From positions 1-36,177 of the forward strand of contig JAGOOZ010000002.1 in assembly GCA_017992215.1 (NCBI GenBank): a DNA stretch of 36,177 nt, written 5' to 3'. The notes beneath the pieces were generated by a model, which was given only the letters and a program-made list of their open reading frames with translations, was not told where the DNA came from and made no database searches. The position numbers and the translations under genes are program-made. How positions within the stretch are numbered: position 1 is the stretch's first letter; each line of letters begins with the position of its first letter. Origin of the DNA: Minisyncoccota bacterium. Lineage in GTDB: Bacteria > Patescibacteriota > Minisyncoccia > Phycocordibacterales > UBA9973. Shown here piece by piece: positions 1-36,177 of this stretch.

Positions 1-411
1 ACCACCCACACAAACAGAGATGCATCATATCTTATCTATAATACAACCACAACAAATGGCCCTCGTCTTAGTGTCTACTCAATGGCAAAAAACACAACAC
101 TCGACCTTGGGGTGTATGGACTTCCTGAAAAATGTGTCTGGAGTAACACACAAACAACGATTGTATATTGTGCACTTCCTGCTCTTTTCGTAGGAACAGC
201 ATATCCTGATTCATGGTACCAAGGGAAAACATCTTTTGATGATCGTTTTGTAAAAATAAACGCCGAAACAGGAATCGTAACACAAATAACAGAAGGTCAG
301 CATGTTGAACAAATAGACGCAATCGCACTCTCTCTCGATAAAACAGAAGACGCTCTTTTCTTCACAAACAAAAAAGACTCCACGCTTTGGAGTCTCTCTC
401 TTACACAGTAG
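1..411 (+). CDS. hypothetical protein, C-terminal fragment (frame open from window start)
   Basis: Frame 1 has no stop from base 1 to the TAG at 409-411. The listed ORF 82..411 is only an internal Met. No family motif recognised. Confidence 0.45.
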   Translation, partial: TTHTNRDASYLIYNTTTTNGPRLSVYSMAKNTTLDLGVYGLPEKCVWSNTQTTIVYCALPALFVGTAYPDSWYQGKTSFDDRFVKINAETGIVTQITEGQHVEQIDAIALSLDKTEDALFFTNKKDSTLWSLSLTQ

Positions 412-874
412 GGGAACCCTCACTACCAATATATCTGATTACCACATGACGATCAGACCCAACACCCTCTGATTCTGTTTGTAGGTCATTTTGATCCTGA
501 AGAAACATGTGGACAATACGTCGCTCAAAAGCTGACATTGGATCAATAGAAATACTACTTTTAAAATATCGAGCTCGTTCTGCCATCATGTGAGCCGTTG
601 CCCGCAATGCATCAAATTGCTTTTTTTGATATCCATTAATATCTACAAAAATACGAGTGGACTCTTCTTCGTTTATTGTTTTTTCTGCCATTTTTCGCAC
701 AAGGTGATTAAGAGAACGGAGTGTCTCTCCATCTCGACCAATTAAATATCGAGAATCTGGTGTTTCAACAGAAAACCAAACCATAGGACCATCTTCTACA
801 CATTCACACGAAGAAAGGGTGCTGTTTGTGTATAAAAATATATCTTCAATTATTTTCTTAACAGCATCTTTCAT
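401..874 (-). CDS. jag: Jag/KhpB-type RNA-binding protein (KH plus R3H domains)
   Basis: 157 aa with a KH-like segment (YLIGRDGETLRSLNHLV) and a C-terminal R3H-like segment (FERRIVHMFLQ). It lies directly downstream of yidC, as in the conserved rnpA-yidC-jag cluster. Confidence 0.85.
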   Translation of the reverse strand: MKDAVKKIIEDIFLYTNSTLSSCECVEDGPMVWFSVETPDSRYLIGRDGETLRSLNHLVRKMAEKTINEEESTRIFVDINGYQKKQFDALRATAHMMAERARYFKSSISIDPMSAFERRIVHMFLQDQNDLQTESEGVGSDRHVVIRYIGSEGSPTV

Positions 875-877
875 ATA

Positions 878-1609
878 TTAATTATTTGAAACAAGAGATT
901 TTCGAACATACCACTCTTGTACAATCGTAAAGACATTACTTACCACCCAATAGAGAGCAACCGCCGCAGAGATTTGATAGGCAATAAACGCAACAAAGAC
1001 AGGAAGTACGTAGCGAATATTTAATTGCATACTGTCAGCAAGTTGCTCTTGGAATGTTTTTGGTTCATCAACAACAGCAACAACCTCAATCTTCTTCTTT
1101 GTAGGGTGAGAAAGGTATCCTTGTATAAACTGTGAAATACCCGCAAGGAGAGCCAGGACAATACTTTTACCATGAAGGTCCACGAGTCCCAGGAATTGTG
1201 TACTAAGCACCTCTGGAGCGTGTATAAACGAATAAAGAGGTGTTGTATCAAAAGAAAGACCTCGATAAAAAACATAATACAATGCAAAAATAACCGGAAG
1301 CTGAAGAAGAACAATAAGACAGCCTGAAAATGGATTTACATTGTTTTTCTTATACAACTCAAGTGTTTTTTGGGCTTGCTGTTCCTTGGAAGGGTAATCT
1401 TTTTTGATTTGCTTTAATTCTCCCTCGAGTCGCTTCATTAAAACCTGACTTCGAATTGATTTTCTGGTCAGAGGAGCGAGAAAAATCTTAATAAGAATAG
1501 TGAGAACAATAATAGCAAAACCAACATCCCCGAACGTAACCGTGTTTATAATAAAAATAAGAGCATTATAAATAGGCTCATAAAAAATAGTGTTCCATAG
1601 TGTTGACAT
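878..1609 (-). CDS. yidC: membrane protein insertase YidC (short form)
   Basis: 243 aa polytopic membrane protein with synteny rpmH-rnpA-yidD-yidC. YidC/Oxa1-like core (PLTRKS..Q..MK..QP....IKKKY, NP..GCLP.L.Q.P pattern). Confidence 0.9.
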   Translation of the reverse strand: MSTLWNTIFYEPIYNALIFIINTVTFGDVGFAIIVLTILIKIFLAPLTRKSIRSQVLMKRLEGELKQIKKDYPSKEQQAQKTLELYKKNNVNPFSGCLIVLLQLPVIFALYYVFYRGLSFDTTPLYSFIHAPEVLSTQFLGLVDLHGKSIVLALLAGISQFIQGYLSHPTKKKIEVVAVVDEPKTFQEQLADSMQLNIRYVLPVFVAFIAYQISAAVALYWVVSNVFTIVQEWYVRKSLVSNN

Positions 1610-1669
1610 TGGTCTATTGTAGCCTAAAAAATAACTTCTTCAAAGTTTATCCTTAAAAATAAGGCTTTT

Positions 1670-1876
1670 TTACTGAAGTGGATCAAAATGATTCTTCTGC
1701 CATGGATGGCACCTTGCAATTCTATAGAGACCCTTTAAAAAACCCCTTAAAAAACCATACTTTACCATTGCTTCTTTTGTGTATTCTGAGCATGTCGGAA
1801 CAAACATACATGAATAATGTGAGTTCAGTGGTAGTTTTTGATAGAAATTAATACAAAAAATTGCTATTTTAACCAT
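1670..1876 (-). CDS. yidD: membrane protein insertion efficiency factor YidD
   Basis: 68 aa with the PTCSEY and RCHPW motifs typical of YidD. It lies between rnpA and yidC. Confidence 0.9.
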   Translation of the reverse strand: MVKIAIFCINFYQKLPLNSHYSCMFVPTCSEYTKEAMVKYGFLRGFLKGLYRIARCHPWQKNHFDPLQ

Positions 1877-1879
1877 GTT

Positions 1880-2197
1880 TTATAAACGTATTTTAGAAAT
1901 AAGCATACCTAAATCATGCCGTATTTCTTCTGAAGAAGCGTTAATTCCTTCTTTTTTATAAAAAAACAGGAGTGTTGCAGGGGGGAGTGTGAGTGTGCGA
2001 ATAGCATTATATCCTTTTCTCCTAAGGGAATTTCGTTTAACTGCCCGTTTTGCAAGGCTTTTTGGAACAACCATAGCACAAAGAGATTCTACCGAGGGGG
2101 TATAACGCAACAAAAAAAGCGGACTAGAGAGTATCTTTCCGTTTTTCAACACAGAGAGAAATAACTCTTTTGTAACACGCTTTTTTTTAGAAATCAT
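1880..2197 (-). CDS. rnpA: ribonuclease P protein component
   Basis: Basic protein immediately downstream of rpmH. I prefer the ATG at 2195-2197 (MISKKKRV...). The track start at 2210-2212 is a TTG that would overlap the rpmH stop. Confidence 0.85.
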   Translation of the reverse strand: MISKKKRVTKELFLSVLKNGKILSSPLFLLRYTPSVESLCAMVVPKSLAKRAVKRNSLRRKGYNAIRTLTLPPATLLFFYKKEGINASSEEIRHDLGMLISKIRL

Positions 2198-2201
2198 TGT
2201 G

Positions 2202-2342
2202 TTATTTTGCAATAGAAACCTTTGTTCGGCCCTTTTGACGTCGGCGAGCAGTAACCTTTCTACCCCCAGGAGTCTTTGTACGACTGAGGAAACCGTGAGT
2301 TTTAGCCCTTTTTCGTTTGTTTGGGTTATATGTTTGAGACAT
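2202..2342 (-). CDS. rpmH: 50S ribosomal protein L34
   Basis: Below the ORF-track length cut-off. Hand translation from the minus-strand ATG (2340-2342) to TAA (2202-2204) gives [46 protein letters not shown], the L34 signature. Confidence 0.92.
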
Positions 2343-2396
2343 AAGGAAAATATATACTATAATACTAAATAATGCAATATAATGGGGGTGTTAACA

Positions 2397-2405
2397 CTAT
2401 CCACA
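2397..2405 (+). promoter_or_regulatory. DnaA-box-like 9-mer in the rpmH-dnaA spacer
   Basis: CTATCCACA, one mismatch from TTATCCACA, in the AT-rich 172-bp spacer upstream of dnaA. Confidence 0.4.
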
Positions 2406-2514
2406 GGTTATTAACAGGTTAATCCAGATGTTTGATTATAGGGAGTTTTTAAATCAGAGTATACTGTAGTGTACACATATTATATAGGAGATTATTATCT
2501 AAAATACTATCAGA

Positions 2515-3861
2515 ATGAACACAAAAGAACTTTGGAACAACTGCCTCTCAGAAATCGAAACAGGTATTTCAAAAGCAAACTTTACAACATGGTTTAAAAA
2601 TACCTCTATTGTAAAAGAAGAAGGGGGGACTGTATATATTGGAGTCCCAAATGAATTTGTAAAAGACTGGCTCTATAATAAATTCCATAAAATGATAGTT
2701 AAGACACTTATGGGATATGAAGAAAACATTCGAAGTGTTGAATATATCATTCACAAACACGATCATACTACAAAAAGAAATGATGATATTGTTTCTTCTA
2801 TTCCTCTTAACAAAGAACTTCCACTCAACGACCTCTACACAAACAAAGAAGATAATCTAAATCCTAAATATACCTTCAACTCTTTTGTTGTTGGGCCATT
2901 CAACGAACTCGCATACGCAGTGGCACAAGCAATTATTGCAAATCCAGGACATAACTATAATCCATTTTTTGTATATGGAGGAACAGGACTTGGAAAAACT
3001 CACATGATTCAATCAATAGGGAATACGATCAAACAAAATTATCCCTCAAAAAAGATTTATTATGTAAGTCTTGAGCGTTTTACTATTGATTATGTAAACT
3101 CACTTGCAAACAAAAACCCAAATTCATTCAAAGAAAAATATAGAAAATATGACGTTATTATTATGGATGATATTCAATTCATTTCAGGTAAAGACCGAAC
3201 ACAAGAAGAGCTTTTCCATTTATTTAACACACTCTATGAGTCAAATAAACAAATTATTTTCTCCTCGGATAAACATCCTAATTTTATCCAAGGGTTAGAA
3301 GAGCGTCTTCAGTCTCGTTTTGCGTCTGGTATGACTGTTCAAATAACTGAACCTGATTATGAATCTCGTATTGCTATCATTAAAGCTAAATTTGAATCAA
3401 CAAATTGTATTATTGAACCAGAAATTGTTTCATACCTTGCAGAAACACTTGAAGGAAACATCCGTGAACTTGAGGGGAGTCTCAACACTGTTGTAATGCA
3501 ATCTCAGCTTAAAAATAAATCACTTTCTCTTACAGAAGTAAAAGCACTTATTAAAAACAACATAAAACCTAAGAAAACTGTTGCAATTAAAGATATTGTT
3601 CAAACAATATCTGCATATTACAACATAACAGAAGAAACTATTTACGAAAAAACACGACGAAAAGAAATTGTGAGAGCTCGTCAGGTGATTATGTATATAT
3701 TACGAGAAGATTTTAACATCTCATACCCACTCATTGGACAAAAAATGGGGGGGAGAGACCACACAACAGTTATTCACTCTCATTTAAAGATTAAAGATGA
3801 TTTAAAGACAGACCCTTCATTATTACAAGAAATAGAGAAGATACGGATATTGTTTAAATAG
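2515..3861 (+). CDS. dnaA: chromosomal replication initiator DnaA
   Basis: 448 aa with Walker A (GGTGLGKTH), an AAA+ core, and a C-terminal DNA-binding helix region (GGRDHTTVIHS). Confidence 0.97.
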   Translation: MNTKELWNNCLSEIETGISKANFTTWFKNTSIVKEEGGTVYIGVPNEFVKDWLYNKFHKMIVKTLMGYEENIRSVEYIIHKHDHTTKRNDDIVSSIPLNKELPLNDLYTNKEDNLNPKYTFNSFVVGPFNELAYAVAQAIIANPGHNYNPFFVYGGTGLGKTHMIQSIGNTIKQNYPSKKIYYVSLERFTIDYVNSLANKNPNSFKEKYRKYDVIIMDDIQFISGKDRTQEELFHLFNTLYESNKQIIFSSDKHPNFIQGLEERLQSRFASGMTVQITEPDYESRIAIIKAKFESTNCIIEPEIVSYLAETLEGNIRELEGSLNTVVMQSQLKNKSLSLTEVKALIKNNIKPKKTVAIKDIVQTISAYYNITEETIYEKTRRKEIVRARQVIMYILREDFNISYPLIGQKMGGRDHTTVIHSHLKIKDDLKTDPSLLQEIEKIRILFK

Positions 3862-3862
3862 A

Positions 3863-4031
3863 TATGGATAACCCTGTGGAAAACATATGTATATAAAAAA
3901 TAAAAATGTGTATAAAATATCTTTTTTTAAAAAATATCCACATCATACACAAACAATACCAACCACACGAAATATGTTTTTATAAAAAACCCTTATCTGT
4001 AAAATGTAAAAAAGTAATCCACATATCCACA
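3863..4031. promoter_or_regulatory. candidate oriC: DnaA-box cluster in the dnaA-dnaN spacer
   Basis: Five DnaA-box-like 9-mers in a very AT-rich 216-bp spacer: TATGGATAA 3863-3871, TGTGGAAAA 3875-3883, ATATCCACA 3934-3942, TAATCCACA 4015-4023, ATATCCACA 4023-4031. Confidence 0.6.
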
Positions 4032-4077
4032 GGAATAATAGTAATAATAATTTATTAATAGATAATATACACATACA

Positions 4078-5175
4078 ATGAAACTAGAATGCTCAATTGA
4101 AAAAATAAGAAATGCACTTACTACCGTAGAGAGACTCACAGGTAAGAATCTTACACTTCCTGTATTAGGAAGTGTTCTTTGGGTTGCAACAGGTAAGACA
4201 CTTAAATTAAGAGCTACAAATCTTAGTGTAGGTATAGAAATAGATGTTGATGCAAAAATAGAAAAAGAAGGTGTTGTTGCTATTAAGGGTAATATTCTTC
4301 CTTCTCTTTTTGCTGTATTGTCTGGTGACTCAAAGGTTTCATTTGAACTTATTAATGATAATCTTTCTGTGAAAACAAAAACAAGTACAATACTCTTGAA
4401 GAGTATTTCTCATGAAGATTTTCCAACGATTCCAATTGTTTCAGGTGATCAGTGTGAAATTCCAGTAAAAAAGTTTATTGAAGGTCTCAAGGCTGTGTAT
4501 TATAGTGCTTCTCTTTCAGAGATAAAACCAGAGATAGGAAGTATTTATATTTATCCAGAGGATGATATGTTGGTATTTGTTGCCACAGATTCATTTCGAC
4601 TTGCTGAGAAAAAAATAAAAATTAAACAAAAACTTACATTTACTGGTATTCTTATTCCCCTTAAAAACACCGTTGAATTAATTAAAGTTTTTGATGATAG
4701 TACCGAGGATGTTGTTATTACACTTCAAAAAAATCAGATTTCATTTAAAACAAACACTATTTACTTTACCTCACGTGTTGTTGATGGTAATTTCCCAGAC
4801 TACAAACAAATCATTCCTAAAAAATCAACAACAGAAGCAGTTATTTTGAAACAAGATTTTATTTCATCTTTAAAGATATCAAATATTTTTACAGACAAAT
4901 TAAACCAAGTAACATTTACAATAAATCCTAGCGATAAGATTTTTGAAATAGAATCAAAAAATTCTGATATTGGAGAAAATACAACCTTTGTTTCAGGTTC
5001 ATTTACAGGAGAAGAGGTTGTTGCTCACTTTAATTATAAATATATTCTTGATTGTTTTAATTCAATTAGTGGTGATAGTCTTAAAATAGAATTAAATGGA
5101 AATAATAAACCAATGATTTTGCGAACAGTTGGGGATGTTTCATTTATGTATTTAGTAATGCCTATGAACAGGTAA
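4078..5175 (+). CDS. dnaN: DNA polymerase III beta sliding clamp
   Basis: 365 aa with the three-domain clamp length. Follows dnaA. C-terminal MPMR-type ending (LVMPMNR). Confidence 0.95.
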   Translation: MKLECSIEKIRNALTTVERLTGKNLTLPVLGSVLWVATGKTLKLRATNLSVGIEIDVDAKIEKEGVVAIKGNILPSLFAVLSGDSKVSFELINDNLSVKTKTSTILLKSISHEDFPTIPIVSGDQCEIPVKKFIEGLKAVYYSASLSEIKPEIGSIYIYPEDDMLVFVATDSFRLAEKKIKIKQKLTFTGILIPLKNTVELIKVFDDSTEDVVITLQKNQISFKTNTIYFTSRVVDGNFPDYKQIIPKKSTTEAVILKQDFISSLKISNIFTDKLNQVTFTINPSDKIFEIESKNSDIGENTTFVSGSFTGEEVVAHFNYKYILDCFNSISGDSLKIELNGNNKPMILRTVGDVSFMYLVMPMNR

Positions 5176-5180
5176 TACAT

Positions 5181-5444
5181 ATGGAGTACGGACATATTTC
5201 AAGTTTTCTTGAAAGAATAAAAAATCTCGTCTCTCGTGGTGATGAGACACGTCTTTATATTAAAGACACCATATCTACACATATAGGTTTTACTATCGAC
5301 AGTGAGGCTATTACGCTTGATAAGGGTATTATACGAGTCGCAGTCTCACCACTCGTGAAGAATGAAATCTTTATGCGAAAAGAAAAAATACTTTTAGAGA
5401 TAAATACACACCTCACAGATAAAACATATAGAGATATCGTATAG
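5181..5444 (+). CDS. DUF721 (DciA-like) small protein
   Basis: 87 aa with the pattern KGIIRVAVSPLVKNEIFMRKEKILLEIN, which resembles the DUF721 core (G.L.v.v.s..w..el......il..l). The position after dnaN is typical for this family. Confidence 0.5.
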   Translation: MEYGHISSFLERIKNLVSRGDETRLYIKDTISTHIGFTIDSEAITLDKGIIRVAVSPLVKNEIFMRKEKILLEINTHLTDKTYRDIV

Positions 5445-5447
5445 TTG

Positions 5448-7961
5448 TTATAATTCTACACTAAAATAAAACTCTGATTCTTCAACTTCTCCATTTTCAT
5501 TATATGCAACAATTCGAATTGAGTTATTTTTCTGAGTAAGACCAAGGTTTGATACGGGCACTGTATAAGAGAACGGTGATTGTTTGAGTGAGGTACTATA
5601 TGAATTATTGATATAGATATCTATTTTTTGAATACGAGATGTTTGAGTTCTTGGTGAGATAGAAAACGCAAGGTTTTGATTTTTTGTGTATGGTGTTTCA
5701 CTTATTCCTTGTACATCAAAATACGGAAGTGTATCTCCTGTATGAATAGTGTCATATCGTGTTGGTTTATCAGCGAGACTTATTGTTTTATAGTTTTGCT
5801 TGTGTGTATTCCACCAAGACAAAACACCATACTCCCAGTTTTTAAATTGAGAATCTTTCTGTGGATTTGTAGGGCGTGGACCTTGTGGATTATTTTTATC
5901 TATCCAATATAAAATTGTATGCACATTTGTAATGGATATTTCTTTTCTTTTATTTTTTGGGGTAAATTCTGTTGCAAGATTTCCTGAAATTGAATCAATA
6001 GTAAAGGTATCTCCTCCTTGCCAGAAACCACGAAGAACAGGTGGAAGTGTTTCGTCTATTGGGTCAGGTGTATTAAAAGATTCAGAGGGTATACCCACAA
6101 GTGCTTCTTGTATTACTTGGTTCCAGATAGGACCAGCAAGCGCAGCACCACCTTTTTTCATTGGGGTATTATCATTGTTTCCAACCCAGACACCCACAGT
6201 GACATATGGAGTGTATCCTATCGTCCAGGCGTCTCTGTTGTTGTTCGTGGTACCTGTTTTTACAGCAACATCATGACCTGGAACAACGAGCGGTGAATTT
6301 GCCCCAAATGTTGGTGTTCGAGCTTTATTATCAGAAAGAATATCAGAAAGAATTCGAGTCGTATTTTCTTGTAATACCTGGTATGGTCGAGGTTCGTATG
6401 TTTCAAGAATAGTTCCTGTTGAATCCTTTATTTCAAGAATTGATTGGTGTGGATTCCGAATACCATTATTTGCAAAGACACTATATACAGATGTCATGTC
6501 GAGAAGTGTTGTTTCACCGCCTCCAATAACAAGAGAGAGTCCATATCTGTCTGGTTCTGTAAGTGTTGTAATACCGAGGTCATGTGCGAGTTTAATAGAA
6601 TCTTGTACCCCCACAAGATAGAGTAATTTTACGGCGATAATGTTGATAGACTGAGCAAGTCCATCTCGAAGTGTCATTGGACCACGAAATGCATTATCAT
6701 AATTGTCTGGCATATAACAATCTGCATTTTTATTTTCAGGTACACCAAGAGGGCTACATGAAGAATTAAATTCTGTTTTTACATCAAAAAGGGTTGTTTG
6801 TTCTGTGTACCCATCCTCAAATGCTCGAGCAAAGATAATAGGTTTAAATGATGACCCTGGTTGTCGTTGTGCTGTTGCTACGTTGAAGTTTCCATCAACT
6901 GTTTTGTCGAAATAGTTACGAGACCCAACCATAGATCTAATATGTCCTGTTTTAGGGTCAATAACAACAATTGCAGTGTTCTTGCCGTTCCATTCTTTTT
7001 CGTTTACTGTTGCTTTTTCAAGGGCAATAGCTTCTGTTTTTTTCTGGAGTTCATAATCAAGTGTTGTGATAACGGTGAGCCCACCAGCATCAAGTGTTTC
7101 TGGTCCGTATTTTTGTTCAAGGTATTCTTTTACAAAAAATACAAAATGAGGGGCCGCAATATGAAGAGGTGATGCAGGGAGAAATGTTACTGTTTCTTTT
7201 ACCGCACTGTCGTGTTCTTCTTGTGTAATAAATTTTAAATCAAGCATTCTTTTAAGTACGAGATTTTTTCTGTCATCAAGGCGCGCTTTGTTTTTACCGT
7301 ATGGTGAATAATACGTAGGTCCGTTTGGAATCGCTGCCATATATGCTGATTCTGCAAGTGTCATATCTTTCGGTTCTTTACCAAAGAATGCTTTTGATGC
7401 TTCAGCGATACCATAAATATTTCCACCATATGGAGCCTCATTTAGGTACAGAGCTAAAATATCATCCTTAGTCATTACTCGCTCAAGTTTTATTGCAAGA
7501 ATCCATTCTTTTATTTTACGAGTTAATGAGCGCTTGTTGGTGAGAAGTGTATTTTTGATAAGCTGTTGAGTAATCGTTGATCCACCTTGAACACGTCGTC
7601 CTGTAATTTTTGCCCATACCGTTGCACGAATAATAGAGGTAATACGAATACCTTTGTGTTGATAGAACTCAGAGTCTTCAATAGCAACGGTTGCATTTTT
7701 AATAGATACACCCATATCTTCATAGGGGATAATTGTGCGTTTGATATCTTGGTGTACATCATAAAGGAGTATTTTACCCGTATTGTCGTATATTTTTGTT
7801 GAGCTTTGAACTTTTCGTTCAGTAAATGATTTAAAATCAGGAAGTGTGAGTGTTGTAATCCAGATAACAAACACCCCTGCACAGATAATTCCAACCCCAA
7901 GAATAAGAAAAATCCAACTTTCTCGAGGGTGGTTTTTAAAATAGGAAATAAATTTATTCAT
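5448..7961 (-). CDS. bifunctional penicillin-binding protein 1A (glycosyltransferase plus transpeptidase)
   Basis: 837 aa with an N-terminal TM helix, a GT51 motif (EDSEFYQHKGI), transpeptidase SxxK (GSSFKP) and KTGTT. Carries a roughly 200-aa C-terminal extension of unknown fold. Confidence 0.9.
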   Translation of the reverse strand: MNKFISYFKNHPRESWIFLILGVGIICAGVFVIWITTLTLPDFKSFTERKVQSSTKIYDNTGKILLYDVHQDIKRTIIPYEDMGVSIKNATVAIEDSEFYQHKGIRITSIIRATVWAKITGRRVQGGSTITQQLIKNTLLTNKRSLTRKIKEWILAIKLERVMTKDDILALYLNEAPYGGNIYGIAEASKAFFGKEPKDMTLAESAYMAAIPNGPTYYSPYGKNKARLDDRKNLVLKRMLDLKFITQEEHDSAVKETVTFLPASPLHIAAPHFVFFVKEYLEQKYGPETLDAGGLTVITTLDYELQKKTEAIALEKATVNEKEWNGKNTAIVVIDPKTGHIRSMVGSRNYFDKTVDGNFNVATAQRQPGSSFKPIIFARAFEDGYTEQTTLFDVKTEFNSSCSPLGVPENKNADCYMPDNYDNAFRGPMTLRDGLAQSINIIAVKLLYLVGVQDSIKLAHDLGITTLTEPDRYGLSLVIGGGETTLLDMTSVYSVFANNGIRNPHQSILEIKDSTGTILETYEPRPYQVLQENTTRILSDILSDNKARTPTFGANSPLVVPGHDVAVKTGTTNNNRDAWTIGYTPYVTVGVWVGNNDNTPMKKGGAALAGPIWNQVIQEALVGIPSESFNTPDPIDETLPPVLRGFWQGGDTFTIDSISGNLATEFTPKNKRKEISITNVHTILYWIDKNNPQGPRPTNPQKDSQFKNWEYGVLSWWNTHKQNYKTISLADKPTRYDTIHTGDTLPYFDVQGISETPYTKNQNLAFSISPRTQTSRIQKIDIYINNSYSTSLKQSPFSYTVPVSNLGLTQKNNSIRIVAYNENGEVEESEFYFSVEL

Positions 7962-8027
7962 ATAGATAATAGTACCACACGAAAGTGTGATACGGACAAA
8001 GTGGGATAAATATGATAAAGTGTAAAA

Positions 8028-9215
8028 ATGAACAGTGAAACACAGAATGAATTACTCATACGGGGTATTGCAAATATATATCCAAGCAAAGAGTACGTTG
8101 AGGCTCGTATTCTTCGTGGTGAAAAACTCACTATCTATCTCGGCATTGACCCAACAGGCCCAACGCTCCATCTCGGGAATGCGATTCCACTCAAAAAACT
8201 TGCTGATTTTCAAAAAGCAGGACATAAAGTTATCCTTTTGATTGGTGATTTTACCGCGATGATTGGAGATCCAGACAAGCTATCTGCTCGGGTACCATTA
8301 ACCCGCAAGCAGGTTTTGTCTAACCTTAAAAATTACAAGAAACAGGCATCAAAACTTCTTTCTTTTTCGGGTAAAAACAAAGCAGAAATAAAATTCAACT
8401 CGAAATGGCTTTCAAAAATGAGATTTGAAGACGTACTTTCACTTGCATCACAGATGACTGTTTCTCAGATGCTTGAGCGAGATATGTTTAAGCGACGAAT
8501 AGAAGAACAAAAACCTATTTTTATTCATGAATTTATGTACCCCCTTATGCAGGGGTATGATAGTGTTGCGATGGATGTTGATGGTGAGATTGGTGGAAAT
8601 GATCAAACATTTAACATGCTTTGTGGAAGAAACCTACTAAAAACACTTAAAAACAAAGAAAAATTTGTTTTAACCATGAAGCTTCTTGAAGACAATAACG
8701 GAAAGAAGATGGGAAAGACAGAGGGCAATATGGTTGCTCTTTCTGATACACCAGAAGATATGTACGGAAAGGTAATGAGCTGGGCTGATAGTCTTATTGT
8801 GCCAGCACTAGAACTTTCAACAACTGTTTCTCTTTTAGAAATTGAAACGATGCGTGTGTCACTTGAAGACGGAACGCTTCACCCTCGTGACGCAAAAATG
8901 CGACTTGCTCGTGAGATAGTGTCTCTTTTTTACGATACAAAAAAAGCACAGAGTGCAGAAGATTCTTTTATTCAAACATTTAAAAATAATGCGACTCCAG
9001 AAGATATACTTACTGTTTCTGTAAAAGGACAGGCACTCCTCGTTGATATTCTCATTTCACATGCAATTGTTTCATCAAAAAGTGAGTTCGCTCGACTCGT
9101 AGAAGGTGGTGCGGTGACAAATCTCGACACACAAGAAAAAGTTTCAGACCCAAAAATAAAATCTATTCCTGGTTGTTATCGGGTGGGGAAGGCGCGATTT
9201 ATTAAAATTATATAA
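8028..9215 (+). CDS. tyrS: tyrosyl-tRNA synthetase
   Basis: 395 aa with a class I HIGH-type motif (PTGPTLHLGN), KMSKS-type KMGKT, and a C-terminal S4-like domain. Confidence 0.93.
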   Translation: MNSETQNELLIRGIANIYPSKEYVEARILRGEKLTIYLGIDPTGPTLHLGNAIPLKKLADFQKAGHKVILLIGDFTAMIGDPDKLSARVPLTRKQVLSNLKNYKKQASKLLSFSGKNKAEIKFNSKWLSKMRFEDVLSLASQMTVSQMLERDMFKRRIEEQKPIFIHEFMYPLMQGYDSVAMDVDGEIGGNDQTFNMLCGRNLLKTLKNKEKFVLTMKLLEDNNGKKMGKTEGNMVALSDTPEDMYGKVMSWADSLIVPALELSTTVSLLEIETMRVSLEDGTLHPRDAKMRLAREIVSLFYDTKKAQSAEDSFIQTFKNNATPEDILTVSVKGQALLVDILISHAIVSSKSEFARLVEGGAVTNLDTQEKVSDPKIKSIPGCYRVGKARFIKII

Positions 9216-9243
9216 AAAACCCCGAGTATGCTCGGGGTTTTTT
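9214..9243. terminator. bidirectional intrinsic terminator
   Basis: An A-tract, then CCCCGAG (9220-9226), loop TATG, CTCGGGG (9231-9237), then a T-tract. Lies between the convergent tyrS and the acidic ORF. Confidence 0.8.
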
Positions 9244-9252
9244 ATATAGAGA

Positions 9253-9429
9253 TTATAGGTAATCAACAGAACTTCCGTCGAGGCCAGCAAATTCTGCGGC
9301 TTCACTTTCTTCTTCTGGAAGTTCTTCCTCTTCGAGAAGTGAATCATCGAGTTCTTCGTCTTCAAGGTCGAGTTCTATTTCACTTTCAAGATCTTCTTCT
9401 TCTTTTATTTCTTCGTCATCGTAACTCAT
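9253..9429 (-). CDS. very acidic small protein (58 aa), function unknown
   Basis: MSYDDEEIKEEEDLESEIELDLEDEELDDSLLEEEELPEEESEAAEFAGLDGSSVDYL. Start moved to the ATG at 9427-9429. Ends 10 nt from the bidirectional terminator. Low complexity makes coding status uncertain. Confidence 0.4.
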   Translation of the reverse strand: MSYDDEEIKEEEDLESEIELDLEDEELDDSLLEEEELPEEESEAAEFAGLDGSSVDYL

Positions 9430-9520
9430 ATGTATGTTCGTACAAATAAAAAACAATTATTATAATGGATTATTTGTATCAAAATATTATTTTCTTTGCA
9501 ATACCCTAAAAACATATGTT

Positions 9521-10009
9521 TTATAAGGTATTTTTAAATTTTTCATGAGCAAAACAGGTAAGTCCACATGCAATAGCATCTATCTCGTCATCTGATGTGA
9601 TTTTTTTGTCGTATGAGATAAGTCGAGGAACCATATCTATAATCATTTTCTTGTCAGCGTTTCCGTATCCGGTTACTGCAAGTTTTATTTGTGGTGGTGT
9701 GTATTCATAGACGGGGAGTTTGTTTCGAGATGCGGTGTAGATGATAACCCCTCGAGCCTCGGCTACATTCATAGCTGTTTTTTGGTTATTGCTGAAATAG
9801 AGTTTCTCGAGTGCGAGTGCTTTAGGTTCGTATTCCTTGATGACACGTTCAAGTTCTTCTCCGATGAGAGCAAGTCGTAGAGCAAAAGAGAGGCGAGGGG
9901 ACGTCTTGAAGCATTGAGAATAGATAAGTGTTTCTTTTCGTGAGGGTGATTGGTCTAGTATTGCAATACCAAGTCGTTCAAACCCAGGGTCAATAGAAAG
10001 AATTCTCAT
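9521..10009 (-). CDS. ruvC: crossover junction endodeoxyribonuclease RuvC
   Basis: MRILSIDPGFERLGIAILD... is a typical RuvC N-terminus. Start set at the ATG at 10007-10009, 4 nt after the ruvB stop. Confidence 0.9.
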   Translation of the reverse strand: MRILSIDPGFERLGIAILDQSPSRKETLIYSQCFKTSPRLSFALRLALIGEELERVIKEYEPKALALEKLYFSNNQKTAMNVAEARGVIIYTASRNKLPVYEYTPPQIKLAVTGYGNADKKMIIDMVPRLISYDKKITSDDEIDAIACGLTCFAHEKFKNTL

Positions 10010-10013
10010 GTTT

Positions 10014-11003
10014 TTAATTTGTATAATCAAACCCAAGATGCTCGTATCCTTTTTTTGTTACGACTCGACCACGCGTTGTTCTCTCGATAAGTCCAAGCTG
10101 GATAAGATATGGCTCGATTACTTCTTCGATGGTCGCCTCTTCTTCGCTTGTTGCCGCAGAGATTGTTTTAAGGCCAACAGGACCACCACCAAATTTACTA
10201 ATGATAATCTCAAGAACTCGACGGTCTGAAGCAGAAAGACCTATTTCGTCTATCTCGAGAAGTGCGAGTGCTTTCTTGACGGCATCTTTTGAGATGGGGG
10301 TCTTGTGTACTTGTGCATAATCACGGCATCGTTTTAAAAGGTAGTTTGCAGTACGAGGGGTAAAGCGAGCGCGAGAGGCTATTTCTCCAAGTGCTTCTTC
10401 GTCAAATTCAATACCAAGGATTTCTGCTGATCGTTTGAGGATTTTTTTGATTTCACTATCTTTGTAAAATTCAAGACGAAATACTCCCCCCGAAAAACGA
10501 GAGCGAAGTGGGGAAGAGAGGAGTGCAATACGTGTTGTTGCTGCGATAAGTGTAAACGGAGGAAGTTCAAGTTGTATTGTACGGGCGGAAGGTCCTTTAC
10601 CGATAATAATATCAAGAACACCAGATTCCATTGCAGGGTAGAGAACCTCCTCAACCATTTTGTTGAGTCGGTGTATCTCATCAATAAAGACAATATCACC
10701 AGGGGCAAGGTTTGTGAGAATAGAAGCGAGGTCTCCGACCTTTTCAATCGCAGGACCAGAGGTGATTTTGATTTGTCTTCGTGTTTCTTTTGCGATGAGA
10801 TGCGCAAGTGTTGTTTTGCCGAGTCCTGGTGGGCCATAAAATAAGATATGTTCTGCGGGGTGAGAGCGTTCTTCTGCTGCGGTGAGAAGAATACGCAGGT
10901 TTGCTTTGATGTTTTCCTGTCCAATATAGTCATCCCACGCACTTGGCCTCAGTGTATGGTCGAGAAAGCCTTCATCTTTGATTGTTTCGGGGGTGCTTGA
11001 CAT
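10014..11003 (-). CDS. ruvB: Holliday junction branch migration helicase RuvB
   Basis: 329 aa with Walker A (GPPGLGKTT), Walker B (IVFIDEIHR) and RuvB-like sensor regions. Confidence 0.97.
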   Translation of the reverse strand: MSSTPETIKDEGFLDHTLRPSAWDDYIGQENIKANLRILLTAAEERSHPAEHILFYGPPGLGKTTLAHLIAKETRRQIKITSGPAIEKVGDLASILTNLAPGDIVFIDEIHRLNKMVEEVLYPAMESGVLDIIIGKGPSARTIQLELPPFTLIAATTRIALLSSPLRSRFSGGVFRLEFYKDSEIKKILKRSAEILGIEFDEEALGEIASRARFTPRTANYLLKRCRDYAQVHKTPISKDAVKKALALLEIDEIGLSASDRRVLEIIISKFGGGPVGLKTISAATSEEEATIEEVIEPYLIQLGLIERTTRGRVVTKKGYEHLGFDYTN

Positions 11004-11391
11004 TGTTATCAGTATATGCTATACTCTCATTAGAAAGTTCGTATATTGATAGTATATCATTTTTAGGGGCATACGTTTATATACCAAAAAAAGAAGATAG
11101 TAATCTCTAAGCAATCGGCCACGTGCTCTATATATGTGCATAGGACGTTCTGGTTTATATTTATATTTACTGGAGCTATCCTGTAATCATGTGTTACTTC
11201 ATTAGCTATATGCTTTTAAAGGATTGTTTAGAGATTACTGTTCTCTTTTTGGGTCTGTAAGGGTCTATGCTTTTGGGTGGAGCATATTCATACGAAGGAA
11301 TCGATGTATCGATGAAGTTTTGTAGGCAAAGAAGATTTTCTTCGTGTACCCACATCTTGGTTTGATGACTGAATAATAAAAGGGAACAACG

Positions 11392-11419
11392 CCCGCAACC
11401 AAATGGTTGCGGGTTTTTT
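11392..11419. terminator. intrinsic terminator hairpin just beyond the pilB stop
   Basis: CCCGCAACC (11392-11400), loop AAAT, GGTTGCGGG (11405-11413). T6 on the plus side, and A-tract/T-rich sequence on the minus side. Lies 18 nt after the pilB stop. Confidence 0.6.
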
Positions 11420-11430
11420 GTTCTCATTTT

Positions 11431-13131
11431 TTAATTTTCGTAGAAATCAACAACACTTCCAACTTCTTCGTATGACGTTATTCCCTTGAGTATCTTTACA
11501 ATACCGTCTTGTCTCATATCAAGATATCCTTGTGTTTTTGCAATATCTTGAATTTGTCGTTCGCTTGGGTTGTTAGGGATGATTTGCTCTATCTCTTTTG
11601 TTTTACAAATTGCTTCGAAGATTCCAATTCGCCCTTTATATCCAGTATTGTTACATGCGGGGCATCCCGTCGGTGCGTATAGTGTAAATGGATTGTGTTC
11701 ATCGATGCCGTGTTTTGAAATATCTTTACCATCTTTTTTTGCTTGATCCATAACCATTGTGATGATTCGAGATTCTTCTTCTGTTGGTGATACTTCTTTT
11801 TTGCACACAGTACAAAGCTTTCGAACAAGTCGCTGTGCGATTGAAAGAGAAAGTGCAGAGACGAGAATTTTTGGATTTACTTCAAGGTCGATAAGGCGGG
11901 GGATTACTCCAGCAGCGTTGTTTGTGTGAAGTGTTGAGAAGACAAGGTGACCAGTGAGTGCTGATTCGACTGCGATTTTTGCTGTTTCACTATCACGAAT
12001 TTCTCCAACCATAATAACGTCAGGGTCTTGTCGGAGTGATGAGCGAAGTCCTTCGAGGAAGGTATATCCTTTTTCATTTTCTGTTTGTGTTTGTGTGATA
12101 CCTGGAAGGTGGTATTCAATAGGGTCTTCGATTGTAATAATTTTTATTTCAGGAGAATAGATTTTCTGAAGAAATGAGTACAGGGTTGTTGTTTTACCAC
12201 TTCCTGTCGGGCCAGTAAGGAGAATCATACCGTTTGGTTTTTTGATTTCACGCATGAATACCTCAAAGAGGTCAGGTGAGATACCGAGGTCTTCGAGTTT
12301 TACTCGAATTGATTTTGGATTTAAGATACGCATAACAATAGATTCACCATATGCTCCAGGGATTAGTGACACACGAAGACTAATCTCTTCTTCGTCGAGA
12401 AAAATACTAAAACGCCCATCCTGGGCAATTGCCGAAGATGTTATTTTGAGCCCCGCAAGGAGTTTGATTCGCGAATTAAGAAGCTTGTGAACACTTGGTT
12501 TGAGTTCCATTACTTCGTGGAGTACACCATCAAGACGAAAACGAAGCCTGACGACATCTTCCTCTGGTTCAAAGTGAAGGTCAGATGCATTAATAGCAAT
12601 CGCGCCAGCGAGTGCTATTTCGAGAATGTGTGACGTTGTGTGGGTGTTATCTTTTTGTGTTTGAACGATAGCGTCTTTGATGTCGGTGATATTTTTAATA
12701 CCAAGCATTATTTCCTTGAGTGCTGTTCCTGATATTTCCATACTTCCGACGCGAGACTCAGACGCATACGATATTTCAGTGTATCGGTCCCATGCTTTTG
12801 CAAGGCTTGCATTTGATGCCATGTAAAAATGTGGTGTATAGCCATGATCAACAAAGTATTTTTTTGCCTGTGCAAGAATATCTTCTTGAGGAGACACAAC
12901 AGCAACATGAACATCCTTACCGAGAAGTTTGAATGGTGCGATATTGAGCATGCGAGCTTCTTTTTCTGTCATGAGACGTAATGCTTCATTTTCGACAGGT
13001 ATGTTTGCGAGGTTGATCGAAGGGATACCGTACTTTGCTTGAGAGAGAATAACGACAAGGTCTTCTTCTTCTTGTTTTCTGAAATCATCAAGGTCTTTTT
13101 TCTGCTTTTCGTCGTCAAATTGGATAGTCAT
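11431..13131 (-). CDS. pilB: type IV pilus / type II secretion assembly ATPase (PilB/GspE family)
   Basis: N-terminal T2SSE_N-like domain, Walker A (LLTGPTGSGKTTT), Asp and His boxes, and a tetracysteine motif (CTVC...CPAC). Start moved to MTIQFDD (ATG 13129-13131), because the upstream 23 codons cover the divergent promoter region. Confidence 0.9.
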   Translation of the reverse strand: MTIQFDDEKQKKDLDDFRKQEEEDLVVILSQAKYGIPSINLANIPVENEALRLMTEKEARMLNIAPFKLLGKDVHVAVVSPQEDILAQAKKYFVDHGYTPHFYMASNASLAKAWDRYTEISYASESRVGSMEISGTALKEIMLGIKNITDIKDAIVQTQKDNTHTTSHILEIALAGAIAINASDLHFEPEEDVVRLRFRLDGVLHEVMELKPSVHKLLNSRIKLLAGLKITSSAIAQDGRFSIFLDEEEISLRVSLIPGAYGESIVMRILNPKSIRVKLEDLGISPDLFEVFMREIKKPNGMILLTGPTGSGKTTTLYSFLQKIYSPEIKIITIEDPIEYHLPGITQTQTENEKGYTFLEGLRSSLRQDPDVIMVGEIRDSETAKIAVESALTGHLVFSTLHTNNAAGVIPRLIDLEVNPKILVSALSLSIAQRLVRKLCTVCKKEVSPTEEESRIITMVMDQAKKDGKDISKHGIDEHNPFTLYAPTGCPACNNTGYKGRIGIFEAICKTKEIEQIIPNNPSERQIQDIAKTQGYLDMRQDGIVKILKGITSYEEVGSVVDFYEN

Positions 13132-13239
13132 ATAGGTCTTATTATATCGTACGAAGGGTATAAGAAGGTACTTGACATTTAGTATAAAATATGCTAGCAT
13201 AAAGAAAAATAACTATAAGACACAAAAGTAAATACGTTT

Positions 13240-14151
13240 ATGAAAAAGTTCTTTGTAATTCTGTGTATGTTCCTTGGAGGGGCATACACAAGCACCGCAG
13301 CGGAACGTCTCCGCTGGGTAACATGGGTGAACAAGCCCAATCACGTTGCAACCGCCTCAGAGTTGGCTACGATGGTGTACGCAGTATCAATCGGTGAGTG
13401 TAAACCAAATACGGTATACGAACTCGAAACTGGTACTCGCTACAAAATCTCAAAGCCTGATTTGTGGTTCGAGACAATCCTTGAGTGTTATCAGAACGTT
13501 GACCAGAATGTTACCGCTAGTAATTTAGCAGTAACAATCAAAAATGACGATGTTGTTGTTTGGGATAATAATATTACCCAAAGGGTAAATAATTACTACC
13601 CCTCTTTGGCTCACAACAAAGCTCTTTTTGTTAGCAATTATTCTGGTGCGTCAGTTGGATGTGAAGTGTTGGTTCACAATGGATATCCTGTTGTGAAAAT
13701 GGATTGTGGTAATCCGCTTGGTTTGATTCGGTCACGACCCCCTGTAGTTCGTCCTCCTGCTCCTGTTGCTGTTGCGCAAGCACCAGTACAGTCACAGTGT
13801 GCATGTCCTCATATGTACATTGCACCGGCAGAGACACTCAAAACCAGTTCGTCTGACATTTATGTTGTAAATAGTGGAAACACTACCTATCAACAAGCAG
13901 AACGTCACTGGTGGGACAATGTGTATTTGAATGTTAACTTTGGTGGACAGTACCAACAACCGTATCAGCCGTATCGTCCTCCGTATTACCAACAACCGTA
14001 TCAGCCCCCGTATTACCAACCGCAATATCAACCACGTACAATGCCTCCGGGTATAAGCGATGGTGGTGGTATTCCGATGTGGAATGAAGGTCCGACAAGT
14101 GGTGGCGGTATTCCCGCTACACCTCGTGGTATGCCAGGCGGTGTGCGGTAG
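13240..14151 (+). CDS. secreted hypothetical protein with a Q/P/Y-rich C-terminal low-complexity tail
   Basis: Signal peptide MKKFFVILCMFLGGAYTSTAAE. C-terminus reads QQPYQPYRPPYYQQPYQPPYYQPQYQP followed by a G/P-rich end. No recognised family. Confidence 0.6.
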   Translation: MKKFFVILCMFLGGAYTSTAAERLRWVTWVNKPNHVATASELATMVYAVSIGECKPNTVYELETGTRYKISKPDLWFETILECYQNVDQNVTASNLAVTIKNDDVVVWDNNITQRVNNYYPSLAHNKALFVSNYSGASVGCEVLVHNGYPVVKMDCGNPLGLIRSRPPVVRPPAPVAVAQAPVQSQCACPHMYIAPAETLKTSSSDIYVVNSGNTTYQQAERHWWDNVYLNVNFGGQYQQPYQPYRPPYYQQPYQPPYYQPQYQPRTMPPGISDGGGIPMWNEGPTSGGGIPATPRGMPGGVR

Positions 14152-14255
14152 AAAAAAATGTACGGGACACGCATAATTTTGTGTCCCTTACTTTTTTAAG
14201 TCTTTAACGAGCGCCGTTGAAGCTTTAAAATTGTAAACAGTTAATAATAAACAAT

Positions 14256-15995
14256 ATGAAAACATTTATGAAAAAAATAATGGTCGCGTTGATGTTTGGA
14301 GGAATGCTTCTTTCATCAACCTCAACTGCACAGGCAGCATGGAATACATATCCATCTGACTGTCCACTTCCGCTCACTATCGGTAACTATACGACTGGTG
14401 ACGGTATTCAAAATGGCTCAAATGGATGCTGGACAAAAACAAGTATCCAAGCACAGCCAGGTCAGGTTATTAATATTGCCGTATTTTATGACAATACAAA
14501 TAACTCACACGCAGGTAATACGACAATTCGTCTTACACAGTCTCCGTCTGGTTCAATGACGCAAGCGTATGCGACATACACATTCTCTGGAACACTTTCT
14601 TCAAGTGCGGGGAATCTAAACCTTTCGCAGGTAACAGCAAACCTTACAAGTGCACAAACACTTACATTTGGTCAGGCTGCGTGGTTCCGTAATGGCTCAT
14701 CGACTGGAGTATCACTTCCGTCTGGTCAGACAGGATACGAAGCTTTTAATGGTGGTGTGTCTCTTGGGACAATCAACAAAGGTGATTGGGGTACAGTACT
14801 CTTTTCATTTACAGTAGGTACAGATGGAAATAACAATAACAACAATACATACTGTGATCCAACAATCAGTGCAAATCAGACACAGGTAACAATCGGTCAG
14901 CCGGTAACAATTAGTTGGTATGCAAATGATTGTATTTCTGCATCTGTTGTTGGCCCAGGATTGTCAAATGGAAATCGAAGTGGCTCACAAACAGTGTATC
15001 CAACTATTGGAAGTAATACGTATACAATCACTGGATACAGTTCAAATGGCTCAACTCGAACAGATTCTGTGACGGTTACAGCGGTTGGTTCATATCAGCC
15101 ACCAGTACAGAATTCATGTGCTGTTACGACTGTTGCGACTAATGTTGGTTCAAACCAGGTAACACTAAACGGTATGGTTTCAAACACACAGGGGTATGGA
15201 ACAGGTGCTTCATATTTTGAATATGGAACAAGTGTTGCTCTCGGCATGCGAACGCAATCTCGATACGTGAATGGTGTATCAGCATTTTCTGAAACAGTAT
15301 CTAATCTCTCTTCAAACACAATTTACTTCTTCCGTCTTGTTACTGAATGTAACGGTGTCGCATCATTTGGTGCAACAGAAATATTCCGAACACAAGGTAC
15401 TGGAGTTGTACGACAGACTGTAGTACAAGGTACAACAGTTATCGGAACAGCATCTCCAATTATGCTCAAGATTGAAAATCGATATCAGTTTATTGGCGCA
15501 GGGGATACTGTTGATTATGCAGTAACATACAGAAATATCGGTAAATCAACACTCACTCGTCCAGTTCTTCAGGTTGTTGTTCCAAAAGGAATTACAATAA
15601 CAAATGCGTCTCGTGGTACATATGTACATGATACTCGTACGCTCACTGCTCCACTTGAGGATCTCGCACCTGGTGCAGGTGGAATCGTATACCTTCAGGG
15701 GTATGTTGATTCTGTCCCTTCAGATACAGCACAGATTGTTTCAACAGCAATCCTTGTGTATACAAATCCAAACGGCGCTCAAGAAAATGCAATTGCCTAT
15801 GTGTTAAATAGTCCAAAGGATGGCACAAATCTCCTTGGTGCAGCCGCACTCTTCGGTAGTTTTGGTTCACTCGGTCTTATCGGATGGTTACTCCTTATTA
15901 TCATTATAATGATACTCATTATTCTTTCTCGAAAAGCATTTGAGAAAAAAGAAGAAAAGGATTCTCATTCTGTACCACCAGTACATCACTATTAA
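14256..15995 (+). CDS. cell-surface protein: signal peptide, Ig/DUF11-like repeat region, C-terminal TM anchor
   Basis: Signal peptide ending ...STAQA, S/T/N/G-rich beta-type composition, a DUF11-like segment (DTVDYAVTYRNIGKSTLTRPVLQVVVPKGITITNASRG), and a C-terminal hydrophobic anchor (LIGWLLLIIIIMILIIL) followed by a charged tail. Confidence 0.65.
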   Translation: MKTFMKKIMVALMFGGMLLSSTSTAQAAWNTYPSDCPLPLTIGNYTTGDGIQNGSNGCWTKTSIQAQPGQVINIAVFYDNTNNSHAGNTTIRLTQSPSGSMTQAYATYTFSGTLSSSAGNLNLSQVTANLTSAQTLTFGQAAWFRNGSSTGVSLPSGQTGYEAFNGGVSLGTINKGDWGTVLFSFTVGTDGNNNNNNTYCDPTISANQTQVTIGQPVTISWYANDCISASVVGPGLSNGNRSGSQTVYPTIGSNTYTITGYSSNGSTRTDSVTVTAVGSYQPPVQNSCAVTTVATNVGSNQVTLNGMVSNTQGYGTGASYFEYGTSVALGMRTQSRYVNGVSAFSETVSNLSSNTIYFFRLVTECNGVASFGATEIFRTQGTGVVRQTVVQGTTVIGTASPIMLKIENRYQFIGAGDTVDYAVTYRNIGKSTLTRPVLQVVVPKGITITNASRGTYVHDTRTLTAPLEDLAPGAGGIVYLQGYVDSVPSDTAQIVSTAILVYTNPNGAQENAIAYVLNSPKDGTNLLGAAALFGSFGSLGLIGWLLLIIIIMILIILSRKAFEKKEEKDSHSVPPVHHY

Positions 15996-16006
15996 GAAGC
16001 ATAAAA

Positions 16007-16034
16007 ATACCCCCACTTTTGTGGGGGTATTTTT
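16007..16034 (+). terminator. intrinsic terminator
   Basis: ATACCCCCAC (16007-16016), loop TTTT, GTGGGGGTAT (16021-16030), then TTTT. Confidence 0.8.
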
Positions 16035-16050
16035 ATGCTAGGATACACAT

Positions 16051-16491
16051 ATGAAGAAACAGATTACACAGAAAGACCTGGGGCATATCTCTCGAGAGAT
16101 TATCGAGGGGTGTATGAATATAAAAAAACAAACAGCTCACGTAGTTGCTCTTTCTGGTGATTTGGGTGCAGGGAAAACAACGCTTACACAACACATTGCA
16201 CACGAACTTGGTATTGGTGAGAAAATACAATCACCAACATTTGTGATAATGAAATTTTACCCCATCACTCGACCAAAAAGTGTCTATAAAAAATTGATAC
16301 ACATTGACGCATATCGACTCAGTAACGACGAAGAATTAAAAAACCTCGGGTGGGATACCTACCTTGCTTCGCCTGAGAATTTGATTATTGTTGAGTGGCC
16401 AGAACACGTGTCAGGGTGTATTCCCCTTGATGCAGGGCGTATCTACTTGTCTCATATTGACGATGAGACTCGTTCTCTCGAAATATCCTAG
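16051..16491 (+). CDS. tsaE: tRNA t6A37 biosynthesis ATPase TsaE (YjeE)
   Basis: 146 aa with P-loop LSGDLGAGKTT, SPTFVIM, and the HIDAYRL pattern typical of TsaE. Confidence 0.85.
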   Translation: MKKQITQKDLGHISREIIEGCMNIKKQTAHVVALSGDLGAGKTTLTQHIAHELGIGEKIQSPTFVIMKFYPITRPKSVYKKLIHIDAYRLSNDEELKNLGWDTYLASPENLIIVEWPEHVSGCIPLDAGRIYLSHIDDETRSLEIS

Positions 16492-16508
16492 GGTGATATA
16501 CTATATCT

Positions 16509-18908
16509 ATGGCCACAAAGAAAACACCCCAGAAGCGACTTGTCCTTCTTGATACTCATGCGATTATTCATCGGGCATATCATGCATTGCCTGAATTTAT
16601 GAATTCAAAGGGTGAACCAACGGGTGCTATCTATGGACTTGCTACGATGCTTTTCAAAATCATTAGCGAACTCTCACCTGACTATATTGTGGCGTGTTAC
16701 GATTTACCTAAAAAGACATTTCGACATGAAGCCTATGATGGCTACAAAGCAGGCCGAGCAAAAACTGATGACGCTCTTGTTGCTCAGCTGATTCGCTCTC
16801 GTGAATTTTTTACTGCATTCTCAATTCCCATGTATGAATGTGAAGGATTCGAGGCCGATGATTTACTCGGAACTATTTCAACGCATATTGTAAAAAACAA
16901 TGAACCAATCGATGTGATTATTGCCTCTGGCGACATGGACACACTTCAACTCGTCGATGATGCTCGGGTTCGTGTATATACACTCAAGAAGGGGATTAAC
17001 GATACGATTCTCTATGATGAAGAAAAAGTCATCGAACGATTTGGGTTTAAACCAGTGTACTTACCAGACTACAAAGGTCTTCGTGGTGACCCCTCTGATA
17101 ATATTATCGGTATCAAGGGTATTGGAGAGAAAACAGCGACGACGCTTATTGGAGCATTTGGTACTATCGAAGAATTGTATCGCGTAATAAAAAAAGACCC
17201 TGAGCGGGTTCGAGCACTTGGGATAACAACTCGAGTAGTGGATCTTTTAATTTCTGGTGAAGACGAAGCGCTCTTTTCAAAAACACTTGCGACAATTCGT
17301 CGCGACGCACCAATTCATTTTTCTACACCGACAACAACGTGGAAAGAAAACCTCCACACAGAAACAGTTGCTCAGTTTTTTCAAACAATGGAATTTCGTA
17401 GTTTACAGAATAGACTTACTACACTTCTCTCTGATGGAGAAAATACCGCGGAAGAAAAAGAAGCCCCAGTTGCCCCACTTGTTGTTACAGAGGGAGACGA
17501 AGAGCTTTTTATTCATGCACAGATTGCACTGTGGCTTCTTGATTCAGATAAGACAGACCCTCGCCTTGAAGATATTTTTGCATATACGAAAAAACAAACA
17601 TTAAGAGAAGCGCTTTCTATTCTCGAGGAGCGTATCAAGAAAGAATCTCTTCTGTATGTCTATCGAGAGATTGAATTACCAATTGTTCCAATTATTAAAG
17701 AAATGGAAACCTCTGGGATATTGCTCGATACTGCCTACCTCTCAAAACTTTCAAAAGAATATCACAGCGATCTTTCAAAACTAGAAAAAGAAATATGGAA
17801 ACTCTCAGGTAAAGAATTTAATGTGAATTCCCCAAAGCAATTAGGAGAAGTGCTGTTTGATGATATGGGGCTTTCAGTGAAGGGGATGAAGAAATCAGCG
17901 GGTGGAGCGCGCTCGACTCGTGAAAGTGAACTCGAGAAACTTCGGGATTTGCATCCTATTATCGGGAAGATTCTCGAGTATCGTGAACTTCAGAAATTAC
18001 TTTCAACATATATTGATACACTTCCGGATACTCTTCTAGATGATGGGAGGTTGCACGCACGATTTATTCAGACAGGTACAACAACAGGACGTTTTTCTTC
18101 GAGTAATCCAAATCTCCAAAATATTCCAATCAAATCAGAGCGTGGTAAAAATATCAGACGAGCATTTATTGCAGAGAAGGGGTATGTGCTTGCATCATTT
18201 GATTATTCACAAATCGAACTTCGTGTTGCAGCGCTTCTTTCTCAGGACGAATATTTTATCAAAGCATTTCGTGATGGTAGAGATATTCATCAGGCTGTCG
18301 CGATGAAAGTATTTGGTGTTGGTGAAAATGAAGTAACACACGACATGCGACGCAGAGCAAAGGTTATTAATTTTGGTATTCTCTATGGTATGGGCGTGAC
18401 TGCTCTTCGTGCAAATCTTGGTACTGACAGAAAAGAAGCACAGGCATTTTATGATAATTATTTTGCACAATTTCCATCAATAGCAGGGTATCTTGAGAGT
18501 ATCAAGAATTTTGCAAAGAAACATGGATACACGGAGACGCTTTTTGGTCGTCGAAGGTATTTCCCAGGGATTAAATCAAGCATTCCCTTTATGAAGGCAA
18601 TGGCTGAACGGATGGCAACAAATGCCCCGATTCAAGGGACTGCAACAGCTGATATTATTAAAATTGGCATGAAGCGTGCACATGATGAATTAGTAAAAGC
18701 TGGTATTATCTCGGGTGTTCGACTCGTGCTCCAGGTTCACGATGAATTGGTATATGAAATCAAAGAGGAATTGCTTGATCAGGCAAAGGGTCTTATTGAG
18801 AATGCAATGAAGAATGCCATTCCAAATGAATTTTTGGAAAATTTAGAACCCGTTCCTCTTCAGGTATCATCAGATACAGGGCATAATTGGGGTGCAATGA
18901 AGGAGTAG
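16509..18908 (+). CDS. polA: DNA polymerase I
   Basis: 799 aa with an N-terminal 5'-3' exonuclease/FEN domain (LLDTHAIIHRAYHA, GIKGIGEKTA) and family A polymerase motifs (DYSQIELRV, RRRAKVINFGILYGM, QVHDELV). Confidence 0.95.
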   Translation: MATKKTPQKRLVLLDTHAIIHRAYHALPEFMNSKGEPTGAIYGLATMLFKIISELSPDYIVACYDLPKKTFRHEAYDGYKAGRAKTDDALVAQLIRSREFFTAFSIPMYECEGFEADDLLGTISTHIVKNNEPIDVIIASGDMDTLQLVDDARVRVYTLKKGINDTILYDEEKVIERFGFKPVYLPDYKGLRGDPSDNIIGIKGIGEKTATTLIGAFGTIEELYRVIKKDPERVRALGITTRVVDLLISGEDEALFSKTLATIRRDAPIHFSTPTTTWKENLHTETVAQFFQTMEFRSLQNRLTTLLSDGENTAEEKEAPVAPLVVTEGDEELFIHAQIALWLLDSDKTDPRLEDIFAYTKKQTLREALSILEERIKKESLLYVYREIELPIVPIIKEMETSGILLDTAYLSKLSKEYHSDLSKLEKEIWKLSGKEFNVNSPKQLGEVLFDDMGLSVKGMKKSAGGARSTRESELEKLRDLHPIIGKILEYRELQKLLSTYIDTLPDTLLDDGRLHARFIQTGTTTGRFSSSNPNLQNIPIKSERGKNIRRAFIAEKGYVLASFDYSQIELRVAALLSQDEYFIKAFRDGRDIHQAVAMKVFGVGENEVTHDMRRRAKVINFGILYGMGVTALRANLGTDRKEAQAFYDNYFAQFPSIAGYLESIKNFAKKHGYTETLFGRRRYFPGIKSSIPFMKAMAERMATNAPIQGTATADIIKIGMKRAHDELVKAGIISGVRLVLQVHDELVYEIKEELLDQAKGLIENAMKNAIPNEFLENLEPVPLQVSSDTGHNWGAMKE

Positions 18909-18943
18909 CACAAATCATAATCTGTGGTACGATACACGTATAT

Positions 18944-19432
18944 ATGGATACACACGAAAAGGTAAAAGCAGACTCATCATATGCAATACATATGGTCCTC
19001 TCTCATTCATACACAATGTTTATGCTCGCACTTGTTGCTGGGCTTGTTCTTCATCTTGTGTTTGAAATACCACTTTTTGTATCTGGGGCATATCAGTATC
19101 TCGGGGTGGTGTTGATTATTATAGGGACATATCTTGTCTGGTGGGCTCAATCAACAACAAGAAAAACAAAACAAGAAATGAGCCAAACACAGCCTTCTCG
19201 TGATTTTGCTCGTGGCCCATACAAGTACAGCCGTAATCCTACACACATTGGGCTCACACTCACAACGCTCGGTCTCGGACTTATCTTGAATTCTTTTTTT
19301 ATTTTTGTTGTGACGATTATTGCATCACTTATTTCGAAATATATTTTTATTAAAAAAGAAGAAGCACTTCTTGAGGAAAAATACGGCGATGAGTATCGTG
19401 AATACAAGAAGACAGTGAGTACATGGGTATGA
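18944..19432 (+). CDS. membrane methyltransferase of the isoprenylcysteine carboxyl / phospholipid methyltransferase-like family
   Basis: Polytopic protein. C-terminal region GPYKYSRNPTHIGL...EEALLEEKYGDEYREYKK matches the ICMT/PEMT-type signature. Start moved to the ATG at 18944 (the upstream part overlaps the polA end). Confidence 0.7.
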   Translation: MDTHEKVKADSSYAIHMVLSHSYTMFMLALVAGLVLHLVFEIPLFVSGAYQYLGVVLIIIGTYLVWWAQSTTRKTKQEMSQTQPSRDFARGPYKYSRNPTHIGLTLTTLGLGLILNSFFIFVVTIIASLISKYIFIKKEEALLEEKYGDEYREYKKTVSTWV

Positions 19433-19576
19433 TCCCGTTAGAGACCCTGCCTTTGCCGGCAGGCAGGCGCGGTCGTAGTAAAAAATACAATGGATGTCTT
19501 TAAAACAAAAGTAGAAATTATAAATAAACAAAACAGTGTTGCGTTACGGACCGCGACCTGTCTCTAACGGGATGAT
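19429..19576 (+). mobile_element. MITE-like inverted-repeat element, copy A (138 bp plus ATGAT duplications)
   Basis: Left: CCCGTTAGAGAC 19434-19445, CGCGGTC 19468-19474. Right: GACCGCG 19549-19555, GTCTCTAACGGG 19560-19571. Direct ATGAT at 19429-19433 and 19572-19576. The second copy is at 23107-23234. Confidence 0.6.
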
Positions 19577-20219
19577 ATATATACTCTTTGGAAATGATAC
19601 AAAAAGTAAACGAGCCTACGTCTCGACGCTTGTTTTGGACGGGGAAGTCCTCAGGCTTTCATCTTCTGATATTTCAAAAGAATTACTTGAAAAGTATTCA
19701 CAGACAAAAAGTTTGTTTGATGATTCTCCCATAGTGATTATTGAAAATATGCTCGGGGAAACAGAGTGTATTACCTCAGCAAAAGAAATGGAAAAACTTT
19801 CTTTATCTTCGACACTTTTTATCTTACTTGAAGATGCGCTTCCCGTTGCGGTAGAAAAAAAATATGCAAAACATGCAACGATTATTCGTTTTGATGAAAA
19901 GATAGTATCAGAAAAAACAAAAATAAATACATTTGCTATCGCTGATGCATTTGCTCGTCGAGATAAAATGACTGCATGGATAGAGTATGGGCGAGCTGTT
20001 GATGCAGGTATTGAGCCAGAAGCGCTCTCGGGAATTCTTTTTTGGAAAATAAAAATGTTATTACTTGATGGTTCACGAGTATTTTCTCGAGAAGAACTTG
20101 CACGGTGTTCTTCTCGTCTTGTGTCACTGTATCATCGTTCACACAGGGGAGATGTTGATTTTACGATTGGACTTGAACAGTACCTTCTCGAATCTCTTTC
20201 ACCTGTTTCTAAAAAATAA
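19572..20219 (+). CDS. holA: DNA polymerase III delta subunit-like protein (short HolA)
   Basis: MIYILFGND... start. The segment FAIADAFARRDKMTAWIEYGRAVDAGIEPEALSGILFWKIKMLL resembles HolA domain III. Start set at ATG 19572, because the upstream 12 codons of the track ORF are repeat-element sequence. Confidence 0.5.
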   Translation: MIYILFGNDTKSKRAYVSTLVLDGEVLRLSSSDISKELLEKYSQTKSLFDDSPIVIIENMLGETECITSAKEMEKLSLSSTLFILLEDALPVAVEKKYAKHATIIRFDEKIVSEKTKINTFAIADAFARRDKMTAWIEYGRAVDAGIEPEALSGILFWKIKMLLLDGSRVFSREELARCSSRLVSLYHRSHRGDVDFTIGLEQYLLESLSPVSKK

Positions 20220-20236
20220 AAAAGACAAAAAGAAAA

Positions 20237-20281
20237 GGCTCAGGAGTAAACTCTCGAAATTCGAGAACTAACTCCTGAGCC
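20237..20281. terminator. long compound hairpin, strong T-tract only on the minus strand
   Basis: GGCTCAGGAGT (20237-20247) pairs with ACTCCTGAGCC (20271-20281) and encloses the palindrome TCTCGAAATTCGAGA (20252-20266). On the minus strand it is followed by TTTTCTTTTTGTCTTTTTT. Confidence 0.5.
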
Positions 20282-20489
20282 CTTGTCTTAATAAAAGAAC
20301 GAGTGCATCGTATGCAAAGAATAATAATTTTGCTGATGCAAATGAACGAATGATCGTATACATATCTTTCCCGATATATGCCCCTCTATCATTGGGTAAA
20401 TGTTGGAAGTATATGTGTAACGAAGAACACCTTACATACATTTTATACTTCATAGAAAAAGAGTGCAAGGGGAAGTGTGGATAACAGTT

Positions 20490-20507
20490 GTGCCCTCGGT
20501 AGGAATC
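20490..20507 (-). repeat. 18-bp exact duplicate of the tRNA-Lys 3' end
   Basis: GTGCCCTCGGTAGGAATC at 20490-20507 is identical to 20642-20659 (T-loop to discriminator of tRNA-Lys, plus 1 nt). Confidence 0.8.
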
Positions 20508-20521
20508 TTTCATTACATGAA

Positions 20522-20600
20522 CAGTATACCTTTTCAGCTCGCAGGGTGCGAGCAAAGAAAAGCTTTTCGATTCCTACACACAAGCAAAATGATTTGCTTG
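20522..20600 (+). repeat. structured module, copy L (contains a T-arm-matching segment for tRNA-Lys)
   Basis: Blocks are CAGTATACCTTTTC (20522-20535), hairpin GCTCGCA-GGG-TGCGAGC, GAAAAGCTTTTCGATTCCTACACACAAGC (20557-20585), and hairpin CAAGCAAA-ATGA-TTTGCTTG (20581-20600, with 20581-20585 shared with the preceding block). Collinear with 27561-27641 (minus) and 36100-36177 (plus). Confidence 0.5.
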
Positions 20601-20611
20601 TTCGAGTAAAT

Positions 20612-20635
20612 AAAAAACGACCTAAGTCGTTTTTT
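20612..20635. terminator. bidirectional intrinsic terminator downstream of tRNA-Lys
   Basis: AAAAAACGAC, loop CTAA, GTCGTTTTTT. Confidence 0.75.
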
Positions 20636-20642
20636 ATTCGGG

Positions 20643-20715
20643 TGCCCTCGGTAGGAATCGAACCTACGACCATCTCCTTAAAAGGGAGCTGCTCTACCGA
20701 CTGAGCTACGAGGGC
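20643..20715 (-). tRNA. tRNA-Lys (anticodon UUU)
   Basis: Hand-folded 73-nt cloverleaf: GCCCTCG/CGAGGGC acceptor, GCTC/GAGC D-stem, anticodon loop CTTTTAA, T-arm GTAGG-TTCGATT-CCTAC, discriminator A. CCA is not encoded. Confidence 0.9.
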
Positions 20716-20856
20716 ATATAATAAACAAAGCTAATTATCACATATTCAGTTGAAACCGCTACGACTGAACTATAAGGGTATATCTTTATAACGTGTAAAA
20801 AAGATTTTACTTGTGAAAATTCTCTTTTACACGTACACTCAAAAATATCACACTTT

Positions 20857-21351
20857 ATGGTAAAAATCAATAATACCAACAAGTCAATAGAGTCAGTGCT
20901 TGTGCTTCCAGATATTCGAAGTGCTCTCAATGTAGGGGCTCTTTTTCGAACAGCTGATGCTGTCGGTGTGTCGAAAATATATCTTACTGGATACACACCA
21001 TGTCCAACAGACCAGTTTGGTCGTATTCAAAAAGATATTGCCAAGAGTGCTCTCGGTGCTGAAACGTGGGTTCCATGGGAATACAAGAAAACAGTTTCTC
21101 CACTTCTCCGTACGCTTAAAAAGAACGGGTATACCATTGTCGCCGTCGAACAGAGTCCGAGGTCTGTTTCGTACAGGTCTATTCCAAAGAAAGAAAAAAT
21201 CGCATTTGTACTTGGGCCAGAAGTTTCAGGACTTTCTTCTCGTATTCTTACTGAGTGTGATGTTATCGCCGAGATTCCAATGAAGGGAAAAAAGGAGTCA
21301 CTCAATGTTTCTGTTGCAGGGGGAATTGTATTATTCTCTGCGCTCTCTTAA
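20857..21351 (+). CDS. SpoU/TrmH-family RNA 2'-O-methyltransferase
   Basis: 164 aa with SPOUT motifs NVGALFRTADAVG, FVLGPEVSGLS and IPMKGKKESLNVSVAGGIVLF. Confidence 0.85.
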   Translation: MVKINNTNKSIESVLVLPDIRSALNVGALFRTADAVGVSKIYLTGYTPCPTDQFGRIQKDIAKSALGAETWVPWEYKKTVSPLLRTLKKNGYTIVAVEQSPRSVSYRSIPKKEKIAFVLGPEVSGLSSRILTECDVIAEIPMKGKKESLNVSVAGGIVLFSALS

Positions 21352-21355
21352 TAAT

Positions 21356-21379
21356 AAAACACCCCATGTGGGGTGTTTT
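21356..21379. terminator. bidirectional intrinsic terminator
   Basis: AAAACACCCC-ATGT-GGGGTGTTTT between convergent genes. Confidence 0.75.
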
Positions 21380-21380
21380 A

Positions 21381-21584
21381 TTATTCTTCTCTGTAGTTCT
21401 TTGGAAGATCTTCTGGTCCATACACTGAGCCTGGATTGTCCTTGTCAGTCAGTGGTGTAATAAACGGTTTCTGTGCTGATTCGTTTTGATACCCTCCCGT
21501 AAGAAGCCATACAAAAAAGAGTACAACAAGAAAGATTAAAAGCATTTTTGGAAAATCATCTCCACCCCCGCCTCCGTGTGCCAT
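21381..21584 (-). CDS. small membrane protein (67 aa), unknown function
   Basis: A Gly-run, then one clear TM helix (MLLIFLVVLFFVWLL). Tightly follows fpg and ends at the terminator. Confidence 0.45.
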   Translation of the reverse strand: MAHGGGGGDDFPKMLLIFLVVLFFVWLLTGGYQNESAQKPFITPLTDKDNPGSVYGPEDLPKNYREE

Positions 21585-21599
21585 ACAATAAATAGTTTA

Positions 21600-22529
21600 T
21601 TATGTGAATAATTTTTGATGAACTGAGCAGAAGTGCGCACTCCGTCCACCGATGACTTTTCGTAGTATAACACCTTTACATCCACGCTTGCTACATTTCT
21701 CTTTCGTCTTCCGATACGCATTATGCTCACCCTGGAATCGTCCTCGCATACCATTGATGTCTCGATAGTCCGATGTTGAATCACCTCCGAAATCAATTCC
21801 CTTGTTGAGAACTTCTTTCACAGCATCATAGAGTTGTTTCATAGAGGTGAACGGAGTAGCTTTTGGTTTTGATTCTGGGTGAATACCGGCGAGCCAGAGT
21901 GCTTCATCAGAATAAATATTCCCTACACCCGCGATGTTTGTCTGATCCATCAACACTGTTTTTATGTTTCCATTTAGTTTGCGCATGATACGTTCCTTAA
22001 ATATAGAGAAGGTGAAACGTGCATCAAGCGGTTCGGGTCCGATACTTTTCAAGTGACTTGTGTCATGAGCCGTGTCTGTATCGAGTAGCGTTACTTTGCC
22101 AAATTTACGTGCATCACAAAATGCGAGGTGTTTACCATTTGAAAGTGTGAAGACGACGTGAATGAATCTATTATATGGGTCATGGAATGCTTCACGCTCG
22201 TCATGTGTTGGTGTCCAGGTATTTTCTTTTTTATGAAACACATAGTTCCCGTAGAGGAGGTGACCGGTCATTTTCAGGTGGATGAGAATTGTTTTGTTGT
22301 TGGAAAGATTAATGAGGATATTTTTCGCTCGACGTTCAACGTTTAAAACTTTTGCACCAATAATTTCCTTTTTAAATTTTTTGTAAAATGTTTCGTCTTT
22401 GAGCGTACCCTCAAATTGTTTGATTGGATTTTTCTTCGCAAGGTCCGTCCATGCATCAACAAAAGAAAGTCCAGGAAGGACTTTCTGTAATCCTTTTGTT
22501 GTCGTTGTAACTTCTGGGAGTTCCGGCAT
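21600..22529 (-). CDS. mutM: formamidopyrimidine-DNA glycosylase (Fpg/Nei family)
   Basis: N-terminal MPELPEV, H2TH region, and a C-terminal zinc-finger-like motif (C..RGC.....GGRS.HFC). Confidence 0.9.
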   Translation of the reverse strand: MPELPEVTTTTKGLQKVLPGLSFVDAWTDLAKKNPIKQFEGTLKDETFYKKFKKEIIGAKVLNVERRAKNILINLSNNKTILIHLKMTGHLLYGNYVFHKKENTWTPTHDEREAFHDPYNRFIHVVFTLSNGKHLAFCDARKFGKVTLLDTDTAHDTSHLKSIGPEPLDARFTFSIFKERIMRKLNGNIKTVLMDQTNIAGVGNIYSDEALWLAGIHPESKPKATPFTSMKQLYDAVKEVLNKGIDFGGDSTSDYRDINGMRGRFQGEHNAYRKTKEKCSKRGCKGVILRKVIGGRSAHFCSVHQKLFT

Positions 22530-22532
22530 AAA

Positions 22533-23111
22533 TTATTTTCCTCCTAAAATTTTGAGTGCTTCTTTGATTCGTGCATTTGTTCCTTCGATAGAAGGGGGGA
22601 TTTGCTTGAGTGCATCACGAGCTTCGTTTTGTGAATAGCCGAGAGCTTTGAGGGCTTCGATGATATCACTTTCTTCTCGAAGCACACCTGGTGTGTGGCT
22701 ACCACCAGTATGTGCTTTTAATTTATCACGTAGTTCGAGAACTATTTTATCCGCTGTTTTTCTACCAATACCAGAAACCTTGTTGAGATAGCTTGTGTCA
22801 CCAGTTGCAATCGCTTTTTTGAGTGTATCAATTGAAGCGACAGCGAGAATCGAGAGGGCAGACTTGGGTCCAATACCAGAAACATCAAGGAGGAGTTCGA
22901 AGAATGATAATTCATCTATCGTTGCGAATCCATAGAGGTCGAGAGAGTTTTCGCGGACAGCCGTATATGTCCAAAGTGCGACCGTGTCGCCCATGCCATA
23001 TGCACCCACAGTATCAGTTGTAATAAATACTTTATATCCAACACCATTAACGTCAATAACGAAAAACTTGTCAGTCGTATGAATAATAGTGCCTTCGATT
23101 CGTGCAATCAT
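22533..23111 (-). CDS. ruvA: Holliday junction DNA helicase subunit RuvA
   Basis: MIARIEGTI... N-terminal OB domain, HhH motifs (VSGIGPKSA, VSGIGRKTA), and C-terminal domain III. Confidence 0.93.
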   Translation of the reverse strand: MIARIEGTIIHTTDKFFVIDVNGVGYKVFITTDTVGAYGMGDTVALWTYTAVRENSLDLYGFATIDELSFFELLLDVSGIGPKSALSILAVASIDTLKKAIATGDTSYLNKVSGIGRKTADKIVLELRDKLKAHTGGSHTPGVLREESDIIEALKALGYSQNEARDALKQIPPSIEGTNARIKEALKILGGK

Positions 23112-23234
23112 CCCGTTAGAGACAGGTCGCGGTCCATATGTAAGGAACCGTTTTGCTGTGTTGTGAAAATAAGTAAATAATTAAATGTATACCCGTATTT
23201 AGTAAACCGTGACCGCGGTCTCTAACGGGATCAT
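23107..23234 (-). mobile_element. MITE-like inverted-repeat element, copy B (118 bp plus ATGAT duplications, inverted relative to copy A)
   Basis: Plus strand: CCCGTTAGAGAC 23112-23123, AGGT, CGCGGTCC 23128-23135 ... GACCGCG 23211-23217, GTCTCTAACGGG 23218-23229. ATCAT at 23107-23111 and 23230-23234 (ATGAT on the minus strand). Confidence 0.6.
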
Positions 23235-23540
23235 GTGTATAGTATACTCGTTTTTTGATAATTTAGAGAGCGTTTACTTTTCTGATTTTTTCTGGTATTG
23301 TTACTAGGTTCTTATATGTCTGTGTCTCAGATTTGTAAGATTACTATCCCAGCCCCATAATTTGAAAGACATACGAGGGGTGAAGCGCTTAGCGAAAAAC
23401 TGGTTGGCCTATTCGGCCCCGCGCTTCAGATAGCAATACGTGTTCATTTTAATGTTTATCTATACTTATTATTAAATTAATGAAATTATGGAGCGGGATG
23501 ACAATTTTTATAGTCGTTCCACTCCTTAAAAATCAGTCAC

Positions 23541-23795
23541 ATGCCAATTACAAAATCAGCAAAAAAGGCGCTTCGAAGTTCTCTTGTAAAAAAGGGAGTT
23601 AATGATCGCCGAAAGAAAGCTCTCAAGGAATCAATCAAAGGTATTGAGAAGCTCGTAAAAGAAAAGAAAAAGGACGAAGCAAAGAAGCTTCTCCCAAGTG
23701 CATACAGTGCAATCGACAAGGCAGCAAAGAAGGGTGTTATCAAGAAAAATAACGCATCTCGCAAAAAGGCTCGTCTTTCAAAGATCACAAAATAA
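23541..23795 (+). CDS. rpsT: 30S ribosomal protein S20
   Basis: 84 aa, very basic. MPITKSAKKALR... and ...AIDKAAKKGVIKKNNASRKK are S20 hallmarks. Confidence 0.93.
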   Translation: MPITKSAKKALRSSLVKKGVNDRRKKALKESIKGIEKLVKEKKKDEAKKLLPSAYSAIDKAAKKGVIKKNNASRKKARLSKITK

Positions 23796-23796
23796 T

Positions 23797-23829
23797 CAAA
23801 ATCTCCCCGACTTGGTCGGGGAGATTTTG
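23797..23829 (+). terminator. intrinsic terminator hairpin after rpsT
   Basis: 15-bp perfect stem CAAAATCTCCCCGAC / GTCGGGGAGATTTTG with loop TTG. Confidence 0.8.
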
Positions 23830-23963
23830 ATTTAAGGATTAGAAGGGTATAATGAGGGAACTTGTCCGCCAAAAACTTTTAGCGGGTAGTATTAATAATA
23901 TTTTTTCTTTCTTGTTGCATACTATTTTGTAATAGACATGAATAAGTTTGAAAGTTTAGGCGG

Positions 23964-24236
23964 ATGAATACCAAAAACTTACTTTTCTTTTATGGACTCG
24001 AATGTCCTCATTGTCAGAAAATGGAGAAACTTGTCGACCGATTGTGTGGTGAAGGTTTTGAAATAGAAAAAGTTGAATGCTGGCACAATAAAGACAACGA
24101 AGAATTATTTGTAAAAATGGACTGCGAAGATGAGCCGTGTGGGGGAGTACCATTTTTTGTAAATCAAAAAACAAAGAAAACTGTCTGCGGGGAGGTGACC
24201 TACGACGAACTCAAGGAATGGGCTGAGGGAAAATAG
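23964..24236 (+). CDS. thioredoxin-fold protein (glutaredoxin-like, CPHC active site)
   Basis: 90 aa. FFYGLECPHCQKM redox motif and GGVPFFV downstream, typical of a small thioredoxin or glutaredoxin fold. Confidence 0.7.
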   Translation: MNTKNLLFFYGLECPHCQKMEKLVDRLCGEGFEIEKVECWHNKDNEELFVKMDCEDEPCGGVPFFVNQKTKKTVCGEVTYDELKEWAEGK

Positions 24237-24307
24237 ATATTGCGATTTGGGGTCGAATAGTGTAGATTGATACTTGTTTACTCATGTATCTATTAGGTAC
24301 ATAGTTT

Positions 24308-24379
24308 GGTCCCGTCGTTCAATGGATAGGACGTAACTTTGCGGAAGTTATGATGCAGGTTCGATTCCTGCCGGGATCA
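24308..24379 (+). tRNA. tRNA-Arg (anticodon GCG)
   Basis: Hand-folded 72-nt cloverleaf: GGTCCCG/CGGGATC acceptor, GTTC/GGAC D-stem, anticodon stem TAACT/AGTTA with loop TTGCGGA, T-arm GCAGG-TTCGATT-CCTGC, discriminator A. CCA is not encoded. Confidence 0.85.
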
Positions 24380-24444
24380 CAGAGTCGAGTGCTAGTTCGA
24401 GCACTCGACAAGGGTCATCAAATACCTTTGTTATAAAGAACAAC

Positions 24445-24479
24445 AAAAATAGCTAACGAGATAATCGTTAGCTATTTTT
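24445..24479. terminator. bidirectional intrinsic terminator after the recombinase gene
   Basis: AAAAATAGCTAACGA, loop GATAA, TCGTTAGCTATTTTT. Confidence 0.75.
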
Positions 24480-24495
24480 GTTTGAAAAGTTAGTT

Positions 24496-25779
24496 TTACG
24501 CTTTAACTGTTATGATCTTATTTTTCAAAACTAGATCGTTTTTTATACAATCAAGAACCGATCGTTTTTCTAAAATTGTTCCGTCTTTCAAAACGAACTT
24601 CATGTAATTTCTGAGATCAACTTTCTGTATATCAGCTGGGTTGTCCTTTCCTAAAAACATCGCTTGAAGCTTTTTGAATTTCTTGATTTCAAGATTCAGC
24701 TTTTCATTAAGTTGTACTTCATTAAGGTCCAAAGTTCCTGCCATTTTCTGAAATTCTTTTAATAAGTCATCTTCGTTTATTGCAGGATTTGTGCATTTTC
24801 TATCTTTAGATTTAGTACATCTATAATAGACATGTCTATTTACTCCGCCATTTAGTAATTTCTTAAATTTCTCGTCTGCCGTAATACCTGATCCGCACAT
24901 TCCGCACTTCACCATTCGAGTAAACGCAAACTCTTTTCCATGAGTTTTTATAACCTGCGTTTTGATTGCTGATCGGCAATCATCAAAAAGTTCCTTGCTA
25001 ATTATTGGCGTATGCTTTCCGTCGTACCAGTTTCCACTGCCTTGTGGAAACTCAAATCGTCCGTAATAAAAGGTGTTGTTGATTATTTTAAATACATTTC
25101 CAAGACTTAGATAAAACCCTCTATGTGTTTTGAAATTCAGTTCATACCGTAACCATGAGTATACTCTCATTCCGCTCCACCGTTCGTATGCGATTTTCTC
25201 AAAAATCTGTTTAATTACTGGTGCTCGTTCGGGATCAATCTCTACTTCGCATTTCGCTAGTCTCTTGTTTGATTTCCTGTATCCAGTTGGCGGTTGTACT
25301 GGCCATAATCCCATTTCGCACCGTGCTCTCATTCCTCGCTTCACATTGATACTCTTGTTGTCATTCTCTAGTTTTGCTTGAGAGCATAAAATCATCAAGA
25401 GGAATTTATCACTTGGCGAATTAGTAAATGTTTGCCCGAATGTCTTGATTTGAGTTAACTTCTTTTGATCAATACGATCCACCAACTTTCCCAAATCTCC
25501 AGCATTTCTTGAAAGACGATCTGGTGCCCAGGTAATAATTGCGTTGAATATGCCGTCGTCTATGTCTTTTAGTATTTCCTCAAACACGGGTCGTTGACCT
25601 GACTCTTTTGCACTATGAGATTCACGACGGATCTCTACCACATTCAAACCTTCACGCTCTGCTATTTGGCTCATTTCCTTGACCTGGGAATCAATGGAAA
25701 GGGCTTGCTTTTCTTCGTCTTCGGTTGATTTGCGGGCGTATAAGCAATATTTAAGATTATCTTTTATTATTTCTGTCAT
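24496..25779 (-). CDS. large serine recombinase (resolvase/invertase catalytic domain, recombinase domain, zinc ribbon)
   Basis: N-terminus LYARKSTEDEEKQALSIDSQ (catalytic Ser context), DRLSRN motif, a central recombinase domain, and a Cys cluster (CGMCGSG...YYRCTKSKDRKC). Its 3' end lies 116 bp from tRNA-Arg. Confidence 0.9.
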   Translation of the reverse strand: MTEIIKDNLKYCLYARKSTEDEEKQALSIDSQVKEMSQIAEREGLNVVEIRRESHSAKESGQRPVFEEILKDIDDGIFNAIITWAPDRLSRNAGDLGKLVDRIDQKKLTQIKTFGQTFTNSPSDKFLLMILCSQAKLENDNKSINVKRGMRARCEMGLWPVQPPTGYRKSNKRLAKCEVEIDPERAPVIKQIFEKIAYERWSGMRVYSWLRYELNFKTHRGFYLSLGNVFKIINNTFYYGRFEFPQGSGNWYDGKHTPIISKELFDDCRSAIKTQVIKTHGKEFAFTRMVKCGMCGSGITADEKFKKLLNGGVNRHVYYRCTKSKDRKCTNPAINEDDLLKEFQKMAGTLDLNEVQLNEKLNLEIKKFKKLQAMFLGKDNPADIQKVDLRNYMKFVLKDGTILEKRSVLDCIKNDLVLKNKIITVKA

Positions 25780-25897
25780 ACATATATTGATGACAGAGAA
25801 AGATAGTTTTGCTAAGACTATGCAGAACTAGATATACGTCGCATACTCGCAAATAGCTTTTACCTCTTTATTTTAATCTATTTTGTGATATAGTAAC

Positions 25898-26040
25898 TTT
25901 ACTACATATTGAAGCCTGTGAACCACTGACAAGGGGGAGGCAACGATACGGAGCCAGAGAAAAAAGTAGGGTGGCACCGCGATATACTATCGCCCCTGCG
26001 AGCTTATCAACATAAGTTCGAAGGGGCATTTTTGTTCCTT
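25898..26040 (+). promoter_or_regulatory. T-box riboswitch leader (transcription attenuation) for aspS
   Basis: Conserved T-box sequence AGTAGGGTGGCACCGCG (25965-25981). Terminator stem 25992-26027 (GCCCCTGCGAGCTTAT...ATAAGTTCGAAGGGGC), whose 5' half overlaps the antiterminator 3' strand, followed by a T-tract at 26029-26034. Candidate specifier GAC-A at 25928-25931. Possible extended -10 TGATATAGT just upstream. Confidence 0.8.
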
Positions 26041-26054
26041 CATCTCTAATAAAT

Positions 26055-27347
26055 ATGATTATAAGAACCTATATTAAAGACATTCCTGAATATTCAGGGA
26101 AAGAGGCTACTATCGTAGGCTTTGCTCACACTATTCGTGCGCAGAGTAAAATTGCATTCCTTATCGTTCGCGATGTGACTGGCATCTTACAGACAGTCGT
26201 TACCGCTGAACAGGTCGAGGCTTTTCAAATTGCTAAGGAACTTAGCACAGAATCAGTATTGAAGGTTACAGGTCTCGTGAAAGAGGCAGCGCAGGCACCT
26301 AGTGGTTATGAAATAGAAGTTAGTACAATTGAAGTACTTTCATCTGCCGATGCGCAGCTACCGATACCAATTCTTGAAAAGAAAGGCGGAGAAGAAACTG
26401 AAGCGCCTATACGTTTCGACTATCGTTGGATTGATCTTCGCAAGCCCGATCATCTAAAGATTTTCAAAGTATGGACGGAACTTGAAAAAGGCTTCCGTGA
26501 CTACTGGGATAAAAATGATTTTATTCAAATCTATACACCTTCATTTATGTCAACGCCAAGCGAAACTGGCGCTGAGGTATTTGAAGTAAACTACTTTGAC
26601 CGCAAAGCATATCTTGCACAATCACCGCAATTCTATAAGCAAATGGCTATTGCAAGTGGTTTTGAAAAAGTGTTTATGACAGGCCCCGTATTCCGCGCAG
26701 AGCTTTCATTTACTACTCGACACCTTACCGAATTTACTGGTTGGGATTTTGAAATGGCGTACATTGAATCTCATCAAGACATCATTGTTGCCGAGGAAAA
26801 CATGATTGTTTCCGGATTTACTAGATTAAAGGAAAAGTTCCCAGAGCTTCGTCTAGAAATCCCTAGTATGCCTTTTCCGCAGATCACTATGGTTGAAGCA
26901 AAAAGGATACTTGCAGAGCGTGGCGTGGCAAGCGGAGAAGAACACGATCTCTCTCCAGAAGAAGAACGGGCTATCAGTGAATATGTGCGAGAAAAACACA
27001 ACCACGACTTCGTATTCATTACTGAATACCATGTATCAAAAAGTGCCTTTTACCATATGCGCAACGAGGAGGGTCGTGGCAAGCGCGCAGACCTTTTGTT
27101 TAAAGGAATCGAAGTAACAACACTCGCTCAACGCGAACATCGCATTGAGATTCTTGAAAAACAAGCAAAGGAAAAAGGGATGTCATTTGAAGAACTGAAA
27201 GATTATCTCAACTTTTTCCGCTGGGGATGCCCTCCACATGGAGGTGCAGGTATTGGCCCTGGACGATTCATTATGAAAATCCTCGACCTGCCAAACGTTC
27301 GCGAGGCGACTTATCTTCCAAGAGATGTTAAGCGATTAAATCCATAA
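26055..27347 (+). CDS. aspS: aspartyl-tRNA synthetase, archaeal/eukaryotic-type (class IIb, about 430 aa)
   Basis: N-terminal OB anticodon-binding domain, AYLAQSPQFYKQ, motif 2 FRAE..T.RHL.EF, QREHR, and C-terminus GCPPHGGAGIGPGRFIMKILDLPNVREATYLPRDVKRLNP, which matches the archaeal-type AspRS ending (FPRD..RL.P). Confidence 0.92.
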   Translation: MIIRTYIKDIPEYSGKEATIVGFAHTIRAQSKIAFLIVRDVTGILQTVVTAEQVEAFQIAKELSTESVLKVTGLVKEAAQAPSGYEIEVSTIEVLSSADAQLPIPILEKKGGEETEAPIRFDYRWIDLRKPDHLKIFKVWTELEKGFRDYWDKNDFIQIYTPSFMSTPSETGAEVFEVNYFDRKAYLAQSPQFYKQMAIASGFEKVFMTGPVFRAELSFTTRHLTEFTGWDFEMAYIESHQDIIVAEENMIVSGFTRLKEKFPELRLEIPSMPFPQITMVEAKRILAERGVASGEEHDLSPEEERAISEYVREKHNHDFVFITEYHVSKSAFYHMRNEEGRGKRADLLFKGIEVTTLAQREHRIEILEKQAKEKGMSFEELKDYLNFFRWGCPPHGGAGIGPGRFIMKILDLPNVREATYLPRDVKRLNP

Positions 27348-27357
27348 TAGTAAAAAT

Positions 27358-27382
27358 GTTACAGCAATCTGTAACCTTTTTA
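27358..27382 (+). terminator. intrinsic terminator after aspS
   Basis: GTTACAG, loop CAAT, CTGTAAC, then CTTTTTA. Confidence 0.75.
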
Positions 27383-27392
27383 CTTAAACCTG

Positions 27393-27442
27393 TGTCACTT
27401 TTGTCACTTTTTGTCGCTCGACAAGGTTCATTTAGGTATAAT
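27393..27442 (+). promoter_or_regulatory. phased TGTC(A/G)C triple repeat upstream of a consensus TATAAT
   Basis: TGTCAC 27393-27398, TGTCAC 27402-27407, TGTCGC 27412-27417 (9-10 bp phasing), then TATAAT at 27437-27442. No ORF follows. Confidence 0.35.
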
Positions 27443-27512
27443 GAAAATGCATGAAAAAGCCTTGTGGAGTAAGGAACCCCACGGTCGCACCACGACTAGG
27501 CTCACCCGTTAG

Positions 27513-27548
27513 AAAAAGAGCTGTCTTTGATAGACAGCCTTTTTCTTT
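27513..27548. terminator. bidirectional terminator-like hairpin inside the structured region
   Basis: AAAAAGA-GCTGTCT, loop TTGAT, AGACAGC-CTTTTTCTTT. Confidence 0.6.
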
Positions 27549-27752
27549 GGGTGATCCCGAAGAAGACATCTGCATGTCTTCTGTGCAGGAATCGAAAACC
27601 TTTTCCGTGTGAGTGTACTCACGAACGGAAAAGGTGTACTGATCCTGTGATTGAGTACAATCACCTACTGGGTAAGGGTCGATATGCGTACTCGCGGTCC
27701 TACCGTTGGTGTTGTTTTGATTACAAAACCACCAATCACGCGCCGTTGGCGA

Positions 27753-27769
27753 GATTACCCTGCCGGGAT
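27753..27769 (+). repeat. imperfect direct copy of the tRNA-Arg 3' end
   Basis: GATTACCCTGCCGGGAT compared with tRNA-Arg GATTCCTGCCGGGAT (24364-24378). There is an 11-nt exact core CCTGCCGGGAT plus GATT with a 2-nt insertion. Confidence 0.45.
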
Positions 27770-27774
27770 TTAAT

Positions 27775-28341
27775 TTACTTTAACACCTCCTCCAGTAACT
27801 TCGGAAATTCTTCTGTTCCCATATCTTCAAAACAGAAATGTCCCATGTTTTGAAATTCTCTAACTTCTATATTTTTTATTTTCTCTGTAAGTATCTTTAC
27901 GCTTTTCTGTACTTCCTCCATGTCATCATCTGAATTAAAAATAGTGACACCCTTTGTTTTTGAAACTAAATTTTCATCTGGTGTAAAATCAAACATTCCC
28001 GTTTCGAGTATTTTGTCAGGATCAATCCATGGAGCGACAAGCACAACCTTGCCAACATGTATATTATTTTCACTTAGATATCGAACAATAAAACCAGCAC
28101 CGCATGAGTGCCCAATGAGAGTCGTCTCTTCAGTGAGAGGGAATCGTTCAAATACTTCTTTCCATGCATTGTATTCTGGGTTGTACGGTACAGGCATATG
28201 AGGGTTCTCTGCTTGGAATCCTCTTTGTTCGAGTTGTTTTTTTATCCACGGAAGAAAGTGTGATTCTAGTGACCGCACTGGACCAAGGGTAAGATATTCA
28301 TCTTTCTCTGGCATTCCGTGAATAATGATTGCTGTTTTCAT
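27775..28341 (-). CDS. alpha/beta serine hydrolase (YdeN/RBBP9-like)
   Basis: 188 aa starting MKTAIIIHG. Nucleophile elbow GHSCG and later VVLVAPW. Size and layout match the small serine hydrolase family. Confidence 0.8.
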   Translation of the reverse strand: MKTAIIIHGMPEKDEYLTLGPVRSLESHFLPWIKKQLEQRGFQAENPHMPVPYNPEYNAWKEVFERFPLTEETTLIGHSCGAGFIVRYLSENNIHVGKVVLVAPWIDPDKILETGMFDFTPDENLVSKTKGVTIFNSDDDMEEVQKSVKILTEKIKNIEVREFQNMGHFCFEDMGTEEFPKLLEEVLK

Positions 28342-28353
28342 TGTGATGATAGA

Positions 28354-28827
28354 CTAGAGACCAATTTTTTCCATGAATACCATTGATGGTGATTCATCGA
28401 GTTCTTCTTCGAGGGGTACAACCTTCAGGAGATTTTCATTTACCTGTGCGACAAGTTCATTTGGGAGTCTGAGTGTATACACAGGGAGAAACTTTTTATC
28501 AATATGCACAATGAGCTTGGCCCCTGTGTTGTCTTTTTTGATTTTGAATCCTAGTACCTTTTTCCATCCATATGATTCGGTGCCCATAGTGAATCCATTT
28601 GTTTCTATTGTGATAGATATATTCTGTGGGGGACGAGCAGAGAAAAGCATGAGTGAGCCACCAGCAACAAGAATAAAAAGTCCAAACATATAATTTCCCG
28701 TGAAAAGCGCAATACCAAATGCGAGAAAGATTGCAATGCCGACACCCCAAAACCAATCAACACTACGGTCTTTATGGTCGTATTCAGGGATGCTCCATGT
28801 AATTGTATCGAGACGTATTTCTTCCAT
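28354..28827 (-). CDS. membrane protein, two TM helices plus a small soluble domain, unknown function
   Basis: Start moved to MEEIRLD (ATG 28825-28827). The longer track ORF would run through the terminator at 28859-28888 and into the upstream gene. Confidence 0.55.
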   Translation of the reverse strand: MEEIRLDTITWSIPEYDHKDRSVDWFWGVGIAIFLAFGIALFTGNYMFGLFILVAGGSLMLFSARPPQNISITIETNGFTMGTESYGWKKVLGFKIKKDNTGAKLIVHIDKKFLPVYTLRLPNELVAQVNENLLKVVPLEEELDESPSMVFMEKIGL

Positions 28828-28858
28828 ATGAGTAAGTATACCATCCAAGGGTGAAAAT

Positions 28859-28888
28859 AAAACACCCTGACCGAAGTCAGGGTGTTTT
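28859..28888. terminator. bidirectional intrinsic terminator
   Basis: AAAACACCCTGAC, loop CGAA, GTCAGGGTGTTTT. Confidence 0.75.
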
Positions 28889-28900
28889 ATGAAATATATT

Positions 28901-29689
28901 TTATTTCTTGAGTGCTGCTTGGAGATCAAGACGAGCCTGTGTTGTTGTATTTTTGAATGCTTGTTCTGCTGCTTTGATAGCTTCATCACGAGCTTTCTTT
29001 AATTCAAGAACAGCAGGATTCTTTTCGTTGTTCTTTCGTGCATCTTGAATCATCTTGCGTGCATTGTTGATAGTCTTACTAAATGTTGCTTGAGCATTTT
29101 TACCTGAAACACCCTTTGCACAGTCAGCTTTTGCTTTTGCAAGTGCTTGTTCTACTGATGTCTTAAATGTTGTTATTGCTGTTGTGACAGATGCAGTATG
29201 TCCACTGAGGATACTCGTAACACCAGTCTGGTATGTTGTAACTGCTGTATCAACAGCAATTCTACGTGTTTCAAGTGCCTGCTCTACTGTTGTCTTGTAT
29301 GTAGCAAGGGCAGCTTTTTGTTCATCATTTTTTACTTGTGCTTCCATTTTGCCCCAGTTCGCAACTCGTTTACTGTCTGACTTGAAACGAGCCTCGGCCT
29401 TTTTGGCGTTTACTTGTGATTCTCTTTGTGCGAGATTCTCGCTCTTTTTACTAAGTGCGTCTGCGTTTTTTGTTTCGATGTCTTTGATTTGTTCTGTAAA
29501 TTTCTTTGATGCATCATTGATTCGAGCACAAAAATTTGCGGATGAAGTAGCTGTTCCTTTTGATTGCGTTGTTGATGCAGAACGCACGGTTGATGTTACT
29601 TTTGTGTCTTCTGCAAATGCCATCATTGGAAGAAGAGAGAATGCAACAAGAGTAGTCGCGCCTATTTTTTTGAGATTAAAATATTTCAT
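28901..29689 (-). CDS. secreted alpha-helical (coiled-coil-like) hypothetical protein
   Basis: Signal peptide MKYFNLKKIGATTLVAFSLLPMMAFA. A/K/T/E-rich with internal repeats (TAVTTYQTGV / TAITTFKTSV). Confidence 0.6.
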   Translation of the reverse strand: MKYFNLKKIGATTLVAFSLLPMMAFAEDTKVTSTVRSASTTQSKGTATSSANFCARINDASKKFTEQIKDIETKNADALSKKSENLAQRESQVNAKKAEARFKSDSKRVANWGKMEAQVKNDEQKAALATYKTTVEQALETRRIAVDTAVTTYQTGVTSILSGHTASVTTAITTFKTSVEQALAKAKADCAKGVSGKNAQATFSKTINNARKMIQDARKNNEKNPAVLELKKARDEAIKAAEQAFKNTTTQARLDLQAALKK

Positions 29690-29903
29690 TGTTTTCTATG
29701 ATTAGCGTCTCCATGTCTGGATAGTCTAATTCGTTTACTTGTAATTCGTCTTCGAGAATACCTTCGTCTTCTATTGTCTCATTTTGAACTGCGAGATCCA
29801 TAATCGTTTCACCTGCTGGTGTGCGATCAGAAAAAGAGAAATATGCGATGAAAGCAATAACCAAAAGAACAAGAATTATTACTGTACGATTTTTTTCCCA
29901 CAT
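29676..29903 (-). CDS. small membrane-anchored acidic protein (75 aa)
   Basis: MWEKNRTVIILVLLVIAFIAYF TM anchor, then an acidic tail. Overlaps the downstream gene start by 14 nt (operon-like). Start moved to the ATG at 29901-29903. Confidence 0.45.
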   Translation of the reverse strand: MWEKNRTVIILVLLVIAFIAYFSFSDRTPAGETIMDLAVQNETIEDEGILEDELQVNELDYPDMETLIIENNEIF

Positions 29904-30006
29904 AGTAATAGTTTGGTATATTGTTTGATAAATAATTGTCGACTCACATATACAAGTATACCTTAAATTAACCTTCCGTGATAGCACTCCTAGCTTGGTG
30001 TATACT

Positions 30007-31020
30007 ATGGATATGAATAAAATATACAAATTTCTTACACTTTCTCTTTTTGCTTGTATGCCATTTTTAACACATGCACACGTGGCGTATGTTGTTTCTC
30101 CTAGTGAATTATCAGAAAACCTCGGACCCGATACAAGCTATCTCATGGGAGTTTTTTCTGAACCATCAAATCTCTTGCTCATGGTGGGGACCGTCATTGG
30201 TATTCTTCTTGTGGTACTCATTTCTAAGAAGAGTAAACGAATTACGCATTTTTTTTCTGGTGTGTCAGAAAAACTCACTTCGTATCATGAATTTATTCCG
30301 TGGATTATTCGTCTCTCACTCGGGATTTTACTTATCGGAGCGGGGACAGAGGGGGCTCTCATTTCTCCTATTATTTCAAATGCATGGGGGTACTCAATGA
30401 TACAGATTGCGCTTGGTTTTGCGTTTTTACTTGGATTCTTGCTCGTACCATCAGCACTTGTCACTATTGGTTTGTATATTGTCGGGCTCACACAGGATAT
30501 CTATCTCATTGGGAATATCGATGTGCTCGCACTTGCGCTCGGACTCCTTGTTTTCCATAGTGCACGTCCAGGGGTTGATGATATTTTAGGGATTTCACTG
30601 TTACGATTTTTGAAAATAGAACGGCATTATCTCGCACTCCTCGTACGTGTGCTTGTCGGTGTTGGGTTCGCGTATTTGGCCTTGTATGAAAAATTATTGA
30701 ACCCACACATTTCTGAAGTTGTGGTGATGAATTATGGCTTAGCGTCTCTGATTCCTGTGTCTCCAGAAATGTGGGTATTTTCTGTCGGAATTATTGAGCT
30801 TATTCTTGGTATCTTTATTTTTATTGGATTCTATACTCGTACATCTGCGTGTGTGGCTATCGTCGTGCTCTCGACAACATTTTTCTTTTTCAAAGAATCA
30901 GTGTATTCACACGTAACACTTTTTGGAATTCTTTCGATTATTGCAATCGAAGGTGGAGGAATGTTTAGTATTGATAGGTTTTTTGAAAATCGGAAAAACG
31001 TAATTCAACAAAATTCTTAA
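30007..31020 (+). CDS. polytopic membrane protein, possibly DoxX-like C-terminal half
   Basis: N-terminal signal-like helix, then about 8 hydrophobic helices. The family call is weak. The track start at 29995 is a TTG; I prefer the ATG at 30007 (or 30013). Confidence 0.55.
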   Translation: MDMNKIYKFLTLSLFACMPFLTHAHVAYVVSPSELSENLGPDTSYLMGVFSEPSNLLLMVGTVIGILLVVLISKKSKRITHFFSGVSEKLTSYHEFIPWIIRLSLGILLIGAGTEGALISPIISNAWGYSMIQIALGFAFLLGFLLVPSALVTIGLYIVGLTQDIYLIGNIDVLALALGLLVFHSARPGVDDILGISLLRFLKIERHYLALLVRVLVGVGFAYLALYEKLLNPHISEVVVMNYGLASLIPVSPEMWVFSVGIIELILGIFIFIGFYTRTSACVAIVVLSTTFFFFKESVYSHVTLFGILSIIAIEGGGMFSIDRFFENRKNVIQQNS

Positions 31021-31021
31021 C

Positions 31022-32167
31022 CTATTTTTTCGCAAGTGTTGCGTCGTAGACTGCACTTGATACATCTGTATCAAACATGCTCGGAATGATATTTTCTGGG
31101 GTTGGATTTTTCACAACACGAGCGAGTGATTCAGCAACGCGTACAAAAATCTCATTATTAAATTGAGGAATATTGTGATCAAGCATTGCTTTGAAAAGGT
31201 GAGGGAAGACGAGTGAGTTGTTTATTTGATTTGGGAAATCAGAACGTCCTGTCGCCATGACAAATACTCCCGCATCCTTTGCCTCAGAGGGGAGTATTTC
31301 TGGTGTTGGGTTTGCAAGGGCGAAAATAATTGGACGCTCTGCCATCGTGTGAATCATTTCTTTGGTGAGAACGCCTGGCTTTGAAAGTCCGATAAATACA
31401 TGTGCATCGCGGAGTGCTTCACCCAATCCACCCGTACGTTCTTCTATGGTACTTCCTGCGAGGAGCTCTTTCTTTTCTTTTGTGAGGTCTGTGCGTCCAC
31501 TGTGAATGATTCCTTTACTGTCACAGAAAATAGTTTGTGTAATTCCGTATGTGTGAAGTAGGCGACCCGTCGCAACCCCTGCTGCTCCGACACCTGAGAG
31601 TACAACAATAGCTTCTTCCTTTGTGAGTGCGCGGAGTGAGAGTGCATTTATGAGTGCTGAAAGTGCGACAGTTGCCGCACCCCATTGATCATCGTGCATG
31701 ACGGGAATAGAGAGTTCTTTTCGGAGACGTTCTTCTATTTCAAAACATCGTGGCGCAGAGATATCTTCGAGATTAATTCCTCCAAAGACAGGAGCGATTT
31801 GTTTAACTGCTTTGATTATCTCTTCAGTATCTTTTGTGTCGAGACAGATAGGGAACGCATCAACACCACCGAATTGTTTGAATATCGCTGCCTTTCCTTC
31901 CATAACAGGAATCGCAGCGAGTGGGCCGAGGTCTCCCAATCCGAGGATTGCTGTTCCGTCCGAGACGATAGCGACGGTATTTCTTTTGATTGTGTAGTCA
32001 CGTGCAGTGCTCGGGTCCTGTGCGATTGCTTCACAGACACCTGCAACACCAGGAGTATAGGCAAGCGAGAGGTCGGCGCGGTCGGCGAGGGGGACAGTGC
32101 TTATAATTTCGAGTTTACCGTGGTGTGCCTTATGAAGTTCTTTTGATTGTTCGTAGAGTGGATTCAT
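31022..32167 (-). CDS. NAD(P)-dependent malic enzyme (short MaeB-type)
   Basis: LSLAYTPGVA, VAIVSDGTAILGLGDLG, PVMEGKA.IFK.FGGVDAFPI, GGINLEDI.APRCFEIE and HDDQWG motifs. Start moved to MNPLYEQ (ATG 32165-32167). Confidence 0.92.
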   Translation of the reverse strand: MNPLYEQSKELHKAHHGKLEIISTVPLADRADLSLAYTPGVAGVCEAIAQDPSTARDYTIKRNTVAIVSDGTAILGLGDLGPLAAIPVMEGKAAIFKQFGGVDAFPICLDTKDTEEIIKAVKQIAPVFGGINLEDISAPRCFEIEERLRKELSIPVMHDDQWGAATVALSALINALSLRALTKEEAIVVLSGVGAAGVATGRLLHTYGITQTIFCDSKGIIHSGRTDLTKEKKELLAGSTIEERTGGLGEALRDAHVFIGLSKPGVLTKEMIHTMAERPIIFALANPTPEILPSEAKDAGVFVMATGRSDFPNQINNSLVFPHLFKAMLDHNIPQFNNEIFVRVAESLARVVKNPTPENIIPSMFDTDVSSAVYDATLAKK

Positions 32168-32254
32168 GGGATATATGATATCACGGAGTGTGATAAAAGA
32201 AAGCATCGATATACGTGGTATACTATATATTATACGTAACGTTGATTTTTATCT

Positions 32255-32407
32255 ATGAATAAAGGAACAAATCTAATTATTATCGCAGCTGGTCTCTCTC
32301 TTGTTGCTGCTGTGTATATGTGGTTTATGGGAGACAAGGATGGAGGATTGTTTGTTGGGTTGTGGGTACCGTCACTCCTTGCTCTCGCTACGTATCTAAA
32401 GAAATAG
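32255..32407 (+). CDS. small two-helix membrane protein (50 aa)
   Basis: Hand translation: MNKGTNLIIIAAGLSLVAAVYMWFMGDKDGGLFVGLWVPSLLALATYLKK. Below the ORF-track cut-off. More protein-like than the overlapping listed ORFs 32230..32415(-) and 32320..32523(+). Confidence 0.4.
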   Translation: MNKGTNLIIIAAGLSLVAAVYMWFMGDKDGGLFVGLWVPSLLALATYLKK

Positions 32408-32482
32408 ATGAGCATGCAATTTATTTTTCTTTTTGGTGTTTTTATTTCAGCCCTCGCCTGTATCGGTATCTATACTCGGTAA
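32408..32482 (+). CDS. tiny hydrophobic peptide (24 aa), speculative
   Basis: MSMQFIFLFGVFISALACIGIYTR. The ATG abuts the previous stop and the ORF ends 3 nt before the terminator. Confidence 0.25.
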   Translation: MSMQFIFLFGVFISALACIGIYTR

Positions 32483-32484
32483 AT

Positions 32485-32516
32485 AAAAAAGCAGTGAATA
32501 TATTCACTGCTTTTTT
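32485..32516. terminator. bidirectional intrinsic terminator
   Basis: AAAAAAGCAGTGAATA / TATTCACTGCTTTTTT perfect palindrome. Confidence 0.75.
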
Positions 32517-32524
32517 ATTTTAAT

Positions 32525-32977
32525 TTATCCGAGAAGGTATACGACAAGTAAAAATAATCCACCCCACCAGCCAATATCAGAAATGAGGAGACTCATCATT
32601 ATTTTATGTTGCCATGAAGGAGGGAGCAGTTCGGACGCGCCCCCATCCTTTTTGCGCGCGAGGAGAAAAGGACTTACTTCAAACGACAAGAATAATCCGT
32701 TCATTATGAGTACACATGCAATGATTGTGTGGATGAGAGGGATACCCGCAAACGGTTCGTGGCGATACAAGATACTTCCTCCAATGAGAGCAAGTGTGAT
32801 ACCAATCCATATTAACGGCTTTGTAACTTTGTGTGTGCGTGTCGTCGCTTCTGTCCAATAGTTTGATCTGCGTCCGAGGAATCCATGAATATCAATAACA
32901 GTCACTGCGCCAAGTCCAATAACAAAACCCGCGAGGAGTATAAAGAGTCCAATGATATCAATCGAGATGAGTGTCAT
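32525..32977 (-). CDS. membrane protein (4 TM), unknown function
   Basis: 150 aa, hydrophobic throughout. No motif recognised. Confidence 0.6.
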   Translation of the reverse strand: MTLISIDIIGLFILLAGFVIGLGAVTVIDIHGFLGRRSNYWTEATTRTHKVTKPLIWIGITLALIGGSILYRHEPFAGIPLIHTIIACVLIMNGLFLSFEVSPFLLARKKDGGASELLPPSWQHKIMMSLLISDIGWWGGLFLLVVYLLG

Positions 32978-32996
32978 ATATGTATGAATGAGATGA

Positions 32997-33509
32997 TTAT
33001 GCTAGCCCAAGTATTTTTAAAATAACAGGAGCAAGCGGGTCGGCTGATGTGCCGTAGACCATGACCCCTCCGAGAAGTCCCGTGAGAGAGATAGCAACAA
33101 CACCAAGTAGTGCAAGGACGAGGGTGAGTGTTCGATTTGTGAGGAGTTTCTCTATTTTTATCAAAAGTGTAGAGATGCTACCAAGAGGAAGCTTTTTTGA
33201 AAGATACGGATTGAGTATGAAAAGTATTTCTCCTCCAAGTAATAATCCATATATCCATGTAGAAGCGAGTGCAAAGAATGCATGCATTTCTACGAGTGCT
33301 TCCTCGGGGCGGACGAGGTGCTCGGCGAGTTCTCCTGTCGTGTTTGAAAGAAACGCTCCAAGTATACCTGCAAGGAGAAGTACCTGTTGTATGTGTCTCC
33401 ATGAAAGAGAAGGAATGAGACGTTCAAAAGGAAGTATTCGAATGAGTGAATAAAGCAATAGAAACGCAATGGGGAAGTGAACAAATAATGGATGTATATT
33501 GTATGTCAT
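32997..33509 (-). CDS. DUF2231-like membrane protein
   Basis: N-terminus IHPLFVHFPIAFLL is the DUF2231 hallmark. 170 aa, 4-5 TM. Confidence 0.7.
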   Translation of the reverse strand: MTYNIHPLFVHFPIAFLLLYSLIRILPFERLIPSLSWRHIQQVLLLAGILGAFLSNTTGELAEHLVRPEEALVEMHAFFALASTWIYGLLLGGEILFILNPYLSKKLPLGSISTLLIKIEKLLTNRTLTLVLALLGVVAISLTGLLGGVMVYGTSADPLAPVILKILGLA

Positions 33510-33522
33510 ATCTATAAGTATA

Positions 33523-34095
33523 TCACTGTTTCTTTCGTTTGATCGAGTACACCATGAATGAGTTGATGAGTATCATTATAATTGAGTGAAGTGTTGTTGC
33601 GATATTGTATGCTCCGAGCGAGAAGAGTGTGAGTACATGGCGTGCGACATTCATCTCGTAGAGGCGAGGACGTTCTGTTTCTGGGCGAGCCCATGTTTTG
33701 CGAAGTGTTGGTATAAACGCGACGATATCGATACAGACAACAATAATTACAGAAATTGTCGGGTCTTTTGTAATCATCCATGGAATTAATCCGAGGATTG
33801 CGATTGCCAGAAAATAATTATCCATAGCACGAATAGGCCCCGCACTACCCTTGAATAGATATTTGAGAGAAAAAAGAAAAATGAGAATAGTGAACCCTTC
33901 TGCGATTCCTGTGGGGAGAGCGCCGATACCTGCACCTTTTGCAAGCCCTCCAAAGAATGTCGTCATTGAAACAATGGACCACACAAGCCATGTGTAGGGG
34001 TGGGGTTGCACGTCTCCTTTGATGACACTTTTGAGATATGAAATGTTTCCAATGATGGCAAGGATTCCGGCGATAATCGCAAGTGTTTCTTTCAT
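33523..34095 (-). CDS. membrane protein (6-7 TM), unknown function
   Basis: 190 aa, hydrophobic. Weak PQ-loop-like feel only. Confidence 0.6.
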   Translation of the reverse strand: MKETLAIIAGILAIIGNISYLKSVIKGDVQPHPYTWLVWSIVSMTTFFGGLAKGAGIGALPTGIAEGFTILIFLFSLKYLFKGSAGPIRAMDNYFLAIAILGLIPWMITKDPTISVIIVVCIDIVAFIPTLRKTWARPETERPRLYEMNVARHVLTLFSLGAYNIATTLHSIIMILINSFMVYSIKRKKQ

Positions 34096-34106
34096 TGTTT
34101 TATTTT

Positions 34107-34154
34107 AGCATTTTTGGGGGAGGGGGGTCTGAGTATCTTTTTCGAATCTCACTG
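34107..34154 (+). repeat. truncated copy of the structured-module 5' part; left direct repeat of the 1.9-kb islet
   Basis: GAGTATCTTTTTCGAATCTCACTGATTCTGTACA (34121-34154) matches 36073-36106 at 28 of 34 positions. The upstream GGAGGGGGGTCT resembles GGAGGCGGTGAGACCGC at 36056-36072. Confidence 0.6.
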
Positions 34155-34245
34155 ATTCTGTACATAAATACCATACTCATTTATGTACTCGCCTGAGGCC
34201 TCTTTTATTGGAAATAGAACACCTTGTGGGTAAATTGTAGGAGTC

Positions 34246-34274
34246 TTTACAAATATATATAAATGTGATATAAT
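34246..34274 (+). promoter_or_regulatory. sigma70-type promoter for the 34301 gene
   Basis: TTTACA (34246-34251), 17 nt, TATAAT (34269-34274). Lies 27 nt upstream of the ATG. Confidence 0.5.
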
Positions 34275-34300
34275 AGAAAAAACTTAAAAACATTAACATA

Positions 34301-34963
34301 ATGGAAAAATTAGTGGAATTTTTAGCCCAAAGAGGCTGGACAAACGAAACAGTAAAAACATTGATCGCAAATCCTCACCTCGTTGATGACTTGGATGCCA
34401 AGCTATCAATGATCTCACTAGGACTCAATACATTTGGTCTTAGTAAATCTGATTTAGTAATCACCTTAGAGCCGATTCCTGAATTAATTGTAAACATTCC
34501 GGAGTATTTGGAATTAAAATTTCCTTCTCTTAAAGACAAAAGACAGGGTGGAAATCTTCACCACTTTAATCTTGAAAATCTTCTGAGGGATTACAAGGGT
34601 TATGATATCGGGGCTCGCGATGTGTTACCGATGTCTTTTCATCACTACGAGTCCAAGAGAAAACCAAACTCTTCTGGGGACAATGAATCTTTCAGGGTGT
34701 TGCTTGAACTCTTTGGTTTATACAAAGAGCACAACATCGTTGATGCCCTGACGGTTGCCTCTGATCTAATCAATTCTGGTAAAATTAAGACATTGAAAAG
34801 TGTAGTAATCTACCTGGAAAAGAGGTCGTGTTTGCTGACTCGCTACCTGGAAATTTCTTTCCTTCCCAAGGATCGTCATTTTAATGAAGATCGCATTCTA
34901 ATCGAATATTGGGACACAGGGAACGACCAGAGTCATCCAAGTGATTGTTATGTTGTTTCCTAA
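34301..34963 (+). CDS. orphan hypothetical protein (220 aa)
   Basis: Clean ORF with its own promoter and terminator. No family recognised. Confidence 0.6.
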   Translation: MEKLVEFLAQRGWTNETVKTLIANPHLVDDLDAKLSMISLGLNTFGLSKSDLVITLEPIPELIVNIPEYLELKFPSLKDKRQGGNLHHFNLENLLRDYKGYDIGARDVLPMSFHHYESKRKPNSSGDNESFRVLLELFGLYKEHNIVDALTVASDLINSGKIKTLKSVVIYLEKRSCLLTRYLEISFLPKDRHFNEDRILIEYWDTGNDQSHPSDCYVVS

Positions 34964-34983
34964 TTAAAAAGAACAGTAACACT

Positions 34984-35016
34984 AAAAGACTCATGAAACT
35001 CATGAGTCTTTTTTGT
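34984..35016 (+). terminator. intrinsic terminator
   Basis: AAAAGACTCATG, loop AAACT, CATGAGTCTTTT, then TTTT. Confidence 0.75.
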
Positions 35017-35043
35017 TTCTATTAATGTCTATAACATACGAAA

Positions 35044-35078
35044 TAAAAAATAGCCCGACCAAAGTCGGACTCATTTTT
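35044..35078. terminator. bidirectional terminator-like hairpin serving the minus-strand gene
   Basis: A-tract, AGCCCGAC-CAAA-GTCGGACT (one mismatch), then a T-tract. Confidence 0.55.
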
Positions 35079-35133
35079 ATACTCGCGGGAAGTATGGTAC
35101 GCAGTTGGAACTAGCTTTGCAATAAATTAAAGA

Positions 35134-35829
35134 TTAAATTTCATCCTGTAAGCTATGAAAAGCTTCTTTTGTATGTTTTAAACTTTCCTTTATTAACCAA
35201 ATGGCTGATATATCAGTATCTTCAAATTTAAAATCTACCCACGTTTCAATTATTATTGTTTGCGTATTTGAAGGTACTGGCATTTGTGTGCTGGGATTAA
35301 TTGGCACCCCTCCGATAAATACACCTGAACCAAATCTCACAGCAGAGGGGTCCTAAGAAACAGAACCTCCATTATTGATTTGCACATTTACTCTCTTTGT
35401 TTCTGTTCTTTTCTGGGGAGTTAGTTGGGAATGTTTATTTTCATTATTAATTTTATTGAAAGAACTGAGCCATCTATTTTCTGGTTTTTGATATGGCTGA
35501 ATATTTTCCAAAATACTATAAACCTTTGCAGAGCTTAGACTAAGGTCAGGATATGATTTTCTCATAATTCCCTCAAAAGAACTTTGGTCTGAACCAATAG
35601 GAAAATAGAGCCTATCTTTAGGGTCAGCATTTGGACAGTACTTCTCTACAATATTGTGAGCTAAATAATCTAATATAGAACGAAGATTGCTAAAATAATC
35701 TTTTATATCAATTTTTAAATCACTACTGATTGTCTTATCATGAAGTGATTTATTATATTCTTCAGTAAGTTTTAGTTCTGCTTTTTCCGCTCTTTCTAAA
35801 AGAGCTTCTATATCATCTTTTCTTGTCAT
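35134..35829 (-). pseudogene. orphan 231-codon reading frame interrupted by one in-frame TAG (35353-35355)
   Basis: ORFs 35353..35829 and 35134..35340 are in the same frame. The minus-strand read-through gives ...NNGGSVS*DPSAVRFGSGVFIGG... The downstream part begins only with GTG and has no spacer for its own RBS. Confidence 0.5.
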
Positions 35830-36055
35830 AAATTATGGATGTTGATTAGGAATAATAATATGTTTCTTTGCTTATATAGTACCTATAACCTATAATATCC
35901 TTTGCTCTAGTGAAATTTGGAGTTCCTGTTGCTATTACCTCAACAACTTCATTTTTATCATTCAATAGATGAACTGTAGAGGTGGTTTCATAGTCGCTTT
36001 ACCCCTTGAACTACACTCTCGCAAATTATAATCGCGAAAACGCTCATTAATTTGC

Positions 36056-36177
36056 GGAGGCGGTGAGACCGCGAGTACGCGTTTCGAATCTTACAGATTC
36101 TGTACACCTTTCGTATTTCTTCGAATGATTACATTCTCATAAATATACTCAAGGTTTTCGAATCTCACACAGAAAGC
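36056..36177 (+). repeat. structured module, copy W (runs off the window end)
   Basis: CGGTGAGACCGCGAGTACGC (36061-36080) resembles the minus strand of 27685-27704. CTGTACACCTTTCG is at 36100-36113. AAGGTTTTCGAATCTCACACAGAA at 36151-36174 is collinear with copies L and M. Confidence 0.5.

Follow-up and report, generated by a model that had tools for sequence, protein, structure and literature searches.

A probable family of start-codon-docked miniature transposons in ultra-small bacteria

Exactly where a methyltransferase gene stops and holA, the gene for the delta subunit of DNA polymerase III, starts, the 36,177-nt stretch of Patescibacteria DNA analysed here (the window) carries a palindromic insert of 138 bp, which raises the question of what this sequence is, how it came to be there and how an essential gene could be translated behind it. 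A first-pass annotation had described it as a MITE-like element with split repeats, an extra 22-nt hairpin and ATGAT flanks, and this description proved exact to the base. In this copy, copy A, all features lie on the forward strand. The left ATGAT (19429-19433) holds both the TGA stop (19430-19432) of the upstream PEMT/ICMT-type methyltransferase gene (18887-19432, 181 aa in the list of open reading frames, PF04191 PEMT on its orthologues) and an orphaned ATG, from which a frame of 24 codons can be read through the left arm (19429-19503). It is followed by the outer left inverted repeat CCCGTTAGAGAC (19434-19445), which begins with the family-invariant tip CCCGTTAG, by an optional GC-rich hairpin module of 22 nt, CCTGCC..GGCAGG (19446-19467), also present in L034 and L070, and by the inner left repeat CGCGGTC (19468-19474). 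Beyond the variable core (19475-19548) lie the inner right repeat GACCGCG (19549-19555), a 4-nt spacer ACCT (19556-19559) that occurs in the right arm only and thereby marks the orientation of the element, and the outer right inverted repeat GTCTCTAACGGG (19560-19571) with its equally invariant tip CTAACGGG. The right ATGAT (19572-19576) carries the start codon of holA (19572-20219), a gene named after its homologues and kept in synteny, and HolA homologues of 211-215 aa begin at this very ATG.

Copy B, 118 nt long and devoid of the extra hairpin (23112-23229, minus strand, covariance-model score 83.8 bits), lies 3.5 kb from copy A and has the same orientation relative to ruvA (22533-23111, minus strand; RuvA_N, HHH_5 and RuvA_C domains) as copy A has relative to holA. 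Its right ATGAT (23107-23111) includes the ruvA start codon, and its left ATGAT (23230-23234) is preceded, 6 nt upstream of the ATG, by a -10-like TATACT (23241-23246) at the spacing of a leaderless promoter, all on the minus strand; a promoter search near copy B gave nothing above background. Logan contigs start precisely with the first base of this copy. The outer repeats of both copies are perfect over 12 bp, and the 12-mer occurs exactly four times in the window, once in each arm of copies A and B. Allowing up to two mismatches, seven matches are found against 1.18 expected, a number that no shuffle reached.

The first-pass annotation had predicted that deleting the element together with one ATGAT would restore an ATGA overlap of stop and start, and the predicted empty site, GGGTATGATATAT, is indeed present in relatives: L101 and L104, which share the polA-PEMT-holA synteny, read TGGGTATGATATA without the element. 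These orthologous sites show that an ATGA stop/start overlap was intact until copy A went into it, and that ATGAT was duplicated in the process. The site orthologous to that of copy B is likewise empty in L107, where TATAAT, 6 nt and the ATG follow one another directly (TATAAT-agagct-ATGATTGC). The notion of a conserved ancestral holA leader or riboswitch-like structure, present without any insertion, would explain the stable fold and nothing else, and is refuted by these empty orthologous sites. A relative that is 96% identical moreover carries a different variant at the same site, copies precede more than 100 unrelated gene families, and no Rfam family matches (at gathering thresholds only the two tRNAs do, and the best match of the element in a permissive scan has E = 8.1), so that the probability left to an ancestral leader is negligible.

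The relative in question, a sister strain, holds one copy at holA and one at the ruvA start codon which are identical over 118 of 118 positions. As the holA variant of this strain differs from that in the window, while its own holA and ruvA copies are the same, the family must have been mobile recently. Same-genome paralogues at unrelated genes show 85-97% identity in the core, and tandem arrays of the element exist. Several hallmarks of MITEs are thus found, namely terminal inverted repeats, a target duplication with empty sites, a small size without a transposase gene and, as regards copy number, two copies in the window and near-identical copies at unrelated sites. The length of the target duplication is 5 nt for copies A and B, given a 12-bp repeat, and most family copies match their flanks only if an extra T is allowed, or if the repeat is taken as 13 bp and the duplication as 4 nt; of three models considered (5 nt; 4 nt with a 13th repeat pair; a variable 3-5 nt), none stood out as the single answer.

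The annotation had also expected further copies elsewhere, and many were found, with the same logic in their flanks. An exact 20-nt probe for the right end, which favours well-kept copies, detected 98 copies at 95 loci in 67 Patescibacteria species genomes. In 89 of the 98, an ATG or GTG follows the element directly, and 79 of these codons open a reading frame of at least 50 codons; counted by the tips alone, a start codon adjoins 100 of 118 elements, and the same was seen for 15 of 21 further matches examined from a covariance-model search (ATG or GTG directly after the element). A start codon is thus the exact site of about 85-90% of the copies, whose spacer-bearing arm faces the gene, and for 15 of 84 this site is an ATGA overlap like that of copy A. 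Landing at start codons is the rule for the whole family, and not a lucky neutral hit of one copy. The first 4-6 nt of the host reading frame are repeated on the far side of the element, and this left-flank duplication tracks the sequence of the host gene in 69 of 96 copies. Directly left of the element lies a base that pairs with the first base of the start codon, as T-A in 76 copies, C-G in 16 and T-G in two, and where the pair is C-G the host gene starts with GTG. Taken together, I consider copies A and B to be non-autonomous MITE-type DNA transposons, docked at start codons and equipped with a reading frame of their own, that belong to one large family of Patescibacteria (Parcubacteria/Paceibacteria lineages), at a probability of roughly 0.7. 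A literature search returned no publication on such an element, nor on its literal repeat sequence, and the family from these ultra-small bacteria is apparently undescribed.

A plain selfish MITE with a short and loose target, TNNA or ATGNN, could yield the same pattern if insertions elsewhere were lost, and the frames embedded in the elements would then be survivors of this filter rather than a built-in device. The copies away from start codons agree with this, as they have 4-nt duplications of the T..A type (TAAA, TTGA, TCAA, TTCA), and so do the second-codon bases of the duplication, which vary freely, and the 20 of 93 copies without a frame that reaches the right end. However, such short targets are far more common in intergenic DNA, and yet 85-90% of the copies are found at starts and in one orientation; the freshest copy (118/118) is likewise at a start codon, and two different variants occupy the same holA site in close relatives. 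I therefore regard loss of all other insertions as an unlikely explanation, though one to be taken seriously.

Within the family, the architecture consists of a covarying outer stem of 12-13 bp, an inner stem of 7 bp, a 4-nt spacer in one arm and a variable, A-rich core, with invariant tips of 8 bp and a length of mostly 103-138 nt (mode 115-116). The covariation score of the stem is 0.26 against 0.154±0.012, none of 500 shuffles scoring as high, and six stem pairs have changed on both sides. Folding of the holA 5' region, as the first-pass annotation had suggested, gave a strong hairpin for copy A (-58.6 kcal/mol, z = -5.9), and copy B folds with z = -4.85. The expectation that the holA ATG would be locked in a stem of about 19 bp has to be revised: the right ATGAT does carry this ATG, but the codon adjoins the stem directly on its 3' side, and pairing with the AT at the end of the left flank is limited to the first one or two bases of the codon, the A being able to pair with the T at 19433.

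The stable stem (-41 to -59 kcal/mol, z about -5 to -6), the tips strictly conserved in 67 species while the cores diverge, and the fixed orientation relative to the gene could also be those of a domesticated cis-regulatory RNA hairpin, comparable to the Correia elements. Such a hairpin would be co-transcribed, and RNase III cleavage or a bound protein would then tune how stable the mRNAs of many unrelated genes are or how they are translated; mobility would only serve its spread. Mismatches in the stem are more often G-U than A-C (21 vs. 7), an excess that speaks only weakly for selection acting on the RNA; covariation would also be expected of inverted repeats to which a protein binds, and conserved tips are equally expected from transposase binding. 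A regulatory role fits less well with the 77 host genes, which span 108 Pfam families and comprise housekeeping functions of every kind without a functional theme, or with the close relatives that do without the element at these genes and show no obvious consequence. On balance, domestication as a regulatory hairpin seems improbable to me, somewhat more so than the selfish element with lost insertions.

The core, which the first-pass annotation had called AT-rich and variable, is more than AT-rich filler: it is rich in A on the sense strand (A 40%, T 28% over the family) and in most copies contains an ATG-started frame. In copy A this is the small ORF MDVFKTKVEIINKQNSVALRTATCL (19490-19567), which stops with a TAA inside the right outer repeat and leaves 4 nt up to the holA ATG. 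A frame of this kind extends to the right end of 67 of the 93 copies, whereas core shuffles give 32±4.3 and the reverse strand gives 20. Frames starting inside the element have at most 30 codons, and the frame of copy B that reaches the right end has only nine. Among the 93 copies, the TAA in the repeat ends the frame 4 nt short of the host ATG in 38 (..ATCL*, as in copy A), the frame is fused in phase with the host gene in 23, a TGA overlap is formed in seven, and 20 have no frame reaching the right end. The fused class adds ..RPVSNG before the host Met or Val, and 11 of the 13 GTG-type copies could be classified, all 11 of them in this class.

Upstream of the host genes, an SD-like motif at 5-11 nt is found in none of 80 copies, whereas the spacing of the -10 box peaks at 6-7 nt; SD-like motifs occur in two of the 28 genes in the window. 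Many host genes thus look, judged from their upstream sequence, to be of the leaderless type with a -10 box 6-7 nt before the ATG, which suggests that in these lineages genes are largely organised without leaders and with few SD motifs. The internal ATG of the core has neither an evident SD motif nor an evident promoter, the -10-like motifs that can be spotted by eye in some cores are at inconsistent distances from it, and there is no consensus promoter match inside copy A. The stop of the frame opened by the left ATG lies within ±15 nt of the internal ATG in 31 of 65 cases, a proximity that, being insufficiently controlled, is only suggestive of a translational relay. That the left ATG is as a rule read in frame through the whole element can be rejected, as the lengths show no preference for multiples of three and the frame stays open as far as the end of the element, or past it, in no more than about 12 of 80 copies.

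These observations suggest how insertion might be tolerated. The element would be transcribed within the mRNA of its host gene, and the duplicated ATG would keep a start codon at the old position, either as the 5' end of a leaderless transcript or, in operons such as PEMT-holA, overlapping the upstream TGA. Ribosomes that start at this ATG, or at the ATG of the A-rich core, could then open the hairpin by translating across the right arm, and either end at the TAA of the right repeat and start anew at the host ATG 4 nt further on, or read on in frame into the host protein. As translation would be handed over to the host gene, the insertion would not silence it, and such sites could be tolerated. 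The choice of start codons itself could come from a transposase acting in trans, from retention, or from both. I tentatively propose, as a possibility that I hold to be somewhat short of even, that the insertion machinery recognises translation start codons, which in largely leaderless genomes are also the first transcribed bases, and that the element carries a ready-made translational relay made up of the duplicated ATG, the A-rich core frame and a stop in the right repeat that leaves 4 nt up to the host ATG (or the in-frame fusion). If true, the essential genes of tiny genomes could be colonised without being silenced, a new mode of target choice would be at hand for bacterial mobile DNA, and a natural device would have been rewiring the translation starts of many genes.

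The annotation had noted that no transposase for the element is present in the window, and this holds as far as tested: neither a transposase nor any other autonomous partner was found in the window, in some 690 kb of loci or in viral contigs, in which the right-end 20-mer has no match either. A search of all loci for pairs of tips 0.4-3 kb apart gave only chance 8-mers inside genes, and an HUH transposase is absent among the top 25 Pfam families listed for the window. The only recombinase in the window is encoded by a large serine recombinase gene on an islet of 3.2 kb, 1.3 kb from copy B. It was rejected as mobiliser, as the islet is absent from the sister strain, which still shows a fresh copy.

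The proximity of this gene, the split outer and inner arms, the unequal spacer, the variable centre, and the resemblance of GTTAGAG/CTCTAAC to attC core sites could all suggest a recombination site in folded form, either an integron attC site or that of another site-specific recombinase, that marks exchangeable gene cassettes. Like attC sites, the element combines paired outer and inner repeats with a strand-marking spacer and a variable centre of about 60-140 nt. However, its order from 5' to 3' is GTT...AAC (5'-GTTAGAG...CTCTAAC-3'), the mirror image of RYYYAAC...GTTRRRY, and it is located at the 5' end of fixed, syntenic housekeeping genes, not 3' of cassette genes. In addition, no integron integrase is found, the flank duplication follows the sequence of the host gene, and the sister strain gained a copy while lacking the recombinase islet. 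An attC site proper is thereby ruled out, and a recombination site of any kind appears very unlikely.

Other known systems share some traits with the family. The Correia elements of Neisseria (CREE/NEMIS) are bacterial MITEs with 26-bp repeats and a TA duplication, co-transcribed as long hairpins, for which no transposase and no tie to start codons or to one orientation is known. They resemble the present elements in size (about 100-150 bp), terminal inverted repeats, short target duplication and many copies next to genes; the present duplication, however, begins with the start codon ATG and not with TA, the frame ends at the host ATG and the repeat CCCGTTAGAGAC is unrelated, so that a Correia element is ruled out. 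The Rickettsia palindromic elements insert inside coding regions, where they add residues and remain compatible with translation, and likewise the in-frame class here adds residues to host proteins, another mobile palindrome tolerated via translation; in contrast to them, the present family sits at the first codon and more often uses a small ORF of its own, with a stop shortly ahead of the host ATG. REP/REPIN sequences, associated with RAYT, IS200-like transposases, are also short palindromic, hairpin-forming repeats with many copies per genome, but REPINs have a GTAG head and no target duplication, and the host-derived direct duplication with its demonstrable empty sites rules them out. IS200/IS605-derived PATEs, which have neither terminal inverted repeats nor a duplication, are ruled out by the presence of both.

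IS1380 and piggyBac elements have CC(C) tips and 4-5-bp duplications, piggyBac also split terminal and subterminal repeats with unequal spacers. The CCCG...CGGG tips and the T..A four-base duplications would loosely fit this type, by analogy and as a lead; the family repeats are not known to be related to any others, and no transposase of this type was found. As to the landing site, yeast Ty3 similarly lands at a defined initiation point, the start sites of Pol III, but it is a eukaryotic retroelement tethered by transcription factors, whereas the landmark here is the point at which translation begins and, in leaderless genes, transcription as well. The proposed hand-over itself is akin to termination-reinitiation at ATGA or TAAnnnnATG, where a ribosome that has finished a short upstream frame goes on to the next start codon.

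Were start codons truly targeted, this would be a rule unreported for bacterial transposons, and how mobile DNA senses initiation sites would become testable. The family also shows a selfish element that persists in the most reduced bacterial genomes and in front of essential genes, among them holA, ruvA and genes for ribosomal proteins, tRNA synthetases and glycolysis. Some copies change the start codon of the host to GTG or add about 17 residues to its protein. Gene callers are misled by the element, for instance at holA, where an in-frame GTG at 19536 gives an ORF of 227 aa that includes element-coded residues. Assemblies are broken by it as well, and four contigs (L002, L003, L112 and L113) end at or inside an element.

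The first-pass annotation described a MITE-like element inserted ahead of holA, and inspection of the sequence confirms the layout of this 138-bp copy A (19434-19571, plus strand) in every part. The left ATGAT (19429-19433), which holds the TGA of the 181-aa PEMT-type methyltransferase (PEMT) open reading frame (18887-19432, plus strand), is followed by the outer left repeat CCCGTTAGAGAC (19434-19445), a 22-nt GC hairpin (19446-19467), the inner left repeat CGCGGTC (19468-19474), an AT-rich core, the inner right repeat GACCGCG (19549-19555), the 4-nt spacer ACCT (19556-19559), the outer right repeat GTCTCTAACGGG (19560-19571) and the right ATGAT (19572-19576), which holds the holA ATG. Copy B (23112-23229, minus strand) has the same polarity, with the ACCT spacer on the arm adjoining ruvA (start 23111), and is likewise flanked by ATGAT on both sides. 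The 12-mer outer repeat occurs exactly four times in the window, as the arms of the two copies, and seven times when up to two mismatches are allowed (1.18 expected). Both copies fold far better than shuffled sequences (z = -5.9 for A and -4.85 for B). The first-pass annotation placed the holA ATG inside the stem; it lies directly 3' of it, and base pairing with the left flank is possible only for its first one or two bases. No record of the exact 215-aa HolA product exists in the gene-call collection, and gene callers may therefore have extended holA into copy A. An in-frame GTG within copy A opens a 227-aa frame (19536-20219; MLRYGPRPVSNG + HolA).

Copy A is an insertion. Orthologous loci with the order polA-PEMT-holA were reached with HolA homologues, and two lineages (L101 and L104, about 53% HolA identity; L-numbers denote retrieved loci and contigs) read TGGGTATGATATA, with the PEMT stop and the holA start overlapping as ATGA and no element in between, exactly the empty site reconstructed beforehand by removing the element and one ATGAT. 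The element-free ruvA orthologue L107 reads TATAAT-agagct-ATGATTGC, that is, a -10 box, 6 nt and the ruvA ATG. Nowhere in the loci of the two empty-site lineages (L104, L105, L107, L108; about 42 kb) was an element detected with a covariance model derived from 81 copies.

The element has many further copies, as transposition predicts: the exact right-end 20-mer CGCGACCTGTCTCTAACGGG, by which family copies were collected, is present in 95 stretches from 67 different assemblies (GTDB species genomes) with left flanks that repeat the host open reading frame, although this procedure favours conserved copies, a bias that covariance-model matches lessen and do not abolish. Judged from the organism in the record title (many names are MAG records with generic labels), nearly all carriers are Patescibacteria, named as Kaiser-, Zambryski-, Taylor-, Jorgensen-, Nomura-, Azam- and Yonathbacteria and 'Paceibacterota'. 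A start codon lies directly 3' of the element in 89 of 98 copies (ATG 76, GTG 13), and 79 of these 89 open a reading frame of 50 codons or more. The left flank closes with ATGNN(T), repeating the opening bases of the host gene, the gene whose start codon abuts the element (e.g. ATGGAT|..|ATGGAT, ATGCGT|..|ATGCGT, ATGTAT|..|ATGTAT). When only the 8-nt tips were searched, in either orientation, 96 of 118 copies had a start codon on one side, 4 on both and 18 on neither. In the window the covariance model detected copies A and B alone, and it detected about 20 additional, more diverged matches in the loci; 15 of the 21 matches examined are immediately followed by ATG or GTG, and tandem arrays occur among them (four elements in a row in L090, two in L006). 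A loose target preference combined with selection would not easily produce this pattern, as 85-90% start-codon occupancy in a single orientation and repeated hits on the same codon are hard to reach in that way. The host genes are unrelated housekeeping genes (108 Pfam families in 77 genes, none more than twice), including those for S20, EF-G-type GTPases, tRNA synthetases, TIM, GAPDH, aldolase, topoisomerase and MurJ, which rules out a gene-specific regulatory leader. An ATGA stop/start overlap as at copy A is found in 15 of 84 copies, and in 36 of the 84 no same-strand gene ends within 60 nt, as at copy B.

Comparison with a sister strain, whose flanking DNA is about 92-96% identical to that of the window, indicates how recently these elements moved. 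Its ruvA copy has 9 differences from copy B over 118 positions, a divergence that matches the flanks, and its holA copy is identical to its own ruvA copy at all 118 positions (L099, L100, L113 vs. L111, L112). The window carries a quite different variant at holA, copy A, with the extra hairpin and a core that cannot be aligned with the sister-strain copy; therefore, either two close lineages acquired insertions at the holA start codon independently, or one element there took the place of another. Same-genome pairs at unrelated genes have cores that are 85-97% identical (L019/L098, L031/L070, L093/L096, L012/L057). The element is thus mobile now or was until very recently, and it is a MITE-type insertion at the start codon, with the start codon duplicated and the orientation fixed. 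Several metagenome contigs break at or within the element, as expected for a repeat. The JGI contigs L112 and L113 end at or inside it, and the identical second copy explains these breaks in the sister strain. Two independent Logan contigs (L002 and L003) both start exactly at the first C of copy B; such a branch in the assembly graph of the window strain could be due to another copy, an empty allele or an excision product.

The tips CCCGTTAG and CTAACGGG are essentially invariant throughout the family, and compensatory changes are found in outer-stem positions 9-12 and in the inner stem (e.g. AGGC/GCCT, AAAC/GTTT, AAGT/ACTT, CGCGATC/GATCGCG). Among 28 distinct arm pairs, six stem pairs have changed on both sides, and the covariation score of 0.26 (shuffles 0.154±0.012, 0 of 500 as high) is lost when partners are slid. 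The base left of the element and the first base of the start codon also pair, as T-A in 76, C-G in 16, T-G in 2 and otherwise in 2 copies. Several C-G copies retain ATG in the left duplicate while the host gene now starts with GTG, which suggests that the flank pair is part of the element, whose repeat would then be 13 bp long and the duplication 4 nt (TGNN). For copies A and B two schemes fit, a 12-bp repeat with ATGAT (5 nt) duplicated or a 13-bp repeat with 3 nt duplicated; I sought a single scheme fitting every copy and found none. The few copies away from start codons have 4-nt T..A duplications (TAAA, TTGA, TCAA, TTCA). A minority (L008 2765-2900, L072 740-820, L017, L085 3550-3690) has inverted flanks, the left being the reverse complement of the host start (GCGCTCAT|..|ATGAGCGC, TGTCAT|..|ATGACA), and these are not accounted for by the duplication model.

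Element length varies little around a mode of 115-116 nt. Copy A has an optional module, its 22-nt hairpin, which L034 and L070 share and which is the main difference between L070 and its same-genome paralogue L031. The family also has size variants (L063 1989-2060, L005 6732-6803, L059 3745-3771, L034 4028-4315). The 72-nt forms have two GC hairpins in place of the A-rich core and lie away from start codons, flanked by TAAA or TTGA duplications; one variant is reduced to a solo stem of 27 nt, and another, 288 nt long, contains additional nested hairpins. In another architecture (L009, L017, L022, L063, L012 903-1020) the left inner repeat sits beside the right one, and a local hairpin GGTCGCGG..CGCGACC replaces the long-range inner stem. 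Many standard copies carry a second CGCGG-like motif just upstream of GACCGCG, and the two could form the same alternative local hairpin.

The core is not neutral filler. On the host-gene strand it is A-rich (A 40%, T 28%), with a twofold excess of ATG over CAT (148 vs. 72). An ATG-started frame of 10 codons or more begins in the core, crosses the right arm and reaches the host start in 67 of 93 copies, compared with 32±4.3 in core shuffles (maximum 46) and 20 on the reverse strand. The frames fall into three classes: 38 end with ..(T/I)ATCL at a TAA in the right repeat, 4 nt upstream of the host ATG; 23 continue in frame into the host gene and add ..RPVSNG ahead of its Met/Val, most often as a 17-residue extension; and 7 end at a TGA overlapping the host ATG. 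All classified GTG-type copies (11 of 13) belong to the in-frame class. The frame of copy A (19490-19567, plus strand, MDVFKTKVEIINKQNSVALRTATCL) is of the first class; that of copy B is of the third and has only 9 codons. Among related copies the peptide varies but the frame and its length are retained, as in the 19-codon frames of a six-member subfamily, which would be expected if it is translation itself, and not its product, that counts.

No SD-like tetramer was found 5-11 nt before the left ATG in any of 80 copies, and a TANNNT hexamer, a -10-like box, is most frequent at a spacing of 6-7 nt (18 of the 80). Window genes show an SD-like motif in 2 of 28 cases and TANNNT at this spacing in 9 of 28, so many genes here look leaderless, with the start codon as transcription start as well, which suggests a largely leaderless transcriptome in the window strain. 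The duplication would keep an ATG at the original position, as the transcript 5' end in leaderless host genes and overlapping the PEMT TGA at copy A. There, the left ATG opens a frame (19429-19503) through the left arm that ends 9 nt past the start of the embedded frame, which crosses the right arm and has its stop 4 nt upstream of the holA ATG. The hairpin would be melted by ribosomes translating these frames, and these could reinitiate at holA, which would preserve PEMT-holA coupling; other copies may reach the same end by in-frame extension. Such a ribosome relay would explain how insertions before essential genes are tolerated.

In its mode of working the closest analogue is the Correia element of Neisseria, and the in-frame class resembles the RPEs of Rickettsia. 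The element lacks the defining features of REPINs, attC sites and IS200/605-type elements. The CCC tips and 4-5-nt duplications resemble those of IS1380/piggyBac-type elements, which is a lead only. No matching Rfam family was found, searches of the available literature returned no description, and no autonomous element was detected in the window, about 690 kb of loci or viral contigs. I class the element as a MITE whose placement rule is unreported and which has a putative built-in translational interface.

The window also encodes DnaA, DnaN, YidC, Jag (R3H), RuvB and RuvC domains and is therefore probably near the replication origin. At 27440-27560, a promoter-like box TAGGTATAAT precedes a 21-codon ATG frame and a terminator-like hairpin (agagctgtc..gacagcc plus a T run); CCCGTTAGAAAA in this region was rejected as a third copy, because the covariance model has no hit there, and is a chance partial tip match. 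A 3.2-kb segment (24382-27582) directly after tRNA-Arg (24308-24380) contains genes for a large serine recombinase (24496-25779, minus strand) and for a class II aminoacyl-tRNA synthetase-like protein (26055-27347). Contigs L111 and L112 of the sister strain lack this segment and have 24381 fused to 27583; it probably represents a small islet that became integrated. A 17-nt copy of the tRNA-Lys 3' end lies about 150 nt from the gene (20491-20507 and 20640-20716), like the scar of an integrated element, and a 28-nt inverted repeat, 89% complementary, connects the tRNA-Lys region (20557-20584) with the right edge of the islet (27578-27605).

Follow-up and report, generated by a model that had tools for sequence, protein, structure and literature searches.

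The window analysed here, a stretch of 36,177 nucleotides, carries a tRNA-Lys(UUU) gene on the minus strand at 20640-20716 with no CCA encoded; ARAGORN and Rfam together placed this tRNA-Lys(ttt) at 20640/20643-20716 (73.9 bits). The 18-mer GTGCCCTCGGTAGGAATC occurs twice on the plus strand, at 20490-20507 and at 20642-20659. With the tRNA placed in this way, the second occurrence is the 3' end of the gene and consists of the discriminator, the acceptor 3' strand, the T-stem 3' strand and 4 nt of the T-loop. The original prediction had proposed that a real tRNA-Lys 3' end is duplicated at this locus, and this was confirmed: the repeat is exact, and no such pair appeared in 100 dinucleotide-preserving shuffles (0/100), which rules out a chance origin. 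The window holds no further match at up to 3 mismatches, and no gene lies in the 134 bp that separate the two copies. A direct repeat matching the 3' part of a tRNA, with the intact tRNA at one end, is the arrangement of a tRNA-integrated element.

The first direct repeat forms the outer boundary of a module that we call copy L. Read on the plus strand, this boundary copy (20490-20507) is an antisense tRNA-Lys 3' half made up of the acceptor 3' strand plus discriminator (20490-20498), the T-stem 3' strand (20499-20503) and the T-loop sequence AATC (20504-20507). It is followed on the same strand by hp2, a small hairpin (TTCAT/ATGAA) with a conserved TTACA loop at 20508-20522, which was placed by the fold and the model match. 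In the fold, 20523-20565 (plus strand) then holds a conserved junction, AGTATACC, the helix P1 (CTTTTC/GAAAAG) around a variable inner hairpin (GCTCGCA/TGCGAGC), and CTT. What comes next, as had been predicted, is an inverted internal copy of part of tRNA-Lys, namely TTCGATT from the T-loop and CCTAC from the T-stem 3' strand: TTCGATTCCTAC lies at 20566-20577 on the plus strand and within the tRNA at 20651-20662 on the minus strand. This inverted copy sits between the two copies of GTGCCCTCGGTAGGAATC and pairs with 20499-20507 in the predicted fold. The conserved context claimed for it recurs on the opposite strand at 27578-27605 (28 nt, 89% complementary).

The remainder of the module on the plus strand is a linker AC, the hairpin hp3 (ACAAGCAAA atga TTTGCTTGT) and a T (20578-20602, from the fold), and then CGAG (20603-20606), a remnant of an internal acceptor 3' strand copy that is full in most family members (for example CGAGGGCAC in L037). 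A terminator between the repeats had also been predicted, and sequence and fold agree on a terminator-like A-run/hairpin/T-run palindrome at 20609-20638 that reads the same in both directions. A simple terminator scan made no call there because the stem has only 3 G-C pairs. This palindrome is the centre of a larger one, whose halves are the internal copy and the tRNA end, an arrangement also seen in family members. Around copy L the tRNA 3' half thus occurs three times, as direct, inverted and direct copies, which gives two nested palindromes. The whole region folds at -53 kcal/mol (z = -7.1 against shuffles). In this fold a stem of GTAGGAATC and GATTCCTAC closes the module; the stem had been proposed for minus-strand RNA, but it forms on either strand.

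Two further copies in the window

The window holds three copies in all, which we call L, R and copy 3. Copy R occupies 27554-27769 on the minus strand (model match of 96.6 bits) and has tRNA-Arg arms. From its boundary, ATCCCGGCAGG, an antisense tRNA-Arg end at 27769-27759, it continues with a second unit type with two hairpins and then a core of the long type whose hp2 holds 26 inserted nt, followed by TTCGATTCCTGC (27596-27585), hp3 (27582-27561) and CGGGATCAC (27559-27551). A terminator-like palindrome lies at 27511-27548, and the fold of the copy is again far more stable than that of shuffles (z = -8.4). The 3' half that it carries is that of the tRNA-Arg(GCG) gene at 24308-24380 on the plus strand, which is now separated from copy R by about 3.1 kb of other DNA. 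We considered GGTAGGA in copy R as a chimera derived from tRNA-Lys and dropped the idea, since GGCAGGA with one C-to-T change would account for it just as well.

Copy 3, of the long type with a variant P1, lies on the plus strand at 36054-36177 (32.6 bits, E = 3e-5) and is cut by the end of the window. Its boundary GCGGAGGCGGTGAGA and internal copy TTCGAATCTCAC are both of tRNA-Ser type, and its arms are identical to tRNA-Ser 3' ends in L020, L027 and L101. In Pfam scans the neighbouring ORFs proved to encode a class II aminoacyl-tRNA synthetase and a large serine recombinase of 427 aa, and the ORFs in the rest of the window were assigned to housekeeping genes around dnaA.

A module family behind many tRNA genes

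With a covariance model (E < 1e-6) we found at least 78 copies in 59 sources, namely 58 genome loci of 8 kb and the window, and a pattern scan of the genome loci gave at least 55 distinct matches; all family counts are lower bounds, and the sample is biased by the exact search pattern. Where loci with true modules were titled, most came from Patescibacteria and the rest from an 'uncultured bacterium' or 'bacterium'. Every copy follows a common plan: antisense tRNA 3' half, hairpin core, sense T-loop and T-stem strand, variable 9-bp hairpin, acceptor strand, palindromic terminator, tRNA. A convergent tRNA gene lay downstream in 39 of the 62 pattern matches listed, mostly 50-110 nt away. The internal 12-mer equalled the adjacent tRNA exactly in 21 cases and was 1-2 bases off in most others. 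The plan recurs behind at least 12 tRNA types, and the arms match the neighbouring tRNA across at least 12 amino-acid types. The direct repeats are 14-25 bp or longer; one edge always lies where the T-loop meets the 3' T-stem strand, at 14-16 nt from the tRNA end in most clear cases, and the outer edge differs from copy to copy.

The conserved core features are hp2 with its TTACA loop, AGTAY, helix P1 and TTTTCGA. Invariant in the family alignment were AGTA.ACCTTTTC and GAAAAG.TTTTC.A, letters that the search pattern also required (AGTAY and TTTTCRA). Core identity was 0.79 between different tRNAs and 0.84 at the same tRNA, both subtypes were found at the same tRNA species, and tandem arrays of the module occurred at L058, L075 and L103. 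Comparison of these sequences suggests that the family core may have been re-targeted among tRNA types. We also asked whether hp3 or the P1 inner hairpin are copies of other tRNA parts, and this was ruled out: the words they share with the rest of the tRNA are no longer than those shared with shuffled partners.

At gathering score, Rfam returned only two tRNAs in the window and no match to the module, and at E <= 10 over copies L and R it returned chance-level matches only (best E = 0.062, all far below gathering scores). These covariance-model results exclude a known Rfam RNA family, including tmRNA, YrlA and T-large. Full-text searching of the literature did not retrieve a description of such modules at tRNA ends. 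The family is thus uncatalogued, in that it is absent from Rfam and no description of it was found in the literature.

Presence and absence at the tRNA-Lys locus

Relatives were compared at the tRNA-Lys locus. Three contigs of the same species (L136, L138 and L140) carry the same module. L230 and L233, with flanks that are about 100% identical, lack the module; in the near-identical strain the whole segment has been swapped (module, tRNA and tRNA 5' flank, with a different acceptor stem), which is no clean insertion or excision. L142, a related but different species, has a plain tRNA plus terminator and lacks the module, and L145 has a different module subtype at the orthologous locus. The tRNA-Lys of this locus is also used by tyrosine-integrase elements in the relatives L146 and L148; for these no direct repeats of the tRNA end were found within the flanks at hand.

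The original prediction read the layout as attL...attR and the module as a miniature non-autonomous derivative or a scar. The first reading held in part. A tRNA followed by a terminator, a module and a displaced tRNA end is indeed the layout of a tRNA-regenerating insertion, but a core that stands behind at least 12 tRNA types and has an inner inverted copy is foreign to classical attL/attR elements. As to the second, the layout, the lack of a gene and the absence of the module from the locus in near-identical strains and in a related species make a miniature non-autonomous element the better description, and a multicopy family with tandem arrays speaks against a scar.

A scar could have been left by an integrase island or prophage in tRNA-Lys that lost its interior and kept attL, attR and a piece of an attP arm. 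The 18-bp direct repeat of the tRNA end beside an intact tRNA would fit such an origin, as would the integrase elements of L146 and L148 and a serine-recombinase unit at the tRNA-Arg end in the window. However, a core of 100 nt is found at no fewer than 12 tRNA types, also in tandem arrays, and is nearly as alike between tRNA types as within one, whereas known attP arms have no inner inverted copy of a tRNA half. Among the family members none has a recombinase inside the core, and the serine-recombinase unit joins its tRNA at the very last bases and not at the T-loop. Viral contigs (IMG/VR) yielded only chance matches in coding regions with a first pattern and no match with a second, core pattern, and on these results we rejected a phage or viral origin. 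We regard the scar as very unlikely. Copy L may well be an insertion of about 150 bp, without genes, that belongs to a multicopy, hairpin-rich family lodged 3' of tRNA genes.

Hairpin covariation and the level at which the module acts

The original prediction had made covariation a test of the module, and covariation was strong. In the family hairpins 92.9% of cells were paired compared with 70% in shuffles, and double-sided changes numbered 240 compared with 64. Compensatory changes affected 4 of 5 pairs in hp2 and 9 of 9 in hp3, where 99.3% of cells were paired. The kinds of pairs differed from those in the tRNA stems of the same loci. Module hairpins had 1633 Watson-Crick, 10 G-U and 23 A-C pairs, and the tRNA stems had 589, 33 and 5, respectively. 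Read on the module strand, the share of G-U is about 0.6%, and read on the opposite strand 1.4%, against 5.2% in tRNA stems. A structured RNA would tolerate G-U far above A-C, as the tRNA stems do (33/5) and the modules do not (10/23). Covariation almost without G-U, unlike that of tRNA stems, points to module hairpins that would act at the DNA level. Minus-strand RNA, which had been proposed as the level of action, is accordingly not the most likely one, as the hairpins behave like DNA palindromes.

The outer stems of copies L and R equal the tRNA acceptor plus T-stem duplex, and several other copies have perfect 13-bp closures. In about 40% of copies the acceptor-type outer stem has decayed, with mismatches of the G-U and A-C types equally common. 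Inverted copies of a tRNA half bound the core, there are at least 78 copies, and no ORF is present, all of which is MITE-like.

Alternatively, the module could be a structured non-coding RNA gene or part of a 3'-UTR. As a multi-helix junction closed by a T-stem and bearing a true T-loop sequence, such an RNA would mimic the neighbouring tRNA in its elbow or acceptor/T-arm minihelix and serve as a decoy, sensor or substrate of tRNA-binding enzymes, with mobility secondary. The very stable folds (z = -7.1 and -8.4) and the covarying helices would suit this. TTACA, AGTAY and the T-loop look conserved across classes, although AGTAY and TTTTCRA were part of the search pattern. The module has a terminator behind it on its own strand, and transcription of copies R and L111 would be expected, since each begins directly behind a stop codon whose gene has the same orientation. 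The tRNA-sense strand is itself tRNA-like in topology and ends in a genuine tRNA 3' end. Set against these points are the scarcity of G-U on either strand, with tRNA stems of the same loci showing G-U far in excess of A-C, and the decayed outer stems. No conserved promoter was seen at the modules, Rfam offered no matching family even at E = 10, and close relatives differ in whether they have the module. An RNA with this role is unlikely.

Recombinases near the modules

We found no recombinase, transposase or reverse transcriptase tied to the family and, among its members, no module with a kilobase insert or a recombinase inside the core that could be an autonomous parent. Family-wide terminal repeats shared with an autonomous transposon, together with a short fixed target-site duplication, were not seen either, as the arms vary with the tRNA. 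Pfam scans of the window ORFs gave no DEDD/Tnp recombinase gene, and an IS110 bridge-RNA element was ruled out because no DEDD recombinase is present among the neighbouring ORFs.

Genes for a conserved large serine recombinase do occur near some modules. In the window and in L111 such a gene separates a module from its tRNA, in L038 it stands beside a module and in L064 near one, and the recombinase family is abundant in Paceibacteria. In addition, a GCGAGTATGC motif that lies upstream of the recombinase gene is similar to the module hairpin GCGAGTACGC. The palindrome of module and tRNA end could on these grounds be an attachment or landing site of the recombinase. A 98%-identical recombinase unit abuts a tRNA-Glu with no module within 6 kb, however, and the units have only about 1.5 kb of DNA in common, which ends at the last bases of the tRNA and not at the T-loop. 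Both observations led us to reject the serine recombinase as the enzyme of the module, and co-occurrence would be expected anyway if both target tRNA 3' ends. The landing-site explanation is highly improbable.

A proposed mechanism

The best reading of the module is a non-autonomous DNA element that homes to tRNA 3' ends and is mobilised in trans, to which we give a probability of about 0.5. The element would act as DNA, with folded single strands or extruded hairpins rebuilding a duplex tRNA-gene end. Insertion would occur at TTCGAA, the conserved and palindromic T-loop sequence, driven in trans by a putative recombinase, transposase or template switch during replication. In the sequence, the next 3'-half copy completes the working tRNA, and one more copy, the 18-bp direct repeat, lies beyond the module. 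Spread between strains may take place by homologous recombination along with the tRNA gene, and a two-way terminator for the tRNA and a convergent gene would be a by-product. Against this reading, unpaired core sequences are conserved across distant classes, which would also fit a functional or protein-binding RNA.

The triplicated tRNA half could also be a local product of replication or repair, in which snap-back at the T-arm and terminator hairpins made a tandem inversion duplication of the tRNA 3' end and gene conversion spread the core. This would account for direct, inverted and direct copies in which hairpins (hp2 and the terminator) mark both junctions, for arms that are always local copies, for variable outer edges and for perfectly Watson-Crick stems, and the T-loop core TTCGAA is itself palindromic. 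However, the non-tRNA core of about 85 nt (P1, AGTAY and the hp2 loop) and hp3 at its fixed position are homologous across loci, genomes and classes. Independent local accidents are not expected to share a core, so a transfer step would still be required, and we consider this origin quite unlikely.

No model accounts, without extra steps, for arms that match each new tRNA while the tRNA stays intact. For the homing DNA element, one speculative answer is that the target is found by nucleic-acid complementarity and not by a protein. The arms, as single-stranded DNA or RNA, would fold into a copy of the tRNA end, an enzyme conserved in Patescibacteria and supplied in trans would recombine at the T-loop, and the arms would be re-templated from each new target. 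Re-templating would account for the ease with which the core has spread to at least 12 tRNA types, and the module would then be a naturally reprogrammable homing element without genes. We think this rather unlikely.

Comparison with known systems

Williams reportedly divided integrative elements in tRNA genes into sublocation classes in 2002, and the CIMEs of Streptococcus are cis-mobilisable, non-autonomous derivatives bounded by att sites. The module resembles these elements in its direct repeat of the tRNA 3' end from the T-loop, in a tRNA restored by element-borne sequence, in its presence or absence among relatives, in tandem accretion and in being a mini form without a recombinase. Unlike tRNA-targeting integrative elements, it spans 100-250 bp and not kilobases, uses one core for at least 12 tRNA types and has an extra inverted copy of a tRNA half, and no parent or integrase was found for it. 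Classical attL/attR elements have neither a core shared by many tRNAs nor a matching inner inverted copy.

The attP(+) of CTX-phi, which mimics dif, and the attC sites of integrons are recombination sites made of folded single strands. Like them, the module has two close inverted target-like copies that can fold into a duplex copy of the target (here a predicted fold), keeps its structure while the sequence varies, has Watson-Crick-only hairpins and occurs in arrays. It differs in targeting the end of a tRNA gene rather than dif or attI, in having neither cargo nor a XerCD or IntI enzyme tied to it, and in that its single-strand intermediates are putative. Tandem inversion duplications that arise by snap-back at quasi-palindromes come from work of the Roth laboratory in Salmonella. 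These have the same direct, inverted and direct triplication with hairpins at the junctions (in the module, hp2 and the terminator), but they are private events, whereas the non-tRNA core of the module is common to 59 sources (58 loci and the window).

A further comparison set consists of REPINs (PMC8049555), REP super-families (PMC3733652), Rickettsia palindromic elements and bacterial MITEs. They are, like the module, short, gene-less, hairpin-forming, multicopy and mostly at gene 3' ends, show correlated arm changes and can serve as terminators or RNA stabilisers. In contrast to REP/REPIN elements and MITEs, the module has arms that copy the adjacent tRNA and not a fixed family sequence, and its place is fixed relative to the T-loop border of the tRNA. 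REP/REPIN units are short palindromes arranged as inverted pairs, have a GTAG or CGTC head and are mobilised by a RAYT transposase; within the 8-kb loci, no transposase of this or another type is linked to the module.

The tRNA-like RNAs (the tRNA-like domain of tmRNA, YrlA, viral tRNA-like structures and aminoacylatable minihelices) share with the module an acceptor-type stem on a T-stem and a T-loop sequence, and one strand of the module ends in a true tRNA 3' end. The module, as a putative RNA, differs from them by lacking an Rfam match and G-U usage, by an often decayed acceptor stem and by large insertions between T-stem and T-loop. The bridge RNA (seekRNA) of the IS110 family is likewise a structured non-coding module whose variable segments match the insertion target, a match that suggests specificity set by nucleic acid. 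Unlike there, no DEDD/Tnp recombinase is nearby, and the two segments of the module cover the same target bases and pair together rather than lying in open loops. The module may serve as a test case of how a core is kept while target-matching arms change, a question shared with programmable recombination.

If the reading as a homing DNA element holds, tRNA genes in the reduced genomes of Patescibacteria would routinely have a small DNA module behind them, selfish or co-opted, which restores the end of the tRNA and carries copies of it in either orientation. Such very compact genomes may also gain terminators from it that work both ways. Metagenome assemblies break at tRNA loci because of the family, which can also lead to wrong annotation of tRNA ends and att sites. 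The tRNA 3' ends of these organisms would on this reading be crowded integration sites for at least three kinds of element, namely the module, the compact serine-recombinase unit and tyrosine-integrase elements.

The duplicated end of tRNA-Lys and the fold of copy L

When the window was searched with up to 3 mismatches allowed, the 18-mer GTGCCCTCGGTAGGAATC was found at 20490-20507 and 20642-20659 and at no third site, and shuffled versions of the window gave 0 matches. ARAGORN and Rfam placed tRNA-Lys(UUU) on the minus strand (20640/20643-20716), so the copy at 20642-20659 comprises the tRNA discriminator, the acceptor 3' strand, the T-stem 3' strand and four T-loop bases. The exact duplication of the tRNA 3' end in the original prediction is therefore real, and the inverted 12-mer and the terminator that it placed between the two copies are both present.

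On the plus strand, copy L (the module at tRNA-Lys) begins with the antisense acceptor strand (20490-20498) and the antisense T-stem strand (20499-20503), followed by AATC and by hp2, a hairpin with the loop TTACA (20508-20522). Directly after hp2 comes AGTATACC, then helix P1 (CTTTTC/GAAAAG), which encloses a variable inner hairpin. The 12-mer TTCGATTCCTAC (20566-20577), inverted relative to the tRNA, consists of the T-loop TTCGATT and the T-stem strand CCTAC; it is followed by AC, the hairpin hp3 (20580-20601), a T, and CGAG, left over from the acceptor strand. The terminator, a palindrome of A-run, hairpin and T-run (20609-20638), was missed by a simple terminator scan because its stem is poor in G-C pairs, and beyond it tRNA-Lys is read backwards. 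In the predicted fold (-53 kcal/mol, z = -7.1), 20495-20507 pairs with 20569-20577 and 20603-20606, closing the module with a stem as originally proposed.

CCA is unencoded in both window tRNA genes and in most tRNAs of the family loci, and the typical tRNA 3' flank is the discriminator, a C, and the A-run that opens the terminator palindrome. A separate long hairpin with 25-nt arms (84% complementary) lies directly 3' of a 227-aa ORF, at 20234-20284, and is kept in the related contigs L230 and L233.

A family of modules at many tRNA genes

One genome per species was scanned with the pattern ACCTTTTC N15-30 GAAAAGNTTTTCRA, and matches with an upstream AGTAY were taken as true modules; this exact seed fixes TTTTCRA and the P1 arms, so the conservation of those bases is partly imposed. 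At least 55 distinct true modules were obtained. Other raw matches, which resemble chance hits in coding DNA, were set aside. Among the matches listed, titled hosts were mostly Patescibacteria MAGs (Paceibacteria, Nomurabacteria, Parcubacteria, Saccharibacteria), with a few modules labelled merely 'uncultured bacterium'. Viral contigs yielded nothing real with this pattern or a second core pattern.

A covariance model built from the family gave at least 91 matches at E <= 0.01 in 59 loci, sampled as 8-kb stretches, and at least 78 at E < 1e-6 in 58 loci plus the window. Many of these lie in tandem arrays whose repeating unit is the T-stem-closed core (GCAGGA ... TTCGATTCCTGC AC GCAGGA ... in L058); one array, in L075, mixes three core subtypes. 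In Rfam, searched to E = 10, copies L and R had at most chance-level matches and no family.

The model scored copy L at 84.5 bits and copy R, a homologous module on the minus strand at 27554-27769, at 96.6 bits (fold z = -8.4). The inner copy of the latter runs TTCGATTCCTGC, hp3, then CGGGATCAC, a tRNA-Arg(GCG) 3' end that the hairpin divides in two, and the outer boundary of copy R, ATCCCGGCAGG, carries this tRNA end in antisense; tRNA-Arg(GCG) itself lies 3.1 kb away (24308-24380). A third copy with tRNA-Ser-type arms (36084-36177, 32.6 bits) is cut by the end of the window. The module is thus found well beyond tRNA-Lys, as the original prediction needed: in the true modules of the scan, at at least 12 tRNA types, and twice more in the window.

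Copy R also contains, nested on its 5' side (27709-27758, minus strand), a unit of a second type (TAATCTCGCC..GGCGCG.. GGTGGTTTTG taat CAAAACAACACC). L111 retains this unit at the syntenic position (5535-5590), there with a T-loop/T-stem copy and an hp3 of its own. A degenerate fragment of a long-type module (GAGTATCTTTTTCGAATCTCACTGATTCTGTACA) at 34120-34200 has 82% identity to the start of copy 3. Immediately before copy 3, the stretch 35985-36035 resembles on its minus strand a tRNA 5' half (GCGAGAG TG TAGTTCAAGGGGTAAAGC...), and ARAGORN calls no tRNA there.

Module arms match the neighboring tRNA

Read along the module strand, the tRNA gene lies downstream, mostly at 50-110 nt, and is on the opposite strand. 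Among the matches listed, the 12 bases after GAAAAGNTT reproduced the T-loop and T-stem strand of the neighboring tRNA exactly in 21 cases, and the remaining comparisons were mostly one or two bases off; the tRNAs were of types Val, Tyr, Ser, Leu, Arg, Lys, Glu, Gln, Gly, Ile, Asn and Trp. In most clear cases the boundary copy (the outer direct repeat) stops at the T-stem/T-loop border, 14-16 nt from the tRNA end, and on its outer side it reaches a variable 0 to 22 nt past the tRNA. In the long variant, the antisense T-loop is split by an extra hairpin (CCGCGAGTACGC), and the left arm of hp2 (ATCGAACC) consists of antisense T-loop sequence. One module, in a Paceibacterota MAG, adjoins an ARAGORN tRNA with the anticodon UUA, labelled 'Stop' (L035 6777-6850).

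A single long palindrome spans the inner copy, the terminator and the tRNA end (CGAGGGCAC aaaatcaaaagcaccc gtac gggtgcttttgatttt GTGCCCTCG in L037), so that the tRNA 3' half occurs in direct, inverted and direct copies; hp2 and the terminator are the hairpins at the junctions. Template switching at two hairpins, a tandem inversion duplication, best accounts for these arms among the models tried, but it leaves the shared core unexplained.

Hairpin pairing is of the DNA type

In 48 aligned copies, the three helices were 92.9% paired, compared with 70.2% after shuffling; sliding the partners gave at most 52.5%. Double-sided changes numbered 240 against 64 expected, and hp3 was 99.3% paired with compensatory changes in 9/9 pairs; the covariation on which the original prediction turned is thus extensive. 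Across 78 copies, module pairs comprised 1633 Watson-Crick, 10 G-U and 23 A-C, wobble being almost missing; in 53 tRNAs of these loci, the acceptor and T stems had 589, 33 and 5, respectively. Because the tRNA-like G-U excess expected for an RNA from either strand is missing, we infer from these pair counts that the module hairpins are maintained as DNA palindromes. Several copies keep a perfect acceptor-type outer stem, but in about 40% it has decayed, with G-U-type mismatches as frequent as A-C-type; T-stem closure is almost always retained.

Turnover at the tRNA-Lys locus and change of target

Modules are gained, lost and exchanged and frequently change target. An identical module occupies the tRNA-Lys locus in the same-species contigs L136, L138 and L140; many short-read contigs end inside the tRNA or module, as expected for repeats. 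L230 and L233 have a SpoU gene 98% identical to that of the window and essentially identical flanks, and differ from GTGTGGATAAC to GTAAAAAAGATTTT. The covariance model finds no module in them; they hold a short remnant, GGTAGGA TTGCGAGTGTCTT TAC CGAGGGCAC, with a palindromic terminator, and a tRNA-Lys whose acceptor stem differs and whose 5' flank is shorter. In the remnant, the inner acceptor copy fits the window tRNA-Lys and not their own. L142, from a related species (SpoU 74% identical), has at the tRNA just a plain terminator, which abuts the next gene, L145 carries a different core subtype without hp3, and in L146 and L148 a tyrosine-integrase gene adjoins the tRNA and there is no module. 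Occupied and module-less loci both exist, as originally envisaged, whereas a clean insertion event was not seen among the relatives compared.

The tRNA-Lys acceptor stem is UGCCCUC/GAGGGCA in the window and GCGCCCG/CGGGCGC in the near-identical strain L230, and the window 5' flank (20717-20795) has 77 bases more, so the whole locus is an exchangeable allele. In L146 (1231-2130) and L148 (241-1137), which represent two related species, the tyrosine-integrase gene directly adjoins the orthologous tRNA-Lys at its 3' end; at least three element kinds therefore use this end. A separate family of repeats, ATCCCGTTAGAGAC ... CGCGGTC, has copies in either orientation (19431-19475, 19545-19576, 23107-23138, 23208-23232; one pair of 32 nt is 97% complementary) and flanks a 3.5-kb segment with tRNA-Lys, SpoU, Fpg and RuvA. 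Related CGACCTGT motifs adjoin the integrase genes in L146 and L148.

Core identity was 0.79 across tRNA types and 0.84 within a type in other genomes, and both main core subtypes occur at the same tRNA species. Site-specific integration accounts for the shared core and the arrays and leaves this retargeting unexplained. Like template switching and a third model, target-primed copying, it requires an extra step if both arms are to fit a new tRNA that stays functional. The module may insert into the T-loop sequence, which is conserved and has a palindromic core, TTCGAA, and would deliver a new 3' half and terminator to the tRNA, the displaced old half remaining as the direct repeat. Homologous recombination at the conserved tRNA gene could carry the module between strains.

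Relation to known elements

The CTX-phi single strand folds to a duplex copy of dif, and integron attC sites fold likewise. Such folded-strand recombination sites are among the closest kinds; by analogy, the inner inverted copy might let a single strand of the module fold up as a double-stranded replica of the end of the tRNA gene. Also among the closest kinds are non-autonomous derivatives of tRNA-targeting integrative elements, although no recombinase or parent element was found for the module. The miniature non-autonomous derivative that the original prediction gave as one of two options is thus among these kinds, and the family is multicopy, with arrays. REPIN/MITE-type hairpin repeats (PMC8049555, PMC3733652) are also close, but the module lacks fixed family-wide terminal repeats. 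Since these features and Rfam membership are all missing, we place the module in no named family; it fits 0 of the RNA families considered.

The serine recombinase unit is a separate element

The ORF at 24496-25779 (minus strand) encodes a large serine recombinase of 427 aa with very many homologues at >=75% identity in Paceibacteria and Nomurabacteria. Homologues adjoin modules in L038, L111 and L064, and in L111, which is syntenic with the window, the recombinase ORF extends into tRNA-Arg antisense. We considered the unit as part of the module system and rejected this because, in L150, a 98% identical recombinase with the same 3' flank up to CACTCGACTCT abuts tRNA-Glu, with no module within 6 kb. 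The DNA common to the window and L150 is 24381-25850 only, about 1.5 kb, with the recombinase as its sole gene; in the window it lies against the last bases of tRNA-Arg, and a 57% homologue in L152 abuts tRNA-Asp. The unit is a separate compact element that joins tRNA genes at their very last bases, and it probably separated copy R from tRNA-Arg.

Between copy R and this unit, the ORF at 26055-27347 encodes a class II Asp/Asn-type aminoacyl-tRNA synthetase; L111 has two unrelated ORFs in its place, so this housekeeping-type gene occupies a variable slot. The chromosomal origin area lies at 401-5175 (jag/KH-R3H, yidC and rnpA on the minus strand, dnaA and dnaN on the plus strand), which, with the otherwise housekeeping content, identifies the window as cellular Patescibacteria chromosome and not phage.

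Follow-up and report, generated by a model that had tools for sequence, protein, structure and literature searches.

The window, by which we mean the whole 36,177-nt stretch of Minisyncoccota DNA analysed here, carries ruvA on its minus strand. A hairpin element, copy B, lies directly before the gene and is bordered by ATGAT on both sides. The features at this locus are as follows.

22533..23111, minus strand: ruvA (Pfam RuvA_N, HHH_5 and RuvA_C; conserved synteny)
23107..23111, minus strand: inner ATGAT, the probable rebuilt ruvA start (sequence, ruvA ORF, alignment with strain L161)
23112..23134, minus strand: 3' arm of copy B, GACCGCG-ACCT-GTCTCTAACGGG (conserved columns and pairing)
23209..23229, minus strand: 5' arm of copy B, CCCGTTAGAGAC-CGCGGTCAC in minus-strand reading (pairs with the 3' arm)
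23112..23229, minus strand: copy B, a 118-nt non-autonomous hairpin element (covariance model; absent from strain L161)
23230..23234, minus strand: outer ATGAT, the probable original ruvA start in its native promoter context (empty site of strain L161)
23241..23246, minus strand: TATACT, a -10-like box of a leaderless-type promoter (orthologue boxes at equal spacing)

Read on the minus strand, the locus is TATACT-ATACAC-ATGAT-[CCCGTTAGAGACCGCGGTCAC ... GGACCGCGACCTGTCTCTAACGGG]-ATGAT-TGCACG, with copy B in brackets. TATACT lies 6 nt 5' of the outer ATGAT, which now acts as a decoy start opening an ORF of 12 codons. The inner ATGAT supplies the ruvA ATG (23111-23109) and the first two bases of codon 2. 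The unpaired ACCT bulge of the 3' arm appears as AGGT on the plus strand (23124-23127). Copy B has a minimum free energy of -42 kcal/mol (z = -3.9), and a covariance model of the family scored it at 83.5 bits on the minus strand versus 47.8 on the plus strand.

We compared the locus with those of related strains. Strain L161, whose upstream flank is 98% identical over 572 nt, has an empty ruvA site, TATACTATACAC-ATGAT-TGCACG, or, written from the box, TATACT-N6-ATGATTGC. The gap between L161 and the window is exactly 118 nt plus one ATGAT, and the two BLAST alignments of the sequences overlap by exactly ATGAT. Since the empty site occurs in a strain this close, the insertion of copy B is recent and the duplication is real. 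The proposal in the earlier note that copy B is a mobile element with a target duplication on the initiation codon agrees with this comparison, ATGAT being present once in L161 and twice in the window. Gene order (S20, ruvA-fpg) is kept among the orthologous loci, whose sites are likewise empty and read TATAAT-N6-ATG. Three orthologues (L145, L151 and L149) have TATAAT at the same spacing to ATGATTGC as in the window, and a fourth (L147) has TATTAT. These orthologues indicate that ruvA was probably leaderless before the insertion, which upholds the view that a near-leaderless promoter now stands about 123 nt from the ATG.

A second element, copy A, precedes holA, whose homologues carry the JGI name DNA polymerase III delta subunit.

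19429..19433, plus strand: outer ATGAT, the probable original holA start (empty sites of L152 and L153)
19434..19571, plus strand: copy A, a 138-nt member of the family of copy B (covariance model, arm match)
19572..19576, plus strand: inner ATGAT, the probable rebuilt holA start (sequence, ORF)

The 5' arm of copy A carries an additional 22-nt GC hairpin (19446-19467); its minimum free energy is -65 kcal/mol (z = -6.9) and its covariance-model score is 43 bits on the plus strand. The outer ATGAT overlaps the TGA stop (19430-19432) of an upstream PEMT-like gene. The empty holA sites of two relatives (L152 and L153) read TGGGTATGAT(T/A)TAT, so an insertion at holA, also claimed earlier, is borne out, and the holA start apparently overlapped the upstream stop codon (ATGA) before it. 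A relative with a 96%-identical HolA has another core at the holA site. The sequence agrees with the reported shared termini, different cores, ATGAT flanks and gene-side ATGAT forming the ruvA and holA starts; the cores of A and B cannot be aligned. The two copies are opposite in the genome, as had been stated, but identical in orientation relative to their downstream genes.

Chance is excluded for this pair, because a 23-nt arm pattern had 2 matches in the window against 0.00 expected from shuffles and because the covariance model, built from other genomes, found only copies A and B (next-best match 9.9 bits, E = 0.84). Two further links suggested earlier fared worse. The tRNA-Arg 3' end (CGGGATCA) and the CGCGGTC boxes at 27693 and 36067 each had 3 matches outside the elements, against 0.6 and about 1 expected respectively, which is not clearly above chance. 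We rejected them as relatives of the element, the surrounding sequence being unrelated.

The family comprises more than 119 loci in genomes, almost all of them from Patescibacteria and spread over many lineages of that group, and 22 more in metagenomes. Its consensus reads Y-CCCGTTAGAGAC-CGCGGTC, followed by roughly 65 nt of AT-rich core and then by GACCGCG-ACCT-GTCTCTAACGGG-R. Elements are 106-138 nt long and have no transposase ORF. The arms (12 + 7 bp) have columns more than 90% conserved among 84 copies, with 97.3% of arm cells paired; the ACCT bulge, likewise conserved above 90%, invariably lies on the gene side. The arms are identical between very distant lineages, which suggests that the enzyme is conserved or that the element has spread horizontally within Patescibacteria, while the cores drift, cannot be aligned across the family and are rich in stop codons. 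No viral contig matched the element (0 matches), and carriage by phage was rejected.

Mobility is evident from several other observations. Cores at least 85% identical were found at different genes, tandem copies exist, and in one nested copy CCTG is duplicated around the insert. We conclude, with a probability of roughly 0.8, that copy B is a recent insertion of a Patescibacteria-wide, non-autonomous, MITE-like transposon family of about 115 bp. A stable, conserved hairpin immediately 5' of a start codon might also be an immobile, vertically inherited leader RNA of ruvA and holA (a riboswitch, thermometer or attenuator). This reading is refuted by the empty sites, presence and absence differing between 98%-identical strains, and we give it hardly any weight: the cores cannot be aligned, tandem and nested copies occur, the downstream genes belong to 112 unrelated families, and neither copy A nor copy B matched a covariance model of Rfam 15 at the gathering threshold or at E up to 5.

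We determined the extent of the duplication from the flanks. Among 83 copies, the two flanks are the same at position 1 in 66, at positions 2 and 3 in 83 each, at position 4 in 82, at position 5 in 73 and at position 6 in 21. The earlier note gave the flank as ATGAT; this holds for the sub-family of the window, but the family-wide flank is ATG-R-A plus T or C, and the duplicated part is TGNN. The first base of the right-hand codon co-varies with the final left-flank base (T with A, C with G) and not with the left-hand codon; the pair is U-A in 66 copies, C-G in 16 and mismatched in 2 (Fisher p = 4e-15). The duplication as read varies in length, with ATGA+T, ATGNN+T and ATGGAG+T all present, and the ATGAT of the window's sub-family is compatible with a duplication of 5, 4 or 3 bases. 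The flank statistics and the one unambiguous nested insertion suggest a 4-bp duplication on integration, TGNN, most often TGAA or TGGA; in the window's sub-family the duplicated bases are probably TGAT or TGA. The rebuilt start codon would then consist of the element's terminal purine and the duplicated TG, and the original start codon would remain upstream, in its native context, as a decoy.

A census of copies relative to start codons, proposed in the earlier note, was made with a profile HMM that contained no flank sequence. Full-length copies abutted the start codon of an ORF of at least 60 aa in 94 of 114 cases (76 of 91 in another count), and the share at the start codon of a real gene is about 82-90%. 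Of the ATGRA sites that lie outside long ORFs, only 19% serve as start codons (p = 2e-48). Orientation relative to the downstream gene was 76:2. The 74 downstream proteins match 112 Pfam families, which does not bear out a preference for replication or repair genes; essential genes (ftsZ, lepA, ribosomal protein genes) are among those behind copies.

On the question whether integration itself prefers gene starts in one orientation, we stand close to even odds, leaning slightly towards yes. A weaker but serious contender is promiscuous insertion at T-N-N-A-like sites in either orientation, with persistence only of those copies that rebuild a start. Copies on start codons would break no gene and so escape the deletion bias of small genomes, and in-frame, stop-free 48-nt versions within genes would be kept likewise. 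Such 48-nt relatives do occur: they lie within long ORFs, keep the frame and have TCAA or TCCA duplicated, which shows that related elements also land elsewhere than on start codons. For the nested copy the target was CCTG, with no start codon; two reverse copies sit at start codons; and about 9 copies lie away from recognisable ORF starts. The census is also biased to intact arms, its loci having been found through the exact arm pattern, so decayed intergenic copies would be under-counted. Survival alone must nevertheless account for 82% of copies at starts when non-ORF sites outnumber start-codon sites by 4:1 or more, even if the motif is taken as the five bases ATGRA, and the 76:2 orientation demands a separate cost of the reverse orientation. 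Furthermore, the youngest copies, namely the polymorphic ruvA insertion and clusters with near-identical cores at different genes, are likewise all at start codons.

We examined the sequence context of the copies for expression signals. A -10 box lies 5-9 nt before the outer ATG in 25 of 87 copies; in 37 of 87 the upstream ORF has its end within 30 nt, 12 of these being ATGA overlaps. Hardly any copy has an SD-like motif (2/90), SD-like 4-mers are also very rare before the outer ATG, and no SD sequence supplied by the element was seen. In these bacteria initiation is largely SD-less and often leaderless. The earlier note had raised the possibility of an outward promoter in the core. A promoter scan found no sigma-70-like site inside copy A or copy B, and no terminator-like site was found in either, so an internal or outward promoter or terminator was rejected. 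The only reading frame of the element is the short ORF from the outer ATG (median 17 codons), which stops 50-90 nt before the real start, in frames of 33:25:23. Given this early stop and unconserved frame, MIRU-like translational coupling and read-through were rejected. RuvA homologues of 224-233 aa were considered as products of read-through across an in-frame element; the one examined (L149) has an upstream in-frame ATG and no element.

We propose that expression survives by loop-out. In the mRNA, the arms would pair as a 12 + 7 bp stem, lengthened by flank bases, and the stem would loop out about 115 nt and bring the rebuilt AUG to the helix base. The AUG would then adjoin the original start signals, that is, the 5' end of the leaderless transcript for ruvA and the upstream stop for holA. 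With the rebuilt AUG beside its original signals, the gene would stay expressed and the insertion would be nearly neutral. Positions +1 and +2 of the rebuilt start codon take part in the closing pairs of the stem. G-U versus A-C mismatches in the stems number 36:21 (p = 0.06), which is no more than a trend towards selection at the RNA level.

That the start codon's first two bases close the stem also suits a host-beneficial control element, in which the hairpin regulates or stabilises the mRNA and mobility merely supplies copies. It could be a 5'-terminal stem protecting leaderless transcripts, an RNase III site or a translational gate. Correia elements of Neisseria, hairpins that are co-transcribed and then processed, offer a precedent. 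Conservation of the arms and ACCT bulge above 90% over distant lineages, while cores drift, exceeds the strict need of a selfish element and could point to a host function, and copies precede essential genes. We nevertheless regard this reading as improbable, as close strains and orthologues do without the element at ruvA and holA, the downstream genes share no common function, copies lacking an arm (L017 and L072) still stand before intact genes, and promoter- or terminator-like sites were not found in the window copies.

A stronger version of the mobile-element reading is active homing to translation starts in one orientation, with ribosomes crossing or bypassing a hairpin of about -40 kcal/mol to reach the rebuilt AUG. 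The machinery might recognise melted DNA at leaderless promoters or coupled stop/start junctions, or use an RNA-dependent step, and ribosomes might start from the decoy AUG or the 5' end. We hold this version as a tentative and rather doubtful one. Were homing and shunt or loop-out initiation true, this would be the first mobile element that homes to start codons and a natural prokaryotic case of such initiation, and it would offer a probe of SD-independent, leaderless initiation in Patescibacteria.

Patescibacteria are tiny and uncultured and have some of the smallest known bacterial genomes; genetic tools have, however, been reported for a Saccharibacterium that can be cultivated (PMC10633639). 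In the MITE-like reading, mobile DNA in these very small genomes would use the start codon as a safe landing place and repair it on arrival, with landings before essential genes (ftsZ, lepA, ribosomal protein genes, ruvA, holA). Translation there would be implied to tolerate, or even exploit, a stable 115-nt hairpin between the native start signals and the AUG, and since filled and empty alleles exist side by side in nature, translation past the hairpin is directly testable; sample SRR26424636 carries the empty site. In practice, the decoy start codon can mislead gene callers, and the element ends break short-read assemblies.

We looked for the enzyme that moves the element. In a limited search of about 140 loci, each spanning at most about 15 kb, no transposase recurred near copies and no distant pair of ends enclosed an ORF; an autonomous parent among these loci was rejected. 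Y1-transposase-like genes do occur in 4 loci. Together with the strict orientation, a hairpin doublet of REPIN-like size and core sub-families that appear to keep one flank type, they would suit a single-strand HUH/Y1 element of REPIN/RAYT or IS200/IS605 type that inserts next to a tetranucleotide and itself carries the right-hand TGNN. This reading is weakened by the demonstrated duplication, the nested insertion being a true 4-bp duplication of host sequence and ATGAT occurring once in the empty and twice in the filled allele. In addition, the Y1-like genes (L029, L035, L130) are bordered by their own hairpins, unlike the element, and we rejected the link to a RAYT-like transposase. A sub-terminal hairpin is absent at both ends, as is a GTAG or CGTC tag. 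We consider the HUH/Y1 reading very unlikely.

Several known systems resemble the element in part. REPIN/RAYT and IS200/IS605-derived palindromes share a hairpin doublet of about 100 nt and orientation-specific placement, whereas our element has a real duplication and no conserved GTAG/CGTC tag. Membership in REPIN/RAYT, where no target is duplicated and the RAYT gene is bordered by the same tagged REPs, was rejected on the duplication and on the different hairpins flanking the Y1-like genes; membership among the IS200/IS605-derived palindromes, whose ends each form a sub-terminal hairpin and which insert 3' of a fixed tetra- or pentanucleotide with no duplication, was rejected on the mutual pairing of the element's two ends and the duplication of host sequence. 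An integron attC site was excluded by its reversed polarity (5'-GTTAGAG ... CTCTAAC-3' in the element versus 5'-RYYYAAC ... GTTRRRY-3').

The genes 38 and 25 of T4, the 35S leader shunt of cauliflower mosaic virus (CaMV) and the bypass in T4 gene 60 are cases in which a stable hairpin joins an initiation signal to a distant start codon or the ribosome passes over it. The likeness would lie in the proposed working only and not in family: they are single fixed leaders, whereas the element is mobile.

Rickettsia palindromic elements (RPEs) are tolerated where the gene is not destroyed, in frame inside ORFs. The 48-nt relatives behave likewise, but the full-length element is found at gene starts and not within genes, and its core is stop-rich. 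RPEs are among the palindromic mobile repeats described in PMC3184786. The same source describes the MIRUs of Mycobacterium as small intra-operon repeats with ends overlapping stop and start codons and with tetranucleotide direct repeats. Copy A likewise sits in an ATGA stop/start junction. MIRUs carry small ORFs that overlap the stop and start codons of their neighbours, which would permit translational coupling; in contrast, the outer-ATG ORF of the element ends variably in the core and its frame is unconserved.

In the Neisseria repeat REP2, the repeat's own ATG is the start of many unrelated downstream ORFs (PMC3184786), as the repeat-associated ATG is here. REP2 carries a promoter and a ribosome-binding site, whereas the element contributes a single base, the first of the codon, and has no recognisable promoter or SD. 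The element has a target duplication and a whole-element hairpin, neither of which is described for REP2 in PMC3184786.

The closest comparison is with bacterial MITEs, defined with examples that include Correia/NEMIS of Neisseria in PMC3184786. Of the features that define MITEs, the element shows small size (less than about 400 bp) with no transposase ORF, conserved terminal inverted repeats, target duplication seen through empty and filled sites (L161, the holA sites, the nested CCTG), and many copies dispersed over the genomes, related ones occupying different loci. Neither an insertion sequence nor a transposase whose ends match, as expected of a parent, was found in about 140 loci. Like MITEs and Correia/NEMIS, it is about 100-150 bp long, is bounded by terminal inverted repeats, lacks an ORF and occurs in many copies, and it has a short target duplication with empty and filled sites in relatives; it would likewise fold into a long RNA hairpin transcribed together with the adjacent gene. 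Membership in Correia/NEMIS (26-bp terminal repeats, TA duplication) was rejected, since the arms differ, the sequence is unrelated and the duplicated bases are TGNN. Apart from its host range, Patescibacteria, and the parent not found, the element differs from both groups in that it sits on the start codon, rebuilds it and has one orientation. Our literature search found no paper with the terminal 12-mers or with a bacterial repeat that duplicates a start codon. As far as is known, the probable rebuilding of a start codon at an element's own end is new among described bacterial mobile elements.

Two hairpin elements with conserved inverted ends (arms) and a variable core lie in the window, one at the start of ruvA and the other at the start of holA. 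On the minus strand, the ruvA region reads TATACT-ATACAC-ATGAT-[118 nt]-ATGAT-TGCACGAATC. The features are as follows.

23112-23229, minus strand: copy B, 118 nt, first bases CCCGTTAGAGACCGCGGTCAC, last bases GGACCGCGACCTGTCTCTAACGGG
23111-23107, minus strand: inner ATGAT of copy B, opening a 192-aa ORF with RuvA_N, HHH_5 and RuvA_C domains
19434-19571, plus strand: copy A, 138 nt, with the same ends as copy B

Copy A follows the TGA stop of a PEMT-like gene and precedes the ATG of a 215-aa ORF, the homologues of which are named DNA polymerase III delta subunit by JGI. Two instances of the 23-nt arm pattern are present in the window vs. 0.00 expected. In addition, a covariance model trained on copies from other genomes matched only these two sites in the window (83.5 and 43 bits), and the next best match scored 9.9 bits (E = 0.84). 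The two copies align in the arms only and are oriented alike relative to their own genes, with the arm bearing the unpaired ACCT bulge on the gene side. Both inverted-repeat elements are real. The 5' arm of copy A also contains an extra 22-nt GC-rich mini hairpin (CCTGCCTTTGCCGGCAGGCAGG, window 19446-19467) exactly facing the ACCT bulge, and two loci from other genomes (L036 and L071) have inserts at the matching position.

We compared these sites with their counterparts elsewhere. L161, a Logan contig from a different sample, encodes an S20 protein identical to that of the window and shares 98% identity across 572 nt of the upstream flank. It lacks the element and reads TATACTATACAC-ATGAT-TGCACGAATCG, leading directly into ruvA. 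The two BLAST alignments between L161 and the window share exactly ATGAT, and the window has 118 additional bases in between. Copy B is a recent insertion. Farther ruvA orthologues (RuvA 76-81% identical, S20 | ruvA-fpg synteny kept) are also without the element and read TATAAT (or TATTAT)-N6-ATGATTGC. Because L161 and these orthologues place a -10-like box N6 before the start, ruvA was originally leaderless or near-leaderless, which bears out what the earlier note had supposed. The empty holA site, TGGGTATGAT(T/A)TAT, was found in two orthologous loci, where the start overlaps the stop of the PEMT-like gene in the classical ATGA manner. In L154/L155:1076-1200 (HolA 96% identical; window counterpart 19429-19576), the holA start is occupied by a 118-nt copy whose core is of the B type and unrelated to that of the 138-nt copy A. 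These differing cores at one site suggest turnover, by replacement, conversion or independent re-insertion.

In the window, S20 and ruvA are separated by a spacer of 429 nt, vs. 54-143 nt in relatives. Short conserved blocks (GAGACAC.GAC, TAGTAACA and GAAAAGTAAA) are shared between window 23250-23330 and the regions upstream of ruvA in L145 and L151; the remaining spacer, including a GC-rich segment at ~23350-23430, lies outside the blocks common to relatives. A tRNA-Arg(GCG) at 24308-24380 is followed by a large serine recombinase gene at 24496-25779 (Resolvase, Recombinase and Zn_ribbon_recom domains). Both are absent from the orthologous S20-ruvA neighbourhoods L145, L147 and L151 and therefore may be an integrated element, of which the inverted repeat 27672-27705 / 36061-36094 may or may not be part. 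The GC-rich stretch at 27450-27545, with a terminator-like hairpin (agagctgtctttgatagacagcctttttc) at its end, gave no ORF and no Rfam match and may represent the 3' terminus of an unclassified small RNA.

To describe the family, genomes were scanned, one per species, with the pattern CCCGTTAGAGAC-N(0-25)-CGCGGTC. At least 119 loci matched. Among the matches listed, nearly all were Patescibacteria (Saccharibacteria, Paceibacterota, Kaiser-, Nomura-, Wolfe-, Sung-, Taylor-, Yonath-, Azam- and Zambryskii-bacteria), and the few outside were partnerless single arms, in about the number expected by chance. Metagenomes yielded 22 further loci with the window-type arm, and the viral contigs scanned yielded no match. 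Both arms and the ACCT bulge of the 3' arm were more than 90% conserved in 84 distinct copies, and the arms paired in 97.3% of cells; the core (~65 nt) is AT-rich and mostly unalignable. The predicted RNA hairpins reached -42 kcal/mol for copy B (z = -3.9 vs. shuffled controls) and -65 kcal/mol for copy A (z = -6.9). Logan short-read contigs from several samples (L002:1, L003:1 and the ends of L158 and L162) begin precisely with the element's first C or break off 25 nt inside it. The repeat thus breaks assemblies, which implies that those genomes hold further copies sharing this 5' arm.

We then examined the flanks. The usual left flank is ATG-N-N-T (or -C) and the right flank (A/G)TG-N-N; the two flanks match at positions 1-6 in 66, 83, 83, 82, 73 and 21 of 83 copies. 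What the right-hand base tracks at position 1 is the last left-flank base (T with A, C with G) and not the left-hand codon. In nine copies, with C, a left-hand ATG is matched by a right-hand GTG; in five, with T, GTG stands on the left and ATG on the right; and in one, TTG is on the left and ATG on the right. The flank pair is U-A in 66 copies, C-G in 16 and mismatched in two (p = 4e-15). In three composite loci, a related mini hairpin interrupts the ACCT bulge, giving GACCTG[C...G]CCTGTCTC in place of the GACCTGTCTC of intact arms. This insertion duplicates four host bases (CCTG), and the inserted unit has a terminal C and G. The composites settle the duplication length at 4 bp. Taken with the flank statistics, the simplest model is therefore a Y-CCCG...CGGG-R element duplicating 4 bp. 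At genes, the duplicated bases would be bases 2-5, TGNN (position 4, 67% A or 24% G; position 5, 81% A). The native first base would remain on the left, and the working start codon would open with the last purine of the element. As read, the repeat varies in length (ATGA+T, ATGNN+T, ATGGAG+T). In the window sub-family (ruvA, holA and a third gene in L068, L129 and L130), it is always ATGAT and the boundaries of the duplication are ambiguous.

Among the matches listed, 76 of 91 orientable copies adjoin an ATG or GTG opening an ORF of at least 60 codons. A second census used a profile HMM without any flank sequence, and 94 of 114 full-length copies abutted the start of such an ORF. The reading of the earlier note, a mobile element on start codons, is supported by this census and by the empty sites, and extends beyond the window. 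The 20 off-start copies comprised upstream members of tandem arrays (5), copies preceding 32-49-codon ORFs (4, one ORF resembling ribosomal protein L36), one located at the end of a contig, one reverse-oriented copy on a start codon and about nine without a recognisable ORF start. The genes themselves are diverse: 74 downstream proteins matched 112 Pfam families (FtsZ, LepA, tRNA synthetase, MurJ and pyrophosphatase among them), none in more than four proteins, and ribosomal protein genes, judged by eye, also occurred.

We put the probability that insertion is targeted to start codons at about 0.5. A survival filter alone, by which placement would reflect only the copies that persist, is somewhat less likely. 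Non-start ATGRA sites exceed start ones in the same loci (792 outside long ORFs vs. 186 start codons, the "intergenic" class being crude and taking in small genes), yet copies are mostly on starts: 82% vs. a background of 19% (p = 2e-48, with small genes again in the background class). A pure filter is also opposed by the 76:2 bias in orientation relative to genes and by the youngest copies, namely the polymorphic ruvA insertion and clusters of at least 85%-identical cores at different genes, all of which are on start codons. In its favour, the census favours intact arms, the target of the nested copy is CCTG, and 48-nt relatives flanked by TCAA- or TCCA-type duplications lie in frame within long ORFs (up to 596 aa). 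These mini hairpins have the 12-nt ends of the family around a 24-nt GC-rich middle.

L006:7078-7125, L104:631-678, L122:6066-6113, L118:1357-1404 and L074:3705-3752: 48-nt mini hairpins, also found in L024, L101, L106 and L109

The sum 48 + 2 + 4 = 54 nt equals 18 stop-free codons, a likeness to the Rickettsia palindromic elements.

Two further arrangements were seen. In composites (L051:2438-2724, L052:2671-2857 and about 4841-5026, L075:582-769), the second hairpin, CCCCGTTAGAAGC...GCTTCTAACGGGG, is nested in the 3'-arm ACCT bulge; since the composite is present at four different genes, it seems to move as a unit. Tandem copies precede one gene in L124:1623-1865, L123:400-639, L125:167-409, L140:3222-3458, L069:about 2190-2366, L005, L013 and L065, with a 6-nt spacer, ATGAAT or its reverse complement ATTCAT. 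Simple re-insertion would not readily account for the ATTCAT type.

In the loci examined, no pair of element ends encloses an ORF and no transposase recurs near copies. Y1/HUH transposase-like genes with NHFHL and Y..H.NP motifs are present in L130 (minus strand, about 7138-7822), L035, L029 and L090, bracketed by short hairpins of their own, e.g. CCCAAGGAGAGTCCTTGGG. These four genes were rejected as the enzyme of the element, their flanking hairpins being different; they are a separate REP/RAYT-like system within the same genomes.

How such genes are translated was considered from their start context. A TATAAT-like box lies 5-9 nt upstream of the outer, original ATG in 25 of 87 classifiable copies (leaderless type, as ruvA). 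In 37, an upstream same-strand ORF ends within 30 nt, and 12 of these are ATGA overlaps of the holA kind. Only 2 of 90 copies had an SD-like motif at the usual distance. Among 493 long control ORFs from ~100 Patescibacteria loci (L004-L144), ~8% had an SD-like 4-mer 4-11 nt upstream, and in ~17% the ATG was preceded, at 5-9 nt, by a TATAAT-like box; these proportions suggest that leaderless and SD-independent initiation is widespread in such genomes. According to a published survey, just 48% of Parcubacteria 16S rRNA genes carry the anti-SD motif (PMC9297842). In both contexts, the outer codon is where the start-selecting signal (transcript 5' end or terminating ribosome) lies. The short ORF opened by the outer ATG stops at varying points of the core, and its frame is not conserved; therefore, stop/start coupling and read-through were rejected. 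The predicted hairpin takes in left-flank bases -2 and -1 and rebuilt-codon bases +1 and +2, placing the rebuilt AUG at the helix base, beside the outer AUG. Our working idea is that the folded element would be looped out and the rebuilt AUG used. Direct SD-independent initiation at an accessible AUG, cleavage of the stem, or true bypass of the hairpin by the ribosome are other possible ways in which translation may cope. In the stem, G-U mismatches exceeded A-C ones 36:21 (p = 0.06), an excess that no more than hints at selection on the sense RNA.

Finally, we compared the element with known systems. Correia element, REPIN, IS200/IS605 derivative, attC site and Rfam family were each rejected as its identity. 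By the operational definition (PMC3184786), it is a MITE in everything but a known parent element. None of the papers searched reported the terminal 12-mers or repeats duplicating start codons; the element is a MITE whose relation to start codons has no known precedent. The closest precedents for placement are the Neisseria REP2 repeats, which provide downstream ORFs with their ATG, and the MIRUs, whose ends overlap stop and start codons within operons (PMC3184786). Neither, as described, is a transposon of hairpin form with a duplicated and rebuilt start codon.

Follow-up and report, generated by a model that had tools for sequence, protein, structure and literature searches.

The closest described counterparts of the locus reported here are the elements and phage integrases of the large serine recombinase (LSR) kind, such as SPbeta SprA/YokA, TP901-1, A118, SCCmec CcrAB and Anabaena XisF. 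As in those systems, the aspS element described below has a three-domain recombinase whose gene lies at one element end, a short core common to both junctions with no long direct repeats, and a precise, reversible-looking insertion for which an intact empty site exists. It differs from them in its minute size of 3.1 kb, with one housekeeping gene as the only cargo, in targeting the last bases of a tRNA, a habit usual for tyrosine integrases, and in having no recognisable directionality factor; the LSR family is also unusually conserved here, the best 120 of more than 8000 homologues being 75-100% identical. Mobile or duplicated genes for aminoacyl-tRNA synthetases (aaRS) include the plasmid-borne ileS2/mupA and the T-box-regulated second copies thrZ and tyrZ, and mobile extra aaRS genes are a known route to resistance. 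The present case is likewise one of a probably T-box-controlled aaRS moving horizontally, although the vehicle is a minimal LSR element, not a plasmid or biosynthetic gene cluster.

Two kinds of structure at tRNA genes also invite comparison. Tycheposons are cargo-carrying elements at tRNA genes in the streamlined genomes of Prochlorococcus (bioRxiv 10.1101/2020.12.28.424599); tyrosine recombinases were found in 474 of 501 of them, and partial-tRNA repeats of about 40 nt are left (bioRxiv 10.1101/2020.12.28.424599). The aspS element shares with them a tRNA-proximal integrase and a small cargo module, successive insertions at one tRNA that push older elements outward (as in context B below), and the piling up of relics and partial elements. 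In contrast to tycheposons, it is bounded by a repeat of just 4 bp, the TCAC core, lacks genes for replication or packaging and comes from a different phylum. We rejected its assignment to the tycheposons on account of the 4-bp core and the lack of replication genes, though it resembles a cargo tycheposon in its working. Displaced tRNA 3′ fragments, in turn, are known as the attR of tRNA-integrated genomic islands, the Islander concept (PMC4383910). The structured module downstream of our element similarly closes with 13-20 nt copied from the tRNA 3′ end; unlike an Islander attR, it adds a hairpin-split exact antisense copy of the same tRNA segment and a conserved covarying core, and it stands without an island or integrase nearby, and in the empty site.

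Results

Within the window, by which we mean the whole 36,177-nt stretch of DNA analysed, the minimal integrative element at the tRNA-Arg 3′ end of this tiny Patescibacteria genome occupies 24377/24381-27505 (3.1 kb). The element and its immediate surroundings consist of the following features.

24308..24380, + strand: tRNA-Arg(GCG), found by ARAGORN and the Rfam tRNA model
24377..24380, unstranded: left junction core TCAC, where the block shared by contexts A and B starts; also in L100, L102, L103 and L233
24381..24495, unstranded: conserved element left end, with hairpin, subterminal motif and bidirectional terminator
24496..25779, - strand: LSR gene, 427 aa, with Pfam Resolvase, Recombinase and Zn_ribbon_recom domains
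25780..25850, unstranded: backbone upstream of the recombinase gene, presumed promoter; homology to L233 stops at 25850
25886..26054, + strand: probable T-box leader of aspS and start of the cargo, with a partial Rfam T-box match and a leader conserved in relatives
26055..27347, + strand: aspS, 430 aa, non-discriminating aspartyl-tRNA synthetase (aspartate--tRNA(Asn) ligase), with Pfam tRNA-synt_2 and OB fold
27348..27505, unstranded: element right end; the block common to contexts B and C stops at 27505
27506..27548, + strand: original tRNA-Arg trailer and intrinsic terminator, which adjoins tRNA-Arg in L158

The right end was placed at 27505 by comparing three insertion contexts (A, that of the window, and B and C). 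TCAC flanks the element on both sides, at 24377-24380 on the left and 27502-27505 on the right, and on the left (attL side) half of the integration site is supplied by the last bases of tRNA-Arg, GGGATCA plus C. Every left junction reads flank-TCAC and then, inside the element, (A/C)GAGTCGAG; every right junction reads ...AGGC-TCAC and then flank. The same junction logic is found in contexts B and C and in L100, L103, L105 and L233, and the crossover dinucleotide probably sits inside the TCAC core. The left end carries a hairpin at 24384-24409 (GTCGAGTGCT/AGCACTCGAC), the subterminal motif CTCGACAAGGGTCAT (24404-24418) and, by terminator scan, the bidirectional terminator at 24442-24482; its identity to the recombinase-proximal ends is 80% for L100/L102 and 73% (BLAST 72.6%) for L103/L104, and L233 matches it exactly over 27 nt. 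On the other side of the recombinase gene, 25780-25900 matches L103/L104/L105/L100. The right end contains the aspS terminator (27358-27375), the backbone block CCTGTGTCACTTTTGTCAC and the subterminal motif CTCGACAAGGTTCAT (27417-27431), and terminates in GGTCGCACCACGACTAGGC followed by TCAC; L105, with Thoeris cargo, shows the identical terminal sequence and TCAC at its right end.

A search for relatives with an uninterrupted tRNA-Arg, which the sequence-only reading had proposed, yielded one in L158, which is about 93% identical to the window (92.8% nucleotide identity over 27784-34127). There the tRNA-Arg (99% identical) runs straight into CCCGTTAG... with neither recombinase nor aspS, and the CCCGTTAGAAAAAG... 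that follows it corresponds to the window from 27506 onward. The unoccupied attB reads ...CCTGCCGGGATCA joined to CCCGTTAGAAAAAGAGC..., that is, left flank, core and right flank. L189, which is syntenic and more distant, has the arrangement o23964-tRNA-Arg-module, also without the element. The tRNA-Arg terminator proper, at 27520-27538 by terminator scan, now lies 3.1 kb away through the insertion. The GC content of aspS (0.41-0.42) is the same as that of the flanks, so composition gives the insertion no independent support.

The same element was found at other loci. In context B, 3,129 bp recur at 99.94% identity in four independent assemblies (L090, L093, L097 and L099) between flanks wholly unlike those of the window. 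There the element is separated from tRNA-Glu, 7.4 kb upstream of it, by a second LSR island, in the order tRNA-Glu, island of a 672-aa LSR, aspS element, and its left flank is the end of another island, not a tRNA; the presumed order of insertions suggests that tRNA-Glu was targeted. Context C (L106/L107) is 86% identical at the nucleotide level, with LSR and AspRS 94% and 93% identical at the protein level; its homology stops at 27505, and it shows the right junction only, both contigs ending inside the LSR gene. Recombinases 77-98% identical to ours have the same ends, where these are in view, and other cargo in place of aspS. In L233 (98%), L100 (91%) and L103 (89%), a restriction-modification pair of ResIII and methyltransferase comes after the recombinase, with a DGR beyond it in L100 and L103, and the recombinase at 77% (L105) adjoins Thoeris genes and has the same right end as our element. 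The LSR adjoins tRNA-Glu in L100 and L233. In L091, L094 and L098, a near-identity tract spans the element and the module and runs about 330 nt beyond the module into the hydrolase gene, to 28101, the flanks of these relatives being 95-97% identical; this overrun argues for homologous recombination and not for a site-specific border at 27769. A scan of viral contigs for the attP junction or excised circle gave 0 matches. No candidate for a recombination directionality factor was seen in the element, where the 57-aa ORF of the L105 right end is absent, so that excision may need factors supplied in trans, or may be lost.

As the sequence-only reading had it, the recombinase gene stands next to tRNA-Arg and reads toward it, being a 427-aa ORF on the minus strand that ends 115 nt from the tRNA. 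Its product matches PF00239 (76 bits), PF07508 and PF13408, all above cut-off, keeps the catalytic motif YARKST intact, resembles CcrB/XisF by NCBIfam, and has SPbeta YokA and TP901-1 integrase as PDB relatives. The source names given for the best 120 of its more than 8000 homologues are all those of Paceibacterota/Parcubacteria-group bacteria. Identity to the L233 recombinase is 97.9% at the amino acid level against 86% at the nucleotide level, which points to purifying selection; with this selection, complete domains and the catalytic motif, the LSR looks functional.

The sole cargo gene, aspS, had been called archaeal-type, and it does encode the non-discriminating enzyme of about 430 aa that passes the NCBIfam equivalogs NF003483 (448 bits, cut-off 353) and TIGR00458 (377 bits, cut-off 368). 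The proposed T-box control has partial Rfam support. Rfam RF00230 scores 26.2 bits on the leader against a gathering score of 93 and covers model positions 183-216 only, corresponding to the T-box/antiterminator part at 25964-25997; what stands beside this partial match is a specifier candidate GAC (GAC+A, 25928-25930), a UGGC bulge visible within the T-box motif, a terminator at 25992-26034, a fold with z = -3.4 and a leader that is conserved ahead of aspS in L001, L002, L014, L023, L040, L063 and L070. In relatives, aspS (84-88%) occupies a core locus, DnaB-Tyr/TrpRS-ABC...aspS-ScpA-ScpB-MraY-FtsW(-MurG), without an LSR, and the aspS of the element is the lineage's own non-discriminating type. 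In L111 the AspRS is 90% identical, while PolA, Fpg and RuvA are only 40-52% identical. Its aspS comes directly after tRNA-Lys with a piece of the element backbone behind it and no recombinase, and homology to the window begins at 25886; this arrangement is an LSR-less relic of horizontal transfer.

Beyond the displaced trailer lies the first of three tRNA-mirroring modules in the window.

27549..27772, + strand: Arg module, host-side and outside the element, matched by a covariance model and present in the empty site
20489..20612, - strand: Lys module downstream of tRNA-Lys (20640-20716, -), covariance model 95.9 bits
36065..36177, - strand: Ser module, cut by the window end, covariance model 63.5 bits

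The covariance model, built from other genomes, matches 27552-27700 with 53 bits (E ~1e-10) and finds the two other copies in the window. The left arm of the Arg module, GGGTGATCCCG (27549-27559), is the acceptor 3′ strand with its trailer in reverse complement; after it come a hairpin (27562-27581), the 12-mer GCAGGAATCGAA (27585-27596), which is the exact reverse complement of the T-loop and 3′ T-stem of tRNA-Arg, the conserved core, an additional insert (about 27701-27752) that forms a type-2 hairpin and matches L115, and the tRNA 3′ copy (27759-27769). The last lies in GATTACCCTGCCGGGAT (27753-27769), which contains the exact 11-mer CCTGCCGGGAT of the tRNA-Arg 3′ end. Both the inverted T-arm 12-mer and this imperfect direct copy had been pointed out from the sequence, with the caution that such matches are weak alone, and indeed the 11-12-mers by themselves reach no significance (BLAST E 1.9-6.5 within the window); the similarity to the region beside tRNA-Lys is real, with 28 nt at 89% and 75 nt at 75%. 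The Lys module ends in an exact 18-nt copy of the tRNA-Lys 3′ end (20490-20507), and in L091 it is replaced by a shorter, degenerate version. The tRNA-Ser(TGA) of the Ser module lies just outside the window; L081 has a full copy and tRNA-Ser (40-127 / 175-317). In metagenomes, this structured module of about 135 nt gave 117 matches, which follow tRNA genes for most of the amino acids. One arm copies 13-20 nt of the adjoining tRNA's 3′ end, the other is an exact reverse complement of the same segment, interrupted by the hairpin, and the conserved core covaries. Arrays of the form S-unit-S-unit-S occur, and modules are found without an island or integrase nearby, the Lys and Ser modules of the window being without an element. 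One island (L103) is inserted at a module's tRNA copy. No Rfam family matched the module regions up to E 5 except one sRNA at chance level (Arrc11, 24 bits against a gathering score of 52, E 1.3), which overlaps the start of the Arg module, and we found no published description of such a module.

Discussion

Our results make it very probable that 24377/24381-27505 is a minimal LSR-driven integrative element and that the module downstream is separate, a reading that draws on the boundaries, the empty site, the multiple contexts, the conserved ends, the exchanged cargo and the protein families. The sequence-only reading had let the unit begin at tRNA-Arg and end at 27753-27769, the imperfect tRNA 3′ copy taken as attR, with the structured region included. 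Islands integrated at tRNA genes are classically marked at their distal end by a displaced tRNA 3′ fragment, and the tract nearly identical in L091, L094 and L098 takes in both element and module; however, the sequence common to contexts B and C ends 250 nt earlier, the tract continues into the hydrolase gene, tRNA-Lys and tRNA-Ser are followed by modules of this kind without any element, and the empty site of L158 already holds the module with its inverted T-arm 12-mer and tRNA copy. The integration of the aspS element did not, then, make these repeats, and we rejected this attR, which we consider very improbable. Of the proposed single unit, the recombinase, T-box leader and aspS remain together; the tRNA-like repeats at 27549-27772 are an independent structured module that pre-existed at the locus. 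The opposite case, in which the recombinase alone was inserted beside a vertically inherited aspS resident at the locus, had been named as the outcome that would count against a cargo unit. It would agree with the host-like GC of aspS and with an AspRS of the lineage's normal type whose T-box leader is shared by relatives, but the syntenic empty site lacks both genes, LSR and aspS occur together at unrelated loci at 99.94% and 86% identity, and the aspS of relatives sits at a different core locus. We regard this explanation as excluded for practical purposes.

For the minimal LSR element, we propose that the recombinase would recombine the element attP, reconstructed as ...GGTCGCACCACGACTAGGC-TCAC-AGAGTCGAGTGCTAG..., with the extreme 3′ end of the tRNA gene as attB (...GGG(A)TCAC plus trailer), crossover falling within TCAC. 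The mature tRNA sequence stays intact, and only the trailer and terminator are moved away. The backbone consists of the left end, the LSR gene directed toward the tRNA, some 70-110 nt upstream of that gene and a right end of about 100-150 nt, and the slot between its parts takes cargo, here one probably T-box-controlled non-discriminating aspS, which is likely to have been taken up from the ordinary chromosomal copy in a related Paceibacterota lineage. Uncharged tRNA-Asp should raise its expression. Recent transfers of the element seem to have occurred both from strain to strain and between sites at tRNA-Arg and tRNA-Glu, and among strains with the same locus it probably spreads through homologous recombination as well. 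We infer the exact crossover dinucleotide, whether the element is active today, how events followed one another in the tRNA-Glu island and how the cargo serves the host.

What the cargo does for its host could be explained in two ways. The element might hold the host's sole aspS, an essential gene captured before the native copy was lost, leaving the element fixed ('addictive'). Such genomes are very small and usually have one aspS, the Tyr/TrpRS gene in the window has no adjoining aspS, unlike in some relatives, and the element is present in all strains of the species seen at the locus bar the 93% relative. Set against this, our view of the genome covers 36 kb only, the gene order around the window's Tyr/TrpRS is not syntenic with those relatives, and mobility seems to be ongoing, given the 99.94% copy at a second locus, and would put a sole essential gene at risk; we hold a sole aspS to be possible, if on balance doubtful. 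A second, T-box-induced AspRS could instead be a resistance or backup gene against inhibitors such as microcin-C-like aspartyl-adenylate mimics, which would account for the horizontal spread of a housekeeping gene. T-box control would switch aspS on when charging fails, an AspRS of 90% identity is found in a host with a PolA of only 51.5%, and the neighbouring island of context B and the tRNA-Ser island of L082 carry S66 peptidase, HIT-like and kinase-like genes. Yet S66 and HIT are weak matches, at 20-88 bits well under the family cut-offs, that neighbouring cargo is part of another element, and a second aspS was seen in no host, and we judge this role to be rather unlikely.

The modules, for their part, might be an undescribed class of structured elements programmed by the adjoining tRNA, either self-propagating miniature integrative units or landing pads, an idea that we put forward as a long shot. 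As landing pads, the modules would duplicate the tRNA-end attachment site used by recombinase islands. In either version, they would underlie a system of integration at tRNA ends in which the aspS element is one passenger.

Setting of the recombinase locus

The window comes from the chromosome of a Patescibacteria (Paceibacterota/Zambryskibacteria-like) bacterium. It carries two tRNA genes and core genes that include dnaA-dnaN, PBP1, Tyr/TrpRS, RuvB, PolA, Fpg and RuvA, and the closest AspRS loci among species-representative genomes all come from bacteria with Paceibacterota/Zambryskibacteria-like names. The lowest GC of the window (0.29-0.33) is found in the dnaA and dnaN stretch (2515-5175), so that the replication origin region probably lies in the window.

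Features at the locus and at tRNA-Lys
20640-20716, minus strand: tRNA-Lys(TTT)
24308-24380, plus strand: tRNA-Arg(GCG)
24496-25779, minus strand: large serine recombinase (LSR), 427 aa, with Resolvase, Recombinase and Zn_ribbon_recom domains
25928-25930: candidate GAC-A specifier in the aspS leader
25992-26034: terminator of the aspS leader
26055-27347: AspRS (aspS), 430 aa, reaching the NCBIfam equivalog cut-off for aspartate--tRNA(Asn) ligase

All of the features listed in the sequence-only reading (an LSR beside tRNA-Arg, a leader with a T-box motif, aspS and tRNA-like repeats) are present. The LSR gene reads toward tRNA-Arg and ends 115 nt from it. The T-box motif in the aspS leader scores 26 bits in Rfam against a gathering score of 93 and covers model positions 183-216; a UGGC bulge is also present, which matches a G73 discriminator, as in tRNA-Asp, and a homologous T-box leader is kept by AspRS relatives at about 70-75% identity in other genomes. 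A comparison of the composition of 24.4-27.8 kb with its flanks, which had been proposed as a check, showed no clear island: GC is about 0.36 in the LSR gene, about 0.41-0.42 in aspS and 0.40-0.42 in the flanks, and neither GC nor skew profile of the window made a compositional island clearly visible at LSR-aspS.

Borders of the element and its empty site

Exact-protein look-ups found the identical AspRS with its adjoining LSR in two different surroundings, the window locus (context A) and a tRNA-Glu island (context B), the latter in four independent assemblies (L090, L093, L097 and L099; L numbers denote loci or contigs from other genomes or metagenomes).

Gene orders and junctions in contexts A and B
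Context A: S20, 90-aa ORF, tRNA-Arg; LSR-aspS; hydrolase
Context B: HIT-like, S66 peptidase, 60-aa ORF; LSR-aspS; TsaD, amino-acid kinase, LeuRS
A, left junction: ccgggaTCACagagtcgag
A, right junction: ctaggcTCACccgttag
B, left junction: taattagtTCACagagtcgag
B, right junction: ttaggcTCACatcaaacg

The two contexts have in common only window positions 24377-27505 (3,129 bp, 99.94% identity), with TCAC at both junctions in each. Homology also ends at 27505 in context C (L106/L107), where the LSR and AspRS proteins are 94% and 93% identical to those of the window at 86% nucleotide identity; there the element (...caaggcTCAC/taactcg, the slash marking the junction) is followed by TrxB, FtsZ and FtsA. 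The unoccupied site predicted from these junctions, left flank plus TCAC plus right flank, was found in L158, a locus fetched with the pattern of the structured module described below and 92.8% identical in nucleotides to window 27784-34127. Its tRNA-Arg (99% identical) is directly joined to CCCGTTAGAAAAAGAGC..., which corresponds to window 27506 onward, giving ...CCGGGATCA-CCCGTTAGAAAAAG...; the terminator and the Arg module are present and both LSR and aspS are absent. A distant syntenic relative, L189 (PolA 68% and RuvA 69% identical), likewise has the 90-aa ORF, tRNA-Arg and a module and lacks the element.

These comparisons indicate a minimal LSR element that sits at the 3′ end of tRNA-Arg and has T-box-aspS for its only cargo, and they bear out the proposal that LSR, T-box leader and aspS form one integrative unit there. 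The possibility that the recombinase alone had inserted is excluded, since the relatives with an uninterrupted tRNA-Arg locus are without the element and the L158 empty site is without both genes. The right border is 27505, not 27769: the attR placed at 27753-27769 in the sequence-only reading consists of repeats that belong to a separate, tRNA-mirroring module, and the structured RNA region cannot be counted as part of the unit, being already present in the L158 empty site. The junction expected of an excised circle (attP; ...CGACTAGGC-TCAC-AGAGTCGAGTGC...) had 0 matches in viral contigs.

Two other candidates for borders were rejected. A 15-nt direct repeat, CTCGACAAGG(G/T)TCAT at 24404-24418 and 27417-27431, was considered as a border or the mark of a target duplication; its two copies fall within the two conserved ends, and the ends of the family members L100, L105 and L106 contain it as well, which identifies it as a subterminal backbone motif. 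The stretch at 27440-27505, considered as a degenerate tRNA, is the conserved right end of the element.

The close relatives L091, L094 and L098 bear on how the occupied locus spreads between strains. Their flanks are 94.7-97.0% identical to the window, the element 99.87-99.93% and the module 100%, as might be expected if element and module moved as a single site-specific unit. This reading was rejected because the mismatch-free tract, which starts at about 24335, runs past the module end to 28101, 330 nt into the hydrolase gene, and does not fit a site-specific border at the module end. The extent of the tract fits import of the occupied locus by homologous recombination.

A recombinase family with exchangeable cargo

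Of the more than 8000 homologues of the LSR, the best 120 are 75-100% identical, and every name given by the sources for them is that of a Paceibacterota/Parcubacteria-group bacterium. The LSR is followed by a ResIII helicase and N6/N4 methyltransferase pair in L233 (98%), L100 (91%) and L103 (89%), with a DGR beyond the pair in L100 and L103, and in L105, from a Nomurabacteria genome (LSR 77% identical), it adjoins Thoeris genes, a methyltransferase and a DEAD helicase. The window and L233 are homologous only as far as 25850, which leaves about 25851-27402 as cargo and the remainder as backbone. Three insertion contexts, one empty site and a family whose members swap cargo document the element.

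Conserved parts of the family
Left end: TCAC-(A/C)GAGTCGAGTGCTAGTTCGAGCACTCGA plus terminator
Conserved stretch: about 70-110 nt upstream of the LSR gene
Right terminus: GGTCGCAYCNCGAYTAGGC-TCAC

The left junction adjoins tRNA-Glu in L100 and L233, a tRNA-like 3′ end in which ARAGORN called no tRNA in the short contig L102, and a module's tRNA-like 3′ copy in L103/L104. The YARKST motif is present in the window LSR, which is 97.9% identical to that of L233 in amino acids but 86% in nucleotides, a difference that points to purifying selection, and the enzyme looks functional as judged from its sequence. Literature searches on LSR islands in Patescibacteria returned nothing specific.

The right end of the Thoeris-carrying member L105 holds a 57-aa ORF without a family match (78-251, minus strand), a candidate regulator or directionality factor. 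A TGTCAC direct repeat stands before it, with TGTCACTTTTGTCAC upstream at about 252-280; the window element has kept this repeat (about 27391-27408) and lost the ORF.

In context B the aspS element lies behind a second, unrelated LSR island that starts at tRNA-Glu (L090 3935-8322; a 672-aa recombinase, nucleotidyltransferase-like, HIT-like and S66 peptidase genes). The right end of that island (tataattagtTCAC) adjoins the aspS element, so that two islands stand in tandem at one tRNA, and just past the aspS element is a Glu-type module with a 13-nt tRNA-Glu copy. The simplest order, by analogy with tycheposon accretion, would be that the aspS element entered tRNA-Glu first and the second island then entered that tRNA end. 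Another island occupies the 3′-end position of tRNA-Ser in L082 (1-4490; GCA_018062135.1, 99% identical to the window here), with the junction ...CCG/ctggttc, and the Ser terminator and module lie downstream of it. The genes of this island encode an APH-like kinase, a metallo-beta-lactamase fold protein, a glyoxalase, a serine hydrolase and an S66 peptidase. The same site is unoccupied in L081, and tRNA-Ser itself lies past the window end, beyond the Ser module at 36065-36177. The S66 peptidase and HIT neighbours were considered as microcin-C immunity genes and rejected; family matches of the S66-peptidase, HIT-like and kinase-like genes in these neighbouring islands are too weak for an immunity theme.

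Origin and role of the aspS cargo

In 80 species-representative genomes the genes flanking aspS in the window were not conserved beside aspS, with few exceptions (a distant LSR match 9 kb off in L063, a weak hydrolase match of 29-30% in L040 and L063, and stray matches to the window ORFs o32525 and o19536). AspRS relatives at 84-88% identity share a single core neighbourhood (DnaB, Tyr/TrpRS, ABC-F, ..., aspS, ScpA, ScpB, MraY, FtsW, with MurG after FtsW in L234-L237), and no LSR was found at these core loci. The core-locus relatives together with the homologous leaders indicate that the cargo aspS is the lineage's ordinary gene captured by the element and not an exotic synthetase. In the closest relatives without a recombinase, gene calls leave just 61-97 nt in front of aspS at the core locus (L108 5903-6001; L235 4939-5001), and no homology to the window aspS leader was found in L108, so some native copies may be without the T-box that the mobile copy has.

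Two contigs of a distantly related host, L111 and L112, have an AspRS 90% identical to that of the window, but their PolA, Fpg and RuvA are only 51.5%, 45% and 40% identical. Their aspS (L111 5709-7350; L112 891-2532) lies 48 nt past the tRNA-Lys 3′ end and is oriented as an integrated element would be, and homology to the window covers 25886-27402, including part of a backbone block also present in L105. No LSR is present at this locus, which is a decayed, recombinase-less relic of the aspS element and shows that aspS has spread horizontally.

What the mobile copy does for its host can be read in two ways. The element may hold the only aspS of the host, an essential gene having been captured and the native copy lost. 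Alternatively, it may supply an extra copy, induced by charging failure, as a backup or as protection against AspRS inhibitors.

A structured module that mirrors the 3′ end of each tRNA

The likeness to the tRNA-Lys flank noted from the sequence is real. The T-loop and 3′ T-stem of tRNA-Arg recur in exact reverse complement as the 12-mer GCAGGAATCGAA (27585-27596), and the 3′ end of this tRNA recurs unchanged as CCTGCCGGGAT (27759-27769). Both repeats belong to a module of roughly 135 nt that in some Patescibacteria stands behind tRNA genes for most amino acids. The window has three copies of it, each 3′ of a tRNA and matched to that tRNA.

Modules in the window
20489-20612, minus strand: Lys module
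27549-27772, plus strand: Arg module
36065-36177, minus strand: Ser module; its tRNA-Ser, just past the window end, is present in L081

Parts of the module, 5′ to 3′
1: TGT
2: reverse complement of the tRNA acceptor 3′ strand, discriminator and 2-5 trailer bases
3: 8-bp hairpin of free sequence
4: reverse complement of T-loop and 3′ T-stem
5: AAAAS, then a variable hairpin closed by CTTTT/AAAAG
6: GTRTAC
7: 5-bp hairpin with TGTAA loop
8: GA, sometimes followed by an extra GCGTACTCGCGG hairpin
9: sense copy of 3′ T-stem, acceptor 3′ strand, discriminator and 1-3 trailer bases

Scanning metagenomes with the core of the module gave at least 120 stretches, and 80 loci (L113-L192) were examined. 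A same-strand tRNA lay upstream of 68 of 85 module matches in these loci, mostly 56-96 nt off, with 16 amino-acid types among the matches listed. A covariance model found 117 copies in 570 kb (69 directly 3′ of a tRNA, 11 in tandem behind another module and 10 at contig ends). The fold is strongly supported under this model: paired cells reach 89.2%, against 59.5% in shuffled and 41-50% with slid partners, and 42 of 43 pairs show compensatory change, figures that are favoured by an alignment fitted to the model. The left arm is the complement of the tRNA 3′ strand and not of the 5′ strand (15 of 17 tRNAs with a non-Watson-Crick acceptor pair), and 53 of 56 modules mirror the tRNA at its two variable T-loop positions (permutation mean 16). 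The tRNA 3′ end, the intervening terminator and the left arm of the module form one long palindrome.

Modules turn over quickly. The Lys module is swapped for a short degenerate version in L091, with flanks 95-97% identical to the window, and the Arg module is just 81% identical in L158, with flanks at 93%. Arrays of tRNA copy, unit, tRNA copy, unit occur in L179 (4640-5040), L171 (730-1110) and L115 (850-1370, reverse strand); each unit consists of trailer, terminator and module and is bounded by the same tRNA 3′ copy, and some arrays mix unit types, as repeated insertion at the tRNA-end repeat, or unequal exchange there, would produce. The window Arg module itself combines two unit types: type 1, cut short at GCGGTCCTACCG, is fused to the 3′ part of type 2, whose core is TTGGTGTTGTTTTG-loop-CAAAACCACCAATCACGCGCCGTTGGCGAGA (window 27701-27752; L115 4110-4147). 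In L158 the module's tRNA copy (...CCGGGATCA/gggc) is separated from the hydrolase gene by about 850 nt (7717-8566) that are absent from the window, while the window copy ends ...CCGGGAT directly before the hydrolase stop; this is either a deletion in the window or a further L158 insertion at the module's tRNA copy.

As for the nature of the module, clustering of 581 ORFs within 3.5 kb gave only spurious, module-overlapping ORFs as recurrent families, no LSR homologue was found in the 80 module loci, an Rfam search gave no convincing match, and literature searches found no description. The strictly Watson-Crick arms that include trailer bases, the tandem heterologous arrays and the rapid gain and loss lead us, with low confidence, to a DNA-level miniature element, self-duplicating or integrative, that uses the tRNA end as its repeat. 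The main alternative is a processed tRNA-like RNA presenting the cognate acceptor/T helix; the unpaired motifs that are conserved, and the resemblance of the TGTAA pentaloop to a T-loop, favour it. Mispairs in hairpin 3 (G-T versus A-C, 9 versus 6) are uninformative on the functional strand. Under either reading the module duplicates the attachment sequence of the tRNA end, and the module's tRNA copy has been used by at least one LSR island (L103).

Implications

The original finding was real and largely right, and correcting the border of the element exposed a widespread structured module mirroring the 3′ end of each tRNA, which deserves a study of its own and may bear on tRNA genes as integration hot spots. 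Because the LSR family is highly conserved, with well-defined short sites at tRNA ends, it is simple to test and is possibly useful as a tool in bacteria with scarce genetic tools. Patescibacteria have tiny genomes, and their exchange of core functions is poorly understood. Here the sole cargo of a recombinase element is a housekeeping gene that brings a predicted tRNA-sensing switch of its own, and the comparisons suggest that this element moves between tRNA genes and between rather different Patescibacteria.

Follow-up and report, generated by a model that had tools for sequence, protein, structure and literature searches.

Several described systems resemble the elements found at this locus. 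Integrative elements that target tRNA and tmRNA genes, together with their non-autonomous derivatives (CIME-like or MITE-like, bounded by att sites), insert at the 3' end of the gene and produce a direct repeat of the 3' part of the tRNA. The tRNA stays intact, with its 3' end and terminator replaced, the elements accrete in tandem, and they show presence/absence polymorphism. A second group is formed by integron attC sites and gene cassettes, along with CTX-type elements, which recombine as folded single strands. The sites are imperfect palindromes with variable sequence and conserved structure, one strand folds better than the other, and they form arrays. The IS110/IS1111 elements have a bridge RNA or seekRNA, a structured non-coding module in which target-matching segments vary from copy to copy on a conserved scaffold, and they are the only RNA-guided recombinases (of the DEDD type) in a 2026 review (PMC13604230). 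REPIN/REP sequences, BIMEs, and mosaic intergenic repeats are short, multi-copy, hairpin-forming, modular, non-coding, and presumably mobilized in trans. Each of these traits has a counterpart in the module described here.

The window (the whole stretch of DNA that was analyzed, 36,177 nucleotides of a contig from a Minisyncoccota bacterium) contains three copies of this module, named M, L, and W, and a decayed remnant. M belongs to a family of small non-coding elements, rich in hairpins, that lie just 3' of tRNA and tmRNA genes in Patescibacteria; the family is widespread and apparently undescribed. Copy M occupies the minus strand at 27769-27511, while L is at 20490-20638 and W at 36054-36177, both on the plus strand, with W cut by the end of the window. 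Their parts are as follows.

27758-27769, plus strand: M, direct repeat DR1, the displaced 3' end of tRNA-Arg, with CCTGCCGGGAT exact at 27759-27769
27686-27704, minus strand: M, block 1, made up of GGTAGGA, an older antisense T-stem, and CCGCGAGTACGC, the optional mini-hairpin insert
27642-27685, minus strand: M, remnant of the TAC/GUA triloop hairpin (GACCC-TTAC ... AGGAT), by comparison with canonical copies
27633-27641, minus strand: M, conserved CAGTACACC, which is GGTGTACTG on the tRNA-sense strand
27599-27634, no strand assigned: M, hairpin A, with closing stem CCTTTTCC/GGAAAAGG
27585-27598, minus strand: M, inverted arm part 1, TTTTCGATTCCTGC, copying the T-loop and 3' T-stem of tRNA-Arg (nt 54-65)
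27561-27582, no strand assigned: M, hairpin B, with a 9-bp stem, at the T-stem/acceptor junction of the inverted arm
27549-27560, minus strand: M, inverted arm part 2, copying the tRNA-Arg acceptor 3' strand, discriminator, and gene-encoded CCC
27511-27548, no strand assigned: M, bidirectional intrinsic terminator at the apex of a long palindrome
24308-24380, plus strand: tRNA-Arg(gcg), matched to M
20490-20507, plus strand: L, direct repeat DR1, an exact 18-nt repeat of the 3' end of tRNA-Lys, which reads antisense on this strand
20509-20562, no strand assigned: L, core, with the TAC/GUA triloop hairpin at 20509-20521, CAGTATACC at 20522-20530, and hairpin A at 20530-20562
20564-20606, plus strand: L, inverted arm, with TTTTCGATTCCTAC at 20564-20577, hairpin B at 20580-20601, and the acceptor remnant TCGAG at 20602-20606
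20608-20638, no strand assigned: L, bidirectional terminator between the module and tRNA-Lys
20640-20716, minus strand: tRNA-Lys(ttt), matched to L
36054-36068, plus strand: W, direct repeat DR1, GCGGAGGCGGTGAGA
36069-36081, plus strand: W, block-1 insert
36087-36108, plus strand: W, TAC hairpin at 36087-36099, followed by CTGTACACC at 36100-36108
36106-36168, plus strand: W, hairpin A at 36106-36155, followed by TTCGAATCTCAC at 36157-36168
34131-34164, plus strand: decayed fourth module, with a block-1-like segment, an anti-T-loop, and CTGTACA, and without hairpin A

On the tRNA strand, the order within a copy is the tRNA, a terminator, an inverted copy of nt 73-54 split by a 9-bp hairpin, the core, and a direct repeat of nt 54-73. 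Within the core, hairpin A is followed by GGTRTACWG and the GUA-triloop hairpin; the components are TCGAAAASC, hairpin A, AAAGGTRTACWG, and a hairpin of 5-6 bp with a GUA triloop. The elements are about 130-190 bp in size. Each copy carries direct and inverted copies of the 3' end of the neighboring gene, which suggests a mobile element that recognizes its target by sequence matching. The blocks that the earlier note had quoted for M, L, and W were all found where it placed them. One of them, block 1, is present, but as an optional mini-hairpin insert it belongs to only a subset of copies: CCGCGAGTACGC also occurs in W and in the loci L090, L092, L104, L111, L160, L176, L185, and L188. M itself departs from the usual form. 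A 25-nt insertion with a hairpin of its own interrupts the TAC hairpin of M, an additional antisense T-stem of older origin is present, and 3.1 kb of inserted DNA separate M from its tRNA. The palindrome of M originally linked the arm to the 3' end of tRNA-Arg, with the terminator at its apex.

The module is common in Patescibacteria and is associated with many tRNA species. A scan pattern covering block 2, hairpin A, and block 3 (TCGAAAASCTTN{14,44}AAAGGTRTACWG, written for the opposite strand) matches the window exactly three times, at M, L, and W, while none were expected from 100 shuffles. It also matches at least 120 metagenome contigs, and because the core motifs are the scan motifs, they are conserved by construction and their conservation cannot be evaluated. 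A convergent tRNA lies at 55-100 nt in about 80 of 128 distinct instances among the matches listed. These tRNAs represent 15 amino acid types, and one module sits after a tmRNA. The hairpin A type of M alone adjoins up to 11 tRNA species. Tandem arrays occur among the matches listed, a single tRNA in L075 has two different module cores, and L160 and L095 have, within one genome, the same core with different arms. The modules stand alone beside tRNAs: among the matches listed, no protein family recurs within 4 kb of 120 modules. No obvious integrase was seen among the open reading frames between modules and distant tRNAs at nine loci, judged from their lengths and first 60 residues. Only one match was found in viral contigs, and it is arranged as ordinary chromosome.

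The variable segment of the module copies the adjacent tRNA. The 12-mer TTCGATTCCTGC of M equals the T-loop and 3' T-stem of tRNA-Arg(gcg), and TTCGATTCCTAC of L equals those of tRNA-Lys(ttt). Among the matches listed, 38 of 80 12-mers match the neighboring tRNA (1.4 when permuted), as do 33 of the acceptor 7-mers (1.3 when permuted). The proposal that a recurring structured module carries a segment tracking the adjacent tRNA is supported by about 80 tRNA-linked instances. The earlier note had also predicted that the tRNA of copy W would have the T-stem GTGAG/CTCAC. W is completed in L193 and L194, and in L194, another assembly of the region, a tRNA-Ser(tga) directly before it has this stem. 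The copying is not limited to the T-arm. The acceptor 3' strand of the tRNA continues beyond the second hairpin (TCGGGATCACCC in M), showing that the whole tRNA 3' end, nt 54-73, has been copied and split by hairpin B.

The direct repeat of nt 54-73 is the displaced original 3' end of the tRNA, often followed by the original terminator. In many loci it spans T54 or T55 to the discriminator (21-22 nt), and in tandem arrays it is 46-47 nt. L is bounded by an exact 18-mer at 20490-20507 and 20642-20659. The displaced repeat often has a second terminator after it. Taken as a unit, the tRNA acceptor, the trailer, the terminator, and the arm make up a palindrome (median 24 pairs) that is almost purely Watson-Crick and shows little strand bias. 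The inverted arm copies the gene-encoded ACCC rather than CCA, and the boundary sequence G↓TTCGAWT pairs with AWTCGAA. The arm and the displaced repeat have diverged separately; at positions that distinguish the tRNA from the repeat, the arm matches the tRNA 46:3. The idea that selection maintains a helix of the arm with the downstream repeat was rejected, as the two show no compensation.

The hairpins are maintained by compensatory change, as had been proposed from the window copies. Double compensatory changes were found, with 8-30 at every pair of the GUA hairpin in 51 sequences. The stem of hairpin B is 9 bp long in 58 of 120 instances, with 107 distinct sequences among the matches listed. 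All three hairpins are kept in this way, the loops GUA, GGG, and CUGC are conserved, and the hairpins are far better preserved than the tRNA-derived arms, a contrast that could come from selection acting in place on a host function. When 51 full modules are aligned with MAFFT and folded with RNAalifold, the GUA hairpin alone is recovered, since hairpins A and B do not stay in register; these two were therefore analyzed sequence by sequence. The tRNA-sense strand gives the better fold of hairpin A in 88 cores as opposed to 22, and G-U pairs number 70 versus 23, an asymmetry that rests on 111 cores of only about 35 types, so that the cores are not independent. The strand on which the module was originally read is thus probably the wrong one for a single-stranded functional form.

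The distribution of modules at orthologous loci is patchy. The tRNA-Lys/SpoU locus is filled in the window and in L219, L107, L132, and L147, it is empty in L210 and L211, and it has a tyrosine integrase in L212 and L215 and a degenerate module in L214. Empty and filled loci are interleaved on the SpoU phylogeny, in a comparison that is deep and roughly at genus level (about 70-80% identity in the flanking protein), with approximate insertion boundaries. In the window's own species the contigs break at the tRNA or the module, hence the use of deeper relatives. Modules also occur at this tRNA-Lys in genomes whose SpoU identity is about 50%, a pattern compatible with retention over a long time. 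Direct repeats of nt 54-73, tandem arrays, and empty orthologous sites agree with the att-like architecture of a tRNA-targeting element that the earlier note had suggested. From these sequence comparisons we infer that the module may be mobile.

The module differs from each of the described systems. No family with this layout was found in Rfam 15 or in the searchable literature, and this agrees with the initial impression that none was known. At gathering thresholds, Rfam 15 identified only true tRNAs and the tmRNA in the window and 13 loci, and at E<=10 no match to the module was found in copy L. Compared with tRNA- and tmRNA-targeting integrative elements, the module has no integrase, is only about 150 nt long, and places one core lineage at many tRNA species. 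Each copy also has an inverted, hairpin-interrupted copy of the target, and what is conserved is hairpin structure, through compensatory change, rather than protein-binding arm sequences. The left boundary lies in the T-loop at G↓TT, reminiscent of the crossover at G↓TT in attC and attI. However, the T-loop sequence GTTCGAW departs from the GTTRRRY core (RYYYAAC ... GTTRRRY), since its fourth position is C and not a purine. There is no integron integrase, attI, or cassette open reading frame, and the palindrome arms copy the neighboring tRNA instead of being element-specific. In contrast to IS110/IS1111, no DEDD transposase is near the module (from Pfam searches of the window neighbors and the lack of a recurrent family in the 120 loci listed). 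Its arms form continuous helices of at least 20 nt on one site, not two internal loops with short target and donor guides, and its direct repeat is 20-22 nt, not a 2-nt core. Unlike REPIN/REP sequences and BIMEs, the module is strictly tied to tRNA and tmRNA 3' ends and its flanking inverted repeats are derived from the target; no gene of the RAYT type (REP-associated tyrosine transposase) or conserved GTAG-type motif was identified for it.

On balance we favor the reading of M, L, and W as copies of small non-coding insertion elements at tRNA and tmRNA 3' ends in Patescibacteria. Such an element is most likely non-autonomous, inserting at tRNA 3' ends and moved by an enzyme encoded elsewhere. 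Integration would occur by site-specific recombination with T54 of the T-loop as the left boundary, and a recombinase encoded elsewhere would mobilize the element in trans. The substrate may be a folded single strand of tRNA sense, either ssDNA or RNA, as for integron attC sites. The element would provide a replacement tRNA 3' end and a terminator. Its inverted trailer and acceptor 3' strand add to the terminator, giving a palindrome of about 24 bp. The choice of tRNA would be set by the tRNA-derived arms and not by protein alone. Simple site-specific recombination leaves unexplained the new arms, hairpin B, and terminator for each tRNA species within one core lineage. A more specific version, which we regard as possible but unlikely, is that the inverted hairpin-interrupted arm is a programmable guide. 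Folded as a single strand of RNA or ssDNA, it would pair with the module's own copy of nt 54-73 and with the same segment of the tRNA or tmRNA gene, while a trans-acting recombinase exchanges strands at the T-loop.

The module could instead be a host-useful non-coding RNA gene 3' of tRNA and tmRNA genes, although this too appears doubtful. Its transcript would come from the tRNA strand, possibly by read-through, with arms that imitate the acceptor/T-arm top half and a hairpin B placed where the D and anticodon arms emerge, so that the RNA would be a tRNA mimic or regulator. The stabler fold of hairpin A on the tRNA-sense strand is as expected of an RNA, and the compensatory upkeep of three hairpins with conserved loops, the location of hairpin B at the equivalent of the 7/49 junction, and the modules shared by distantly related genomes at the tRNA-Lys locus also fit. 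However, on the tRNA strand the module comes after a strong bidirectional terminator, and promoter scans found no promoter-like site near L or M on either strand. In the module-bearing contigs 56 of 145 tRNAs have no module, and neither do 72 related loci. The empty orthologous sites, tandem arrays, and decayed remnants also argue against a host gene. In addition, the arm pairing runs through the discriminator and C74, unlike an acceptor end, the arm and the downstream repeat show no compensation, and no tRNA-like Rfam family matches.

It is improbable that the modules represent no element or function at all. The direct-inverted-direct triple repeat would then be a tandem-inversion duplication, formed by snap-back or template-switch replication at the quasi-palindromes of the terminator and T-arm. 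The T-arm and the loop of the terminator exactly delimit the repeated segment, the terminator hairpin forms one of the junctions, and the near absence of non-Watson-Crick pairs in the palindromes, with little strand bias, is in keeping with this origin. It leaves unexplained why more than 120 contigs, with 15 tRNA types, have in common a 9-bp hairpin B and a core conserved over about 80 nt, and why near-identical cores occur at different tRNAs of one genome. Such duplication could still be a route to the arms after insertion of the core.

A partnership between the module and the neighboring serine recombinase is largely refuted and now has very little probability. Here the module would be a guide RNA or att-site partner that specifies the tRNA target of the enzyme. 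Pfam identified a hydrolase, AsnRS, a serine recombinase, and SpoU among the window neighbors, and the recombinase belongs to a separate element with the following parts.

24381-27505, minus strand: 3.1-kb serine-recombinase element between tRNA-Arg and M, outside the module
24496-25779: serine recombinase gene
26055-27347: AsnRS-like cargo
27392-27505: conserved end of the 3.1-kb element

The position of this gene between M and tRNA-Arg speaks for the idea, along with recombinases of 91-98% identity that adjoin different tRNAs (Glu and Arg) and the presence of both a module and a recombinase homologue at L181 and L185. The expected co-occurrence of the two failed to appear: these are the only two of 120 module loci with a homologue (among the matches listed), and modules are found at none of 72 loci with recombinase homologues. 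The DNA shared by the recombinase elements ends at 24358 and at 25850/27505, outside M. Their crossover is at the extreme tRNA 3' end (...TCAC↓), common to tRNA-Glu and the tRNA-Arg of the window, and not at the T-loop, and in L185 the element is located in the displaced repeat. The 3.1-kb element is unrelated to the module and came to lie between M and tRNA-Arg by insertion at another crossover point. Finally, we reject the possibility that the copies are decayed duplicates of tRNA genes with insertions: they do contain T-loop, T-stem, and acceptor sequences of the neighboring tRNA, but in the 25 informative cases, at non-Watson-Crick acceptor pairs, 12 have an inverted arm that exactly complements the tRNA 3' strand and 0 have one that copies the 5' strand, remnants of the D-arm and anticodon arm are absent, and both ARAGORN and the Rfam tRNA model miss the modules.

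If the reading as insertion elements is right, Patescibacteria hold abundant, unannotated, protein-less elements at the 3' ends of tRNA and tmRNA genes. These elements would reshape the 3' flanks of tRNAs, supply terminators, break assemblies, and mediate rearrangements. One core type with arms copying up to 11 tRNA species is not explained by protein-only integrases, suggesting either that targets are recognized by base pairing or that the arms are rewritten from the target. Either one would be a new principle of site choice. If the arm is in fact a guide, the module would represent a way of target-matched integration that has no relation to IS110/IS1111, in which a core can be re-aimed at any tRNA by a swap of about 20 nt. 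The family also offers a concrete, defined sequence with which phylogenetic profiling could trace the responsible enzyme.

The structure and distribution of the modules favour, at somewhat better than even probability, a family of mini-elements that encode no protein and insert at tRNA and tmRNA 3' ends, with a putative trans-acting enzyme and probably a folded single-stranded form. The window genome belongs to the Patescibacteria and is Paceibacteria/Nomurabacteria-like, based on the source names of protein homologues. The window has two tRNA genes, and the relevant features are as follows.

20490-20638, plus strand: copy L
20640-20716, minus strand: tRNA-Lys(ttt)
24308-24380, plus strand: tRNA-Arg(gcg)
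24381-27505: 3.1-kb serine-recombinase element (recombinase, AsnRS-like cargo, conserved 115-nt end)
24496-25779: serine recombinase, 427 aa, with Resolvase, Recombinase and Zn_ribbon_recom domains
26055-27347: AsnRS-like cargo gene
27769-27511, minus strand: copy M
34131-34164: decayed fourth copy
36054-36177, plus strand: copy W, truncated at the window edge

The observation in the earlier note is confirmed. All the sequence blocks that it quoted are found in M, L and W, and a degenerate pattern of block 2, variable hairpin and block 3 matches only these copies in the window, with zero matches expected in shuffles. Block 1, quoted for M and W, is an optional mini-hairpin insert found in only a subset of copies. 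The 12-mers TTCGATTCCTGC and TTCGATTCCTAC are identical to the T-loop and 3' T-stem of tRNA-Arg and tRNA-Lys. For W a tRNA with T-stem GTGAG/CTCAC had been predicted, and other assemblies of the same region were checked; tRNA-Ser(tga) with this stem lies immediately before a complete W module in locus L194 (names of L with three digits denote metagenome or genome loci). Beyond the second hairpin, which sits exactly at the T-stem/acceptor junction, the tRNA copy continues through the acceptor 3' strand and discriminator (TCGGGATCACCC in M), and therefore the entire tRNA 3' end, nt 54-73, is duplicated. The far side of each module is a direct repeat of this end, an exact 18-mer in L and CCTGCCGGGAT (27759-27769) in M. 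M is an untypical copy, with a triloop hairpin broken by a 25-nt insertion and 3.1 kb between it and tRNA-Arg. The tRNA-Arg at 24308-24380 has the unusual anticodon GCG, and its D-arm and acceptor end resemble tRNA-Glu genes adjoining the recombinase in relatives.

On the tRNA strand the parts are arranged in this order.

1, tRNA with trailer and terminator
2, trailer and acceptor strand, inverted
3, hairpin B
4, T-stem and T-loop, inverted (..GGAWTCGAAAASC)
5, hairpin A
6, AAAGGTRTACWG
7, GUA-triloop hairpin, 5-6 bp
8, nt 54-73 again as a direct repeat, in many cases followed by a second terminator

Together with trailer, terminator and inverted arm, the acceptor 3' strand makes a single long palindrome whose pairs, a median of 24, are nearly all Watson-Crick. 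In an alignment of 51 sequences, double compensatory changes number 8-30 for each pair of the GUA hairpin, with 0-4 broken pairs. Among the matches listed, 58 of 120 instances have a hairpin B stem of 9 bp and 93 have one of 8 bp or more; hairpin B takes 107 distinct sequences, in which the loops GGG and CUGC recur.

The inverted arm is derived from the 3' strand of the tRNA gene. In 12 cases where the acceptor stem has G-U pairs or mismatches, the arm complements the 3' strand exactly, and in none is it a copy of the 5' strand; therefore the modules are not decayed tRNA duplicates, and this candidate was rejected. The arm carries the gene-encoded ACCC and not CCA, so its source is DNA or a primary transcript rather than mature tRNA. 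Mismatches per 13 nt are 1.94 between tRNA and arm, 2.10 between tRNA and repeat, and 3.75 between arm and repeat, and where tRNA and repeat differ the arm agrees with the tRNA by 46 to 3. Thus arm and downstream repeat are not a co-evolving helix, which had also been considered. The arm tracks the copy next to the tRNA, and the far repeat is a decaying relic.

The family is large and tracks its targets. One metagenome scan with the core pattern gave at least 120 contigs, with at least 135 instances, at least 128 of them distinct. Among the matches listed, about 80 instances are followed, 55-100 nt past the TTTTCGA motif, by a convergent tRNA; these tRNAs represent 15 amino-acid types. The variable 12-mer matches its own tRNA in 38 of these 80, compared to 1.4 (maximum 6) with permuted tRNAs, and the acceptor 7-mer after hairpin B does so in 33 of 80 (1.3 permuted). 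The gene beside the L080 module is a tmRNA gene, and the arms match its 3' end. The direct repeat starts at T54 or T55, ends at the discriminator and is 21-22 nt long, reaching 46-47 nt, through the trailer, in tandem arrays.

Modules are present at some orthologous sites and absent from others, which is evidence for mobility. At the tRNA-Lys(ttt)/SpoU locus a module is present in the window, L107, L132 and L147, is degenerate in L214, and in L219 has an arm that mirrors the variant T-loop of its tRNA (TTCAATT as AATTGAA). L210 and L211 have only the tRNA, terminator and next gene. A tyrosine integrase gene adjoins the tRNA in L212 (1-850) and L215 (1-830), so at least three kinds of element use this 3' end as a hot spot. 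Module presence is interleaved with SpoU identity; L215, without a module, and L219, with one, are 82% identical. On module contigs among the matches listed, 56 of 145 tRNAs with enough flank have no module. Tandem arrays are common, and one tRNA in L075 has two different cores. In the same matches there are about 35 hairpin-A types, each beside many tRNA species (14 instances and 11 species for M's type). L160 and L095 have near-identical cores at different tRNAs of one contig; arms, hairpin B and terminator differ between these copies. The second copy in L160 has tRNA-Ser(gct) arms together with a repeat and flank that are those of the tRNA-Ser(tga) site of W, indicating recombination between cores. 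L180 contains two copies with 3 kb between them, enclosing cargo genes and additional tRNA-end fragments. L152 has a LAGLIDADG-like ORF (..GFLYADGN..) between a module pair and tRNA-Met, at 654-1373 of the gap.

The module repeat seems to break up assemblies, since those publicly available for the window's species end repeatedly inside tRNA-Lys or module L (L199-L203, L205-L209). A roughly 150-nt MITE-like repeat is found in two inverted copies (19429-19576 and 23107-23234), whose terminal inverted repeats measure about 30 nt (ATGATCCCGTTAGAGAC..CGCGGTC). They bracket a 3.5-kb segment with tRNA-Lys, SpoU, Fpg and RuvA and overlap the starts of a 227-aa ORF and ruvA.

The tRNA-sense strand, opposite to that read in the earlier note, has the more stable fold in 109 of 118 full modules. 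Hairpin-A interiors favour it by 88 to 22 among 111 distinct cores, and their G-U pairs are more numerous on it (70 to 23), these counts not being independent because the cores comprise only about 35 types. The GUA hairpin, hairpin B and the long palindrome have little or no bias. This suggests that the functional form may be the single-stranded tRNA strand, as RNA or ssDNA. A host-useful RNA linked to the tRNA is an unlikely explanation; no sigma-70-like promoter was found near L or M on either strand, and a bidirectional terminator lies upstream of the module on the tRNA strand. A pure by-product of snap-back duplication is less likely still, and conflicts with the conserved core.

The serine recombinase is an element separate from the module. 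It has thousands of close homologues, 75-98% identical in very many Patescibacteria, and the nearest (91-98%) lie about 110 nt from tRNA-Glu. No module was found in 72 genome loci of homologues with strict or relaxed patterns, and only 2 of 120 module loci among the matches listed have a homologue, so that a serine-recombinase guide, as first proposed, is very improbable. The window and the nearest-relative loci share only 24358-25850 and, in L005, the 115-nt segment 27392-27505, which ends exactly where M's terminator ends. The element therefore entered tRNA-Arg at its extreme 3' end, after GGGATCAC, which is common to tRNA-Arg and tRNA-Glu at this point. The insertion split a pre-existing M from tRNA-Arg. 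An element of this kind also lies in L185, within the displaced tRNA-Glu repeat that belongs to a module. L193 (3480-3590), one assembly of the window's species, compared to L194 (100-130) has unrelated DNA ending in AGTAGTGACCGC in place of tRNA-Ser(tga), directly before W's terminator; the serine-recombinase element has a similar right end, and the DNA in L193 may be another tRNA 3'-end insertion.

The module behaves like the bare att region of a tRNA-targeting integrative element. With integron attC sites it has in common a strand bias and structure kept over sequence, but it lacks their defining core sites and integrase. It also lacks the DEDD transposase, internal guide loops and 2-nt core of bridge RNA/seekRNA systems, and the defining features of serine-recombinase att sites and tRNA-like RNA families. 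No family in Rfam 15 matches it. RNA-guided recombinases are represented by IS110/IS1111 alone in a September 2026 review (PMC13604230). Novelty rests on a limited literature search, which found nothing relevant on attP or miniature inverted-repeat elements in Patescibacteria.

No recurrent protein family was found within 4 kb of the module loci among the matches listed. Mini-elements of the proposed kind would be mobilised by a trans-acting enzyme, probably via a folded single strand. Arms matched to each new tRNA from one core lineage could arise if the inverted arm really acts as a guide, by template-switch or quasi-palindrome correction against the neighbouring tRNA, or by recombination between copies. 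Insertion would supply the host gene with a replacement tRNA 3' end and terminator, and the displaced end would stay behind as the direct repeat.
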